Shown piece after piece: positions 1 through 64,000 of a DNA stretch of 64,000 bases; within the stretch, counting starts at the first letter, position 1; every line of letters begins with the position of its first letter. The position numbers and the translations under genes were made by a program. Under the pieces are notes generated by a model. The model saw only the letters and a list, made by a program, of their open reading frames with translations, searched no databases and was not told the origin of the DNA. The stretch lies in NCBI RefSeq assembly GCF_036365525.1, contig NW_027141336.1, positions 1-64,000 on the forward strand, written 5' to 3'. This stretch comes from Heterodontus francisci. Lineage: Eukaryota.

Positions 1-245
1 GATCCCTGTGGTACCCAACTCATTACAGCCTGCCATCCCGGAGATGACCCGTTTATTCCTACTCTCTGTTTTCTGTCCTTTAACTAATCCTCAAAGCCTT
101 GAGTCCTAATTTAGTGGAAAAAAGCTCTTGGATGGCACCTCATTGAATGCTTTTTGAAAATTCAAATACACTACATCCATTGGTACCCCTTATTCATCTT
201 ATCAGTTACTTCTTCAAAAATCTCAAACATATTTTCCAAACACAA
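1..245 (-). mobile_element. CR1-type LINE RT fragment (degenerate)
   Basis: The reverse complement resembles the CR1 ORF2 RT region (MDVVYL.FQKAF...VPQG-like), also seen in many other copies in the window. Confidence 0.6.
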
Positions 246-519
246 TTTTTGTTTCAGACGTTCCAACCGTAATGGTCTCTCCACTATATAGTAAACAGAA
301 GCCGGGAATTGGGTGGAGTGATGCACTTTGTTGTGGGGCTGAAAGACAGGACCAGCTCTTTACCAACTCCCAATCATTCCCGGCTTTCCCCCACCTCCCC
401 TTCACTCTGCTCCTGGATCTGTTTGGCTGTGTGTGTTTCACTGACAGTTGTGGAAGGCAGTCAGAACTGTTGGCTCTCTGTTATTTGGCTCTGATTGGCT
501 GTGTGTGTTTGATTGACAG

Positions 520-792
520 GGATCCACACAGTACAGGTGATGTATGGCTGTGAGCTGCGGGATGACGGGAGTACCAACGGGTTCCACCAGGAAGGCTGGG
601 ACGGGCGGGATTACATCAGCTTTGATAAGGATAACATGGTGTGGGTAACACCGGTAAGCTGGGGACTGATTACCAAGAACAAGTGGGACCAGGACAAGGC
701 CAGGAATCAGCAGAGGAAGGGTTACCTGGAGGGGACCTGCATCGAATGGCTGAAGAAGTACCTGAAACTTGGAGAAAAGGAACTGAGACACG
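520..792 (+). CDS. MHC class I heavy chain, alpha2 exon
   Basis: Acceptor gacag|GG and donor G|gtgagt; 273 bp, phase 1/1. Encodes GIHTVQVMYGCELRDDG...WDGRDYISFDK...TKNKWD...KGYLEGTCIEWLKKYL, with both alpha2 cysteines and the T143/K146/W147/Y159/W167/Y171 equivalents. Confidence 0.97.
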
Positions 793-821
793 GTGAGTGA
801 GTGGATGGGGGTGGGGGGAGG

Positions 822-1200
822 GGGGAGAGTCAGTGAATGAGGTGGGACTGAGAGTCAGTGAGTGAGGGGGGTCTGAGAGTTAGTTAGTGGGGGGGGGGAC
901 TGAGAGTCAGCGAGTGAGGGGGGACTGAGAGTCAGCGAGTGAGGGGGGACTGAGAGTCAGCGAGTAAGGTGGGACTGAGACTCAGCGAGTGAGGGGGGGA
1001 CTGAGACTCAGCGAGTGAGGGGGGACTGAGAGTTGGTGAGTGAGGGGGGACTGAGAGTCGGTGAGCGAGGGAGGAGGGACTGAGAGTCGGTGAGTGAGGG
1101 GGAAGGGACTGAGTGTTGGTGAGTAAAGGGGGGACTGAGAGTCGGTGAGTCAGAAGAGGTGACTGAGAGTCGGTGAGTCAGAAGAGGTGACTGAGAGTCA
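822..1200 (+). repeat. G-rich minisatellite, ~25-27 bp unit (gggactgagagtcagcgagtgagggg)
   Basis: About 14 imperfect tandem copies visible in the alpha2-alpha3 intron. Confidence 0.9.
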
Positions 1201-1331
1201 GGGTGTCTAAACCCCAGTTTAAAGGGGTATGTACCTTTCCCTGGGGTCAGGGGTCTAATCCCCAATTTAAAGGGATATTTGCCATTCCCTGTCTCTCACA
1301 CTGACCTGCCTCTGATCTGTTTTACTCTCAG

Positions 1332-1607
1332 TTGCTCCTCAAGTGTTTCTTTCCGCGGACAAGGCATCAGCTGCTAAACCGACACAACTCTGCTGCCTCG
1401 TCACAGGATTTTACCCTCGCGATATCGAAGTCACCCTCTTGAGAAATGGCGCACCGATTGCAGACACATGTTCCACTGGCATCCTACCCAACCACGATGG
1501 CACCTACCAGCTCAGGAGATGGGTTCAGATCGCACCTGAGAATGGTGCCAACTATTCCTGTCAGTATGAGCAAAGCGAAAAAGAAGGAATGGAGATCCTA
1601 GACTGGG
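1332..1607 (+). CDS. MHC class I heavy chain, alpha3 (Ig C1) exon
   Basis: Acceptor ctctcag|TT and donor G|gtaaga; 276 bp. Encodes VAPQVFLS...LCCLVTGFYPRDIEVTLLRNG...GILPNHDGTYQLRRW...YSCQYEQS...LDW. Confidence 0.96.
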
Positions 1608-1639
1608 GTAAGAGGAACAGTGACTGTTTAGAATCACCT

Positions 1640-3010
1640 CTCCTCATTCTGCCTTCCAAAATCAATCACCTAACACTTCTCTGCATTAAACTGCATTTGT
1701 CACATGTCTGCCCATTTCACCAGTCTGTCTATGTCCTCCTGAAATCTGTTCTAATCCTCTTCATTGGTTACTGCATTTCTGAGTTTTGTGTCATTGCACA
1801 CCTTGAATTTATGCCCTTATACCCAAGTCCAGATTATTAATATATATCAAAAAGAGATGTGATCCTCATACCAATCCTTCACTTTCTACTTCCTTCCAGT
1901 CTGAAAAATAATCATTCACCATTCCTCTCTGATTTCTGTCCCTGATCCAATTCCATATCCACTCTGACACTGTCCCTCTAATCCCATTGGCTTCAATTTT
2001 ACTAGTAAGTCTATTTTGTGGCACTTTATCAAATGCCTTCTGAAAGCCCATATACACAACATACAGCACACTACCCTCATCAACACTGTCCGTCTATTCA
2101 TCAGAGAACTTGATCAAGTTTGACAAGTTTGCCTTTGACAATTCTGTGCTCGCTTTCAATTTATTAACCCATGTTTTTCAACCTGACATTAAGTTTGTCC
2201 CAGATTGTTACAACATTAACAAGAGAGGATCGAGGTAAGTGAAAGCAATCAATGGAGACTGTGATAAGAATTGTAATGGGAGTTGGCTACAGGCTTCCTG
2301 ATAATACATTCTTCCACTGCATAGCTGTTAATTCAGAGATCAAAGAGACTTGTAGTAAATGAAGAGATGTTTTAATGGGAGACTTTAATTCCCATATAGA
2401 TTGGGAAGAACAGAGTAGCTCAAGTCAGAAAGCTTGTGAATTTCTTGACTGCATTCAACATAGTTTTCTGGAACCAACAAACAGGCAGGCCACACTAGCT
2501 CTAGTAGTGAGCCAGACATAGTTAATCTAACGGTAAGGGAACATTTACTTAACTGCGAGCCTGACATGTTTGAAAAGGAAAAACATAATACTGTTATGAA
2601 GATCCTCGAATTTGGTAAGGCTAACTTTTAATAGGATGAGACAGAGACTGATGACCGCAAACTGAACAAAACTGTTATTGGGTAAAACTACAGATGAACA
2701 GTGGGAGGTGTTCAGAAAAGAATTTAGCTTAATACAGAAACGAGAAGGGCCGAGAGGTCTACTCGAGAAGAAGTGAAAGGTAACCTAAAACTAAAGGATA
2801 AAGCAAAGCATAGTATAGATCGAGGGGACTGGGAGAGAGCGAAAGAACATACAGTAAGAGCAGAAATATCAACAGACATTTATGAGGGTATCAAGATTAA
2901 CACAAAGCTTTTACAATTATGTCAGAAGAAAAAGGCCCATGTGGCCCTTTAAAAATCATTGCGGTCATACTGCAAATGTGAATAAGGAAAGGGTAGGACT
3001 TTTAGAATAA
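1640..3010. mobile_element. Degenerate CR1 LINE fragments (RT on - at ~1640-2210; endonuclease/linker on + at ~2220-3010)
   Basis: ORF 1866..2069(-) reads YMGFQKAFDKVP; the + strand has an MGDFN.P-like motif near 2375. Confidence 0.75.
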
Positions 3011-3014
3011 TACA

Positions 3015-3240
3015 ATAAAAACAGACAATGTTGGAAATACTCAGCAGGTCAGGTAGCATCTGTACAGAGAGCAATAATGTTAACCTTTCAGATCAGTGAC
3101 CTCCATTCTGACAAAGTGGTATTGACCTGAAACATTAACTCTGTTGCTCACGTCATAGATGCTGCCTGACCTGCTGAGTATTTCTAGAATGTTATGTTTT
3201 TATTTCAGATTTCCAGCATCTGCAGTGTTTTATTTTGTTG
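3015..3240. mobile_element. Palindromic Penelope-related non-autonomous element with degenerate hammerhead motifs
   Basis: Inverted arms gaaatactcagcaggtcaggtagcatct / agatgctgcctgacctgctgagtatttc; same family as 5180, 31133 and 36430. Confidence 0.7.
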
Positions 3241-5179
3241 GAACTTCGTGTCATTGAATCATAGAACCCTACAGCACAGTAGGAGGCCATTTGGCCCATC
3301 GAGCCTATGCTGGCTCTTGGGATGAGTAGTCATTCTTAGTCCCATGTGTCTGCTTTTTGTCCCTAAATGTGTCAGCTCATCATCCTCAAATATCTGTACA
3401 ACACCCTGTTTAAAATTGTTTCTGGAATCAGCTTCCACTTCTTTTCAGGTAGAACATTCCAGATCCCGACAGCTGAGTAAAATAAAATCCTCATTTCCCC
3501 TCTCTATCTTTTACCAATGATTTTAAATCTATAACCTCTGGTTATTGACCCACTCACCGGAGGGAATAACTTTCCTCTCTCTACCTTAGCAAAACTGCTC
3601 ATCATCTTGAAAAAAATCTATTAGGTCACCTCTTAACCTTCTCTATTCCAAGGGGAACAGTCCTAACTTTTCCAACCTCTCCTCATAACTATAGTCTGTT
3701 ATCTCTGTTAACATCCTGATAAACCTCCTCTGTGCCCTTTCTAAGGCCTTTACATCTTTTCGGAAGTGTGGTGCCCGGAATTGTCCACAATACTCCAACC
3801 GAGGCCTAACCAGTGATTTATAAAGTTCTAGCATGATCACTTTACTTTTATATTCTGTACCTCGATTTATAAATCCATGTAACCCATATACTTTTACAAC
3901 CACCTTATCAACTTGCTGTGCCATCTTTAAGGATTTGTGCATATGGAAACCAAGGTCTCTTTATTCATCTACACTTTTCAAAATATCGTCTACATTCTTT
4001 CAACATTAGTCCTTCCAAAGTGCATCACTTCACACTTCCCTACATTGAACTTCACCTGCCACGTCTTTGTCCATTTCACCATCCTGTCACCCTGAAGCCT
4101 AGAATGATTGAATCACAGAATCGTTACCGTGCAGGAGAAGGCCATTTGGTCCATCTTGTCTACACTGGCTCTCTGAAAGAGCAATTTCCTCAGTTCCATT
4201 CAGCTGCCTTCTCCCTGTAACCCTGCACATTCTTCCTTTTCATATAACTGTCTAATTCCCTTTTGAATGCTTCAATTGAACCTGCCTCCACCACGTTCTC
4301 AGGCAGTGCATTCTAAACCATAACCACTCGCTGCATGAAACAGCTTTTCCTCATGTCACTTTTGCTTAACTTTACCAAATACTTGAAATCTGTGCCCTCT
4401 CATTCTCGATCCTTTCACGAGTGGGAACAGTTTCTCTCTCTCTACTCTGTTCAGACCCCTCATGATTTTGAATACCTCTATCAAATCACCTCTCAGCCTT
4501 CTCTTCTCCAAGGAAAACAGTCTTAACTTCTCCAATCTATCTTCATAACTGAACCATTCTCGTGAACCCTTTCTGTAATCTCTCCAATGCCTTCACATCT
4601 TTCCTAAAGTGCGGCCACCAGAACTGGATGCAATGCTCCAGCTGAGGCCAAACTAGTGTCTTATATAAATTCAACATAACTTCCTTGCTCTTGTACTCTA
4701 TCCCCCTACTAATAAAGCACAGGATACTGTATGCTTTATTAACCTCTCTTTCAACCTGTCCTGCCACCTTCAATGACTTTTGCACATATACACATAGGTC
4801 CCTCTGCTCCTGCACCCCCTTCTGAATTGTACCCTTTATTCTATATTGTCTCTCCATGTTCGTCCTATCCTCATTACTCCATACTACTTTGCCAAAAGTT
4901 TTATCATTTGCAAACTTTATAATGCTGTTCCCTACACCTAAGCCTAAGCCATTTATAAAAGTTGCCAAGAGTAATGGACCCAAAACTGACCCTTGGGAAA
5001 CAACACTGCCCCCCACTTCCCAATCTGAAAAACATCTACCAACATCCTTTGCTTCCAGTCACTGAGCCAGTTTCATATCCCCTTGGTTCCATGGGCTGAC
5101 ATCTCCTTAATAAGCCTCCTGTGCAGCATTTTACTGAACACCTTCCAAAAGTCCATATGTGCAACATCTATTGAACTAT

Positions 5180-5284
5180 TTGTCAGTTCCAAAGACGGGT
5201 CACTGATCCGAAACATTAACTCTGCTTCTCTTTTCACAGATGCTGCCAGACCTACTGAGTGGTTCCAGCATTTCTTGTTTTTAT
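5180..5284 (+). mobile_element. ~105-bp hammerhead-headed mini-element with 14-bp TSD
   Basis: Flanked by atctattgaactat at 5166-5179 and 5285-5298. Body: cagtt-ccaaaga-c-gggtc-act-gatcc-gaaac-att-aactctg... Confidence 0.75.
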
Positions 5285-5688
5285 ATCTATTGAACTATGT
5301 TGATCAATCTTCTTCGTTACCTCATCAAAGAATTCAATCAAGTTGGTCAGACACAATTTGCCTTTAACAAACCCATGCTGGCTCTTCTTGATTAACCCAT
5401 GCCTTTCCAATTGAAAGTTAATTTTGTCCTTGATACTGGATTTGAATAACTTCCCCACTACCAATTATCAGCTGACTGGCCTGTGATTTCCTGGTTTATC
5501 CCTCTCCCCTTTCTTTAATAGTGGTATAACATTAGCAACCCTCCAGTTCTCCAATAGCGCTCCTATATCCAATGAAGATTGAAAGATTACATAGGATAAA
5601 TAGTAGAGAAACTGGCCATTCGGCCCAACCAGTCCATGTTGGTGTTTATGCACCACTCAAGCCTCCTCCCATCTTTCCTCATTTAAAG

Positions 5689-6030
5689 GGCGGCACAGTG
5701 GCGCAGTGGTTAGCACCGCAGCCTCACAGCTCCAGCGGCCCGGGTTCAATTCTGGGTACTGCCTCTGTGGAGTTTGCAAGTTCTCCCTGTGTCTGCGTGG
5801 GTTTCCTCCGGGTGCTCCGGTTTCCTCCCACATGCCAAAGACTTGCAGGTTGACAGGTGAATTGGCCATTAGCAATTGCTCCTAGTATAGGGAGGGAAAT
5901 ATAGGGACAGGTGGGGATGTGGTAGGAAAATGGAATTAGTGTTGGATTAGTATAAATGAGTGGTTGATGGTCAGCACAGACTCGGTGGGCCGAAGGGCCT
6001 GTTTCAGTGCTGTATCTCTAAACTAAAAAA
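5689..6030 (+). mobile_element. HE1-type (V-SINE) tRNA-derived SINE
   Basis: Head ggcggcacagtggcgcagtggttagcac (A box) and gggttcaattc (B box); CR1-like tail gggccgaagggcctgtttcagtgctgtatctct; near-identical copies at 47884 and 49938. Confidence 0.88.
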
Positions 6031-8260
6031 AATCTATCATCGTAACTCTGTATTCCCTTCTCCCTCATATGCTTGTCTAGTTTCTCCTTAAATAGATCGA
6101 TACTATTTGCTTCAATCACTCCCTGTGATAGCGAATTCTGTGTTCACATGGTAGCTATCTGTTATTGATCTCCTCCTGTTATGGTCTTCCCAACAAGTGG
6201 AAAATTTCTCTCTCTATCCACTCTGTGAAATCCTGTCAAATTTTAAAGACCTCTTTTCAGTCACAATTCATCCTTGTTTTTAAAGAGAAAAGAGACCCAG
6301 CTGTTCATCCTTTCCTGATATGTATACCCATGTATTTCCTGTATTGTCCTTGTAAATCTTCTTTCACTCTCTTGAGTGCTTCTATCTCTTTTTTTATAAT
6401 ATGGCAACTGGGACGTCGCGCGGTTTGATACAGGTTTAACATAATTTCAGTACTTTTCAATTCTATTCCTCTGGAAAGAAAGCCTTGCTAACCTGTAGTG
6501 ATTGGTGTATTTGTACATTCCTGTACTTTTCATAATCTTCCTGGTTATTAACTGAATCTTGCTAGTGACATCTGTCATAGCCTCCTTTTTTCTCTGCTTT
6601 AGTTTAACTTTTACTTCCTTTGTCATCCAGGGCACATTAGCTTTGGATGCTCTGCCCTTTCCCCTTCAAAGGAACATATCTAGTTTATATGTTTCTGTCT
6701 GAACTATCTCTTCCCGAATGTTCTCCATTGCTCTGTTACTGCTTTACTTTTTCCAGGCTTCAATCTTCATAGGAATGGGAAAGGATAATATACCTGACAT
6801 TGCAGGGAAACAAATAATGAACCAATGACAATGTAAGCTGGAAAATAGTATTTAGAAAAATGACTGTAGAGACTGAGAAATGCCCAGGACCTGTTGGTTT
6901 CACCCCTGGGTTTTAAAGAAAGTAGGTGAGGAAATTGTAGATAATTTCGCCATAATCTTCCAAAGCTCCCTCGATGCAGGAATTATTCCTATCGATTGGA
7001 AAATTGTATACATAACTTCATTATTAAAGAAAGGTGAGAGAGAAACCAAGAAATTATAAATCTGTTAGTCTAACATCTGTTGTGGGGAAGGTTATGGAAT
7101 CTATCATTAAGACAGAGTGACTGAGTACTTAGAGAAATTTGAGCTGATTGAAGAGAGCCAATGTGGATTTGTAAGGGGGAGGTCATGTCTAATGAAACAA
7201 ATTGAATTTTTTTGAGGAAGTAACTAAAGTAGTGGATAGGGGAATGTCTATGGATATAGTTTATGTGGACTTGCTGAAGACTTTCGATAAGGTTCCACAT
7301 AAGAGATTTCTTAAAGCTCTTGGAATTGAAAGCATATTATTGAGCTGATTAGGAAATTGATTTGGCAGTAGACAGACTGTAGGGATAATGGGTATGTATG
7401 AATTGGAAGGAAATGACCAGTGTTATCTCACGGGGATCTGTGCTGGGGCCTCAACCATTCAGTATTTAAAGTCTTAAAAAGCACAATAGAGCGACACATA
7501 TCCAAGTTTACTGATGACACCAGGTTCAGTGGCATAGCAAGCAGAGTAGACAGGAGCATAAAATTACAAGAGACATTGATTGTTTGGGTGGGCAAAATTG
7601 TGGCAGATGTATTTCCGTGCAGGCAAACGTGAAGTCATCCATTTTGGATGAAATAAGGGTAGATCAGCGTATTTTCTAAATGGTGGAAAGCCTTGTCTCG
7701 GACCAGACCTGGAGAACTGTGTACAGTTCTGGGCACCTCATCTTTAGAAAGGTATAAATATACTGGCCTTGGAAGGAGTGCAGCACAGATTCAACAGAAT
7801 GTTACTTGGCTACAAAGGTTTAATTATGAGGAGAGATTACACAGACTAGGCTTGTGTTCCCTGGGATAGAGAAGGTTAAAGGACGATTGAGGTTTTCAGG
7901 ATTTTGGAAGGAATTGAGGGTAAGGTAGATGGAAAGAAACTTTTCTGCTGGTGGTGGAGTCTCGGACAAAGGGGATATAACATTGAAATCAGACCCAGAC
8001 CATTCAGGAGAGAAGTTAGGAAGCGTTTCTTCAAACAGATGGTGGGAGAAGTGTGTAACTCTGTTCCATAAAAAGCAGTAAATGCTAGCTCAATTAAATT
8101 CAGATCTGAGGTCAATAGATTTTTTTGCTAGCTAATCTATTGAGGTATATGGAGTTAGGACACAGATCACCCTCAATATCACTGAATGGCAGAACAGGCT
8201 CTAAGGATTGAATGGTCTACTCCTATTCCTGTTGTCTCAACATTCTCGCACCACTGAAGT

Positions 8261-8391
8261 NNNNNNNNNNNNNNNNNNNNNNNNNNNNNNNNNNNNNNNN
8301 NNNNNNNNNNNNNNNNNNNNNNNNNNNNNNNNNNNNNNNNNNNNNNNNNNNNNNNNNNNNNNNNNNNNNNNNNNNNNNNNNNNNNNNNNNN
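8261..8391. other. Gap (N run)
   Basis: 131 consecutive N. Confidence 0.99.
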
Positions 8392-9541
8392 TCCAGTCCT
8401 CTGGCACCATCCCACTACCGAAGGAGGATTGCAAGATTGTGACCACAGCCTCCGATATCTCCACCTTTAATTCCCTCAGTAATCTCAGTGACTTTTCTAC
8501 TTTCAGCATTGCCAACCTTTTAACTACCTCCTCTTTATCAATTTTTATTCTATTCAGTTTCTCTACTACCTCTTCCTCTACTGTGAAATTAGCAGCACCC
8601 TCTTTAGTGATGTTTATCAAACCAATCGACTGCTTTTCAACTCACTGAAATTAGCCCTCCTCCAGTTGAGTAATTTCATGTTCAATTGTTCCATGTCATT
8701 TTCCATAACTACTGTAAACCTGATGATATTGTGATCACTGTTTCCCAAATGCACCCCAATTAAAACATGCTCCACTTGCCCTACTTCATTCCCCAGAACT
8801 AGATCCAACACTGCCTCCTTCCACATTGAACTGGAAACACAATGATCAATAAAGTTCTCTTGTATACATTTCAGGAATTCCTTTCTGACCTTTGCCTTTA
8901 CATTGTTACTATCCCAGTCTATATTAGGATGATTGAACTCCCCCATTATCACCATTCTAAAGTTCTTACATCTTTCTGCAATCTACCTGCAGATTTGCTT
9001 CTCGACCTCCTTCCCTATATTTGGGGTGACCAATAGTTTACACCCAGCAATGAAATAGCTCCTCTATTGTTCCTTAACTCTACCCAAATAGATTCTGACA
9101 TTGAATCCTCCAGCATGTCACCCCTTTCCAGTGCTGTAACAGTATCTTTGATCAATATGGCACCCCCTCTTTCCTTTCCCTAGAAACTCCCTACCTCCCA
9201 TCACTATGCTGCAACAAGCCTATTCTGAGATTGATGTGGGAATTAATCACTTGTTTGGGTGACTGGAAGTGTCTTTGGAATGATGTGGAATTCCAATGTC
9301 TGCATTTATTTATCTCCTTTAATGTAGATAAACATCCCAAAGTGCTTCACAGGAGTGTAATCCAAGTCATGCTGAACCTTTCTAACCTACAACATGCTCT
9401 GCTCAGAGACTGCCCATTACATCACAGACTTGAATCTCATTCAAACTCAGGCCCCGCTTTGGTACACTTGCTTCTGAATGAGCAGCGATTGTGGTTATTC
9501 ATTGATCTCCTCCTCATTTCCCCCCTCCCCCCCCCCCACAG

Positions 9542-9667
9542 CCAGGATGCTCCCAGTGACTGTAGGATCTTCAGAGGGAACAAATATCAGACTGATTGTT
9601 GGAATTGTTGTTGCTGCCATCGCTCTGATTGCTGTTGTCATCGGTGCAGTTGCGTTGAAAAGGAGAG
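9542..9667 (+). CDS. MHC class I connecting peptide/transmembrane exon
   Basis: Pyrimidine tract plus acag|CC, donor G|gtagga; 126 bp, phase 1. Encodes ARMLPVTVGSSEGTNIRLIVGIVVAAIALIAVVIGAVALKRR (hydrophobic helix followed by a basic stop-transfer). Confidence 0.92.
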
Positions 9668-9799
9668 GTAGGAAGTGAGGGCAGGGTCTGTCACTCTCTG
9701 GTATCAGCAGTTTTAAAATGTTAAAGCACAAATATCAAAGCATTAGAGACTTTCCTACACATGTGGGAAATGCACACACAGTCCAGTGATGTACAGAGC

Positions 9800-10430
9800 G
9801 TGAGGGGGCTGAGGAACAGGAAGTGAGAGGACCGAGGGCCCATATGGGGAGCTGGGACTGAGGGACTCTTACACGGAGTGAGGGGACTGGGGGTCCCGTA
9901 CATGGAGTGAGGGGACTGGGGGCCTGTACAGGGAGTGAGGTGACTGAGGGCCTGTACAGGGAGTGAGGGGACTGGGGGCCTGTACAGGGAGTGAGGTGAC
10001 TGAGGGCCCATATCGGGAGTCAGGGGACTGAGGTCCCGTACAGGGAGTGAGGTGACTGAGGGCCTATATGGGGAGTCAGGGGACTGAGGGACCCTTACAT
10101 GGAGTGAGGTGACTGAGGTCCCGTACAGGGAGTGAGAGGACTGAGGTCCCGTACAGGGAGTGAGGGGACTGAGATCCCGTACAGGGAGTGAGGTGACTGA
10201 GGTCCCGTACAGGGTGTGAGGTGACTGAGGGCCCATATAGGGAGTCAGGGGACTGAGGTCCCCTACAGGGAGTGAGGGGACTGAGATCCCGTACAGGGGG
10301 TGAGGGGACTGAGGTCCCGTACAGGGTGTGAGGTGACTGAGGGCCCATATGGGGAGTCAGGGGACTGAGGTCCCCTACAGGGAGTGAGGGGACTGGGGGG
10401 CCTGTACAGGGGATGAAGGGACTGGGCTGA
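9800..10430 (+). repeat. G-rich minisatellite, 28-bp unit (agggagtgaggggactgaggtcccgtac)
   Basis: About 21 tandem copies downstream of the TM exon. Confidence 0.92.
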
Positions 10431-10583
10431 ATGCAGAGTAAAGGGTTGAGTGAGGAGCAGAGTCTCCTGTAAGCGAGCTCAGGTTAAGCTGGTCATTCCC
10501 CCCATGACTACAGTAAGTTTGTGTGGGTGAGGGGTGGGTGGGGGAGCTTTTGTTAACTGAAGTTCTGTTTCTGATCTTTGTAG

Positions 10584-10619
10584 GAGGAGAATATAAACAC
10601 AGTTACAGCTCAGCAAATC
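10584..10619 (+). CDS. MHC class I cytoplasmic exon 1
   Basis: tttgtag|GA...AATC|gtaagt; 36 bp, phase 1. Encodes GGEYKHSYSSAN, containing the class I tail Y-x-x-A motif. Confidence 0.85.
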
Positions 10620-10757
10620 GTAAGTGTGCAAATATTACAATAGTCTGGTTCAGTTGTTAGCTGCCTTGTCTTCGAGGCAGAACTTTCTGGCATGGACTCG
10701 ATTGGCTGAACAGCCATTTCTGGTCTGTTAAGACAGTATAGCTCCATTACTTTGTCT

Positions 10758-10889
10758 NNNNNNNNNNNNNNNNNNNNNNNNNNNNNNNNNNNNNNNNNNN
10801 NNNNNNNNNNNNNNNNNNNNNNNNNNNNNNNNNNNNNNNNNNNNNNNNNNNNNNNNNNNNNNNNNNNNNNNNNNNNNNNNNNNNNNNNN
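10758..10889. other. Gap (N run)
   Basis: 132 consecutive N. Confidence 0.99.
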
Positions 10890-10935
10890 CCATGTTGTAA
10901 AGTGACTGTGTGACTGAAATCTTTCTTTTTCACAG

Positions 10936-10982
10936 CTGTAAGAGGAGTGGAATCATCCTCGAACTCATCAGCCCTGGCCTGA
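10936..10982 (+). CDS. MHC class I cytoplasmic exon 2 with stop codon
   Basis: ttttcacag|CT...; encodes PVRGVESSSNSSALA* (TGA 10980-10982), a Ser-rich class I tail. Followed by G|gtatga donor. Confidence 0.85.
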
Positions 10983-12269
10983 GGTATGAATCACTCACTG
11001 GAGTTTAACAGCAGCTAAACTAGCATCAAAGCAGTTTATAAACAGCAGTAACTGTGAGCTCAGGGTATCGGAAGGGACTTTACTGAGTTTCACCACTGGC
11101 TCGCAGTGTTTTTACTTGTTTACATAAATTTCTCACATAGTGCTGTATCTCTAAATAGAAATAAAAATAAATAAATAAAGTGTAAGTTGAGTTTCATGAG
11201 CCAGTCTGTAAGAGACACAAGCTCCAATGGTAAAGTGACTAACTCTGATAGTAGTGGCCTACCATTGATCAACTCTGGTTTAATACACAGGAGTTCCATC
11301 AATATCAGCTGGTTTTGTGACAAGGAGCAGTTTTTTTAACCCACCATCAGTATCGAGCAGGCCCAGGTCTGGTCAGGTAGAGTGAAGCTGTCCTCCTCAA
11401 TTTAACCTCGAGTCACCTCCTTTCATTCTCCTACTGCTCTTCACCATTCATTGCTGCTCTTCCCCATCACAAAGATATACTTGTATATTACAAACCACAG
11501 GGAGGCCATTCAGCCTCTCTGGCTCCTCCTTGCTCAGACTGCTATGATTCCTCACACTCCCCCATGTCTAACTGCTGTCCACGTCTCTATCCAGAGACCA
11601 GTCTAAGTACTGCTGACTTGTTCTGAACTTGTCTTGTTACTTTGTACCCCTGGTCCTGCACTGATGGTGTAACACGAACCTCCTGGGATTCTCTTGTTCT
11701 GTTAAATGTGCCTGACCTGCATCCAGTTCCCTTGAGCCAATGAATTAAACGTACAACTGTTTTGGACCAATGGGAGGTCAATATGTTGGGAAGGGAGCAG
11801 GTGATTCCAGGAGTGTGACTGGATTGTGCAGGTTAATATTCCAGGCAGCAAAGACATGAATCACACGGAGAACTGGAACTTTCTAAAGCTGGTCTGGTGA
11901 GCAACAAACTTCCGGATGCTGTCAGCTGCTTAGTGAGACACTGCAGCTGTTTAATATACAGGAGGATGGGATCTGTCACCTGGAGAGGGGGAGATAGTTG
12001 TGCTGTGTACGTGGGGACAGAGATTAGACTTCATTTTGGAGCCTGGGTCTTAGACTGATAGATTGTGCAGTGAGCCTGGTGATCCAGTGCTGGGACACTC
12101 GATCTTCACTGAGATATGGTGCTCCTGGAGAAGTTTCAGGGGATGGATTGTGGGTTCAGGCTGGTCAGTCTGGGTTCAGTCATATCACTGCACTCTTTAC
12201 CTGTGACTGTAGGGAACCTGTCCCATGACACCTGGAACAGCTGCCAATGATGTGTTAAAGGGAGTGGGA

Positions 12270-12770
12270 TTGGGGGGGAGGGGGGGAAGAAAGAGGTCAG
12301 AATTGGAGGTGCGTAGAGATCTCTGAGTTGGGGGGCTACAGAGGTTATGAAGATATGGAGGGATTTGACAATGAGGATGAGAACCTTAAAATCATTTGAG
12401 ACATTACCGGACCAGGAACCTATGTAGGATAGAGAATGCAGGGGTGATGGTGAATGGGACTTGGTGTGAGTTAGGATTCGGGCAGCAGAGTTTTGGATGA
12501 CCTGAAGTTTATGGAGGATGAAATATGAGAGGTTGGTCAGCAGTGTCTGGGGGTAATGAAGGTATTGATGAGAGTTTCAGCAGCAGATGAGCTGAGGCAG
12601 AGATGGAGTAGGTTAGTGTTACTGCGCTGGATCAAGAGGGGATCTTGGTGATGGAGAGGTTATGGTGTTGGAAGCTCAGCTCAGGAATAAATAGGACACT
12701 GAGGTTGTGAACAATCTGGTTCAGTCTGACAGTGACCAGGGAGAGGGATGGAGTAAGTGTCTAAGGAACA
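12270..12770 (-). mobile_element. L2-type LINE fragment (degenerate)
   Basis: Purine-rich antisense L2-like signature (gggacttggtgtgagttaggattcgggcagcagagttttggatga); recognised by pattern only. Confidence 0.55.
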
Positions 12771-13135
12771 GAGTTTCCACATTGATCTTTCTGGGTTCCA
12801 ACTCCTGTACTGGGTGTGAAGCCTCCATGTGATTCTGTCCATCTTTCATTTGCCAGGTTGATTCCGAATTGAAGATTACTCGAACTAGTGATTGGACTGG
12901 CTGTGTCACTGGGAGGATTCATTTAGAAACAATCTGGATGTTTTATCTTTATTTGGCTGTGTTTTATATAGTGAAACAATACATCTATCATTTATTGGAA
13001 TTCTGAGTTTATTTTCTGCTTGGTAATTTGGTAGAAATCTCCAGTTGAATATTTTGGAGTTTAATATTGAGATGTTTCTAATTGCTGTTGTTGCTTGCAT
13101 TCCTGCATCTGAGAAATGTTCATTTAAACCAGTAA

Positions 13136-13903
13136 AGGGAAGGGATCGACAGGCCGTGACCAATCACAGATCACTGAGCACAGGGAGGGATCGACAGGCC
13201 AGTGACCAATCACAGATCACTGAGCACAGGGAGGGATCGACAGGCCGTGACCAATCATAGATCACTGAGCACAGGGAGGGATCAACAGGCCGTGACCAAT
13301 CACAGATCACTGAGCACAGGGAGGGATCGACAGGCCGTGACCAATCACAGATCACTGAGCACAGGGAGGGATCGACAGGCCGGTGACCAATCACAGATCA
13401 CTGAGCACAGGGAGGGATCGACAGGCAGGTGACCAATCACAGATCACTGAGCACAGGGAGGGATCGACAGGCTGGTGACGAATCACTGAGCACAGGGAGG
13501 GATCGACAGGCCGGTGACCGGTCACAGATCACTGAACACAGGGAGGGATCGGTAGGCAGGCGACCAATCACAGATCACTGAGCACAGGGAGGGATCGACA
13601 GGCAGGCGACCAATCACAGATCACTGAGCACAGGGAGGGATCGACAGGCCACTGACCAATCACAGATCACTGAGCACAGGGAGGGATCGACAGGCCGTAA
13701 CTAATCACAGATCACTGAACACAGGGAGGGATCGGTAGGCAGGCGACCAATCACAGATCACTGAGCACAGGGAGGGATCGACAGGCCACTGACCAATCAC
13801 AAATCACTGAGCATAGGGAGGGATCGACAGGCCACTGACCAATCACAGATCACTGAGCACAGGGAGGGATCGACAGGCCACTGACCAATCACAGATCACT
13901 GAC
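13136..13903 (+). repeat. 45/46-bp minisatellite (cagggagggatcgacaggccgtgaccaatcacagatcactgagca)
   Basis: About 17 highly similar tandem copies with no unique spacers. Confidence 0.95.
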
Positions 13904-14182
13904 TATGTTTCTATCTCTTCCCTCTGGGAGGTTCGACGTTTTAATTCTCTGATCAGTTTAAGTTTCTGTTTTTTAACTGTCCGTCTTCATTGGTGCCTGA
14001 GGTTGGATCCTGTGTTTCCCGGGAATGTGGTTTATTAAATGAAATGAACAGCTTCACTTCCCTGAACCCAGTCTGTCACTGGCCTGTTGTATGAACCGAG
14101 GGTGGGGAATGTAAAATGTTTGGGATTGCACTCTGTACCACTCTACGTACTGGATTAAAGTTTACATTTGTACCTATTGAAT

Positions 14183-14188
14183 AATAAA
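14183..14188 (+). promoter_or_regulatory. Candidate polyadenylation signal
   Basis: AATAAA with downstream tgtatctgtgtgtt. Confidence 0.45.
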
Positions 14189-16829
14189 AACACTTGTTCC
14201 ACAAACTGTATCTGTGTGTTCACTCTGTCCAGTCCCAGACCCTGACACAAAGAACCAGGATCACTAAGAATCATTTGATCAGGGTTGACTTTGAAACCAT
14301 CACCCTGACCATCCCTTCCCCCTGCCCCATGACCAGTACAATACTAGACAGGGAATTCCCAGAGCAGCCAGTAATTCTCACTGGCCTTCACCATCCTACC
14401 TGGATGAAAGTTCCATGTCTATCCAGAGCTCAGTTATTGCTTTCCCATTACCCTCCTTCCCTCTCTGCTGCCTCTCAGGGAAATCTTGCCTGTCCCTCCT
14501 GCTCTACTATTTAGAGTAGGCCAGTGGACTGGTTACACTATGAACAGTTTGAGACAGTTCCCTGTGTCTTTGGACAGACCAGCCTTTCATTCCACCTCCA
14601 TCACGAGCAGCTTAGCCCCACTACCACAGTCTGCCGTTTGCCTGTATTTGCATTGACCGGACAGTGTTCTCACTTACCCTGCCAACCAAAGACTGGACAA
14701 TTACTGGCTCCCTGAGGAACTGACTGTCCACTGGCTCCTGGCACTGCCCCTGAACGGAGGGAATGTAGGTATAATATTCCTTGAAGGAACAGAAAGCCAC
14801 AGCCAAGAGCTCTCTCCAACCCAGCAGTAAATTAGGAATGGCCTTTGGAGACGTCCCTGTTAACTACTGGCCCAATCCCTCTGTGGCAGCAGTGTGGGAT
14901 GGCAGATACCAACCTGCTCCTGGTCTCTGACTCTCTCTCTCTCTCATGAAAAGGCCTCAGCAGATGCTGGTTGTGTTCCGACTCTGGCTCCCAATTCCAG
15001 GAAGCTTCCACAGGCTGAGCCGACAGGGAAGGTTGATAGGGAGTCCTGGGAGCAGGGATCAAGGCAGCTATAAACTGATGAATACAAGTCATTGGTTAAA
15101 CCTTCGAGATGTGAACCCCTGCCACTTGGGGGAAGTGGCACTGAGACACATGTACCCTCCCTGGGAGAGGGTGCCCTCGCAATCTGGCTGTCCCTCAGCA
15201 GTTAGAGGGAGAGGTTGAAGGTGGCTCCACAGTGATGGTGGGGGAGACACTGATCTATAAAAAGTGAACAGAGACCTGCGACTGCCCTCACCAAGGTGGA
15301 AATCACCCACAACATCGACGATCCTCAGCATGGTTGAGTCCTCAGAGGGTGATGTCCCCAAATGAGCCAGTGCCAACTGGAGACCAATGTCCCAGGGCTG
15401 GGTTAGTGGCACCAGAGGGGATGGCAGATGCCTCGGGTGATGGACTCACCGACAGTAGCTGGTGCTGCCTGGGTGAACCAGCCTGACTCTGGCACCATAG
15501 ACCCACAGAACAATTACAGCACAGAAGGAGGCCATTCAGCCCATTGTGTCTGTGCACAGACACCTCAGAGGCGCTGGTGCCCAAAGAGGACCATTTGTCT
15601 TCATCCTGGGAGGTCTCAATAGAAGCTGTTAACAAGGCTTCACCTGATGGTGTGGACTGGGATATCAGGGACAGGTTGGTGAGTGGCCATAAGCATCCTG
15701 TCCCACTCTGAACCATCAAGACAACAGGAGCCTCCCCATCCTGAGCCTGTCCTGTTCAGTCCCAAGGTGAACCCACAGCTGACATCAGTGGGAGATGACT
15801 GTATGGACTTGGCACTAACCAGTTTCAGTGTCATTAACCCCAAGCAATGGTGAAGTGGAGCTGGAGCTGGAGCAGGTTTGCTGCTTGATGCTGATGTGGG
15901 GACAGGATGTCTGGATGTGGAGGTCCAGCACAAGGGGAGACGGGGTCAATTTATATATTTAACAATAGAAATCAATGTCAGAATCCCGAAGGTGGAAGTG
16001 GTAGGGATGACAGACTCAGTGACCTTACTCTCCAAACTCTGACTCACACACTATAGACAGCCTCTGTGAGCTCTGCAATCTGACCAACCAGTCTCTTTCA
16101 CTCCTTCAAATATTGATCCAATTTCCCTTTAAAAGATGCAAAGCTCTTTCCATCACCCACTCCCTGTTTGTAGGGCATTCCATGTTCCAAACAACTCAGA
16201 AGGAATGTCTCCTATCTTCTCTCCTCACTCAATGAGCATTTAAATTATTGCCCCCTCTTCAATGGCCCCTAAAACAGAGGAAATCGTATTTCCCGATTCA
16301 CTTGATCAAAACCCTTCATCATTTGAAAATCCCTCAATGAAATCTCCTCTTGTCTCCTTTGTTCCAGTTGAAACAGTCTGAGCACAGATGGTTGGATGAC
16401 ATTGGAGGATCGGCCTGGAGATGAGGCACTGTAAGGGCACGGAATAAGCTTTCTCTTCTCGATTTTTAATTACAAGTATGCAGCAATAATACGTGTGTAA
16501 AAATAAATTACAGTATGCAAATGGTCATGCGAGGTGCAAAAGGATCTGTGTCAAATATAAAGCTAAACTGTTGATGCCTACAAAATGCAAAGCTCAGGAC
16601 AGGTGCATCCTGTTATGAACTGATGAGAAATGAATGTGATATGATGTGAGAAGGGGGGTGGGGGAGGAGCTCTTTGAGCTGTTTCACAGTCGTCCTGGGA
16701 GCACATTTCTTTGTGGATATTAACTGTCCAGAAAATAGCTCAAACTGTATGGGAGCCAGATAAGACAAGTAACATTACCTGTAAGCACAGTACAATCCTC
16801 CTACAAACACCAACTGCACTTTCCTGTAC

Positions 16830-18300
16830 AAGTAGCAGATGGAATTTACTACAGAGCAATGTGAGATGTTGCATTTTGGCAGAAGAAATAGGAAGAAGCA
16901 ATAGAGACTTAACAACACAGTTTGAAGGAACAGAGGGACCAGGGTATTCATGTGCGTAGACCTTTGAAGGTGGCAGAACATGTTGAGAGAATAATTAGCA
17001 GAGCATGTGGGAACTTGTACTGCATAAATAGATAAATAATTGAATAGAAATTATGCTTTACCATTTTGAAGCTCTGGTTAGGCCACAACTAAAGTATTGC
17101 ATCCAGTTCTGAACATCACACTTTAGGAAGGTTGTGAGAGTCTTTGAGAGGGTGCGGAGGAGATTTACCAGAATGGTTCCAGGGATGCAGGCTGGAATTG
17201 TACGTTGGGCTGGAGGCCCCACCCAATGGCCAAGAATTCGGGGGCGAGCCCGCCTCCATCCCACCTGGAAGCCATGCAGAGATTTTACGTGCCCCTGGCC
17301 GTTAATTGTCCTCGGGCAGGAGTTCAACCCCTCTGAGGCAGGAACTCCAACCTCCAGGAGCTGCCAATCAGCGGGCTGTCAGCTCTCAGTCCCAGCAGTG
17401 CCACCAGGAGCGGTGGCACGACTGGTACTGCACCCAGCGCGAGGTGCAGCATGGATGCTGGCCTTAGAATGAAGCTAAGTGTGCGGGGCCTCACCGGGGA
17501 CAATCGGCCGGGCCCTGTCAAGGCAAGCGGAGTCAGTTGTGGGGGCGGAGGGGAGGAATGTGCTGCAGTGGTGGCTGCTAGGTTTTGCCGAGTGGCCTCT
17601 TAAGGTCTTGAGCTGCCCACATGCTGCTGGTAATGGACTAGCAGTGATGGGAGGAGGCCCTGAAGTGGCTGTTAATTGGCTACTTAAGGGCTTTAATTGG
17701 CCTGAGGCGGGTGGGCCGTTTCTTGCCGCCACCACCGCACGTGAAACTGCAGCGAGTGCTGGAAGGCGACGGGAACGGCACCCCCCCACCTCCCACTCAG
17801 TTTTACAACCTCCCTCCTCCACCTCCAGACCGCTCCTGCAGGGGGTGTAAAATTCCAGCTGCAGGATTTTAGTTACATGGTTAGGTTGGAGAAACTGGGG
17901 TTATTCTTCTTGGAGCAAAGGAAGTTGAGGGGAGATTTAACAGAGAGGTACACATTTATGTCAGATTTAGATAAGGTAGACAAAGAAAATCTGTTCCCAT
18001 TGGCTGATGGTGCAAGGACGAGGGGACACAGATTTAAGGTTTTGGACAAAAGATGCAGGGGAAATATGAAGAAGAATTTTTATATGCAGCGAGTGGTAAT
18101 GACCTGTAACTTACTGCCTACGAGGGTGATGGAAGCAGGGCCGATCAATGATTTCAAAAGGAAATTGGATCGACACTTGAGAGAAAGAAACTTTCCGGCC
18201 TACGGGGGTAGGGCGAGGGAATGGGACTGACTCTGTATAGGGAGCTGGCATGGACACAATGGGCCAAATGGCTTCAATCTGTGTTGTAATGACTCTATGA
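16830..18300 (+). mobile_element. CR1 3' fragment inserted into the LTR element
   Basis: ERVRRRFTRMVPG / LEKLGLFFLEQRKLRGDL motifs; (atgactct) tail near 18290. Confidence 0.8.
17190..17860. mobile_element. GC-rich MITE, PIF/Harbinger-like
   Basis: TIRs ggctggaattgtac / gtaaaattccagct; 3-bp TSD gca (17187-17189 and 17861-17863); splits a CR1 ORF. Confidence 0.7.
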
Positions 18301-20145
18301 CCTCCTGCAGGACCCTGGATGCACCTTCAGCTCGATGTTATCAGTTCATTGCCAACTCCTCCAGTTAACCAGTAACATGTGCTACTTATATTAGACAAGT
18401 TGATCAAATGGACAGAGGCTTTTCCTTACCATAATAATCGTGCTTTGGTTGAGGCTAAAATATCATTGATTGAGGTGATCTGCAGGTGGGGAGTGCACAT
18501 ACAGGTAGCTAGTGATCAAGGATCACATCTTACAGGAAACGTTTTTACTGAACGACAGAAATTGATGAGGATTAAATACAAATTGCCCATATGTCACCAT
18601 CCTCAATGATCTGGAGTAGTGGAAAGAGAGAATAGGACTTCAAACAATGTTTAAAAAGTTCTGTGCAGATCACCCCTTTCAATGGGTGAGCATGTTACCA
18701 ATGTATTTACTGGTGATGTGATCTAGACAGTGTCGTACTACATGAATTTACCCCTATCGGGTAATGACAGGATGTCTGATGTGTATGCCTGGACACCTAC
18801 TGGTGCCCACAGCAGGTCCTTTGCTTTAAAGCAGTTGTACCACTGAGTGGTTGAACCAGATGATCCATTACATTGATCAGATGAATCAATTCGTAGCATG
18901 GAATTTGGGAGAATCCAAGAATCAGGTCTAAAAGTACTTTGACAAATAGGATCATCCATTTGAGTATCAAATTGGAGACTCTGTAATGGTCCTAAATTAT
19001 GGTAAAAAGGACCATTTTGTTAGAACAAAAACGGCAGGACTATACCCTATCACTGATCAGGCCAGTCCTGCCATGTATATAGTTCAGTTTTTAAGTAAGA
19101 AATGTCTGAGTTATATCAAATAGTATCACATCAATCAGCTCAAAACTGTCAAGGAATAAATACTACACCTTGCCGGCAGGTGGAATGTGTTTCTTAGAGT
19201 ATTAATTGTTCTAGGTCTGGTTACCTACCTTGAGAGGCTACCTACTACTACAGAGATCGTATGGAGAGTCATAGAGTCATATCCAGCACAGAAGGAGGCC
19301 ATTCGGCCCATCAAGTCCATGCCAGTTCTCCACGGAGCTACCTAATGAGTCCTACTCCCCCACTCAATCTCCTGAAGATATATTTCCTTCAATTGGCCAT
19401 CTAATTTCCTTTTGAAGTCATTGATTGCCTCCGATTCCACCACCCTTGTGGGCAGCGAGTTCGAGATCATTACCACCCGCTGTGTAACAAGTTCTTTCTC
19501 ATATTCCCCCGCTTCTCTTGCCCAAAACCTTCAATCTGTGTCCCCTAGTCCTTGTACCATTAGTTAATCGGTACAGTTTGTCCTTGTCTAGAGTGAGACA
19601 GATAAAATGTGTCTGAATGTCACTATGCCACCAAGCTGTAATATAACTGATGTTTGTAGTCACTGTCATATAAACTAATGCTACCATGGAAAGGGGCACA
19701 GTAATGTTAGGCAATAATAAATGGTGCAAAGTAGGGTATAATGTCAGTCAGCACCCATGGAGAGGGATTTGGTCTATGATTATAATTTGTGCTCAGAGAA
19801 TTGTAATCATTGTACTAATAATCATGATGTATGTTATTTGTGATGCTTAATGAAATGTTTGACAAAATATTCGAGTTTTAAATTGGCTGCATTAATTAAA
19901 AACTAATTGTCTAAATGTGAGGAGTTGGATAGGATTCCTTCTCTTCAAGGTGAAGAGTATACATGGGATAAACTTTCTCTTCTCCATTTTTAATAACAAG
20001 TATTTAACAAGATGTGTAAGAATAAATTGCAGTATGCAAATTGTCACATAAGGTGTGAAAGGATATGTAAATATTAGCTAAACTGTTGATGCCTTGAAAT
20101 GCTGAGCTAAGGACAGATGCATCCTGTTGTGACCTAGTGTGAAAA

Positions 20146-20885
20146 AATAGAAAAGCAGATTATTTTTTAAAAGGTGTGAAACTTCCAAACATTGGTGTTC
20201 AGCAGTGCTTAGGTGTACTCATAGAAAGTTAACATGTAGGTACAGCAAGCAATTAGGAAGGCAAATGCAAGGGAATTGGAGTCCAGGAATAAGGAAATCT
20301 TGCCACAATTGCACAGGGCTTTGGTGAGACCACATCTGGAATGCTTTGTGCAGTTCCAATCACTATACTGAAGGAAAGATCTATTTGCATTGGAGGCTGT
20401 ACTTTAAAGGTTCACTAGATTGGTTCCTAGGATGAGAGAATTGTCCTATGATAAGAGGCTGAGTAAATTGGGTTCATGTTCTCTGGAGTTTAGAAGAATG
20501 AGAGGTGATCTCATTGAAACATACAGCATTCTGGAGGTGCTGGATAGGGTAGATACTGAGAGATTGTTTCCACTGATCAGGGAATCTAGAATCCGGGGGC
20601 ACAGTGTCAGGATACAGGACCGATCATTTAGGAATGAGATGAGGAGAAATTACTTCACTCCAAGCGTTGTGAATCTTTGGAATTCTCTACCCCAGAGGGT
20701 TGTGGATGCTCCATCGTTGAATATATTTAAGGCTGAGAGAGACAGGTCACTCAGGGAATCAAGGGATATGGGGAATGGGATGGAAAGTGGAATTGAGGCA
20801 GAAGATCAGCCATGATCAAATTGAAAAGTGGAGCAGGCTTGACGAACCGTATGGTCTACTGCTGCTCCTATTTCTTATATTCTTT
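20146..20885 (+). mobile_element. CR1 3' fragment
   Basis: ORF 20420..20815 reads SLEFRRMRGDLIETY...VVNLWNSLP. Confidence 0.85.
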
Positions 20886-21094
20886 TAAATGTCACGTAAT
20901 GTGGAAAAAGTTGTTATTCCTGATGTTGAATAAGATTATCATGGATTAATTTATTCATATTTGTTTTACTGACTCATTTGCAGATATGTTGTAAAAATAG
21001 GATTCTAAGCACAGAAGAAATAGGAGGAGTCGATGATAAGGCCCATCGAGCCTTCCCCACCATTCACTATGATCATGGCTCATCTTCTGTCTCA

Positions 21095-24000
21095 ACGGAT
21101 CAATAGTATAGTAGTAATGTTACTGGACAACTAATCCAGAAGCTCAGACTAATACTCCATAGGCATGAGTTCAAATCCCTCAATTAAAGCGGGTGCAGTT
21201 TAAATTCAATAATTTCATAAATAAAATAAAATAAAAAGTATGTCTCAGAAATTGGAATCATCAAGTTACCAGATTGTCATAAAAACCCATCTGGTTCACT
21301 GCTGTCCTTACCTGGTCTGACCTACATGTGACTTCAGACTGACTGTAATTTGGTTGACTCTTAACTGCCCTCTGAAATGGCCTAGCAAGCCACTCAATTG
21401 TATCAAACCATGACAGAAAAGTCAAAGAATAAAAATAGACAGACCACCCGGCATTGACCTAGACAGCGAAAAAAACAAAGGCTCCACCCTGCCCAGTCAA
21501 CCCTGCAAAGCTCTCGTCGCTAACATCTGGGGACTTGTGCCGAAATTGGGAGAGCTGCGCCACAGACCAGTCAAACAAGAGCCTGACATAGTCATACTCA
21601 CAGAATCATACCTTACAGCCAATGTCCTAGACTCCTCCATCACCATCCCTGGGTATGTCCTGTCCCACCGACAGGACAGAACCACCATTGGTGGCAGCAC
21701 AGTGGTATACAGTTGGGAGGTAGTTGTCCTGGAAGTCCTCAACATCGACTCCAGACCCCATGATGTCTCATGTCATCAGGTCAAAAATAAACAAGGAAAC
21801 CTCCTGCTGAATACCACCGACAGCTCCCCCTCAGCTGTTGAATCACTCATCCATGATAAACATCACTTGGAAGAAGCACTGAGGGCAGCAAGGGTACAGA
21901 ATGTACTCAGGGTAGGGGACTTCAATGTCCATCACCAACAGCAGTTTGGCAGCACCATTACTGACCAAGCTGCCCAAGTCCTGAAGGGCATATCTGCCAG
22001 ACTGGGCCTGCAGCAGGTGATGAGAGAACCAACAAGAGGGAAAAACATACTTTACCTCACCAACTGCCCATGTCAGTCTTGGTAGGAGTGGCTACACATA
22101 GTTCTTGAGCAGATGAAGTCCCATCTTCACACTGAGGAGACCCTCCATCATGTTGCATGGCACTATCACCATGATAAATGGGATAGATTCAAAACAGGTG
22201 TGGCAGCTCAAAGCTGGGAATCCATGAGACACTGTGGGCCATCAGCAGCAGCAGAATTATATTCAACCACAATCTGTAACCTCATGGCCTTTCATATCCT
22301 CCACTCTACCATTAGCATCAAGCCAGAGGACCTATCCTGGTCCTATGAGGAGTGCAGGAGAGCATGCCAGGAGCAGCACCAGGCATACCTAAAAATGAGG
22401 TGCCAACCTGGTGAAGCTACAACACAGGACTACATGTATGATAAGCAGAAGAAACAGCATGGGATAGAGAGAGCTAATCGATCCCACAACCAACGAATCA
22501 GATCCAGGCTCTGCAGTCCTGTCACATCCAGTCAGGAATGGTGGAGAACAATTAAACAACTAACAGGAGGAGGAGGCTTCACAAACAACCCCATCCTCAA
22601 TGATGGGGGAGCCCAGGATGTCAGTGCAAAAGACAAGTTTGAAATATTTTCAACCATCTCCAGCCATATGTGTGGAGTGCATGATCCATCTTGGCCTCCT
22701 ACTGAGGACCCCAGCATCATAGATGCCAGTCTGCAGCCAGTTTCACTCCACATGATATCAAGATAGGTAGATAAGGTGGCGAGGAAGGTATATGAGATAC
22801 TTGCATTTATTAGCCAAGGCATAGAATATAAGAGCAGGGAGGTTATGATGGAGCTGTTTCAAATGCTAGTTAGGCCACAGCTGGAGTATTGTGTACAGTT
22901 CTGGTCGCCACATTATAGGAAGGATGTGATTGCACTGCAGAGGGTGCAGAGGAAATTGCCTGGGCTGGAGCATTTCAGCTATGAAGAGAGACTGGATAGG
23001 CTAGGATTGTTTTCCTTAGAGCAGAGAAGGCTGACGGGAGATCTGACAGAGGAATACAAAATTATGAGGGGCATAGATTGGGTAGATAGGAAGAAACTTT
23101 TTCCCTTAGCAGAGGGGTCAATAACCAGGGGGCATAGATTTAAGGGGAGGAGGTTTAGAGGGGATTTGAGGAAAAAAAATTTCACCCAGCAGGTGGTTGG
23201 AATCTGGAACACACTGCCTGAAGGGGTGGTAGAGGCAGGAACCCTCACAACATTTAAGAAGTATTTAGATGTGCACTTGAAATGCCATAGCATACAAGGC
23301 TACGGGCCAAGTGCTGGAAAATGGGATTAGAATAGATAGGCTTGATGGCCGGCGCAGACCACAGTGGGCCAAAGGGCCTGTTTCTGTGCTGTATAACTCT
23401 ATGACTCTGAGAAATAGCAGCGCACTGTGGATACAGCAAAGGCTATGGGCCCTGAAAACATCCAAGTTGTAGTACTGAAAATTCGTGCTCCAGAACTAGC
23501 TGCACCCCTCGCCAAGCAGTTCCAGTACAGCTACAACACTGGCATCTACTCGACAATGTGGAACATTGCCCAGGTGTGTCCTGTCCACATATAGCAGCCC
23601 AATTCAATCCAGACAATTACCGCCCCATCAGTCTACTCTAATCATCAGCAAAGTGAGAGAAGGTGTTGTCGACAGCGCTGTCAAGCGGCACTTACTCAGC
23701 AGCAACCTGCTAACCAATGCTCAGTTTGGGTTCCACCAGGGCACTCGGCTCCAGACCTCACTACAGCTTGGATCAAACTTGGACAAAAGAGATGAATTCA
23801 AGAAGTGAGGTGAGAGTGACTGCCCTTGACATCAAGGCAGCCTTTGACTGAGTATGACATCAAGGAGCACTCACAAAATTGGAAGTCAATGGGAATCGGG
23901 GGAAAACTCTCCACTGGTTGGAATCATACCCAGCACAAAGGGAAGATGGTTGTGGTTAGGAGGCCAATCATCTCTCCCAAGGATATTGCATATTCACTGA

Positions 24001-24875
24001 GGATGGCACAGTGTTCAGTACCGTGTGCCACTCCTCAGATACTGAAGCAGTCCATGCCCACCTGTAGCAAGATCTGGACAACATTTAACCTTCAGGCTTA
24101 TGCTGATAAGTGGTAAGTAATATTCATGCCACACAATGCCAGGCAATGACCATCTCCAACAAGAGAGAATCTAACCATCTCCCTTTGACATTCAACAACA
24201 TTACCGTCACTGAAATACCACGTTCAACATTTGGAGGAAGGCAGTGGGGTTTACCATTGACCAGAAAATTAGCTTAAGCAGCTATATACTGTACCGACAA
24301 GAGCAGGTCAGCATCTGGGAATTCTGATGTGAGTAATTCCCCAAATTCTGCTCAATATTTGGAAAGCTTAAGTCAGGTGTGTGATGAAATACTCTCCACT
24401 TGCCTGGATGAGTGCAGCTCCAACAACATTCAAGAAGCTCGACACCATCCAGGAAAAATCAACCTCTTGATCTGCACCCATCCACCACCAGTGCACAGTG
24501 TAGCAGTGTGTACCATCTACAAGATCCATTGCAACAACTTACCAAGCCTCCTTCAACAGCATTCTCCAAATCCTCAACCTTTACCACCTACAAGGACAAG
24601 GACAGCAGACATATGGGAACACCATCACCTGTAAATTCCCCTCCAAGTCACACATCATGCGACTTGAAAGTATATCACTGTTCTTTCACTGTCGCTGGGA
24701 CAAAATCCTGGTTTCCCTCCCTAACAGCACTGTGGGTGTACCTACACCACACGGGCAGCAGCGGTTCAAGAAGGCAGCTCATTACTACCTTCTCATGGGC
24801 AATAAGGGATGGGAAATAAATGCTGTGGCCTTGCCAGTGACTGTCACACCTCATGAATGAATTTAAAAAAAAACA
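21095..24875 (+). mobile_element. Near full-length CR1-superfamily (Zenon-like) LINE with tRNA-like 5' head, degenerate
   Basis: APE domain (PDIVILTESYL, GDFNVHH), RT remnant and an (atga)-A tail at ~24855-24872; homologous to the copies at 28020 and 40960. Confidence 0.8.
22763..23410 (+). mobile_element. CR1 3' fragment nested in the Zenon-like LINE
   Basis: ORF 22776..23330 reads LVRPQLEYCVQFWSPHYRKD; CR1 tail; the host LINE resumes after 23410. Confidence 0.85.
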
Positions 24876-24951
24876 GATCCTTCAATGGCCTTCAACTGGA
24901 ACTTTATAACTGGTGCTTACTGTACAATCTTAATGCAGTGTCTGTCTCTCT

Positions 24952-25155
24952 TGTTCTATTGCAGAAAACCAACTGATGAAGGATGATATGGGACCCAAAC
25001 TTTACTCAGTCTTTACAGTGTGAAACATTACAAGCATATACCTCCTAACTTGACCACACAGTTTCAGTAAGTGTCACTTTATATGTGCTAAAATAAAACT
25101 CCAATTAATGCCCTTCACCTGCATATAAATAAACACAATTGATATACAATTAACA
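24952..25155 (-). repeat. 3' LTR of the Copia element
   Basis: Direct repeat of 34348-34558; ends tgtt...aaca. Confidence 0.85.
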
Positions 25156-25175
25156 GATTCCCTTCTTTCTTTTTA
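25156..25175 (-). promoter_or_regulatory. Polypurine tract
   Basis: The minus strand reads aaaaagaaagaagggaatc immediately before the 3' LTR. Confidence 0.8.
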
Positions 25176-26002
25176 AATAAATCTTAAGAGTTAATATGCA
25201 CAAATAACATTTCAAAAGAAAATCAGAAACAATTTCCATATTCAGTACAGAGCGTTATATTGCCAGATGCTCCTCCTCGAGGACATGGAGAGTCAAAGAG
25301 AGAGAGAGAGAGATACAGCACCGAAACAGGCCCTTCGGCCCAAAGACCCCTAACAAGTTCTTTGTACAAGCATTTCTTTTTGTAAAACAATTCAGATTGT
25401 TGGTGACTTGCAGCTACCCATTTAATTTTAGAGATTTCATTTCTCTCCAACATTTGTTTTAAGCCAGTAAAGTCAATCCATATCCTTTTCTCACTCACAT
25501 GTTTCATAGAGTGTACATTATCCCAAAAGGAACGATTATCTACATGGCATTCAATGGGTAGACTATCTCCCAGTATGTCCATTGTATAGAATCCTACTTA
25601 AAATGTTTGTCAAATAGAATCCCACTGCCTCACAAAAGCCAGTGTTTCTGCACTAAAGTACTTTTAATAGGCCTGCTTTATTTTCTTAGCCTCCCTAACT
25701 AAAGGACAACATTTCCCATTTTCACCCATTAGAAATAACATGAAACCAGCTGCACTCTAATACCTATCAGGAAGATTAGCAGGTGAAGCCTCACTAAAAA
25801 TAACTATTGCATGTTCTTTGGGTCACCTAAGTTGGGAACTTAAGTACACATTTCTCCAGATTTATTTTTTCAACATTTTATTTGCCCTTCAAACCTTTTT
25901 GACTTTATGGTGTTTCATCATAGAACTTAACACCAACATATCAAAACTAGAATCTGGTCTAGTCTGAGTGCACAACCAGTTCAAGTGACCGATCAAGCTT
26001 TG

Positions 26003-27508
26003 CATGGATGATGTTGCCGTCTTCTGCTCAGATCCGCTGTCAGTTCGCACACTGATGAGCATCTGTGACCACTTTGAACTGGCCTCTAGAGCCAAAGTAA
26101 ATTGTGGCAAGAAAGAGGCCAAGTTCTTTGGGAATTGTGCCAATCGATCCTTTGTCTCCTTCACTGTCAGGTCAGACTGTCTGAAGGTGCTGGGGATATG
26201 GCTCGGAGGGACTGGGGCTGGGGACAAAAACCGGAAGGAGTGAGTAGCCATGGGGAAACAGAAACTGGTCATGTGGGAGTGGCACTCCCTCTATATTGTG
26301 GCTAAGAACCTGGTCATCAGGTGTGAGGCGCTCTCAGTGTTGCTGTACATGGCACAGGACGGCCCATATCCACTTCTGCGTCATGGCGGTCACCAGAGCT
26401 TTCTTCTACTTTACCTGGAGATTGAAAATGGACCACGTCCGCAGGGACATGATGTTCAAACCTCTAGATAAAGGGGGGGAGGGGAAACGTACCCAACATC
26501 ACCCCATCACCCTCATCCTGATGGCCACCTTTGTCTGTGGCTGCATCAAGCTGTGCGTAGACCTCGGGTATGCAGACACAAGCTGTCACTATGTGCTGTT
26601 GATCTGTCTGTCCTCAGTATTGTGAAGGATGGGTCTGGCTACGTTACCGTGGAACGCTCCATTCAGTTGGACTGTCCAGTACCACCTCTCCCTTGTGGAA
26701 ATGTTTGTACTGAAAAACATCTTTGACCAGAAGTCCATCAGGCATTGGTCCGCACAGAACGTCCTCAAGGCCCTGCGGGAAAAGGAGATGGTGGATCCTG
26801 TCGGATGGTTCCCCGAGCAGACTGTCAGAGTCATTTGGCAGAATGCCTCATTGCCAGAACATTCAAACAAGCACCAAGACATAGCTTGGCTGGCGGTGAC
26901 AAGGGCCCTCCCCATCAGATCCTTCCTGCATAGCCAGAGTCTCACCGCCTCTGCACACTGCCCTCGAGGTGGCTGTGGTGGGGGAGAGACTGTCACCCAC
27001 CTCCTTCTGGAATGTGCATTTGCAAGGCAGGTCTGCAAAGAGATGCAGTGGATTTTGTCGAGGTTCATCCCGAGCAGCTCCATAATGCAGGACTCTGTGC
27101 TCTATAGGCTGTTACCAGGGACGCACACTGAGATAATCATCAACCAGATGAAAGACTCACTTTGATCTGCCCAAAACATGCTGGTCTTCCAGTGCAAAGA
27201 GTTGTCCACAACCAAGTGTTGCAGACTGGCACATTCCAAGGTATAGAACTACATGTTGAGGGATGCATTAAAGCTTGGGGCAGCAAAGGCTCAATGGGGA
27301 AAGACCACTATGTAAGGTCCTACTGTCAAAGTGTAACAAGGGTGGAACCCATGTAAAACCCCTCGGGCTGTATGGCAAGAGTTGTGAGGCACCTCCTGGA
27401 CCGCATTGAAAGAAACTGAACTTTATTGCACTTGATGAAATATACAATTTGAATTTTGCAGTATACTTTTAAAAATTTTATAAATAAAGCATATCTTTGG
27501 GAAAAAAA
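26003..27508 (+). mobile_element. Tx1/L1-clade LINE, 5'-truncated, nested in the Copia RT region
   Basis: MDDVAVF (YMDD-like) motif; C-terminal CPRGGCGGGETVTHLLLEC zinc knuckle; AATAAA and A-tail; imperfect TSD atc(a)agctttg. Confidence 0.85.
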
Positions 27509-28019
27509 TCAGCTTTGAAATTGTTCTGTCTCTTCTTCAGATATAACATCATCTTTCTCTGATGACCAATTAACCAGGATGGGAGTAACACCTCTCTATT
27601 AGGATTGTGATTAAAGTTACTTCAGATCTACTTTGCTTCATATCTAAACCAATATATTTAAAAGTCCCACTGGTCTGACTCCCAATTTTAAATTCTAATC
27701 TAATCTGAGAAAGAACACATTTCTCAAATTCTCCAATACCACCCCATAAGAAATCACTAACACGTATCATGAAGATTCCTGAAAGTGTTCCTTTAGGATA
27801 CAAATAAAACATTGCGGATCTACTTTTAGTTGAACAGAAGCTATTTTCAGCAAAACAGATCTCACTGAAAGATACCACACCCTGGAAGCATCATTCAGGC
27901 CATTGATGCATTTGTTTAGTTTCCATAGTTTTCCTTCTGTATCTGCTGCCTCTAGTCAGTTTCAGAAACATTTCACGCTGAAAAGTTGGCAGCCACTAAC
28001 ACTTGATGGTCATGAGGGT

Positions 28020-30770
28020 TTCTTTTTTTTTATTCATTCATGGGATGTGGGCGACGCTGGCCAGGCCAGCATTTATTGCCCATCCCTAATTGCCCTTGAG
28101 AAGGTGGTGATGAGCTGCCTTCTTCAACCGCTGCAGTCCATGTGGGGTAGGTACACCCACTGAAAGGAAGCGAGTTCCAGGATTTTGGCCCAGCGATAGT
28201 GAAGGAACGGCGATATAGTTCCAAGTCAGGATGGTGTGTGACTTGGACGCGAACTTGCAGGTGGTGATGTTCCTATGTATGTGCTGCCCTTGTCCTTCTA
28301 GGTGGTAGAGGTCGCGGGTTTGGAAGGTGCTGTCCAAGGAGCCTTGGTGCATTGCTGCAGTGCATCTTCTAGAATGTACACACTGCTGCCACTGTGCGTC
28401 GGTGGTGGAGGGAGTGAATGTTTGTAGATGGGGTGCCAATCAAGCGGGCTGCTTTGTCCTGGATGGTGTCGAGCTTCTTCAGTGTTGTTGGAGCTGCACC
28501 CATCCAGACAAGTGGAGAGTATTCCATCATACTCCTGACTTGTGCCTTGTAGATGGTGGACAGGCTTTGGGGAGTCAGGAGGAGAGTTACTCGCGAATGT
28601 TACTTGCCACTTATCAGCCCAAGCCTGGATATTGTCCAGGTCTTGCTGCATTTCTACACAGACTGCTTCAGTATCTGAGGAGTCACAAATGGTGCTGAAC
28701 ATTGTGTAATCATCAGCGAACATCCCCACTTCTGACCTTATGATTGAAGGAAGATCATTGATGAAGCAGCTAAAGATGGTTGGGCCTAGGAGACTACCCT
28801 GAGGAACTCCAGCAGTGATGTCCTGGAGCTCAGATGATTGACCTCCAACAACCACAACCATCTTCCTTTGCCCTAGGTATGACTCCAACCAGCGGAGGGT
28901 TTTCCCCCTGATTCCCATTGACCTCAGTTTTGCTCGGGCTCCTTGATGCCATACTCGGTCAAATGCTGCCTTGATGTCAAGGGCAGTCACTCTCACCTCA
29001 CCTTTTGAGTTCAGCTCTTTTGTCCATGTTTGAACCAAGGCTCTAATGAGGTCAGGAGCTGAGTAGCCCTGGCGCAACCCAAATTGAGCGTCACTGGACA
29101 GGTTATTGCTTAGCAAGTGCCGCTTGATGGCACTGTTGATGACCCCTTCCATCACATTACTGATGATAGAGAGTAGGCTGATGGGGCAGTAATTGGCCGG
29201 GTTGGATTTGTCCTGTTTTTTGTGTACAGGACATACCTGGGCAATTTTCCACATTGCAGGGTAGATGCCAGTGTTGTAGCTGTACTGGAACAGCTTGGCT
29301 AGGGCGCGCGGCAAGTTCTGGAGCACAGATCTTCAGTACTATTGCCGGAATTTTATCAGGGCCGTAGCTTTTGCAGTATCCAGTGTCTTCAGTCTTTTCT
29401 TGATATCACGCGGAGTGAATCGAATTGGCTGAAATCAGGCATCTGTGATGCTGGGGACTTCAGGAAGAGGCCGAGATGGATCATCGGCACTTCTGGCTGA
29501 AGATTGTTGCAAATGCTTCAGCCTTATCTTTCGCACTGATGTGCTGGGCTCCCCCAACATTGAGGATGGGGATATTTAAGAGCCACCTCCTCCAGTTAGT
29601 TGTTTAATTGTCCACCACCATTCACAGCTGGATGTAGCAGGACTGCAGAGCTTAGATCTGATACGTTGGTTATGGGATCACTTAGCTCTGTCTATCGCAT
29701 GCTGCTTACACAGTTTGGCACGCAGAGAGTCCTGTGTTGTAGCTTCACCAGGTTGACACCTCATTTTGAGGTATGCCTGGTGCTGCTCCTGGCATGCCCT
29801 CCTGCACTCTTCATTGAACCAGGGTTGGTCTTCTGGCTTGATGGTCATGGTAGAGTGGGGGATATGCCGGGCCATGAGGTTACAGATTGTGGTTGAGTAC
29901 AATTCTGCTGCTGCTGATGGCCCACAGCGCCTCATGGATGCCCAGTTTTGCATTGCTAGATCTGTTCAAAATCTATCCCATTTAGCACGGTGATAGTGCC
30001 ACACAACACGATGGACAGTATCCTCAATGTGAAGGCGGGACCTCACCTCCACAAGGACTGTGAGGTGGTCACTCCTACCAATACAGTCATGGACAGAAGC
30101 ATTTGCAGCAGGCAGATTGGTGAGGACGAGGTCAAGTAGGTTTTTCCCTTGTGTTGGTTCCCCCACCACCTGCCACAGACCCAGTCTAGCAGCTATGTCC
30201 TTTAGGACTCGGCCAGCTCGGTCAGTAGTGGTGCTACCGAGCCACGCTTGGTGATGAACATTGAAGTCCCCCACCCAGAGTACATTCTGTGCCCTTGCCA
30301 CCCTCAGTGATTCCTCCAAGTGGTGTTCAACATGGTGTAGTACTGAGTCATCAGCTGAGGGAGGGCGGTAGGTGGTAATCAGTAGGAGGTTACCTTGCCC
30401 ATGTTTGACCTGATGCCATGAGACTTCATGGGGTCCGGATTCAATGTTGAGGACTCCCAGGGCAACTCCCTCCCAACTGTATACCACTGTGCCACCACCT
30501 CTGATGGGTCTGTCCTGAAGTGGGACAGGACATACCCAGGGATAGTGATTGCAGTGTCTGGGACATTATCTGTAAGGTATGATTCCGTGAGTATGACTAT
30601 GCCAGGCAGTTGCTTGACTAGTTTGTGGGACAGCTCTCCCAACTTTGGCACATGCCCCCAGATGTTAGTAAGGAGGACTTTGCAGGGTCGACAGGGTTGG
30701 GTTTGCTGTTGTCATTTCTGGTGCCTAGGTCGATGCCGGGTGGTCCGTCTGGTTTCATTCCTTTTTCTGC
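28020..30770 (-). mobile_element. CR1-superfamily (Zenon-like) LINE nested in the Copia element
   Basis: ORF 28298..29326 has ALDIKAAFDRVWH, AGVPQGSLLGP, FADD; APE ORFs at 29966-30651. Confidence 0.9.
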
Positions 30771-31132
30771 TTCTGGTTCTGCTCAAGACTGTTCTGTAGC
30801 CCTCATTTCATTGTGTAATCTATTCAAGATATAGCTTGTACTTGCACGTTGATGTTTTTTGGGACTATTGCTGTGAGATCTCTATCTCACACTATAGCAT
30901 GCTCCTTCTCTGGTATATGACTGTTTTCTGACTAGAGTCACCTTTGAACCCATTTAGAACTTGCACTGCGCTTTCTTACTCTCCATTCATTCACCCAATT
31001 CTGCCAGTCCATGGACCTCACTTCTTGACCACCATCCTGAACATTCAACCAATATTTAAACTTGGCCGTAGCTTTTCCTGCATGCCCCCCAATTGTCACA
31101 TCCCTTCATTTTCCAGACCCCTCTGGAATATA

Positions 31133-31227
31133 AACATGAGAAACACTGGAAATACTCAGCAGGTCTGGCAGCATCTGTGGAGAGAGAAGTAGAGTTAACG
31201 TTTCAGGTCAGTGACCTTTCTTCAGAA
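31133..31227 (-). mobile_element. ~95-bp hammerhead-headed mini-element with 13-bp TSD
   Basis: TSD cctctggaatata at 31120-31132 and 31228-31240. Confidence 0.8.
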
Positions 31228-31230
31228 CCT
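31191..31230 (-). ncRNA. Minimal type I hammerhead ribozyme motif
   Basis: Minus strand: GTT-CTGAAGA-A-AGGTC-act-GACCT-GAAAC-GTT-AAC. Confidence 0.65.
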
Positions 31231-31949
31231 CTGGAATATACATCACTCATGGACCCACTGTGGACAATTGGTCTTTGGATGTAATAGCTCTGTCCTGTGT
31301 TTCATGATCACTCATGTTACCAGTATCCGCCCTTGATCACTGTATTTTGTTCCTCAGGACCTTCTCACAAAACACATGAGCATTTGAGGTACAAGGTGCC
31401 TTGTTTCCTTCTATCAGCTGCTCAGATTCTGAGATTTTGTAATCAACTCTGACTAATCATGAAGAATGAAGCTTAACAGTTTGATTGAAATGTTTGATAA
31501 GTAGTGTCTTCCCATCATGATCTATTACATTACCAGGGCATTTCCATTTCCTATGACCCTCTCTTTCATAATACACCAAACCTCCTGAATTAAATTCTGT
31601 TTAAAATGGCCTTACTTGATGCCTCACAGCTCTTCAAATTTTCTCAGAGAACTCAGTCTTGATGAAAGCCCGTCTCCCTGCATGTAAAGAAGTCAAGTGT
31701 GCAGCAAAAATGGAACTAACTGTAGTACCTTCTCGTGCTGGAGGACTATCGCACAGCACAGAAAGCAATTTTAGATTTCGCCCATAGACCAATTGAGAGG
31801 GACTATATCCCCCAACCATCTGACACGGATTCTTTGCATGAACTGCCCATGCCAGAGCAGTTGCCAACTTGCAGTTTGCTTGATCATCTGGATTTTAAGC
31901 AGCATTTCATTGATTGCCGTGTGATTCCTTTCACAGAGTCCATTGCTGA

Positions 31950-32265
31950 AAGGATATACGAACATACAAATTAGGAGCAGGAGTAGGCCACCTGGCTCCT
32001 TGAGCCTATTCCGCCATTCAATAAGATCATGGCTGATCTGATTGTAAGCTCAACTCCACATTCCCACCTTCCCCCAATAACCTTTCCCCCCTTGCTTATC
32101 AAGAATCTATCTACCTCTGCCTTAAAAATATTAAAAGACTCTGCTTCCATCGCTTTTTGAGGAGGAGAATTCCAAAGACTCACAACCCTCTGAGAGAAAA
32201 AAAAATTCTCATCTTTGTCTTAAATGGGTGACCCCTTATTTTAAAACAGTGACCCCTAGTTCTAG
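31950..32265 (-). mobile_element. CR1 3' end fragment nested in the Copia integrase
   Basis: ORF 31971..32183 reads LWNSPPQKAMEAESFNIFKAEVDRFL. Confidence 0.8.
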
Positions 32266-33077
32266 ACTAGGACTTTCAGCAGTCGAATTCATGACCATAA
32301 TGTTTATCTTTTCACACATGTGTCTGAACTCATCATTGGCAAATTCCCCTCCATTATCAGTCAGTGCCCCAAGTCCAGTCCCTATCCATTTCTCCATGAT
32401 TGTATCTATAATCACCCTTTTGTCCTTGCTATGAATTATTATTAAAAGACGGAATCAAATTGTCTGGTCAATAAAATGTAGAATAAAAATATTTCTGTCT
32501 TTGTCCCACACCTTTAGATCCAGGACAACTCCCTTGTTAAAGTCACTTGTCAATGGAAGGCTGGCAATAGGCCGCGGCAGTGTCCTTCGATACTTTTTAC
32601 AGATTTCACAATTCTCACTAATCTCTTCTATTAACCTCATAGAACCTTCATCAACCACACCAGCATCTTTTAACAGGATTTTTAACCATTGACAAGTGGA
32701 GTGTGTAAATTGTCTATGCAACTTTAAGACAATTTGTTTGTTTTCCTCTCTGATTCTTATCACCTGATGCCATTAATTCTTGTCTTACACTCTGATGTGA
32801 AACATTAGGTTGTGTTAGGGGGATACAATAATGTCCTGATTGGATAAACTCCAGATCCACTGCCTTGTTATGTTCCGTGTCAAGTTTCATTTGTGCTTTA
32901 TTCAGCAGCAGAGGTATGTCACTGGAGATTGTATCAGGACTGATAAAGTGGCTTACTCCAGCCGGAAACTCCATCGATCAAACATGATGGACACGGAGCA
33001 AACAATCTATTTAGGTGGAGTGTCTTCTTTTGGTGCACCTTTGCTGATGGCTGTGAAGGCCAATCCTTGAGAGGCAG

Positions 33078-33232
33078 AGCCTACATGTGACGCACAGGAA
33101 TGTGATTGACTCTTAAAATGCCCTCTGAAATGGCCTCGAAAGCCATTCAGTTCAAGGGCAATTAGGGACTGGCAACAAATGCTGGCCTTGCCAGTGATGC
33201 CCACATCCCATGAATGAATAAAAAAAAAAAAT
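33078..33232 (+). mobile_element. SINE fragment joining the 5' region and 3' tail of the Zenon-like LINE
   Basis: Matches 21320-21400, then jumps to the LINE tail (aagggcaattaggg...cccatgaatgaataaaa). An antisense body fragment lies at ~33390-33555. Confidence 0.65.
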
Positions 33233-34329
33233 GCCCTTTCGAGGACCCTGCCTCTTTGCTGTGGGCAGTTCATCACATAACAACACTTTGAGTCACACCT
33301 GAAACACTTATTAACTGTTCCTTGGCATTCCTGGGATTCACCTATTATTGCTATTCCAATTCTGTCTTCTGCTGTAGTAGCCAAATCTCATGTGGGTCAC
33401 ATGTAGGCCAGACCAGGTAAGGATGACAGATTTCATTCTGTAGAGGACATATGTGAACCAGATGGGTTTTTTGCAATAATCAATGATAGTTTCATAGCAC
33501 CATTACTGAGACTAGCTCTCAATTCCAGATTTTTTATTCATTAATTGAATGTAAATAGCTTTCATACTCATTCCACCTGTCTGTCATTCTTCCTTTGTCT
33601 GCCTGCATCCAATATCTGGACCATTTCAAATCTGGCAATCATTGAGTTTTCTATTCTTTGTGTCACTGCAAAATATTCCATCTGTTCGACAAAGACTGCA
33701 GCAAATGACTGTTTCCTCTGGATTTTTTTCAAGGCAGCAGACATCTAATCCAACAGGATTCTCTCTGAGAACCAAAAACCATTTCGAACCAGGAGCCTAT
33801 CCATATGCAACCTTAGTATAATCCAGCAATTTAAATGCTAGCACTGAACCAGGGATCTCTAAATTGAATTTCCTCAATCTTTATGCAGTCTGTTAGAATC
33901 CATGGTATATTCTTCCATTGACTAACTATCTGTCTTCTGAAATCTATCAAATTCTGACCATGCCTCATAGGCATTTAATAGATGATATTTCTTGTAGATT
34001 TCATCCAAGAACTCTCATGGAAGATCCAAACCTTCATCAGTATTCAACTGATGAGCACTTCGCTCACAAAATACTTTTCTTCTGATTTTACTTCTTGTAA
34101 GAATTGACAATGTCAAGGCCATACCTTGTTTCCTGTTTGGTAGGGGCATAACCCATGTCCACCAATCCACTTCGTGCTTCCACTGGTTACATGGCTCACT
34201 CTGAGAACATTGGAGGGTAATCAAACCCAGATAATTTACACTCACTTTCTGTCATTTCTCACAATGGCTATTAGGATTGTAGTCTTCTGTCTCATTTTTT
34301 TTCTTGCTTTTCTACCTTCACCTTTAGGC

Positions 34330-34347
34330 AACTATCCTCTGCTACCA
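34330..34347 (-). promoter_or_regulatory. Primer-binding site complementary to initiator tRNA-Met
   Basis: Plus strand aactatcctctgctacca versus the vertebrate tRNA-iMet 3' end AACCATCCTCTGCTACCA (17/18), directly adjacent to the 5' LTR. Confidence 0.9.
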
Positions 34348-34558
34348 TATTATATTCCAGGAAGCCAGTTGGTGAAGGAAAGCACTGGAGCCAATCTTTA
34401 GTCAATCTCACATTTATTTACAGAGTCAAACATTACATGGACACAGCTCCTAACTCAACCACAGTTTCAGTAAGTGTCTCTTTACATGTGCTCAAGTGAA
34501 ATCCTAATTAATGCCCTCCACCTGCATATAATTAAACACAATTCATATGCAATTAACA
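34348..34558 (-). repeat. 5' LTR of the Copia element
   Basis: Direct repeat of 24952-25155; abuts the PBS. Confidence 0.85.
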
Positions 34559-34599
34559 CATAGACAGTAATGAGATAACTAGATAAAACAAAGTTAAAG

Positions 34600-36015
34600 G
34601 ATGTAAAGATAAGCCCAGCAACTACAGGCCAATCAGTTTAACATTGGTGGTGGGGAAACTTATAGAAACAATAATTCAGGACAAAATTAATAGTCACATG
34701 GACAGATGCGGGTTAATTAAGAAAAGCCAGCATGGATCTGTCTCGGGAAAATCATGTTTAACTAACTTGCTGGAGTTTTGGAAGGGGCAACTGAGATGGT
34801 TGATGAGTGCAATGCTGTTGATGTGGTGTACATGGACATCCAAAAGACATTTGATACAGTGACACACAACCGACTTGTGAGCTCAGTCATAGCTCATGGA
34901 ATAAAAGGGACAGTAGCAACATGGATACGAAATTGGCTGAGTGACAGGAAACAGAGAGTAGTGACTAATGGATGTTTTACGGGCTGGAGGAAGGTTTGTA
35001 GTGGAGTTCCCCAGGGGTCAGTGTTAGGGCCTTTGCTCTTCCTAATCTATATTAATGACTTTGACCTTGGTGTACAGGGCACAATTTCAAAATTTGCGGA
35101 TGATACGAAACTTGGAAACATTGTGAACTATGAGGGGGATAGTGTAGAACTTCAAAAGCACATAGACAAGCTGGTGGAATGGGTGGACAAGTGGCAGAAG
35201 AAGTTCAATGCAGAGAAATATGAAATGATTCATTTTGGTAGGAAGAACATGGAGACAATATAAAATAAAGGGTACAATTCTAAAGGGTGGTGCAGGAACA
35301 GAGGGACCTGTGAGTATATGTGCATAAGTCATTGAAGATGGCAGGATAGGTTGAGAGTGCGGTCAATAATGTATGCAGTATCCTAGGTTTTATTAATAGG
35401 TGCATAGAGTACAAGAGCAAGGAGGTTATGTTGAACTTCTATAAGACACTAGTTTGGCCTCAGCTGGAGTATTGCATCCAGTTCTGGGTGCCACATTTAA
35501 GGAAAGACTTGAAGGGATTGGAAAGAATCCAGAAAAGATTCACAAGAATGGTTCCAAGGATAAGAAACTTCATTTACGAGGATAGACTGGAGAAATTTGG
35601 ACTGTTTTCTTTGGAGAAGAGAAAGCTGAGAGGAGTTTTGATAGAGGTATTCAAAATCATGAGGGATCTGGACAGAATAGAGAAGGAGAAATTCATGAAA
35701 GGATCGAGAACGGGAGGGCACAGATTTAAGATAATTGACATAGGAAGCAATGGTGACATGAGGAAAAACCTTTTCACACAGCGAGTGGTTGGGATCTGGA
35801 ATGCACTGCCTGATAGCGTGGTGGAGGCAGGTTCAAACAAGCCATTCAATAGGGAATTAGTCAGTTACCTGAAAATGAAGAATGCACAGGGTTATGGAGA
35901 GAAGGCGGGGGTGGGGGTGGGAACTGCACTAAGCCAATTACTCACTCCGAGAGCTGGTGCAGACATGATGGGCCGAATGGCCTCCTTCTGTGCTGTAACG
36001 ATTCTGTGATTCTGT
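34600..36015 (+). mobile_element. CR1 LINE, 5'-truncated RT and 3' end
   Basis: SGVPQGSVLGPLLFLIYIND...KFADDTK; (gattctgt) tail. Confidence 0.9.
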
Positions 36016-36429
36016 GCGGATCTGCTAACATTCTAATGATGCCAACTGAACTGCTTTTAATGTCATTAAATATTGTTTCTTAATGGTCTACACACGCAAT
36101 CAGTTCATATCCAATACAAACAGCTGTTGGCTAAATCAGTATTAACAGCAGTCACACCATTTCAGACGTTTAACAGACTCAAAGCAGGTTACTTTTTTTT
36201 TTAAAACATCCTTTAAACAGACGAGTTCCTTTCCCTCTAATTCCATTACCTAGTACTCACTGGAAAGTGACATTCTTGGGATTATTTTACAGAACAGTTC
36301 AAACCCAGCCTAGTTTCAGTGTTATTTAACAATGCAAGGGATTTATATATATGGTGGAAGATTTTAGTTCGGCCAACTGACAGAATTTCCATGATTATAA
36401 GAATTAAACCAACAAGAGATTAATATCAA

Positions 36430-36610
36430 GATAAAATGGTGGAAATGCTCAGCAGGCAGGTAGCATTATGTGTTCTGATGAAAGGTCACTGACCTGAAAC
36501 GTTAACTCTGCTTCTCTCTCCACAGATGCTGCCAGACCTGCTGAGAATTTCCAGCAATTTTTGTTTTCATTTCAGATTTTCAGCATCTGCAGTATTTTGC
36601 TTTTATTTTA
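36430..36610 (+). mobile_element. Penelope-related non-autonomous element with intact hammerhead core
   Basis: Short inverted arm (ggaaatgctcagcagg) followed by a forward copy of the same family as 3015, 5180 and 31133. Confidence 0.7.
36472..36506 (+). ncRNA. Minimal type I hammerhead ribozyme motif
   Basis: GTT-CTGATGA-A-AGGTC-act-GACCT-GAAAC-GTT-AAC. Confidence 0.68.
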
Positions 36611-37089
36611 GCATTATAATGGCACTTGCTAACTGCATGAGTCAAAATTAAATGCACCCGAGAATCACAGCAGAAGCTGGCCTCCCACCTTCACTCCCAT
36701 TGAAAGTAAATGTCAGGTTCTAACACAAACCACTGTTAATTCATAAAAAGCTGGCGGCTTGCCTTTTTATTGTTCATTCCCTTTCTCCCCCTTCTGTTTT
36801 TTCTCTCTCAGTCCCACGCCAGAGATTATGCAGCAAACCCTCTGGAAAGGCAATAGAGACATCCTGCGGTCCAGTGAGCCCCAGTCTGAGGACCACTACT
36901 TTATACAGTGAGATTCGGGCTGTGTCTGCCTGTCCCACTCTGGGCTCATGTGGAATCATTTCCTTTTACTGATCCTGTTCATTCTCAATTTGTTCTACAC
37001 AAAACAGCACAGATTCCTTTCCTACCCTGTACAAGGTCACATGGAATAAACCCATCCCATTCCATGTCCCTGCACTTTACAATATATAC

Positions 37090-38978
37090 ACATTTATCAA
37101 CCTCCTCTATTTGTGTCTCACTCTGTATCACTGTATTCTGTCTCACCTTTATCAATCACCCTCTGTTTGTGCGTCTCACTCTGTATCACTGTATTCAGTC
37201 TTACCTTTATCAATCACCCTCTGTTTGTGCGTCTCACTCTGTATCGCTGTATTCATTCTCACCTTTATCAATCTCCTCTGTTTGTGTCTCTCTGTATCAC
37301 TGTATTCAGTCTCACCTTTATCAATCTCCTCTGTTTGTGCGTCTCACTCTGTATCACTGTATTCATTCTCACCTTTATCAATCACTCTCTGTTTGTGTCT
37401 CTCTGTATCACTGTATTCATTCTCACCTTTATCAATCTCCTCTGTTTGTGTCTCACACTGTATCACTGTATTCAGTCTTACCTTTATCAATCACCCTCTG
37501 TTTGTGCGTCTCACTCTGTATCACTGTATTCATTCTCACCTTTATCAATCTCCTCTGTTTGTGTCTCACACTGTATCACTGTATTCAGTCTTACCTTTAT
37601 CAATCACCCTCTGTTTGTGCGTCTCACTCTGTATCACTGTATTCAGTCTCACCTTTATCAATCACTCTCTGTTTGTGTCTCACACTGTATCACTGTATTC
37701 ACTCTCACCTTTATCAATCACTCTCTGTTTGTGTCTCTCTGTATCACTGTATTCATTCTCACCTTTATCAATCACTCTCTGTTTGTGTCTCTCTGTATCA
37801 CTGTATTCAGTCTCACCTTTATCAATCACCCTCTGTTTGTGTCACTCTGTATCACTGTATTCATTCTCACCTTTATCAATCTCCTCTGTTTGTGTCTCTC
37901 TGTATCACTGTATTCAGTCTCACCTTTATCAATCACTCTCTGTTTGTGTCTCTCTGTATCACTGTATTCAGTCTCACCTTTATCAATCACCCTCTATTTG
38001 TGTCTCTCTGTATCACTGCATTCACTCTCACCTTTATCAATCAGTCTCTGTTTGTGTCTCTCTGTATCACTGTATTCAGTCTCACCTTTATCAATCACTC
38101 TCTGTTTGTGTCTCTCTGTATCACTGTATTCAGTCTCACCTTTATCAATCACTCTCTGTTTGTGACTCTCTGTATCACTGTATTCAGTCTCACCTTTATC
38201 AATCACCCTCTGTTTGTGTCTCTCTGTATCACTGCATTCACTCTCACCTTTATCAATCACCCTCTGTTTGTGTCTCTCTGTATCACTGTGTTCAAGTCGC
38301 AGCTTTATCAATCACCCTCTGTTTGTGTCTCTCTGTATCACTGTGTTCAAGTCTCACCTTTATCAATCACTCTCTGTTTGTGTCTCTCTGTATCACTGTA
38401 TTCAAGTCTCACCTTTATCAATCACTCTCTGTTTGTGTCTCTGTATCACTGTATTCACTCTCACCTTTATCAATCACTCTCTATTTGTGTCTCTCTGTAT
38501 CACTGTATTCAGTCTCACCTTTATCAATCACTCTCTGTTTGTGTCTCTCTGTATCACTGTATTCAGTCTCACCTTTATCAATCACTCTCTGTTTGTGTCT
38601 CTCTGTATCACTGTATTCAGTCTCACCTTTATCAATCACTCTCTGTTTGTGTCTCTCTATCACTGTATTCACTCTCACCTTTATCAATCACTCTCTGTTT
38701 GTGTCTCTCTATCACTGTATTCAAGTCTCACCTTTATCAATCACTCTCTGTTTGTGTCTCTCTGTATCACTGTATTCAAGTCTCACCTTTATCAATCACT
38801 CTCTGTTTGTGTCTCTCTGTATCACTGTATTCAAGTCTCACCTTTATCAATCACCCTCGGTTTGTGTCTCTCTGTATCACTGTATTCAGTCTCACCTTTA
38901 TCAATCACTCTCTGTTTGTGTCTCTCTGTATCACTGTATTCAGTCTCACCTTTGTCAATCACCCTTGGTTTGTGTCTT
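37090..38978 (+). repeat. 54-bp satellite (tctcacctttatcaatcactctctgtttgtgtctctctgtatcactgtattcag)
   Basis: About 35 tandem copies with small indel variants. Confidence 0.97.
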
Positions 38979-38979
38979 T

Positions 38980-39950
38980 CGGGTTCTTTTACCACAAAAA
39001 TATGCTGTTCACAAAATTTGTAAGTACAACACATATAGGTCAAAGTTGACATTGCATAAAATGCAATACAGACCAATTTCTTTCAATACAGTATATGAGG
39101 TGATTCACAACACTTGCCATTACAGGTACATTTGCATTTGATATCATTCTCTGGTGCATATAGCCCAAGGGGTTTTCCACGGGTTCCAGCCTCTCGGCTT
39201 ACCATAGTGAGAAGGCCTTAGATAGTGGCATTTTCCCATTGGGCCTTTGTGGCAGCTGCCCCAATACATCCCTCAATACATAGGCCCGGACCTCGGACTG
39301 TGCCAGTCTGCAACACTCGGTTATTGACAGCTCTTTGCACTGGAAGACCAGTAGGTTTTGTGCAGACCAAAGAGCATCTTTCAGCAAGTTGATGGTCCTC
39401 CAGCAGCAGCTGATGTTTATCTCAGTATGTGTCCTGGGGAACAGCCATAGAGCACTGAGTCCTGTATTACAGAGCTGCTCAGGATCAACTTTGTGGAAAA
39501 CCACTGCATCTCTTTCCAGAGCTGCTTTGTAAAGGCACATTCCAGAAAGAGGTGGGTGATGGTCTCTTCCCCACCGCAGTCACCTCAAGGGCAGTGTGCG
39601 GAGGCAGGCAGGCAGGCTCTGGCCATGCAGAACTGACAGGGAGGGCCCTTCTCACCACCAGGATTGCTATATCTATGTGCTTGTTTGGAAGTTCTGGCAA
39701 TGACACCATCTGGAAATGCATTTGACAGTCTGCACAGAGAACCAACCGACAGGGTCCACCATCTCCTTTTCCCGCAGGGCCTCAAGGATGTTATGTGTGG
39801 AATACTGCCTGATGGACTAGTGATCAAAGGTGTTTTTCTGTACAAACGTTGCCACGAGAGACAGATAGTACGGCACGGTCCAACTGAATGGAGCTTGAAG
39901 CAACAACATGGCCAGACACATTCTCAGCAACGCCAGGGACAGATAGATCA
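38980..39950 (-). mobile_element. Tx1-clade LINE 3' fragment
   Basis: ORF 39199..39540 reads CCWRTINLLKDALWSAQNLLVFQCKELS; homologous to the 26003-27508 copy. Confidence 0.8.
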
Positions 39951-40254
39951 GTGTGTCTCGGTATCACTGTTCTGAGGCTCACTTTATCAATCTCCTCTAC
40001 TGCTGACTCTGTGTATCACTCATTGTACTCAGAAATTTTCTGTGTAAATTTTATCTGTAACAGGCGAACTAGAAACTCCTGAGCACTTGAGTATTGGCCA
40101 TGGGAAATTTACATTTTAAAATTAACTGATCTTAAGCAAAGTTGTCAGTAGCTTGTTCATTACAATTCAAGGCAAATTCTGGATAGTATCTGGCTATGCA
40201 CACAGGCACCTTCGAGAGAATATTGTCCTTCTTGAAGTCCCATGGTCCCATTCA

Positions 40255-40955
40255 CCCTCTCCTCTCACAGGTCTCATTCTCGTTCTCTCCTCTCACTGCT
40301 CCCATTCTCTCTCTCTCCTCTCACTGCTCCCATTCTCTCTCTCTCTCCTCTCACTGCCCCCATTCTCTCTCTCTCTCCTCTCACAGCTCCCAATCCCTAT
40401 CTCTCCTCTCACTGCTCCCATTCTCTCTCTCTCTCCTCTCACTGCCCCCATTCTCTCTCTCTCCTCTCACTGCCCCCATTCTCTCTCTCTCCTCTCACTG
40501 CCCCCATTCTCTCTCTCTCTCCTCTCACAGCTCCCAATCCCTATCTCTCCTCTCACTGCTCCCATTCTCTCTCTCTCTCCTCTCACTGCCCCCATTCTCT
40601 CTCTCTCCTCTCACTGCCCCCATTCTCTCTCTCTCCTCTCACCTCTCACTGCCCCCATTCTCTCTCTCTCTCCTCTCACTGCCCCCATTCTCTCTCTCTC
40701 TCCTCTCACTGCCCCCATTCTCTCTCTCTCTCCTCTCACAGCTCCCAATCCCTGTCTCTCCTCTCACTGCTCCCATTCTCTCTCTCTCTCCTCTCACTGC
40801 CCCCATTCTCTCTCTCTCCTCTCACTGCCCCCATTCTCTCTCTCTCCTCTCACTCTCCCATTCTCTCTCTCTCCGCTCACTGCTCCCATTCTCTCTCTCT
40901 CTCCTCTCACTCTCCCATTCTCTCTCTCTCCGCTCACTACTCCCATTCATTCTCC
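40255..40955 (+). repeat. Pyrimidine-rich minisatellite (~28-32 bp; ctcctctcactgcccccattctctctct)
   Basis: About 23 tandem copies with a variable (CT)n core. Confidence 0.95.
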
Positions 40956-40959
40956 CGCA

Positions 40960-42092
40960 GCAAGTATGGCATCAAGGAGCCCGAGCAAAACTTCAGTTAA
41001 TGGGAATCAGGGGGAAAACTCTCCACTGGTTGAAATCGTACCTAGCGGAAAGGAAGATGGTTGTGGTCATTGGAGATCAATCATCTGAGCTCCAGGACAT
41101 CACTGCAGGAGTTCCTGAGGGTAGTGTCCTCGGCCTAATCATCTTCAGCTTCTTCTTCAATGACCTTTCTTCAAAAATAAGGTCTAGAAGTGGGGATGTT
41201 CGCTGATGATTGCACAATGTTCAGCACCATTCGCAACTCCTCAAATACTGAAGCAGTCTGTTTAGAAATGCAGCAAGACCTGGACAATATCCAGGCTTGG
41301 GCTGATAAGTGGCAAGCAACATTCGTGCCACACAAGTGCCAGGCAATGACCATCTCCAACAAGAGTGAGTCTAACCATCTCCTCTCGACTTTCGATGGCA
41401 TTACGATTGCTGAATCCCCCATTATCAACATCCTAGGGGTTACCCTTGACCAGAAACTGAACTGGAGTAGCCATATAAATACCGTGGCTACAAGAGCAGG
41501 TCAGAGGCTAGGAATCCCGCAGCAAGTAGCTCACCTCCTGACTCCCCAAAGCCTGTCCACCATGTACAAGGCATAAGTCAGAAGTGTGATGGAACACTCT
41601 CCACTTGCCTGGTTGGGTGCAGCTCCAACAACATTCAAGAAGCTCGACACCATCCAGGACAAAGCAGCCAGCTTGATTGGCACCCCGTCTACAAACATTC
41701 ACTCCCTCCACTACTGACACACAGTAGCAGCAGTGTGTACATCTACAAGATGCACTGCAGCAATGCACCAAGGCCACTCAGGCAGCACCTTCCAAATCCA
41801 CGACCCCTACAACCTAGAAGATAAGGGCAGCAGATGTGTGGGAACACCACAACCTTCAAGTTCCCCTCCAAGTCACACACCATCCTGACTTGGAACTATA
41901 TTGCCATTCCTTCACTGCCGCTGGGTCAAAATCCTGGAACTCCCTTCCTAACAGCACTGTGGGTGTACCTACCACACTAGGACTGTGGCTTTTCAAGAAG
42001 GTGGTTCACCACCACCTTCTCTTGGGCAATTAGGGCTGGGCAATAAATGCTGGCCTGGCCGGTGATGCCCACAGCCCATGAAATAAATAAGA
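40960..42092 (+). mobile_element. Zenon-like LINE, 5'-truncated
   Basis: VWHQGARAKL...AGVPEGSVLG...FADD; same tail as the other copies. Confidence 0.88.
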
Positions 42093-42180
42093 AAATTACG
42101 AGTATATTACCTCATGTTTGAGAACTTATTGAACGCCTTCTGAAAATCCAAATACACCACATCCACTGTTTCCCCCTTAT

Positions 42181-42372
42181 GATAGGTAAATTGGCCATTA
42201 TATAAATTGCCCCTAGTTTAGGTAGGTGGGAGGGAAATATATGGACAGGTGGGGATGTGGTAGGAATATGGAATTAGTGTAGGATTAGTATAAATGGGAG
42301 GTTGATGGTCAGCACAGACTCGATGGGCCGAAGGGCCTGTTTCAGTGCTGTATCTCTAAACTAAACTAAACT
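42181..42372 (+). mobile_element. HE1-type SINE, 3' half
   Basis: Matches the 3' portion of the 5689 copy; (taaac)n tail. Confidence 0.8.
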
Positions 42373-42478
42373 TTCCTGCTAATTACATCCTCAAAAATAC
42401 TCCAACAGGTTTGTCAAACATGATTTCCCTTTCATAAATCCATGTTGACTCTGCCCAATCCTACCATTATTTTCTAAT

Positions 42479-43198
42479 GGTTAGATTTAGTTGAGGTCCC
42501 GACGTCAGAGTCTGTGGCGGAGGACGCTGGAAGATTGTACCGGCTCCATGGCGCCCCCCCACCTCTGGGTGATGGGACCTGGCTTTACATATTTAAATTA
42601 AGTAAATGAATAAATTTAAGTAGAATTCACAACAATCTTAGCTGCTGCACAGGATCTTCTGAGCGGTGGCCAGCACTCATGCACCTTCACTTTCCTGTCC
42701 AGGGAAAGCTGGTGCCACCGAGGTGGGGAAGTACTTCGGATTTTTACTGCAGTGGGGATGGGTTGGGGGAGGTGTCTGATCAGCATTAGTAGTATAGAGG
42801 AGTGGGGTGAAGGGGTGACCTCTGTACTTTGATCAGTTTTGGGGGGCAAAGGTCAAGACTTACAGGTAAGTGTTTTGTTGTTGGGTGGGGGGGTGGGTGC
42901 GGAAGAGAGACAACTATTACATTTAATTATTATTGGGGGGAGAGGGGCGATAGTTTATTTTTCAGTGTAATTGGGGGGGTAGACCTTTAAAAATTTCAAT
43001 GTACTGGCAGGACTGGCTGTCCTTTAAAAACAGCGCCGAGCCTGCGCACAGGCAGCTGTTGCTGTTGTGGGCCTTGGAGAGCCCACCCCCTCCACGTGAT
43101 TGGGGGGCCAGTGGAGAGAGGGAGGGGAGACCTGACTGGTATATTATGTTGGGCCACCGCAGGGTAGATTGCAGCAGCATGGCAGTGCAATTCAGCCC
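42479..43198. mobile_element. GC-rich MITE-like insertion (Harbinger-like, diverged)
   Basis: Interrupts a CR1 fragment; right end caattcagccc resembles the TIR of the 17190 element; left TIR and TSD are degenerate. Confidence 0.45.
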
Positions 43199-43492
43199 GA
43201 AGTGTCCATTTATCACATCCTTTATAATAGATTCTAGCCTTTTCCCTACATCTGATGTCAGGCTAACTGGTCTGTAGTTTTCTGTTTTCTCTCCTTCCTC
43301 TCTTAAATAGTGGGGTGACATTTGCTACCTTCCAATCTGCTGGAACTGCTCCAGAATCTATTACATTTTGAAAGATAACCATCAATGCATCCATTATCTC
43401 GCCAAATACCTCTTTCAACACTCTGGGATATAAATCATCAGGTCCAGAACAACTTTCAGTCCCATTAATTTCTCCAGTACTATATTTTACTA

Positions 43493-46253
43493 CCATCTGT
43501 TCCTCTGGGGGACTTTAACACCAGGGTTGGGGCCGACCATGACTCATGGCCCTCCTGCCTTGGGCGCTATGGCATTGGAAGGATGAATGAGAATGGACAG
43601 AGACTGCTTGAGTTATGTACCTATCATAACCTCTGCATCACCAACTCATTCTTTCACACTAAACCCTGTCACCAGGTTTTATGGAGGCACCCAAGATCAC
43701 GTCGTTGGCACCAGCTGGAGCTCATCATCACAAGGCGAGCCTCTATAAACAGCGTTCAAATCACCCGCAGCTTCCACAGTGCGGACTGCGACACTGACCA
43801 CTCCCTGGTGTGCAGCAAGGTTAGACTCAAACCAAAGAAGCTGCATCACTCCAAGCAGAAGGGCCGCCCGCGCATCAACACGAGCAGAATTTCTCATCCA
43901 CAGCTGTTACATAAGTTTCTAAATTCACTTGAAAAAGCCCTTAAAAACACTCCGACATGGGATGCAGAGACCAAGTGGGCCCACATCAGAGACGCCATCC
44001 ATGACTCAGCAATGACCATCTATGGCAAACGTGAGAAGCAGAATGCAGATTGGTTTCAATCTCACATTGAAGAGCTGGAACCTGTCATAGCCGCAAAGCG
44101 CATTGCACTGTTGAACTACAAGAAAGCCCCCAGCGAGTAAACATCCGTAGCACTTAAAGCAGCCAGAAGCACTGCACAAAGAACAGCCAGGCGCTGCACA
44201 AATGACTACTGGCAACACCTATGCAGTCATATTCAGCTGGCCTCAGACACCGGAAACATCAGAGGAATATATGATGGCATTAAGAGAGCTTTTGCGCCAA
44301 CCATCAAGAAGCTCGCCCCCCCCCCTCAAATCTAAATCAGGGTCATGATCACTGACCAACGCAAGCAAATGGACCGCTGGGTGGAGCACTACCTAGAACT
44401 GTACTCCAGGGAAAATGTTGTCACTGAGACCTCCCTCAATGCAGCCCAGTCTCTGCCAGTCATGGATGAGCTGGATGTACAGCCAACAAAATCGGAACTC
44501 AGTGATGCCAATGACTCTCTAGCCAGTGGAAAAGCACCCGGGAAGGACGGCATTACCACTGAAATAATCAAGAGTGCCAAGCCTGCTATACTCTCAGCAC
44601 TCCATGAACTGCTTTGCCTGTGCTGGGACGAGGGTGCAGTACCACAGGACATGCGCAATGCCAATATCATCACCCTCTATAAGAACAAGGGTGACCGCGG
44701 TGACTGCAACAACCACCGTGGAATCTCCCTGCTCAGCATAGTGGGGAAAGTCTTCGCTCGTGTCATTTTAAACAGGCTCCAGAAGCTTGCTGAACGTGTC
44801 TACCCTGAGGCACAGTGCAGCTTTCGAGCAGAGAGATCTACCATTGACATGCTATTCTCCCTTCGCCAGCTGCAGGAGGAATGCCGTGAACAACAGATGC
44901 CCCTCTACGTTGCTTTCATAGATCTCACCAAAGCCTTTGACCTCATCAGCAGACGTGGTCTCTTCAGACTACTAGAAAAGATCGGATGTCCACCAACGCT
45001 ACTAAGTATCATCACCTCATTACAAGACAATCTGAAAGGCACAAATCAGCATAGCGGTGCCTCATCAGACCCCTTTCCTATCCTGAATGGCGTGAAACAG
45101 GGCTGTGTTCTCGCACCTACACCGTTTGGGATGCTCTTCTCCCTGCTGCTCTCAGATGCATTCGAGTCTTCAGAAGAAGGAATTTTCCTCCACACAAGAT
45201 CAGATGGCAGGTTGTTCAACCTTGCCCGTCTAAGAGCGAAGACAAAAGTACGGAACGTCCTCACCAGGGAACGTCTCTTTCTGACGCTGCTGCATTAACA
45301 TCTCACACTGAAGAGTGTCTGCAGAGACTCATTGACAGGATTGCGGCTGCCTGCAACAAATTTGGCCTTACCATCAGCCTCAGGAAAATGAACATCATGG
45401 GACAGGATGTCAGAAATGCTCCATCCATCAATATCGGTGACCACGCTCTGGAAGTGGTTCAAGAGTTCACCTACCTAGGCTCAACTATCACCAGTAACCT
45501 GTCTCTAGATGCAGAAATCAACAAGCGTATGGGAAAGGCATCCGCTGCGATGTCCAGACTGGCCGAGAGGGTGTGGCTCACTGACACGGAACACGAAAGG
45601 CCGAGTGTATCAAGCCTGTGTCCTCAGTACCTTTCTCTACGGCAGCGAGGCCTGGACAACGTATGTCAGCCAAGAGTGACGTCTCAATTCATTCCATCTT
45701 CGCTGCCTCCGGAGGGGAATCCTTGGCATCAGGTGGCAGAAGTCCTCGAGACGGCCAACATCCCCAGCATATACACCCTACTGAGCCAGCGGCCCTTAAG
45801 ATGGCTTGGCCATATGAGCTGCATGGAAGATGGCAGGATCCCCAAGGACGCAATGTACAGCGATCTCGTCACTGGTATCAGACCCATCGGCCGCCCATGT
45901 CTCCACTTTAATGACATCTGCAAATGCAACATGAAATCCTGTGACATTGACCACAAGTTGTGGGAGTCAGTTGCCAGTGATGGCCAGAGCTGGTGGACAG
46001 CCATAAAGGCAGGGCTAAAGACTGGCAAGTCGAAGACACTTAGCTGTTGGCAGGAAAAAAGACAGAAGCGCAAGGAGAGAGCCAACTGTGTAACAGCCCT
46101 GATAACCAATTTTATCTGCAGGGCATGTGAAGTGTCTGTCACTCTAGAATTGGCCTTTATAGCCACTCCAGATGCTGCTTCACAAACCATTGACCACCTC
46201 CAGGTGCTTACCCATTGTCTCTCGAGACGAGGAGGCCAAAGAAGAAGAAGATG
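43493..46253 (+). mobile_element. RTE-clade LINE, 5'-truncated, frameshifted
   Basis: GDFN..VG, NENGQRLLELC, DCDTDHSLV (APE); FIDLTKAFD, NGVKQGCVLAP (RT); (GAA)n tail; long imperfect TSD. Confidence 0.92.
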
Positions 46254-46539
46254 ATTTTCTCCAGCACTATTTTTTTTACAAATATTAATTTCTTTCAGTT
46301 TCCCATTCTCACGAGTCCCTTGGTTCTCCAGTATTTCTGGGAGGATTTTTTTTTGTACCTTCCTCCGTGAAGACAGTTACAAAGTATTTGTTTAGTTTCT
46401 CTACCATTTCCTTATTCCCAATATAAATTCTCCTGTCTCTACCTGTAATGGGCCTGCATTTATCTCTGCTAATCTTTTCCTTTTTACATACTTATAGAAG
46501 CTTTTACAGTCTGTTTTTATGCTTCTTGCCAGTTTACAA

Positions 46540-47772
46540 ACAAAGAACAAAGAAACTTACAGCACAGGAACAGGCCCTTCGGCCCTCCAAGCCTGCGCCT
46601 ATCCAGATCCTCTATCTGAACCTGTCGCCTATTTTCTAAGGGTCTGTATCTCTTTGCTTCCTGCCCATTTATGTATCTGTCTAGATGCATCTTAAAATAC
46701 GTCTATCGTGCCCGCGTCTACCACCTCCGCTGGCAACGCGTTCCAGGCACCCACCACCCTCTGCTTAAAGAACTTTCCACGCATATCCCCCCTAAACTTT
46801 TCCCCTCTCACTTTGAACTCGTGACCCCTAGTAATTGAATCCCCCACTCTGGGAAAAAGCTTCTTGCTATCCACCCTGTCTATACCTCTCATGATTTTAT
46901 ACACCTCAATCAGGTCCCCCTCAACCTCCGTCTTTCTCATGAAAATAATCCTAATCTACTCAACCTCTCTTCATAGCTAGCTCCCTCCATACCAGGCAAC
47001 ATCCTGGTGAACCTCCTCTGCACCCTCTCCAAAGCATCTACATCCTTTTGGTAATGTGGCGACCAGAACTGCATGCAGTATTCCAAATGTGGCCGAACCA
47101 AAGTCCTATACAACTGTAACATGACCTGCCAACCCTTGTACTCAATACCCCGTCTGATGAAGGAAAGCATGCCGTATGCCTTCTTGACCACTCTATTGAC
47201 CTGCGTTGCCACCTTCAGGGAACAATGGACCTGAACACCCAAATCTCTCTGTACATCAATTTTCCCCAGGACTTTTCCATTTACTGTATAGTTCACTCTT
47301 GAATTGGATCTTCCAAAATGCATCACCTCGCATTTGCCCGGATTGAACTCCATCTGCCATTTCTCTGCCCAACTCTCCAATCTATCTATATTCTGCTGTA
47401 TTCCCTGACAGTCCCCTTCACTGTCTGCTACTCCACCAATCTTAGTGTCATCTGCAAACTTGCTAAACAGACCACCTATACTTTCCTCCAAATCATTTAT
47501 GTATATCACAAACAACAGTGGTCCCAGCACGGATCCCTGTGGAACACCACTGGTCACACGTCTCCATTTTGAGAAACTCCCTTCCACTGCTACTCTCTGT
47601 CTCCTGTTGCCCAGCCAGTTCTTTATCCATCTCGCTCGTACACCCTGGACCCCATGCGACTTCACTTTCTCCATCAGCCTACCATGGGGAACCTTATCAA
47701 ACGCCTTACTGAAGTCAATGTATATGACATCTACAGCCCTTCCCTCATCAATCAACTTTGTCACTTCCTCAA
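46540..47772 (-). mobile_element. Young CR1 LINE, 5'-truncated
   Basis: 275-aa open RT ORF 46937..47764 (DFSKAFDKVPH, SGVPQGSVLGP, FADD). Confidence 0.92.
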
Positions 47773-47883
47773 CGAATTCTCCCTTTCTTTATCAGTATCT
47801 TAATCCTCCTTTGCTGAATTCTAAAATGCTCCAAATCCTCAGGATTTCTACTTTTTGGTAACTTTATAAGCCCCCTCCTTTGA

Positions 47884-48228
47884 GCGGCACAGTGGCGCAG
47901 TGGTTAGCACCGCAGATTCACAGCTCCAGGGACCCGGGTTCAATTCTGGGTACTGCCTGTGCAGAGTTTGCAAGTTCTCCCTGTGTCTGTGTGGGTTTTC
48001 TCCGGGTGTTCCGGTTTCCTCCCACATGCCAAAGACTTGCAGGTTGATAGGTAAATTGGCCATTATAAATTTCCCCTAGTAGAGGTAGGTGGTAGGGAAA
48101 TATAGGGACAGGTGGGGATGTAATAGGAATATGGGATTAATGTCGGATTAGTATAAATGGGTGGTTGATGGTCGGCACAGACTCGGTGGGCCGAAGGGCC
48201 TGTTTCAGTGCTGTATCTCTAAATAAAT
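47884..48228 (+). mobile_element. HE1-type SINE
   Basis: Full head, body and tail, similar to the 5689 copy. Confidence 0.88.
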
Positions 48229-49459
48229 CGTACACAATCTTTAAAGTCTCGTTAGTCACAGTTGCATCACTTTTTCTCTTGGGTTTTTGTGCCTGAAAGG
48301 AATGCATATTTATTGTAAACCATGTATTAATTCTTTAAATGCTAGCCATTGCCTTTCGACAGTCATACTTTTTAATGTAGTTTCCCAATCTACCACAGCC
48401 CAACTTGCCCCTCATATCATCATCGTTTCCTTTGTTTAGATTTAAAACCTTAGATTCAGATTGAGCTACATCATTTTCAATCACAATGTAAAATTCTATC
48501 ACATTATGGTCATTCTTCCCTAAAGGCTCCTCTGCAATGAGACTATTAATTAGCCCTTTCTCATTGTATAATACTAGATCTAAAATAGCCCAAACTCTAG
48601 TTGGTTCCTCAACATACTGTTCTAGAAAAACATCTTGTATATTTTCCAGATATTCGTCCTCCACGGCATTCAGTTTACTGAGTCTATATATATATTGCAG
48701 ACCCCATGATTACTGTATTACTCTTGTTACATGCACCTCTAATTTCCCGATTTGTACTGTGTCCTACGTTACTACGTTTGGTGGCATCTAAACAAATCCC
48801 ACCAATGTTTGCTGCCCCCAGCTGTTTCTTAGCTCCACCTAAACTGATTCCACATCTTGAACTTCTGATCCAAGATCCTCTCTTACTAATGTACTGATCT
48901 CATCCTTTATTAACAACGCTACCCACCTCCTTTCCCTTTTTGCCTATCCTTCCCAAATGTCAAATACCTTTGAATATTCAGTTCCCAGCTTTGGTCATCC
49001 TGCAGCCATGTCTCTGTAAAGGTAATTAGATCATTCAATTCTCTTTGTGCCATCAATTCATCTACCTTGTTGTGAATAATATGCACATTCAGATCGAGTG
49101 CCTTTTTGACATGTTTCTGTATTTTGGCTCTACATGATGCTGGCCTTTGTTTCTGCTGCCTTCCAATTTCATGCACTACTTTTCTTCCTATCATTAGCAG
49201 CTTTGTTTCTCTATCTGAAATTCCTCTCGGGTTCACATCCCCCAGCCAAGCTAGTTTAAACCCTCCCCAACAGCATTAGCAAATCACTCTGCGAGGATAT
49301 TGGTTCTGGCCCTGCTAATGTGTAACCTGTCCTCCTTGTGCAGGTCCCACCTGCTCCAGAACCGGTCCCAATGCCTCAGAAATCTAAAGTCCTCCCTCCT
49401 GCACCATCTCTCCAGCTATGCGATCATTTGCACTATCCTCCGATTTCCGTACTCACTAG

Positions 49460-49815
49460 TAAAGGCCTGCTCGGGTATGAAATTGAAACCCGACCCGAGC
49501 CTGACCCGATCACATCCAACCCGAACCCAACCCGGGCCCGAGTCCTTGGATTGTTTTCTCCGCGCCCGACCCAACCCGACCCGACCCAACTACCGTAATA
49601 AACTTAATTATATCAAACATACCTTGTCCAAATGTTGTGATTCTGCAAATTCTGCAGAATCATGCAGAAGTTCCCTCCCTGAGCAAGGTAACACTGTATC
49701 TGCGTCCAGCCCGACCCGACCCGAGCCCGAATGCCGGACCCAGAAGAGAGACCTGACCTGATCCCAACACATGTCATCGGGTCTGGTCGGCTTCAGGTCA
49801 GGTAGCTATGCTTTA
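49460..49815. mobile_element. Non-autonomous hAT-like DNA transposon
   Basis: 8-bp TSD ctcactag/atcactag; imperfect TIR taaag.../...cttta; multiple subterminal cccgacccga motifs in both orientations. Confidence 0.7.
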
Positions 49816-49937
49816 ATCACTAGCACATGGCACCAGGAGTAATCTTGAAACTACTACCTTTTAAGTCCTAGTTTTTGATCTCTTTCCTAGCTCTCTGATA
49901 TCTGCTTTCAGGACCTCATCCCTCTTTCTACCTATGT

Positions 49938-50270
49938 TTAGAGATACAGCACTGAAACAGGCCCTTCGGCCCACCGAGTCTGTGCCGACGATCAACCACC
50001 CATTTATATTAATCCTACACTAATCCCATATTCCTACCACATCCCCACCTGTTCCTATATTTCCCTACCACCTACCTCTACTAGGGGCAATTTATAATGG
50101 CCAATTCACCTATCAACCTGCAAGTCTTTTGGCTGTGGGAGGAAACCGGAGCACCCGGAGGAAACCCACGCAGACACAGGGAGAACTTGCAAACTCCACA
50201 CAGGCAGTACCCAGAATTGAACCCGGGTCGCTGGAGCTGTGAGGCTGCGGTGCTAACCACTGCGCCACTG
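49938..50270 (-). mobile_element. HE1-type SINE
   Basis: Reverse complement of the 5689 copy. Confidence 0.88.
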
Positions 50271-50864
50271 TGTATTGGTACTGATGTGGACCATGACATC
50301 GGGCTGTTCACCCTCCCCCATTGGAATGTCCTGCAGCCGCACAGTGACCTCTTTGACCCTGACACCAGGGAGGAAACATACCATTCTGGATTCACATCTA
50401 TGGCCACAGAAACGCCAGTCCGTTCCCTTAACTATTGAATTTCCTAGCACCATTGCTCTTTCACTCTTCTTCCTCCCCTCCTGTGCAGCTGAGCTACTTG
50501 TGGTGCCACGGATTTGGCTCTGGCTGCACTTTTCTGAAGAAATATCGCCCTCATCAGCATCCAAAATGGAAAACCGGTTAGTGAGCAAGATGGACCCAGG
50601 GAACTCCTGCATTACCTGCCTGGTCCTCCGAGACTGTCTGGTGGTCACCCAATCCCTCTCTGCCTGCACTGTCTTAACCTGTAGTGTGACCACCTCTCTA
50701 AACATGTTTTCCACATAGTTCTCAGCCTCATAAACATGCCACAGTGACGCCAACCGTCGCTCAAGTTCTGAAACCCGGAGCTCAAGTTTCTTCAGCTGGT
50801 GATACATTCTGCACACATGGTCATCTTCCATGGGAAGCATCCGTGACTCACAATTTCCCACATG

Positions 50865-53800
50865 TCACAGATTGTACATTCCACATGGCTGAGCTGCCTT
50901 TCATTCTTCTAAACTCCAGAGAATATAGGCTCAATTTACTCAGCCTCTCATCAATGGACAACCCCCTCATCCCAGGGACCAATCCAGTAAATCTTCGCTG
51001 GACTGCCTTCAGTGCAAGTATATCCTTCCTTAAATGTGGAGCCCAAAACTGCACACAGTATTCCAGGTGCGGTCTCACCAAAGCCCTGTAAAATTTTAAT
51101 AAGGCTTCTTTATTCCTGTACTCCAAACCCCTTGCAATTAAGGCCAATATGCCATTTGCCTTCCTAATAGTCTGCTGCACCTGCATGTCAACTTTGTGTG
51201 TTCCTTGTACGAGTACCCACAAGTCTCTCTGAACAGTAACACTTATTAGTTTTACGCCTTTTAAAAAATATTCTGCTTTTCTATTTTTACGACCAAAGTG
51301 AAGAACTTCAGACTTCCCTACATTATACTCCATTTGCTATCTTGTTGCCCACTCACTTAATCTTTCTATATCTCTCTTCTGCCTCTCTAAATCCTCCTTG
51401 TAGCTTACCTTTCCACCGAGCTTTGTATCATCAGCAAACTTAGATGCATTCCAAGAGTGTAAACAGCAGAGGCCTTCCAGCACTGATCCTTCCAGCACTC
51501 CACTATTAACTGGCTGTCAACTTGAAAATGCCCCATTTATGCCCATTCTCTGCTTCCTGTCTGTTAATCGACCCTCTATCCACTCTGATATATTATCCCC
51601 AACTCCATGAGCCATTCTCTTGCCTATTAATCTTCTTTGTGGCACCTTATCAAATGCCTTTGGAAAATCTAGGTATACTACATTTACTGGTTCCCCTTTA
51701 TCTATCCTACTAGTTCCATTCTCAAAAAACTTGAATAAATTTGTCAAACAGGAACTCCCTTTAGTAATAGTGATAGTGATCACAATTCGGTTAGGTTTAC
51801 CTTAGCGATGGGCAGGGACAGGTATATACCGCAGGGCAAGAATTATAGCTGGGGGAAAGGAAATTATGATGCGATTAGGCAAGATTTAGGATGCATAGGA
51901 TGGGGAAGGAAACTGCAGGGGATGGGAACAATCGAAATGTGGAGCTTATTCAAGGAGCAGCTACTGCGTGTCCTTGATAAGTATGTACCTGTCAGGCAGG
52001 GAGGAATTTGTCGAGCGAGGGAGCCGTGGTTTACTAAAGAAGTTGAAGCGCTTGTCAAGAGGAAGAAGAAGGCTTATGTTAAGATGAGACGTGAAGGCTC
52101 AGTTAGGGCACTTGAGAGTTACAAGCTAGCCAGGAAGGATCTAAAGGGAGAGCTAAGAAGAGCAAGGAGAGGACACGAGAAGTCATTGGCGGATAGGATC
52201 AAGGAAAACCCTAAGGCTTTCTATAGGTATATCAGGAATAAAAGAATGACTAGAGTTAGATTAGGGCCAATCAAGGATAGTAGTGGGAAGTTGTGTGTGG
52301 AATCAGAGCAGATAGGGGAAGCGTTAAATGAATATTTTTCGTCAGTATTTACAGTAGAGAAAGAAAATGTTGTCGAGGAGAATACTGAGATTCAGACTAC
52401 TAGGCTAGATGGGATTGAGGTTCACAAGGAGGAGGTGTTAGCAATTTTGGAAAGTGTGAAAATAGATAAGTCCCCCGGGCTGGATGGGATTTATCCTAGG
52501 ATTCTCTGGGAAGCCAGGGAGGAGATTGCAGAGCCTTTGTCCTTGATCTTTATGTCGTCATTGTCGACAGGAATAGTGCCGGAAGACTGGAGGATAGCAA
52601 ATGTTGTCCCCTTGTTCAAGAAGGGGAGTAGAGACAGCCCTGGTAATTATAGACCTGTGGGCCTTACTTCGGTTGTGGGTAAAATGTTGGAAAAGGTTAT
52701 AAGAGACAGGATTTATAATCATCTTGAAAAGAACAAGTTCATTAGCGATAGTCAGCACGGTTTTGTGAAGGGTAGGTCGTGCCTCACAAACCTTATTGAG
52801 TTTTTCGAGAAGGTGACCAAACAGGTGGATGAGGGTAAAGCAGTGGATGTGGTGTATATGGATTTCAGTAAGGCGTTTGATAAGGTTCCCCACGGTAGGC
52901 TATTGCAGAAAATATGGAAGTATGGGGCTGAAGGTGATTTAGAGCTTTGGATCAGAAATTGGCTCGCTGAAAGAAGACAGAGGGTGGTGGTTGATGGCAA
53001 ATGTTCATCCTGGAGTTTAGTTACTAGTGGTGTACCGCAAGGATCTGTTTTGGGGCCACTGCTGTTTGTCATTTTTATAAATGACCTGGAAGAGGGTGCA
53101 GAAGGGTGGGTTAGTAAATTTGCGGATGACACGAAGGTCGGTGGAGTTGTGGATAGTGCCGAAGGATGTTGTAGGGTACAGAGGGACATAGATAGGCTGC
53201 AGAGCTGGGCTGAGAGATGGCAAATGGAGTTTAATGCGGAAAAGTGTGAGGTGATTCACTTTGGAAGGAGTAACAGGAATGCAGAGTACTGGGCTAATGG
53301 GAAGATTCTTGGTAGTGTAGATGAATAGAGAGATCTTGGTGCCCAGGTACATAAATCCCTGAAAGTTGCTACCCAGGTTAATAGGGCTGTTAAGAAGGCA
53401 TATGGTGTGTTAGCTTTTATTAGTAGGGGGATCGAGTTTCGGAGCCACGAGGTCATGCTGCAGCTGTACAAAACTCAGGTGAGACCGCACCTGGAGTATT
53501 ACGTGCAGTTCTGGTCACCGCATTATAGGAAGGATGTGGAAGCTTTGGAAAGGGTGCAGAGGAGATTTACTAGGATGTTGCCTGGTATGGAGGGAAGGTC
53601 TTACGAGGAAAGGCTGAGAGACTTGAGGTTGTTTTCGTTGGAGAGAAGGAGGAGGAGAGGTGACTTAATAGAGACATATAAGATAATCAGAGGGTTAGAT
53701 AGGGTGGATAGTGAGAGTCTTTTTCCTTGGATGGTGATGGCAAACACGAGGGGACATAGCTTTAAGTTGAGGGGTGATAGATATAGGACAGATGTTCGAG

Positions 53801-55230
53801 GTAGTTTCTTTACTCAGAGAGTAGTAAGGGCGTGGAACGCCCTGCCTGCAACAGTAGTAGACTCTCCAACTTTAAGGGCATTTAAGTGGTCATTGGATAG
53901 ACATATGGATGAAAATGGAATAGTGTAGGTCAGATGGTTTCACAGGTCGGTGCAACATCGAGGGCCGAAGGGCCTGTACTGCGCTGTAATGTTCTCAAAA
54001 AAAAACCATGCTGACGTGTTCAAATTATACTCTGCTTTTCTAAGTGTAATGTTAAGACTTCTTTAATAATAGTTTCCAGCATCTTCCCAATGACTGATGT
54101 TAGGTTAGCCCGTTTTCTCTCTACCTCCTTTCTTGAAAAGCAGCATAACATTTTCCAACTTCCAATCTGATGGGACCATTCCTGAATCTAAGGAATTCTG
54201 GAAAATCATTGCCATTGCATCTACTATCTCTGCAGCTATTTCTTTTCGAACCCGAGATGTAGGCCATCTGGCCCCAGTGACTTGTCAGATTTTCATCCTT
54301 CAAGTTTCTCCAATACTTTTTCTCGGCTGTATTTAATATCCTTAATTTCCTCACTCTATTTAGCCCCTAGGTTACTGCCTAGTTCTGATATGGAACTTGT
54401 GACTTCCGCTGTGAAGACAGACACAAAATATTTGTTCGATGTCTCTGCCATTTCTTCATTCTCCATGATGATTTCTCCTACCACTGCCTCTAAGGGACCA
54501 ATGTCTACTTTAGCTACTCTCTTCCTTTTTATTTACTTATAAACGCTATTACAATCTGTTTTTATATTGCTGGTTAGTTTACTCTCATTCTATTTTTTCC
54601 CTTTTTATCAACTTTTTGATGGCTGTTTGCTGGTTTCTAAAACATTCCCGATCCTCAGACTTGCTACAATTTTTTTGCAACATTGTAAGCCTTTTCTTTC
54701 AGTCTAATACTCTCCTTAGTGAGCCACAGATGGGTCTCTCTGGGCAAGTTTTTGTTTTTGAATAGAATGTACTTTTGTTGAACCCTTTTGTAATGTTTCT
54801 TTTAATGTTTCTTACTGTTCGTTTACCACCATATCTTGCAGTCTATTTACCCAATTAACCATAGCCAATTCTCCCCTCATACCTTCGTAATTGGCTTTGT
54901 TTAAGTTTAAGATTCTTGTTTGTGATTGAAATGTGTCACTTTCAAACTTAACATGAAATTCAATGGTATTATGATCATTATTTCACAGTGGATCTTTTAC
55001 TATGACATTGCGTATTAACCCTGCTTCATTTCACAATATGAGATTTAAGATAGTTTTATCCCGAGTCGGTTCTGCAATGTATTGCTCCAAGAAACTGTCA
55101 CAAAAGCATTCTCCAAATTCATCTTCTAGACCACTGTTGCCAGTTTGATTGTCCCAGTCTATATGCAGATTAAAGTCCCCCACAATTAATATATTACCGT
55201 TTTTATATGCTCCAATAATTTCCCGTAGAA
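50865..55230 (-). mobile_element. Older CR1 ORF2 fragment split by a young CR1 insertion
   Basis: RT motifs at 50865-51765 continue at 54006-55230. Confidence 0.75.
51766..54005 (+). mobile_element. Young CR1 (HER1-like) LINE, 5'-truncated, ORF2 with one premature stop
   Basis: ORFs 51808..53328 and 53407..53928 are in the same frame, separated by a single TAG; complete RT motifs; 3' tail shared with the HE1 SINEs. Confidence 0.95.
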
Positions 55231-55539
55231 GGGAGAATTACTCTCAGAATTAATTATAAGGTAGCTACTTAATTTGTTTAATGTTTTCCTAATTTCCAGC
55301 TATTAACACATGCACACTAACAGTAGTGTAGTAACCCAGCTAATTACAGATGCTCTGTAACAGCAGTTACTCGCTAACCAATCACCTTACAGCTTTCCTG
55401 TCATGCCACTGTTTGATTCCTTTTTCAAACTCAGTCAGCGACACGCCAACTCTGAAGCTCCTGTCCCAATGTCAAGTGTTCCTCGCAGGTTCAGTTCCTC
55501 TCCGCTCCCTGAACATACCCTCTCTCTAATGCTCACTGC

Positions 55540-56300
55540 TTCTCCAATTACAGATTCACTCTCTCAAGTGCTCACAACTCCTCTAATCACAGATTTCCTC
55601 TCTCCCTCGCTACTCATCCAATAACAGATTCCCTCCCACCCACACTTGCTGCTCCTCCAATCACAGATTCCCTCTCCCCATGCTCGCTGATCCTCCAATC
55701 ACAGATTCCCTTGCGTCTGCGCTCGCTGCACTTCGAATCACAGATGCCCTCTCTTCTGTGTTCACTGCTCTTCCAATCATAGATTCCATCTCGCCTGTGC
55801 TGGTTGCTCTTCCAATCATAGATTCCATCTCTCCTGTGCTAGTTGCTCTTTCAATCACAGATTCCATCTCTCCTGTGCTCGATTCTCCTCCAATCACAGA
55901 TTCCATCTCTCCTGTGCTGGTTGTTCTTTAAATCACATATTCCATCTCTCCTGTGCTCTATTCTCCTCCAATCACAGATTCCATCTCTCCTGTGCTCGAT
56001 TCTCCTCCAATCACAGATTCCATCTCTCCTGTGCTCGATTCTCCTCCAATCACAGATTCCATCTCTCCTGTGCTCGATTCTCCTCCAATCACAGATTCCA
56101 TCTCTCCTCTGCTCGATTCTCCTCCAATCACAGATTCCATCTCTCCTGTGCTAGTTGCTCTTTCAATCACAGATTCCATCTCTCCTGTGCTGGTTGCTCT
56201 TTCAATCACAGATTCCCTCTCGCCTGTGCTCGATTCTCCTCAAATTACAGATTCCATCTCTGCAACAATCACTGCTCCTCCAATCACAGATTCCCTCTCT
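55540..56300 (+). repeat. 39-bp minisatellite (tcctccaatcacagattccatctctcctgtgctcgattc)
   Basis: About 19 tandem copies. Confidence 0.93.
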
Positions 56301-56301
56301 C

Positions 56302-56815
56302 TTGCAAGCATCCTTAAAGCGGACTTTGGACACCCCACTGGTCGTTTGGTCCTGGCTGCCTCACCGTACGGAAGGTCCTTGGGTATGTGCCCATCTTCGA
56401 TTTTGCAGACATGTCCGATGCACTGGAGCTGCCTCTGTTTGGTTAGTGACAACATACTTGGGAGCTCTGCCTTTCAGAGGACCGTCACATTTGTGATTTT
56501 ATCCTTCCAAGATACTCCCATAAAGTGCTGCAGACAGTGAAGATGGAAATGATTGAGTTTCCTTTCCTGGTAGCTGTAAGTCACCTATGTTCCACAGCCG
56601 TACAGCAAGGTGATGAGAATACAGACCTTAAAAAACATCAGTTTGGTCCTAAGAGTCAGTTTGGAGTTATCCCATGTGCCTTTCACAAGTTGGCAAAAGG
56701 TGGTATCTGCTTTCCCAACACATTTATCGAGCTCTGCATCAAGGGACAGATTGTCCCTCACCGTAGACCCAAGGGAGCAGAATACGCCAACCACTTCCAG
56801 TGGGGTGTTATTTCG
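56302..56815 (-). mobile_element. RTE-clade LINE fragment
   Basis: LGSTVRDNLSLDAELDK..GKA; GHVCKIEDGHIPKDL.YGE. Confidence 0.8.
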
Positions 56816-56819
56816 TGTG

Positions 56820-58632
56820 ACCAAAACATGGAAGGAGACACACGAAAAAGGAATATGAAAAGAAACTTGCAGGAATCTCAAAATCAACACAACATCTAAA
56901 AATTGAATTAGGAAAAAGAGGATGGTCAACTGCAATGTGGGTCCCTTGGAAACGGTGATGTTGTCAATCAAAATAAGGAAATAACAGACCTGCTGAACAA
57001 TTACTTTGCCTCAGTATTTACAGTAGAGGAAGAATTCAGCATTCCAGCCATCTCAAGGAAACTATTATTGAATCAGGGACAGACACTTAACAAAATTACG
57101 TGAGTAATGATGGAGAAATACATGGCACGAAAGAGGGATAAATCCCAGGACTAAATGGTTTCCATTCCATGCCTTTAAAATAAATAGGTCAAGACATTGC
57201 AGATGCCTGAAGTCTCATTTTCCATAGATCTCGTGATTTGGAATGATCCTTTAGAATTCAAAATTGCCCATGTCACTCCACTATTTAAACAATGTGACAG
57301 AGAAAAAAAAAAAAGGGTTATAGACCAGTTAGTCTATCATTTGTTATCCAAAAATACTGGAGTCCATAACTAAGGATAGGGGCGAATGAACACCTTGAAA
57401 ATTTTTAGCTGATCAGAAAGGGCCTGCAGGGATTTGTGAAGAACAGATTATGCCTAAGGAATCTGATGGAATGTTTTGAAGATATGACAAAAGTAGTTGA
57501 CAGGGGAATGTCTATGGGTGTTATTATTCTGGACTTCCAGAAGGCATTTAATGAAGTCGCTCATAAGAGACTATTAGCTAAAGTTGAAGTCATGGGATTG
57601 AAGACAAAGCATTGATGTCATTAGGAAATTGGCTGAATGGAAGGAGCCAGAGAGTAGGTATAACGGGCATGCACTCTAATTGGCAGGATTTGACCAGTGG
57701 GGTCCGGTAAGGATCTGTGTTGGGGCCTCACTATTTTAATTCATGACTTAGAAATTGGGATAGAAGACAACCTATCCAATTTTGAAAATGACATACAGAT
57801 AGGCAGCATTGTAAGCAGTATAGCTGGAAGCTGAAAATTTCAAAGAGATATTCATTGATTAGTTGAATGAACAAAAGTGTGAAAAATGGATTCCAATATA
57901 GGCAAATGTGAGATTATCCCACTTGGACCTAACAAAAGGATGAAAAAAGATAAACAGTGCATGTCCAGAGACACTTGGTGTCCAGGGACATATAGTGTTA
58001 GGACCAGGTCCAGAAAATAGTCAAAAGGTCTACCAGAATGCTAACTTTTATATTAAGAGGAATACAGTATGAGGAGGTAGATGTCATGCTTCAGTTATAC
58101 AAAGCATTGTTCAGACTGCATCTGGACTACTGTGACCAGTTCTGGGCAGCATACCTTGAGAAGGATATAGGAGGGAGTACAGTGTAGGTTTACCAGAATG
58201 ATACCTGTATGTTAAATGGCTAAATTACAAGGAGAGATTACAAAATCTAGGGTTGTATTCTTTGGAGTTTGGAAGAGTGAGCGGTGGTTAGATCACAGTT
58301 TCCAAGGCATTAACGCAACAGATAAGGGAGATTGGTTATAGTTGATGAGTCTAAGACTTGGCGTTATCATCAAAAATTAGAGCCAAATCTTTCAGGAATG
58401 AAATTAAGAAATAATTGTTCACACAAAGAGTGGTAGAAGTATGGAGCTCCCTTTCATAAACAGCAATTGATGTTGGATCAATTGTTAAACTGAAAACTGA
58501 GATTGATAGATTTTAGTTAGTCTAAGATATTAAAGGATATGAGGCAAAGACAGGTATGCAGAGTTAGATTGCAGATCAGCCATGATCTCATTGAACAAGC
58601 TCGAGGGAGTGAATGGCCTACTTCTGTTCCTT
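56820..58632 (+). mobile_element. Old degenerate CR1 LINE
   Basis: LDFQKAF.EV.H-like and GSVLGP-like motifs, and a CR1 3' tail. Confidence 0.75.
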
Positions 58633-59061
58633 GGAGACGGGTGATTTCGGATTAGCCACCATTAGGCACCTCTCCCGATTGTCCCTCGCTTTGAAAAGGA
58701 ACATTAGGAGAGGAATATAACAGCTCACCTGCTCTGCCATATCACCAGTATGACACAATCACCAAATGTAAATATTACAATCATTGAATGCAATGGGAAG
58801 TAAAATAAGACAGATATTGAAACAACTCATCGATCTGCAATCACTCATACTGCCATTCTGCCCCAAACATATTTTATCCCCATTGGAATCTGCCTGGTTT
58901 CAGTCAAGTGACACATTCCATCACTAAATTGGTTTTCTTACGCATTAATATGTAGAGAGAGACTGCCAGGAAGAGGGAGAACTACAGCGATAAAGTGCTA
59001 TATAATTATCTATGGATTTAGAGAATATATTGTGATCTATGTTGGCTGAGATTAGATGACA

Positions 59062-59975
59062 TTAAGTTTCAATTTTTTGAAGCCACGAACTTAGAGTCAA
59101 TGGATATTTAATAATATGCTTCAATTCCTCTCTAAATTTAGCCTGAGCTACTGCATAGATAAATGTGTTTGTGCATGAACTCAAACACTGAAGCATATAT
59201 CCAGTGTGCTCCATAATGGCAAATGGATCATTATAATCTGTGAGCATAAACTGAATGCCTGCAAATTGTGTACATACAGAATGTACAAAAGTTACCATCC
59301 ATAACAGTATAAAACAGCTAGAAATGGCCAGCAGTAATATGATCGATTTCCTTCGGTTCTCCATCTCTGGATCACTGTGATTCTCATTATTGTTATTTCT
59401 CCGGAATCCTCTTCTCAATCTATTGGCCCGCATAATGTACCTGATGGTTACAGCATTGAGTAACACAATCAGCACAAATGGTGCAAAGGGTGTTAATGTA
59501 ATGTCAAAGAAGAAGTATGCTACCCATATAGGCAAATTAGACAGGCTTGATTTTACATTGCAGAACCACGCAATGTTGTCAATAATTTCCAAGTGTTCGT
59601 TTTCAAAGTAAATTGGAATATTTTCTACAAAACTCAGTCCAAACACAGCCACTGTAACTATGGCTGCGGTTCTTTCAGTGCAATATCTTACTCTCAATCT
59701 CTGGCAACAAATGGCAATGAATCGATCAAAAGTGAAAGCAACAGTTAACCAGACAGAGCAATCAATGGCTGCAAAAACCAAGGCGATATTGAGACTGCAA
59801 ACGGGAGTGTAATCCAAGAACGAATATGAGAAATACATGTCATTAATCTCAGAAAATATTACATCGAATATTATCACGAATAGATCTGCCGCTGCCATGG
59901 CCACCAGGTAATGAGTGATACATTTAGAAAGTCCGCATCTCCCACGGGACAGAATCACAATCGCCACTAGATTAC
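59062..59975 (-). CDS. Class A orphan GPCR, GPR139/GPR142-like, exon 2
   Basis: Acceptor ttcttgtag|GT. Open frame NLVAIVILSRGRCGLSKCITHYLVAMAAADL...FTFDRFIAICC...DPEMENRRKSIILL...SSCTNTFIY..., covering the end of TM1 through TM7. Confidence 0.93.
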
Positions 59976-60322
59976 CTACAAGAAAAAGAGAATACAAGGG
60001 AAACTATTAATTGCATTCAATTCACAGGGGCAGTCAGTTTAAGAATATGTTATACGGAAATTAACTAAATCTTTTGTGCATTTACTCAACTCAGTTTCCT
60101 TTTGCTTTGGGTGAAATTTGTCCCAGGCGGTGGCGCCAAACTGACTCTGGAACCGGTTTCATAACGCGACCAGTTTATGTGGACCTTAAAAATAATTAAC
60201 TGCAACAGAATGGAGAGACATTTCTCAGGTAACCCGGTGCACACATACAATGCGGTGATCATTCTCACTAGTGCACCTTCCATACAATTAATGAGAACAC
60301 ACAAGTAAAGTGAGATGACCAA

Positions 60323-60579
60323 GGGGCAGTTCTTGACTTTGTGCAATAGTCTAAACGGATGATAGCGTGTCGGCAATCTATTGTACAGTTCTCCCCATTT
60401 TCATTTCCATTGACTTCATTGGAAATAAAATTCGAGAGAGATGTAAAACTGGGAAATAGTGTAAAATGGACGGTATTGGATCAGCTCCCCATTATCATTC
60501 TCTAACCGGTTTTTTATTTCCATTGAACGGAGCAGAAATAAACATCAGGCGTCCCATCAGCCAAAGTGAAAATTGCCCC
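60323..60579. mobile_element. Small MITE-like element in the GPCR intron
   Basis: Imperfect TIRs ggggcagttcttgactttg / caaagtgaaaattgcccc; internal palindrome tttccattgacttcattggaaa. Confidence 0.5.
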
Positions 60580-62103
60580 AAATGAATCAGTAAATCCACC
60601 AATCACATAATTAACAGACCAGTCAATCACTGAATCATCCAAACAATATTCATAACCTTGTCAAATACTAATACAGATGCTTGGGTATGTCTTGCATGTG
60701 TTTTAAACGGCTATCTGAATATCCCACAGTTAGGCAGAATTTTATAAACTCGGTAAAATCTTGGCCATTAAGTCTTTTGGACTAAACACTTGACTCGCGC
60801 CTAGAGATGGACTGCATCCAATTTATACCAGGGACGATTCATTTTATTCACTGCCCAATTTATCTCGATGCTGAACCATCTTAAATGCTCAGTCCACAGT
60901 TTGTTAACATTCGCTCTTTTCCTGTAATGTCTTGTACTGGGGCTGATCCGCCACTCATTCCGGTGCTCAATGTGGGACGATGATTTTTTTTTAAATTGTA
61001 CAGCTCCGGCCGGCCGGCCGACCTTTTCGGTTGCCTTTATTTATAAGGTGCATATTTGTACAGAAACAATAAAGAATATCCGAGAACAGCAATACAAATA
61101 GTCAACCTGCACATTATATTAGACTATTGCAAACAGCAAGACTTGACCCAGGTTTTAGAGTTTTCCTGGATAATTGAATTAGCTATTTGAGAAATGTAAC
61201 AGGAGCGTATCTCCCCTTAAGGAATCCCATTTCATTTCCCTGTTTTGTTAGATAAACCAACTTGAAGTGCAACCTGATCAAAGACAGAAACCATCCTGAT
61301 ATATCAGGCTTCCCACCAGGCAGTCTTCACCTTGCTGGGACACAAGGATGAAAGACAATTTGTTAAGTTATTATTGAGTGCGCTTTCCTGCCAGTCTGAT
61401 TCCTTGAGTTGGACCAGCTGTTGCAGAATGAGGGTTTTCCCACAAGTGTGGTTTGAGAGCACACTTTCCTATCCCAACTCATTGGATGAAAGAACCATCT
61501 CCAACAACATTCCTAAATGCTAAAATTGCACGAAAAATATATTATTTTACAAAAGCTACAATTACAAACAAACTCGAAAATTTACATTGAAGGGAAATGT
61601 GGCAACGGAAAATCATTCTGTTCACGACTTTGGAAAATAAATCCCGAAAATGTACTAGATGTGTAATGTATTAGATAGTATATCAAAGTCTGTATTGGGA
61701 ACAGAGATATTGTAAGAATCTTGGGCATTTTATTCGGCATGAACGACATTATATAAATGTAAACTATTTTCATTGTTATAACATAATTGAACACAGAATA
61801 ATTAAATTATAATACCCAATAACGATTCGAACAACCAAATTGCAGGACGACCATTGACTCCTATGTAACAGAGGTTTATTCAATGCAGCATATTCATGAA
61901 AACTGAATGGCACCAGTTTAATATTCTGTAAACTGTTGTTTACATATAAATCAGGCCCACTGAGCTAACTGTATTAAAGCCATTTTTTTCCTAATCCACT
62001 GACAATAGTTAAAACTGTACATCTGGACAGATGACAATACTAGACTGACAGCAAGCACACTCTCATTCTGTAAAACAAGGAATAACTGATTATGGTAACT
62101 TAC

Positions 62104-62173
62104 AAGGAACACCAACCAGGGCAAGAAGCGGATAGTAAATTTCTTCTATCTGTGGAATTATAAATAGTCCCAT
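62104..62173 (-). CDS. GPR139/GPR142-like GPCR, coding exon 1
   Basis: ATG at 62173; encodes MGLFIIPQIEEIYYPLLALVGVP + T|gtaagt. Joins exon 2 in phase 1 to give VGVPCNLVAI and completes TM1; about 327 aa in total. Confidence 0.88.
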
Positions 62174-63369
62174 TTTCTTAAAAACGAAGCAACCTCTTGG
62201 TGTGATTGACACACTAATGAGATGTATTGAACTGAGCCCGATTTATACTTTTGAGAAATGTCAAGTGAGGCAATTAGGTCAGGCAATAACTGACATTAGT
62301 TACAGCCACTTGAACAAATAGGTTAAGCAGCAGTTTGTACTCCAATGCTCAGCGGGAATAGAAAATTGTTATTTACATTTCGCAGTGGTAATGAGGAACA
62401 CCAAGGAGAGAATATTAATTTAATTAGTTTTGAAATTTTCAACCTTTTTAAAGTTGTAGTTACTGAATCATTGATCATGCCAATTCAAACAAATATATTC
62501 ATTAATATGCTTTCAGACTGGAAAATACACATATGTTGTATTTGACATTATAAATGTTTGTTTGTGAAGAAGATTAGCACTGTCAATTTTTGCAGATGTA
62601 TAGGAACTGAATATTCACTGAGCAAGTGGTACACACTTGGCTTATGTCATCCCAGATGACAGAATTGGGCTGCAAATTTATGATTGTGCCCAATTGGAGC
62701 AGGACCTCCATCTGTCTTAAATAGCTTGCGGGAAGCTCAAGGAGATACGAGGGAGGGAGGCAGTTCTCACGATGGCAATCACATTTTGCACCAGAGCCCC
62801 CTATCACTCAGGCACCTGAACACTGAGTGAGCCTGGTAAACAGATCTGCTCAGCAGTGCAATTTAGATCCAGTTGGAGAAACAAACCTGTGTGCTGGACC
62901 TCCAGTGGGACTATTAACACCAACGCTATTACTATCGACTTATTAAAACTCCTTAAATAAACAGGTCCAGCATTCAAGATGCGACTATTGTGAGGATGGC
63001 TACAATTGGTGGTATTCAAAAGAGATAGCAGCAACATCCATTAGATACTAAATAAAATGACCTGAGAGACAATTTCCTCAAATTCAATCAAGGGGATTTG
63101 CCAATAAAATCAGGATATACTTTTTCACACAAAAGATAGCGGAACTCTCAGTCAAAAGGCTGTGGATGCTGGGCCTCAACTGACATTTTTAAAGACTAAG
63201 ACCAATGGATTCTTGCTTAATATGGGTATCAAGAGAAATGGAGTAAAGTTCGTGAATGATATTATAATATAGTAGAGGTGATGTACTGATCAACCATTAT
63301 CCAACTGAATGGCAGAACAGAGTAAAGGAGATGAATGACCGACTTTTGTCCCAATACCTTAATCCAATA

Positions 63370-64000
63370 TAGATTCTGAATTATCCTTTTCTCATTTCTG
63401 TTGATTTCTAGTTTGTTTAAGCACTCCATTATTTTCTGACGGTAGATGCTATCAAATGCCTCTCATTGATTATAAAGCATACATTCACAGTTTGTTTTTG
63501 CACTTCCAGGTGTCTTCCAATAACTACTTTCAAGTTAAAGATGTTCCTTTCTTTGATTTGAATCCTGACTGATTATCATCTATCTCTGCTTCTATAGACT
63601 GATCATTTCTTCCCAAAATGATTATTGGTATCATTTTCATCACAGGGCTCAAGAAGCTTATTGTCCTGCTCTCTGAACGCTCTCGGGCTTTTGGTTTCTT
63701 TGGCAGCTTAATGAACACCGGCTGCATCAGATCTTCATGTAAGAATCCTGTTCTGTAAATGTTGTTGCAGTCTCAATCAGTATCTCAATGTGAACATCAT
63801 TCGGGGCTTTCAGGCATTCTGTTGGTATCTCACCGATTCCAGGTTCTTTCTTTGTTCTCAGCTTGTTGATTGCTGGACTGACTTCTGCTTCTATTATCTC
63901 CAGTAATTCTCTTCCTTCTGATCATTCCAATTCACATCTGTCTTCATCATCATACAGCTCTCTGAAGTACTTCACCCATCGTTCCTCTGCACTTTCTTTT
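63370..64000 (-). mobile_element. RTE-clade LINE RT fragment
   Basis: ORF 63530..63727 reads FIKLPKKPKA..RTIS..S.VMK...QSGF..KKGT. Confidence 0.7.

What the first reader, a model, noticed from the sequence alone, without database searches (positions are those of the whole stretch)
31120..31240. Minimal ~95-bp retro-mobile element consisting of an intact hammerhead ribozyme plus a short tail
Seen: a perfect 13-bp TSD (cctctggaatata) brackets an insert whose minus strand starts TT-CTGAAGA-A-AGGTC-act-GACCT-GAAAC-GTT-AAC... and ends in a T-rich tail. The independent insert at 5180 has almost the same boundaries. Established: Penelope-like elements and retrozymes carry minimal type I hammerheads with a palindromic, dimer-dependent helix III (here AACGTT), and an extra A after CUGANGA occurs in natural hammerheads. 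Inference: a SINE-sized, promoter-less, ribozyme-headed non-autonomous family, probably mobilised by Penelope machinery. Four insertions in 64 kb suggest a very high genomic copy number. This is the best candidate in the window for a little-described system.
Basis: partly seen in the sequence, partly recalled or inferred. Interest (0 to 1): 0.8.

Follow-up and report, generated by a model that had tools for sequence, protein, structure and literature searches.

The report
Truncated Penelope-type retrocopy with hammerhead motif
A 95-base insertion flanked by a perfect 13-base duplication is one of many short shark retrotransposon end-pieces that carry a minimal hammerhead ribozyme motif, a kind of element already described in other animals.

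Summary
A perfect 13-bp duplication (31120-31132 and 31228-31240) brackets a 95-bp insert. Its minus strand begins TT-CUGAAGA-A-AGGUC-ACU-GACCU-GAAA-CGUU. The window holds six pieces of this family at four loci. A minimal-hammerhead descriptor hits only copies A and C (0.015 hits expected by chance).

"Intact ribozyme" overstates it. The catalytic core is intact, but only 2 nt of the helix I 5' strand lie inside the insert, pair 10.1-11.1 is A-U, and Rfam gives no hammerhead match.

The family shows the published marks of Penelope-like element (PLE) insertion:
- target duplications of 9-14 bp that contain ATT;
- two alternative 3' ends about 40 nt apart (the "tail");
- head-to-head inverted partners at 2 of 4 loci.

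Contig depth suggests roughly 10^4-10^5 copies, in three related species. Translated copies sit in annotated proteins of Scyliorhinus and Heterodontus.

Copy B, and the contigs clipped at copy C's start, run on into a shared upstream sequence. So these are most likely severely 5'-truncated PLE ends with a truncation hot spot at the ribozyme, not a self-contained SINE.

No autonomous partner was found. The scan holds 31 notes with the words hammerhead and Penelope for this genome. Verdict: new member of a known kind, modest interest.

The parts
31120..31132 (.). Target-site duplication, copy next to the element's 3' end (CCTCTGGAATATA on the + strand)
31133..31227 (-). Copy A: the 95-bp insert of the finding, short form, element on the minus strand
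   Evidence: 88.8% to copy C over 107 nt; nhmmer E 8.4e-30
31228..31240 (.). Target-site duplication, copy next to the element's 5' end
31197..31225 (-). Minimal hammerhead core of copy A. C3-A9 = 31225-31219 (CUGAAGA). Extra A = 31218. Helix II = 31217-31213 / 31209-31205 (AGGUC/GACCU) with loop ACU. G12-A14 = 31204-31202. A15.1 C15.2 G16.2 U16.1 U17 = 31201-31197. The predicted cut lies between 31197 and 31196 (inferred from standard hammerhead numbering, not shown).
31133..31179 (-). Most conserved family segment (CACAGATGCTGCCAGACCTGCTGAG...) and the short-form 3' end. In long-form copies this segment is the 5' arm of a 3' hairpin.
5180..5284 (+). Copy B: 105-bp short-form insert between the 14-bp duplications 5166-5179 and 5285-5298. 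The core has decayed (CCAAAGA, ACAU). Helix II is GGGUC/GAUCC. It starts 7 nt further upstream than A.
36470..36608 (+). Copy C: 139-bp long form with a canonical CUGAUGA core and a tail of about 40 nt. Flanked by the 9-bp repeat TAGCATTAT (36461-36469 and 36609-36617).
36426..36467 (-). Copy C0: older inverted fragment truncated at about +50, abutting the 5' end of copy C
   Evidence: E 2.4e-07
3106..3236 (+). Copy D2: old long-form copy with tail, right arm of a head-to-head pair
3014..3102 (-). Copy D1: old short-form copy, left arm of the head-to-head pair. Its 5' end lies inside the hammerhead.

Best explanation
Copy A is a dead-on-arrival, severely 5'-truncated retrocopy of the terminal module of a shark Penelope-like element (PLE) family. 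It was inserted by target-primed reverse transcription into an AT-containing site inside a LINE-like sequence, which created the 13-bp duplication.

The module has three parts: a minimal type I hammerhead, a 22-nt pyrimidine-rich spacer, and the highly conserved segment CAGAUGCUGCC.GACCUGCUGAG. In long copies that segment pairs with a tail of about 40 nt to form a hairpin.

Reverse transcription would start at either of two internal sites. One lies in the apical loop of the hairpin and gives short copies such as A and B. The other lies about 11 nt 3' of the hairpin base and gives long copies such as C and D2. Synthesis then runs towards the hammerhead and most often stops just 5' of it.

Priming on both DNA strands, or snap-back of the cDNA, would give the head-to-head pairs. 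The hammerhead is carried along uncleaved. In a solo copy like A it cannot form its own helix I and has no partner for the dimeric helix III, so it is probably inert.

Shown: the insertion, the duplication, the motif, the two 3' end types, the inverted pairs, high abundance, and presence in several shark species.

Inferred: the PLE enzyme, the start sites, the stop, and the lack of activity.
For: - Insertion and duplications.
- Six family pieces, 70-89% alike pairwise.
- Motif far above chance, with the extra nucleotide after A9 and the palindromic ACGU that PMC4209133 lists for PLE min-HHRs.
- Two 3' end classes. A, B and D1 end near ...TTGTTTTT(AT). C and D2 run about 38-41 nt further.
- This matches the optional 30-40 bp tail lying between two internal RT start sites: PMC11167929, PMC8557442.
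- The long form folds into a hairpin (z -4.09 for C, -2.17 for D2), and the short form ends in its loop.
- Inverted 5'-truncated partner at 2 of 4 loci. The same head-to-head joint appears in other genomic contigs (31219->36473: 2 contigs in X1, 1 in X10). This is as described for PLEs and fits cleavage and extension of both strands.
- All 3 clear duplications contain ATT, the preferred cleavage motif reported.
- A longer parent exists. 1066 X1 contigs and 87 X17 contigs are clipped at 36472, and their two clipped consensus strings are mutually similar. B's extra 7 nt match 6 of 7 letters of the X1 consensus.
- Summed contig depth over the copies is 1.5-3.1 million, against 52-72 for single-copy contigs in X1. 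It is similarly high in organisms B and D.
- Translated copies occur in proteins annotated from Scyliorhinus torazame, S. canicula and Heterodontus francisci.
Against: - No reverse transcriptase or GIY-YIG element with this terminus was seen. The five RVT_1 ORFs in the window were not shown to be PLE: three were compared with solved structures, of which two matched L1 ORF2p best and one matched R2/group II RTs only weakly but carries a FADD motif with an endonuclease-like ORF upstream; one lies beside an Exo_endo_phos_2 ORF; one (40196-41206) had only a sub-threshold match and was not followed up.
- Four of six 5' ends lie within 8 nt of each other. That is not what plain random truncation predicts.
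- The agreement of the clipped upstream letters is low (0.43-0.48, against 0.31-0.38 at other repeat ends). Most copies may therefore truly end at the hammerhead, as a discrete unit would.
- No head-to-tail partial tandem (pLTR) occurs at any of the 4 loci.
- The conserved G10.1-C11.1 pair is A-U in A and C.
- A search for long proteins starting with the peptide that opens at the family's ATG found only short spurious ORFs (7 of 7 hits). So the parallel with the Anolis element, whose ORF starts at the ribozyme, is not supported.
Confidence: 0.65

Rival explanations
1. A true non-autonomous family. A discrete 100-140 nt unit with a defined 5' end at the hammerhead is transcribed from its own source copies or by read-through. 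It is copied in trans by Penelope reverse transcriptase because it holds the enzyme's recognition hairpin and start sites.
For: - The 5' ends cluster: 4 of 6 lie between -9 and -2 of C3.
- 1066 contigs are clipped at 36472 with low agreement of the clipped letters (0.43).
- Abundance is very high.
- Earlier scan notes list a 142-bp unit and a 204-bp spacer-less palindrome elsewhere in this genome (not checked by me).
- In vitro, 5'-truncated templates are still inserted by the Anolis element, and the full pLTR is not needed.
Against: - The ends are not identical between copies.
- B carries 7 nt of the shared upstream continuation.
- The unit has no promoter-like head: ARAGORN found no tRNA gene and Rfam gave no match.
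- No tandem or source array lies in the window.
- Copies are 70-89% alike, consistent with dead copies that decay.
Confidence: 0.22
2. A monomer of an animal non-LTR retrozyme. Tandem units are transcribed, cut by the hammerhead and circularised, and the circles are reverse transcribed. Copy A would be a solo offspring.
For: - The hammerhead is type I with a dimer-type helix III.
- The preprint 10.64898/2026.07.22.740005 reports retrozymes in the one chondrichthyan it sampled, and monomer 'offspring'.
- An earlier follow-up in this scan reported 245-bp units arranged head-to-tail and head-to-head (not checked here).
Against: - No head-to-tail repeat occurs at any of the 4 loci.
- Copies begin 33 nt upstream of the predicted cleavage site, not at it. 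The template was therefore uncut and not circularly permuted.
- There are no loop-loop contacts of canonical retrozyme hammerheads: the helix II loop is 3 nt and helix I is open.
- The units are shorter than the 170-400 nt reported.
Confidence: 0.06
3. A LINE-dependent SINE, or the 3' tail of a LINE, whose hammerhead-like motif is fortuitous.
For: - The window is rich in LINE reverse transcriptases.
- A 3' hairpin is a common LINE recognition signal (my own knowledge).
- Duplications of 9-14 bp also fit LINE insertion.
Against: - No other similarity to the family exists in the window, including the LINE copies.
- The motif is expected 0.015 times per window by chance yet shows all PLE-type peculiarities.
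- The optional tail and the head-to-head pairs are described as not seen in LINE insertion.
- There is no tRNA, 7SL or 5S head.
Confidence: 0.05

Closest known systems
Minimal hammerheads (min-HHR) of metazoan Penelope-like elements, dispersed as single motifs (Cervera & de la Pena 2014, PMC4209133; text read)
   Same: - CUGANGA/GAAA core in type I order.
- One nucleotide between A9 and 10.1.
- No loop 3, with palindromic 15.2-16.2.
- Short, poorly defined helix I.
- Thousands of dispersed single copies, and pairs on opposite strands.
- Found in fish, coelacanth and frog.
   Different: - Helix II is only 5 bp here, against 6-8 reported.
- 10.1-11.1 is A-U in the two intact copies.
- This shark family and its boundaries are not described in the text I read. 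The supplementary alignments were not visible.
Poseidon element of Anolis carolinensis (PAc): internal initiation of reverse transcription (Frangieh et al. 2024, PMC11167929; main text read)
   Same: - Two 3' end classes 30-40 nt apart, downstream of the hammerhead.
- ATT-containing targets.
- Both strands can be primed.
- Uncut hammerhead in the copies.
- Start site in a stem-loop.
   Different: - In PAc the ORF begins at helix II and the start sites lie 111-118 nt into the ORF. Here the frame through the ribozyme is closed.
- The ATG 22 nt after the cut site could not be linked to any long protein.
- The hairpin here is U-rich, not AC-rich.
Animal non-LTR retrozymes (Cervera & de la Pena 2020, PMC7229834, passages; Li, Clavereau & Pollet 2026 preprint, abstract, results part 1 and passages)
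   Same: - Small non-coding hammerhead-bearing retroelements.
- They co-occur with PLEs and derive from PLE terminal repeats.
- Duplications are longer than 4 bp.
   Different: - Retrozymes are head-to-tail tandem units of 170-400 nt with canonical hammerheads and abundant circular RNAs.
- Here the copies are solo or head-to-head, 95-139 nt long, with a minimal hammerhead.
- No RNA evidence was obtained.
Sm-alpha, the SINE-like hammerhead element of Schistosoma (recalled from memory; Ferbeyre et al. 1998 is only cited)
   Same: A short, very abundant, ribozyme-bearing retroposon in a genome that also has PLEs.
   Different: Sm-alpha carries a canonical, active hammerhead and is said to have a Pol III type promoter (recalled). 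No such head exists here.

Membership tests
Metazoan PLE minimal hammerhead (min-HHR) | Catalytic boxes CUGANGA and GAAA in type I order | tested here: met
   Copies A (CUGAAGA) and C (CUGAUGA) meet it. B, D1 and D2 have decayed.
Metazoan PLE minimal hammerhead (min-HHR) | One unpaired nucleotide between A9 and 10.1 | tested here: met
   An extra A is present in A and C. The descriptor hits needed extra=1. The feature is named in PMC4209133.
Metazoan PLE minimal hammerhead (min-HHR) | Conserved G10.1-C11.1 pair | tested here: not met
   The pair is A-U in A, C and D1, and G-C only in B. C11.1-G12 is a CpG, so a C-to-U change followed by a compensating G-to-A change is plausible (inference).
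Metazoan PLE minimal hammerhead (min-HHR) | Palindromic 15.2-16.2 without loop 3 (dimeric helix III) | tested here: met
   A and C have ACGU within AACGUU. It is lost in B and D2 (ACAU, CpG decay) and in D1 (AGGU).
Metazoan PLE minimal hammerhead (min-HHR) | Helix I of 4-5 bp | tested here: inconclusive
   The insert supplies only UU. With the flanking duplication there are 4 contiguous pairs including one G-U in A, and 3 in C. The family's upstream continuation ends ...CCAG, which gives AGUU/AACU.
Metazoan PLE minimal hammerhead (min-HHR) | Lies in the terminal repeat of an element encoding RT plus GIY-YIG endonuclease | not testable with these tools
   No PLE-type RT was identified among the window's RVT_1 ORFs (40196-41206 not followed up).
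Metazoan PLE minimal hammerhead (min-HHR) | Self-cleavage, as a dimer | not testable with these tools
   Cofolding favours a trans helix II duplex, which says nothing about catalysis.
Penelope-like element insertion | Target-site duplication at AT-rich or ATT sites | tested here: met
   The duplications are 13, 14 and 9 bp, 62-79% A+T, and each contains ATT. None was found for the old D pair.
Penelope-like element insertion | Optional 30-40 bp tail at the 3' end | tested here: met
   C and D2 extend about 38-41 nt beyond the end shared by A, B and D1.
Penelope-like element insertion | Inverted 5'-truncated copy adjacent to the 5' end | tested here: met
   D1/D2 and C0/C, that is 2 of 4 loci. 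Head-to-head joints also appear in other contigs. C0/C may instead be a nested insertion, given the 9-bp repeat.
Penelope-like element insertion | Partial head-to-tail tandem (pseudo-LTR) | tested here: not met
   0 of 4 loci.
Non-LTR retrozyme | Head-to-tail tandem units with canonical loop-loop hammerheads that give circular RNAs | tested here: not met
   No tandem units. The hammerhead is minimal. Circular RNA is not testable, because the only possible RNA run was held as contigs and looked DNA-like.
SINE (Pol III retroposon) | tRNA-, 7SL- or 5S-derived head with an internal promoter | tested here: not met
   ARAGORN found 0 genes in the window. Rfam gave 0 matches at gathering thresholds.

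The most novel reading that the evidence does not exclude
The hammerhead may mark a programmed 5' end rather than serving as an RNA cutter. Most of the roughly 10^4-10^5 shark copies would then be complete products of a short template, or of a defined stop of reverse transcription, at the ribozyme. The sequence by which longer copies continue upstream reads like a branch point, a pyrimidine tract and CAG directly abutting helix I, as at the Drosophila virilis Penelope intron. The 100/140-nt cassette of ribozyme plus recognition hairpin would then act as a SINE-like parasite of Penelope enzymes, kept across shark orders.
Probability: 0.15. Interest if true: 0.55.

Novelty: new member of a known kind. 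Interest (0 to 1): 0.3.

Why it matters
It adds a very abundant cartilaginous-fish family to the known association of minimal hammerheads with Penelope-like elements.

At single-locus resolution it shows the genomic footprint predicted by the 2024 in vitro work: two internal start sites, an optional tail, ATT-containing targets and head-to-head products.

The strong clustering of 5' ends at the ribozyme is the only point that goes beyond the literature I read. If it is general, it would bear on what the hammerhead does for these elements, which remains open.

A practical point: translated copies of this repeat sit in annotated shark proteins.

Tried and rejected
- **Rfam.** There was no hammerhead match at gathering thresholds on the window, nor at E<=10 on the A or C locus. 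The weak snoRNA, miRNA and other rows there are chance-level. The min-HHR lacks helix III, so this does not argue against the motif.
- **Autonomous partner in the window.** Of 20 ORFs scanned against Pfam, five had RVT_1 matches (one of them, 40196-41206, below the curated cut-off and not followed up), one Exo_endo_phos_2 and one 7tm_1. There was no GIY-YIG. PDB sequence matches and motifs point to LINE types.
- **More copies from public collections.** The 21-mer gave 7 metagenome loci. All had 53-67% G+C and matched only about 30 nt, so they are chance bacterial matches and I dropped them. The viral scan gave 0. No paper holds either 21-mer.
- **blastn row 32730-32766** (E 0.056) and the 11 nhmmer rows with E 0.64-9.6 were dropped as chance.
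- **Empty site or orthologous empty locus.** No joint skipping 31133-31240 was among the 15 joints shown. 8048 joints were not shown, so this stays open.
- **Expression.** The only run labelled 'RNA?' of the same organism was held as contigs. Its ratio of family depth to flank depth was like that of DNA, so nothing can be said.
- **ORF-start idea.** An ATG 22 nt after the predicted cut opens MLPDLLSISS... in 5 of 6 copies. All 4 variable columns in the first 21 nt are third codon positions (chance about 0.012 by my arithmetic). But the profile search of 1.84 billion proteins gave 7 hits, all short ORFs or mis-joined gene models with unrelated flanks, and none was an RT. Not supported.
- **Duplication for the D pair.** None was found.
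- **Dimer folding** is uninformative for catalysis.
- **Literature limits.** Lunse et al. 2017 on dimeric PLE hammerheads is only recalled. One search listed papers that cite it, and I did not read it. The supplementary alignments of PMC4209133 and the tables of the 2026 preprint (species list, consensus sequences) could already contain this family. Repbase and Dfam could not be consulted.
Full report
**What is there.**
The + strand carries CCTCTGGAATATA at 31120-31132 and again at 31228-31240, with 95 bp between. Read on the minus strand, the insert begins TTCTGAAGAAAGGTCACTGACCTGAAACGTTAACTCTACTTCTCTCTCCACAGATGCTGCCAGACCTGCTGAG and ends TGTTTCTCATGTT. Outside tandem arrays, the window has only two perfect direct repeats of 13 bp or more at 60-250 bp spacing. 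These are this one and the 14-bp repeat around the related insert at 5180-5284.

**Family in the window.**
blastn with copy C and an nhmmer profile both find six pieces at four loci:
- A: 31133-31227, minus strand.
- B: 5180-5284, plus strand.
- C: 36470-36608, plus strand, with an inverted fragment C0 (about 36426-36467) abutting its 5' end.
- D1 (3014-3102, minus) and D2 (3106-3236, plus), a head-to-head pair.

One blastn row (E 0.056) and eleven nhmmer rows (E 0.64-9.6) were dropped as chance. Pairwise identity is 70-89%, so none of the copies is very young.

**The hammerhead.**
In standard numbering, copy A has:
- C3-A9 = CUGAAGA;
- one extra A;
- helix II AGGUC/GACCU with loop ACU;
- G12-A14;
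- then A15.1-C15.2-G16.2-U16.1-U17 with no loop 3.

ACGU is therefore a palindrome that can pair only between two molecules. The predicted cut is GUU|AAC, which is an inference.

A descriptor script finds exactly two such motifs in the window, in copies A and C. It expects 0.015 per window by chance, and 0 of 200 shuffles gave two or more.

The extra nucleotide, the missing loop 3, the palindromic 15.2-16.2 pair and a short helix I are the traits Cervera and de la Pena list for Penelope-element min-HHRs. Two things fall short of 'intact':
- Their conserved G10.1-C11.1 pair is A-U in A, C and D1, and G-C only in B.
- The insert has only two nucleotides of the helix I 5' strand. Any helix I in copy A borrows the flanking duplication.

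B, D1 and D2 have lost core positions and the CpG of the palindrome. Rfam models give no hammerhead match, as expected for a motif without helix III.

**Marks of the insertion mechanism.**
1. The three clear duplications are 13, 14 and 9 bp long, 62-79% A+T, and each contains ATT.
2. There are two 3' end classes. A, B and D1 end near ...TTGTTTTT(AT). C and D2 run about 38-41 nt further.
3. In the long form, the conserved segment and this extra tail form a hairpin (z -4.09 and -2.17). The short form ends in its apical loop.
4. Two of the four loci have an inverted, 5'-truncated partner at the 5' end. Contigs from elsewhere in the genome show the same head-to-head joint.

These are the features described for Penelope-like elements:
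- strong 5' truncation, an adjacent inverted 5'-truncated copy, a 30-40 bp tail, and the hammerhead in the pseudo-LTR (PMC8557442 passages);
- internal initiation at two adjacent sites that explains the tail, ATT-preferring cleavage, and cleavage and extension of both strands;
- insertion of uncut RNA with the hammerhead dispensable in vitro (PMC11167929 main text).

**Abundance and spread.**
Contigs of four public runs were laid on 30900-36800.
- In the DNA run of the same organism, summed depth over the bins holding A and C is 1.48 and 3.06 million.
- Depth is about 13,000 in A's repetitive flanks and 100-400 in C's unique flanks.
- Exact single-copy contigs have depth 52-72.

This suggests on the order of 10^4-10^5 copies at 85% likeness or more. 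The tool warns that this figure is not a copy number. Two other coded organisms show equally high depth.

The run guessed to be RNA was held as contigs and gave a DNA-like ratio, so expression is undecided.

A profile of the peptide encoded after the family's ATG found 7 proteins among 1.84 billion. Three carry source names from Scyliorhinus torazame, S. canicula and Heterodontus francisci. This shows independently of the scan's notes that the family is a shark repeat present in two shark orders.

**Discrete unit or truncated end?**
Relative to C3, the 5' ends are:
- A: -2.
- D2: -2 or -3.
- C: -3 to -5.
- B: -9.
- D1: about +8.
- C0: about +50.

This clustering is far tighter than random truncation of a kilobase-sized element would give.

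However, 1066 contigs of X1 and 87 of X17 are clipped at 36472. Their two clipped consensus strings are nearly the same and end ...TTTTGCCA or ...TTTTCCA. Copy B's extra TTGTCAG matches 6 of 7 letters of that continuation. So longer family members exist, and B is a truncation inside them.

The agreement of the clipped letters is 0.43-0.48, against 0.31-0.38 at other repeat ends in the same table. This suggests, roughly, that a minority of copies continue and most stop there. That is my inference from one table in which many rows were not shown.

I therefore read copy A as a truncated Penelope-type end at a truncation hot spot (0.65). A genuinely discrete, trans-mobilised mini-family is the main rival (0.22).

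**What I could not show.**
- I could not retrieve an RT/GIY-YIG element with this terminus. I identified no PLE-type RT among the window's RT ORFs. The public scans gave nothing usable.
- An earlier follow-up of this scan, on another piece of the genome, called the family a Neptune-type Penelope derivative. I could not check that.
- The idea that the parent ORF starts at the conserved ATG is not supported. The idea rested on a third-position variation pattern. The protein search found only short spurious ORFs.
- Ribozyme activity, transcripts and circles are untested.

**Novelty.**
- Dispersed single min-HHRs 'probably related to truncated PLEs', and pairs on opposite strands, were reported in 2014 for fish, coelacanth and frog.
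- The tail mechanism was reported in 2024.
- The derivation of small hammerhead retroelements from PLE termini was reported in a 2026 preprint that sampled one chondrichthyan.
- My searches found no paper that describes this shark family or holds its 21-mers. Supplements, Repbase and Dfam were out of reach.
- The scan holds 31 notes with the words hammerhead and Penelope for this genome.

Verdict: a new member of a known kind, of modest interest. The one feature worth a genome-wide look is the 5'-end hot spot at the ribozyme.

Noticed in passing
window 28298-30487 (minus), within 24952-34558: The sequence around copy A carries Exo_endo_phos_2 (29966-30487) and RVT_1 (28298-29326) ORFs on the minus strand, which is a LINE-type layout. 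A 102-nt direct repeat (25057-25158 and 34460-34561, 87% alike) does exist. The question is unresolved.
   Followed up: partly
Read laying loose ends before window 36472: The consensus of letters by which other genomic copies continue upstream of the hammerhead reads like a branch point (CTAAC), a pyrimidine tract and CAG directly abutting helix I (agreement only 0.43-0.48). PMC4209133 reports that the D. virilis Penelope intron ends at the 5' end of helix I.
   Followed up: no
window 36526-36608, 3159-3236, 5240-5284, 31133-31174 (minus), 3009-3059 (minus): An ATG 22 nt after the predicted cleavage site opens a frame (MLPDLLSISS...) kept in 5 of 6 copies. All 4 variable columns in the first 21 nt are third codon positions. 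No long protein with this start was found.
   Followed up: yes
proteins P0002, P0006, P0007 (public shark annotations): Translated copies of this repeat are embedded in annotated proteins. One is a Heterodontus francisci '1-phosphatidylinositol 3-phosphate 5-kinase-like' model that holds the peptide twice. These are probably annotation artefacts.
   Followed up: partly
window 59062-59997 (minus): An uninterrupted 311-aa ORF with a full-length 7tm_1 (rhodopsin-family receptor) match, E 3.3e-21.
   Followed up: no
window 423-1095, 9854-10283, 13141-13801, 37115-38833, 40257-40847, 55652-56221: Several tandem-repeat arrays. The array at 37115-38833 explains why three overlapping + strand ORFs are open across about 36908-39141.
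   Followed up: no
window 31885-32278, 33067-33460, 34446-36021: Other very high-copy repeats by summed contig depth (10^5-10^6) in all four runs, with sharp ends at 33226-33229 and 36013-36016.
   Followed up: no
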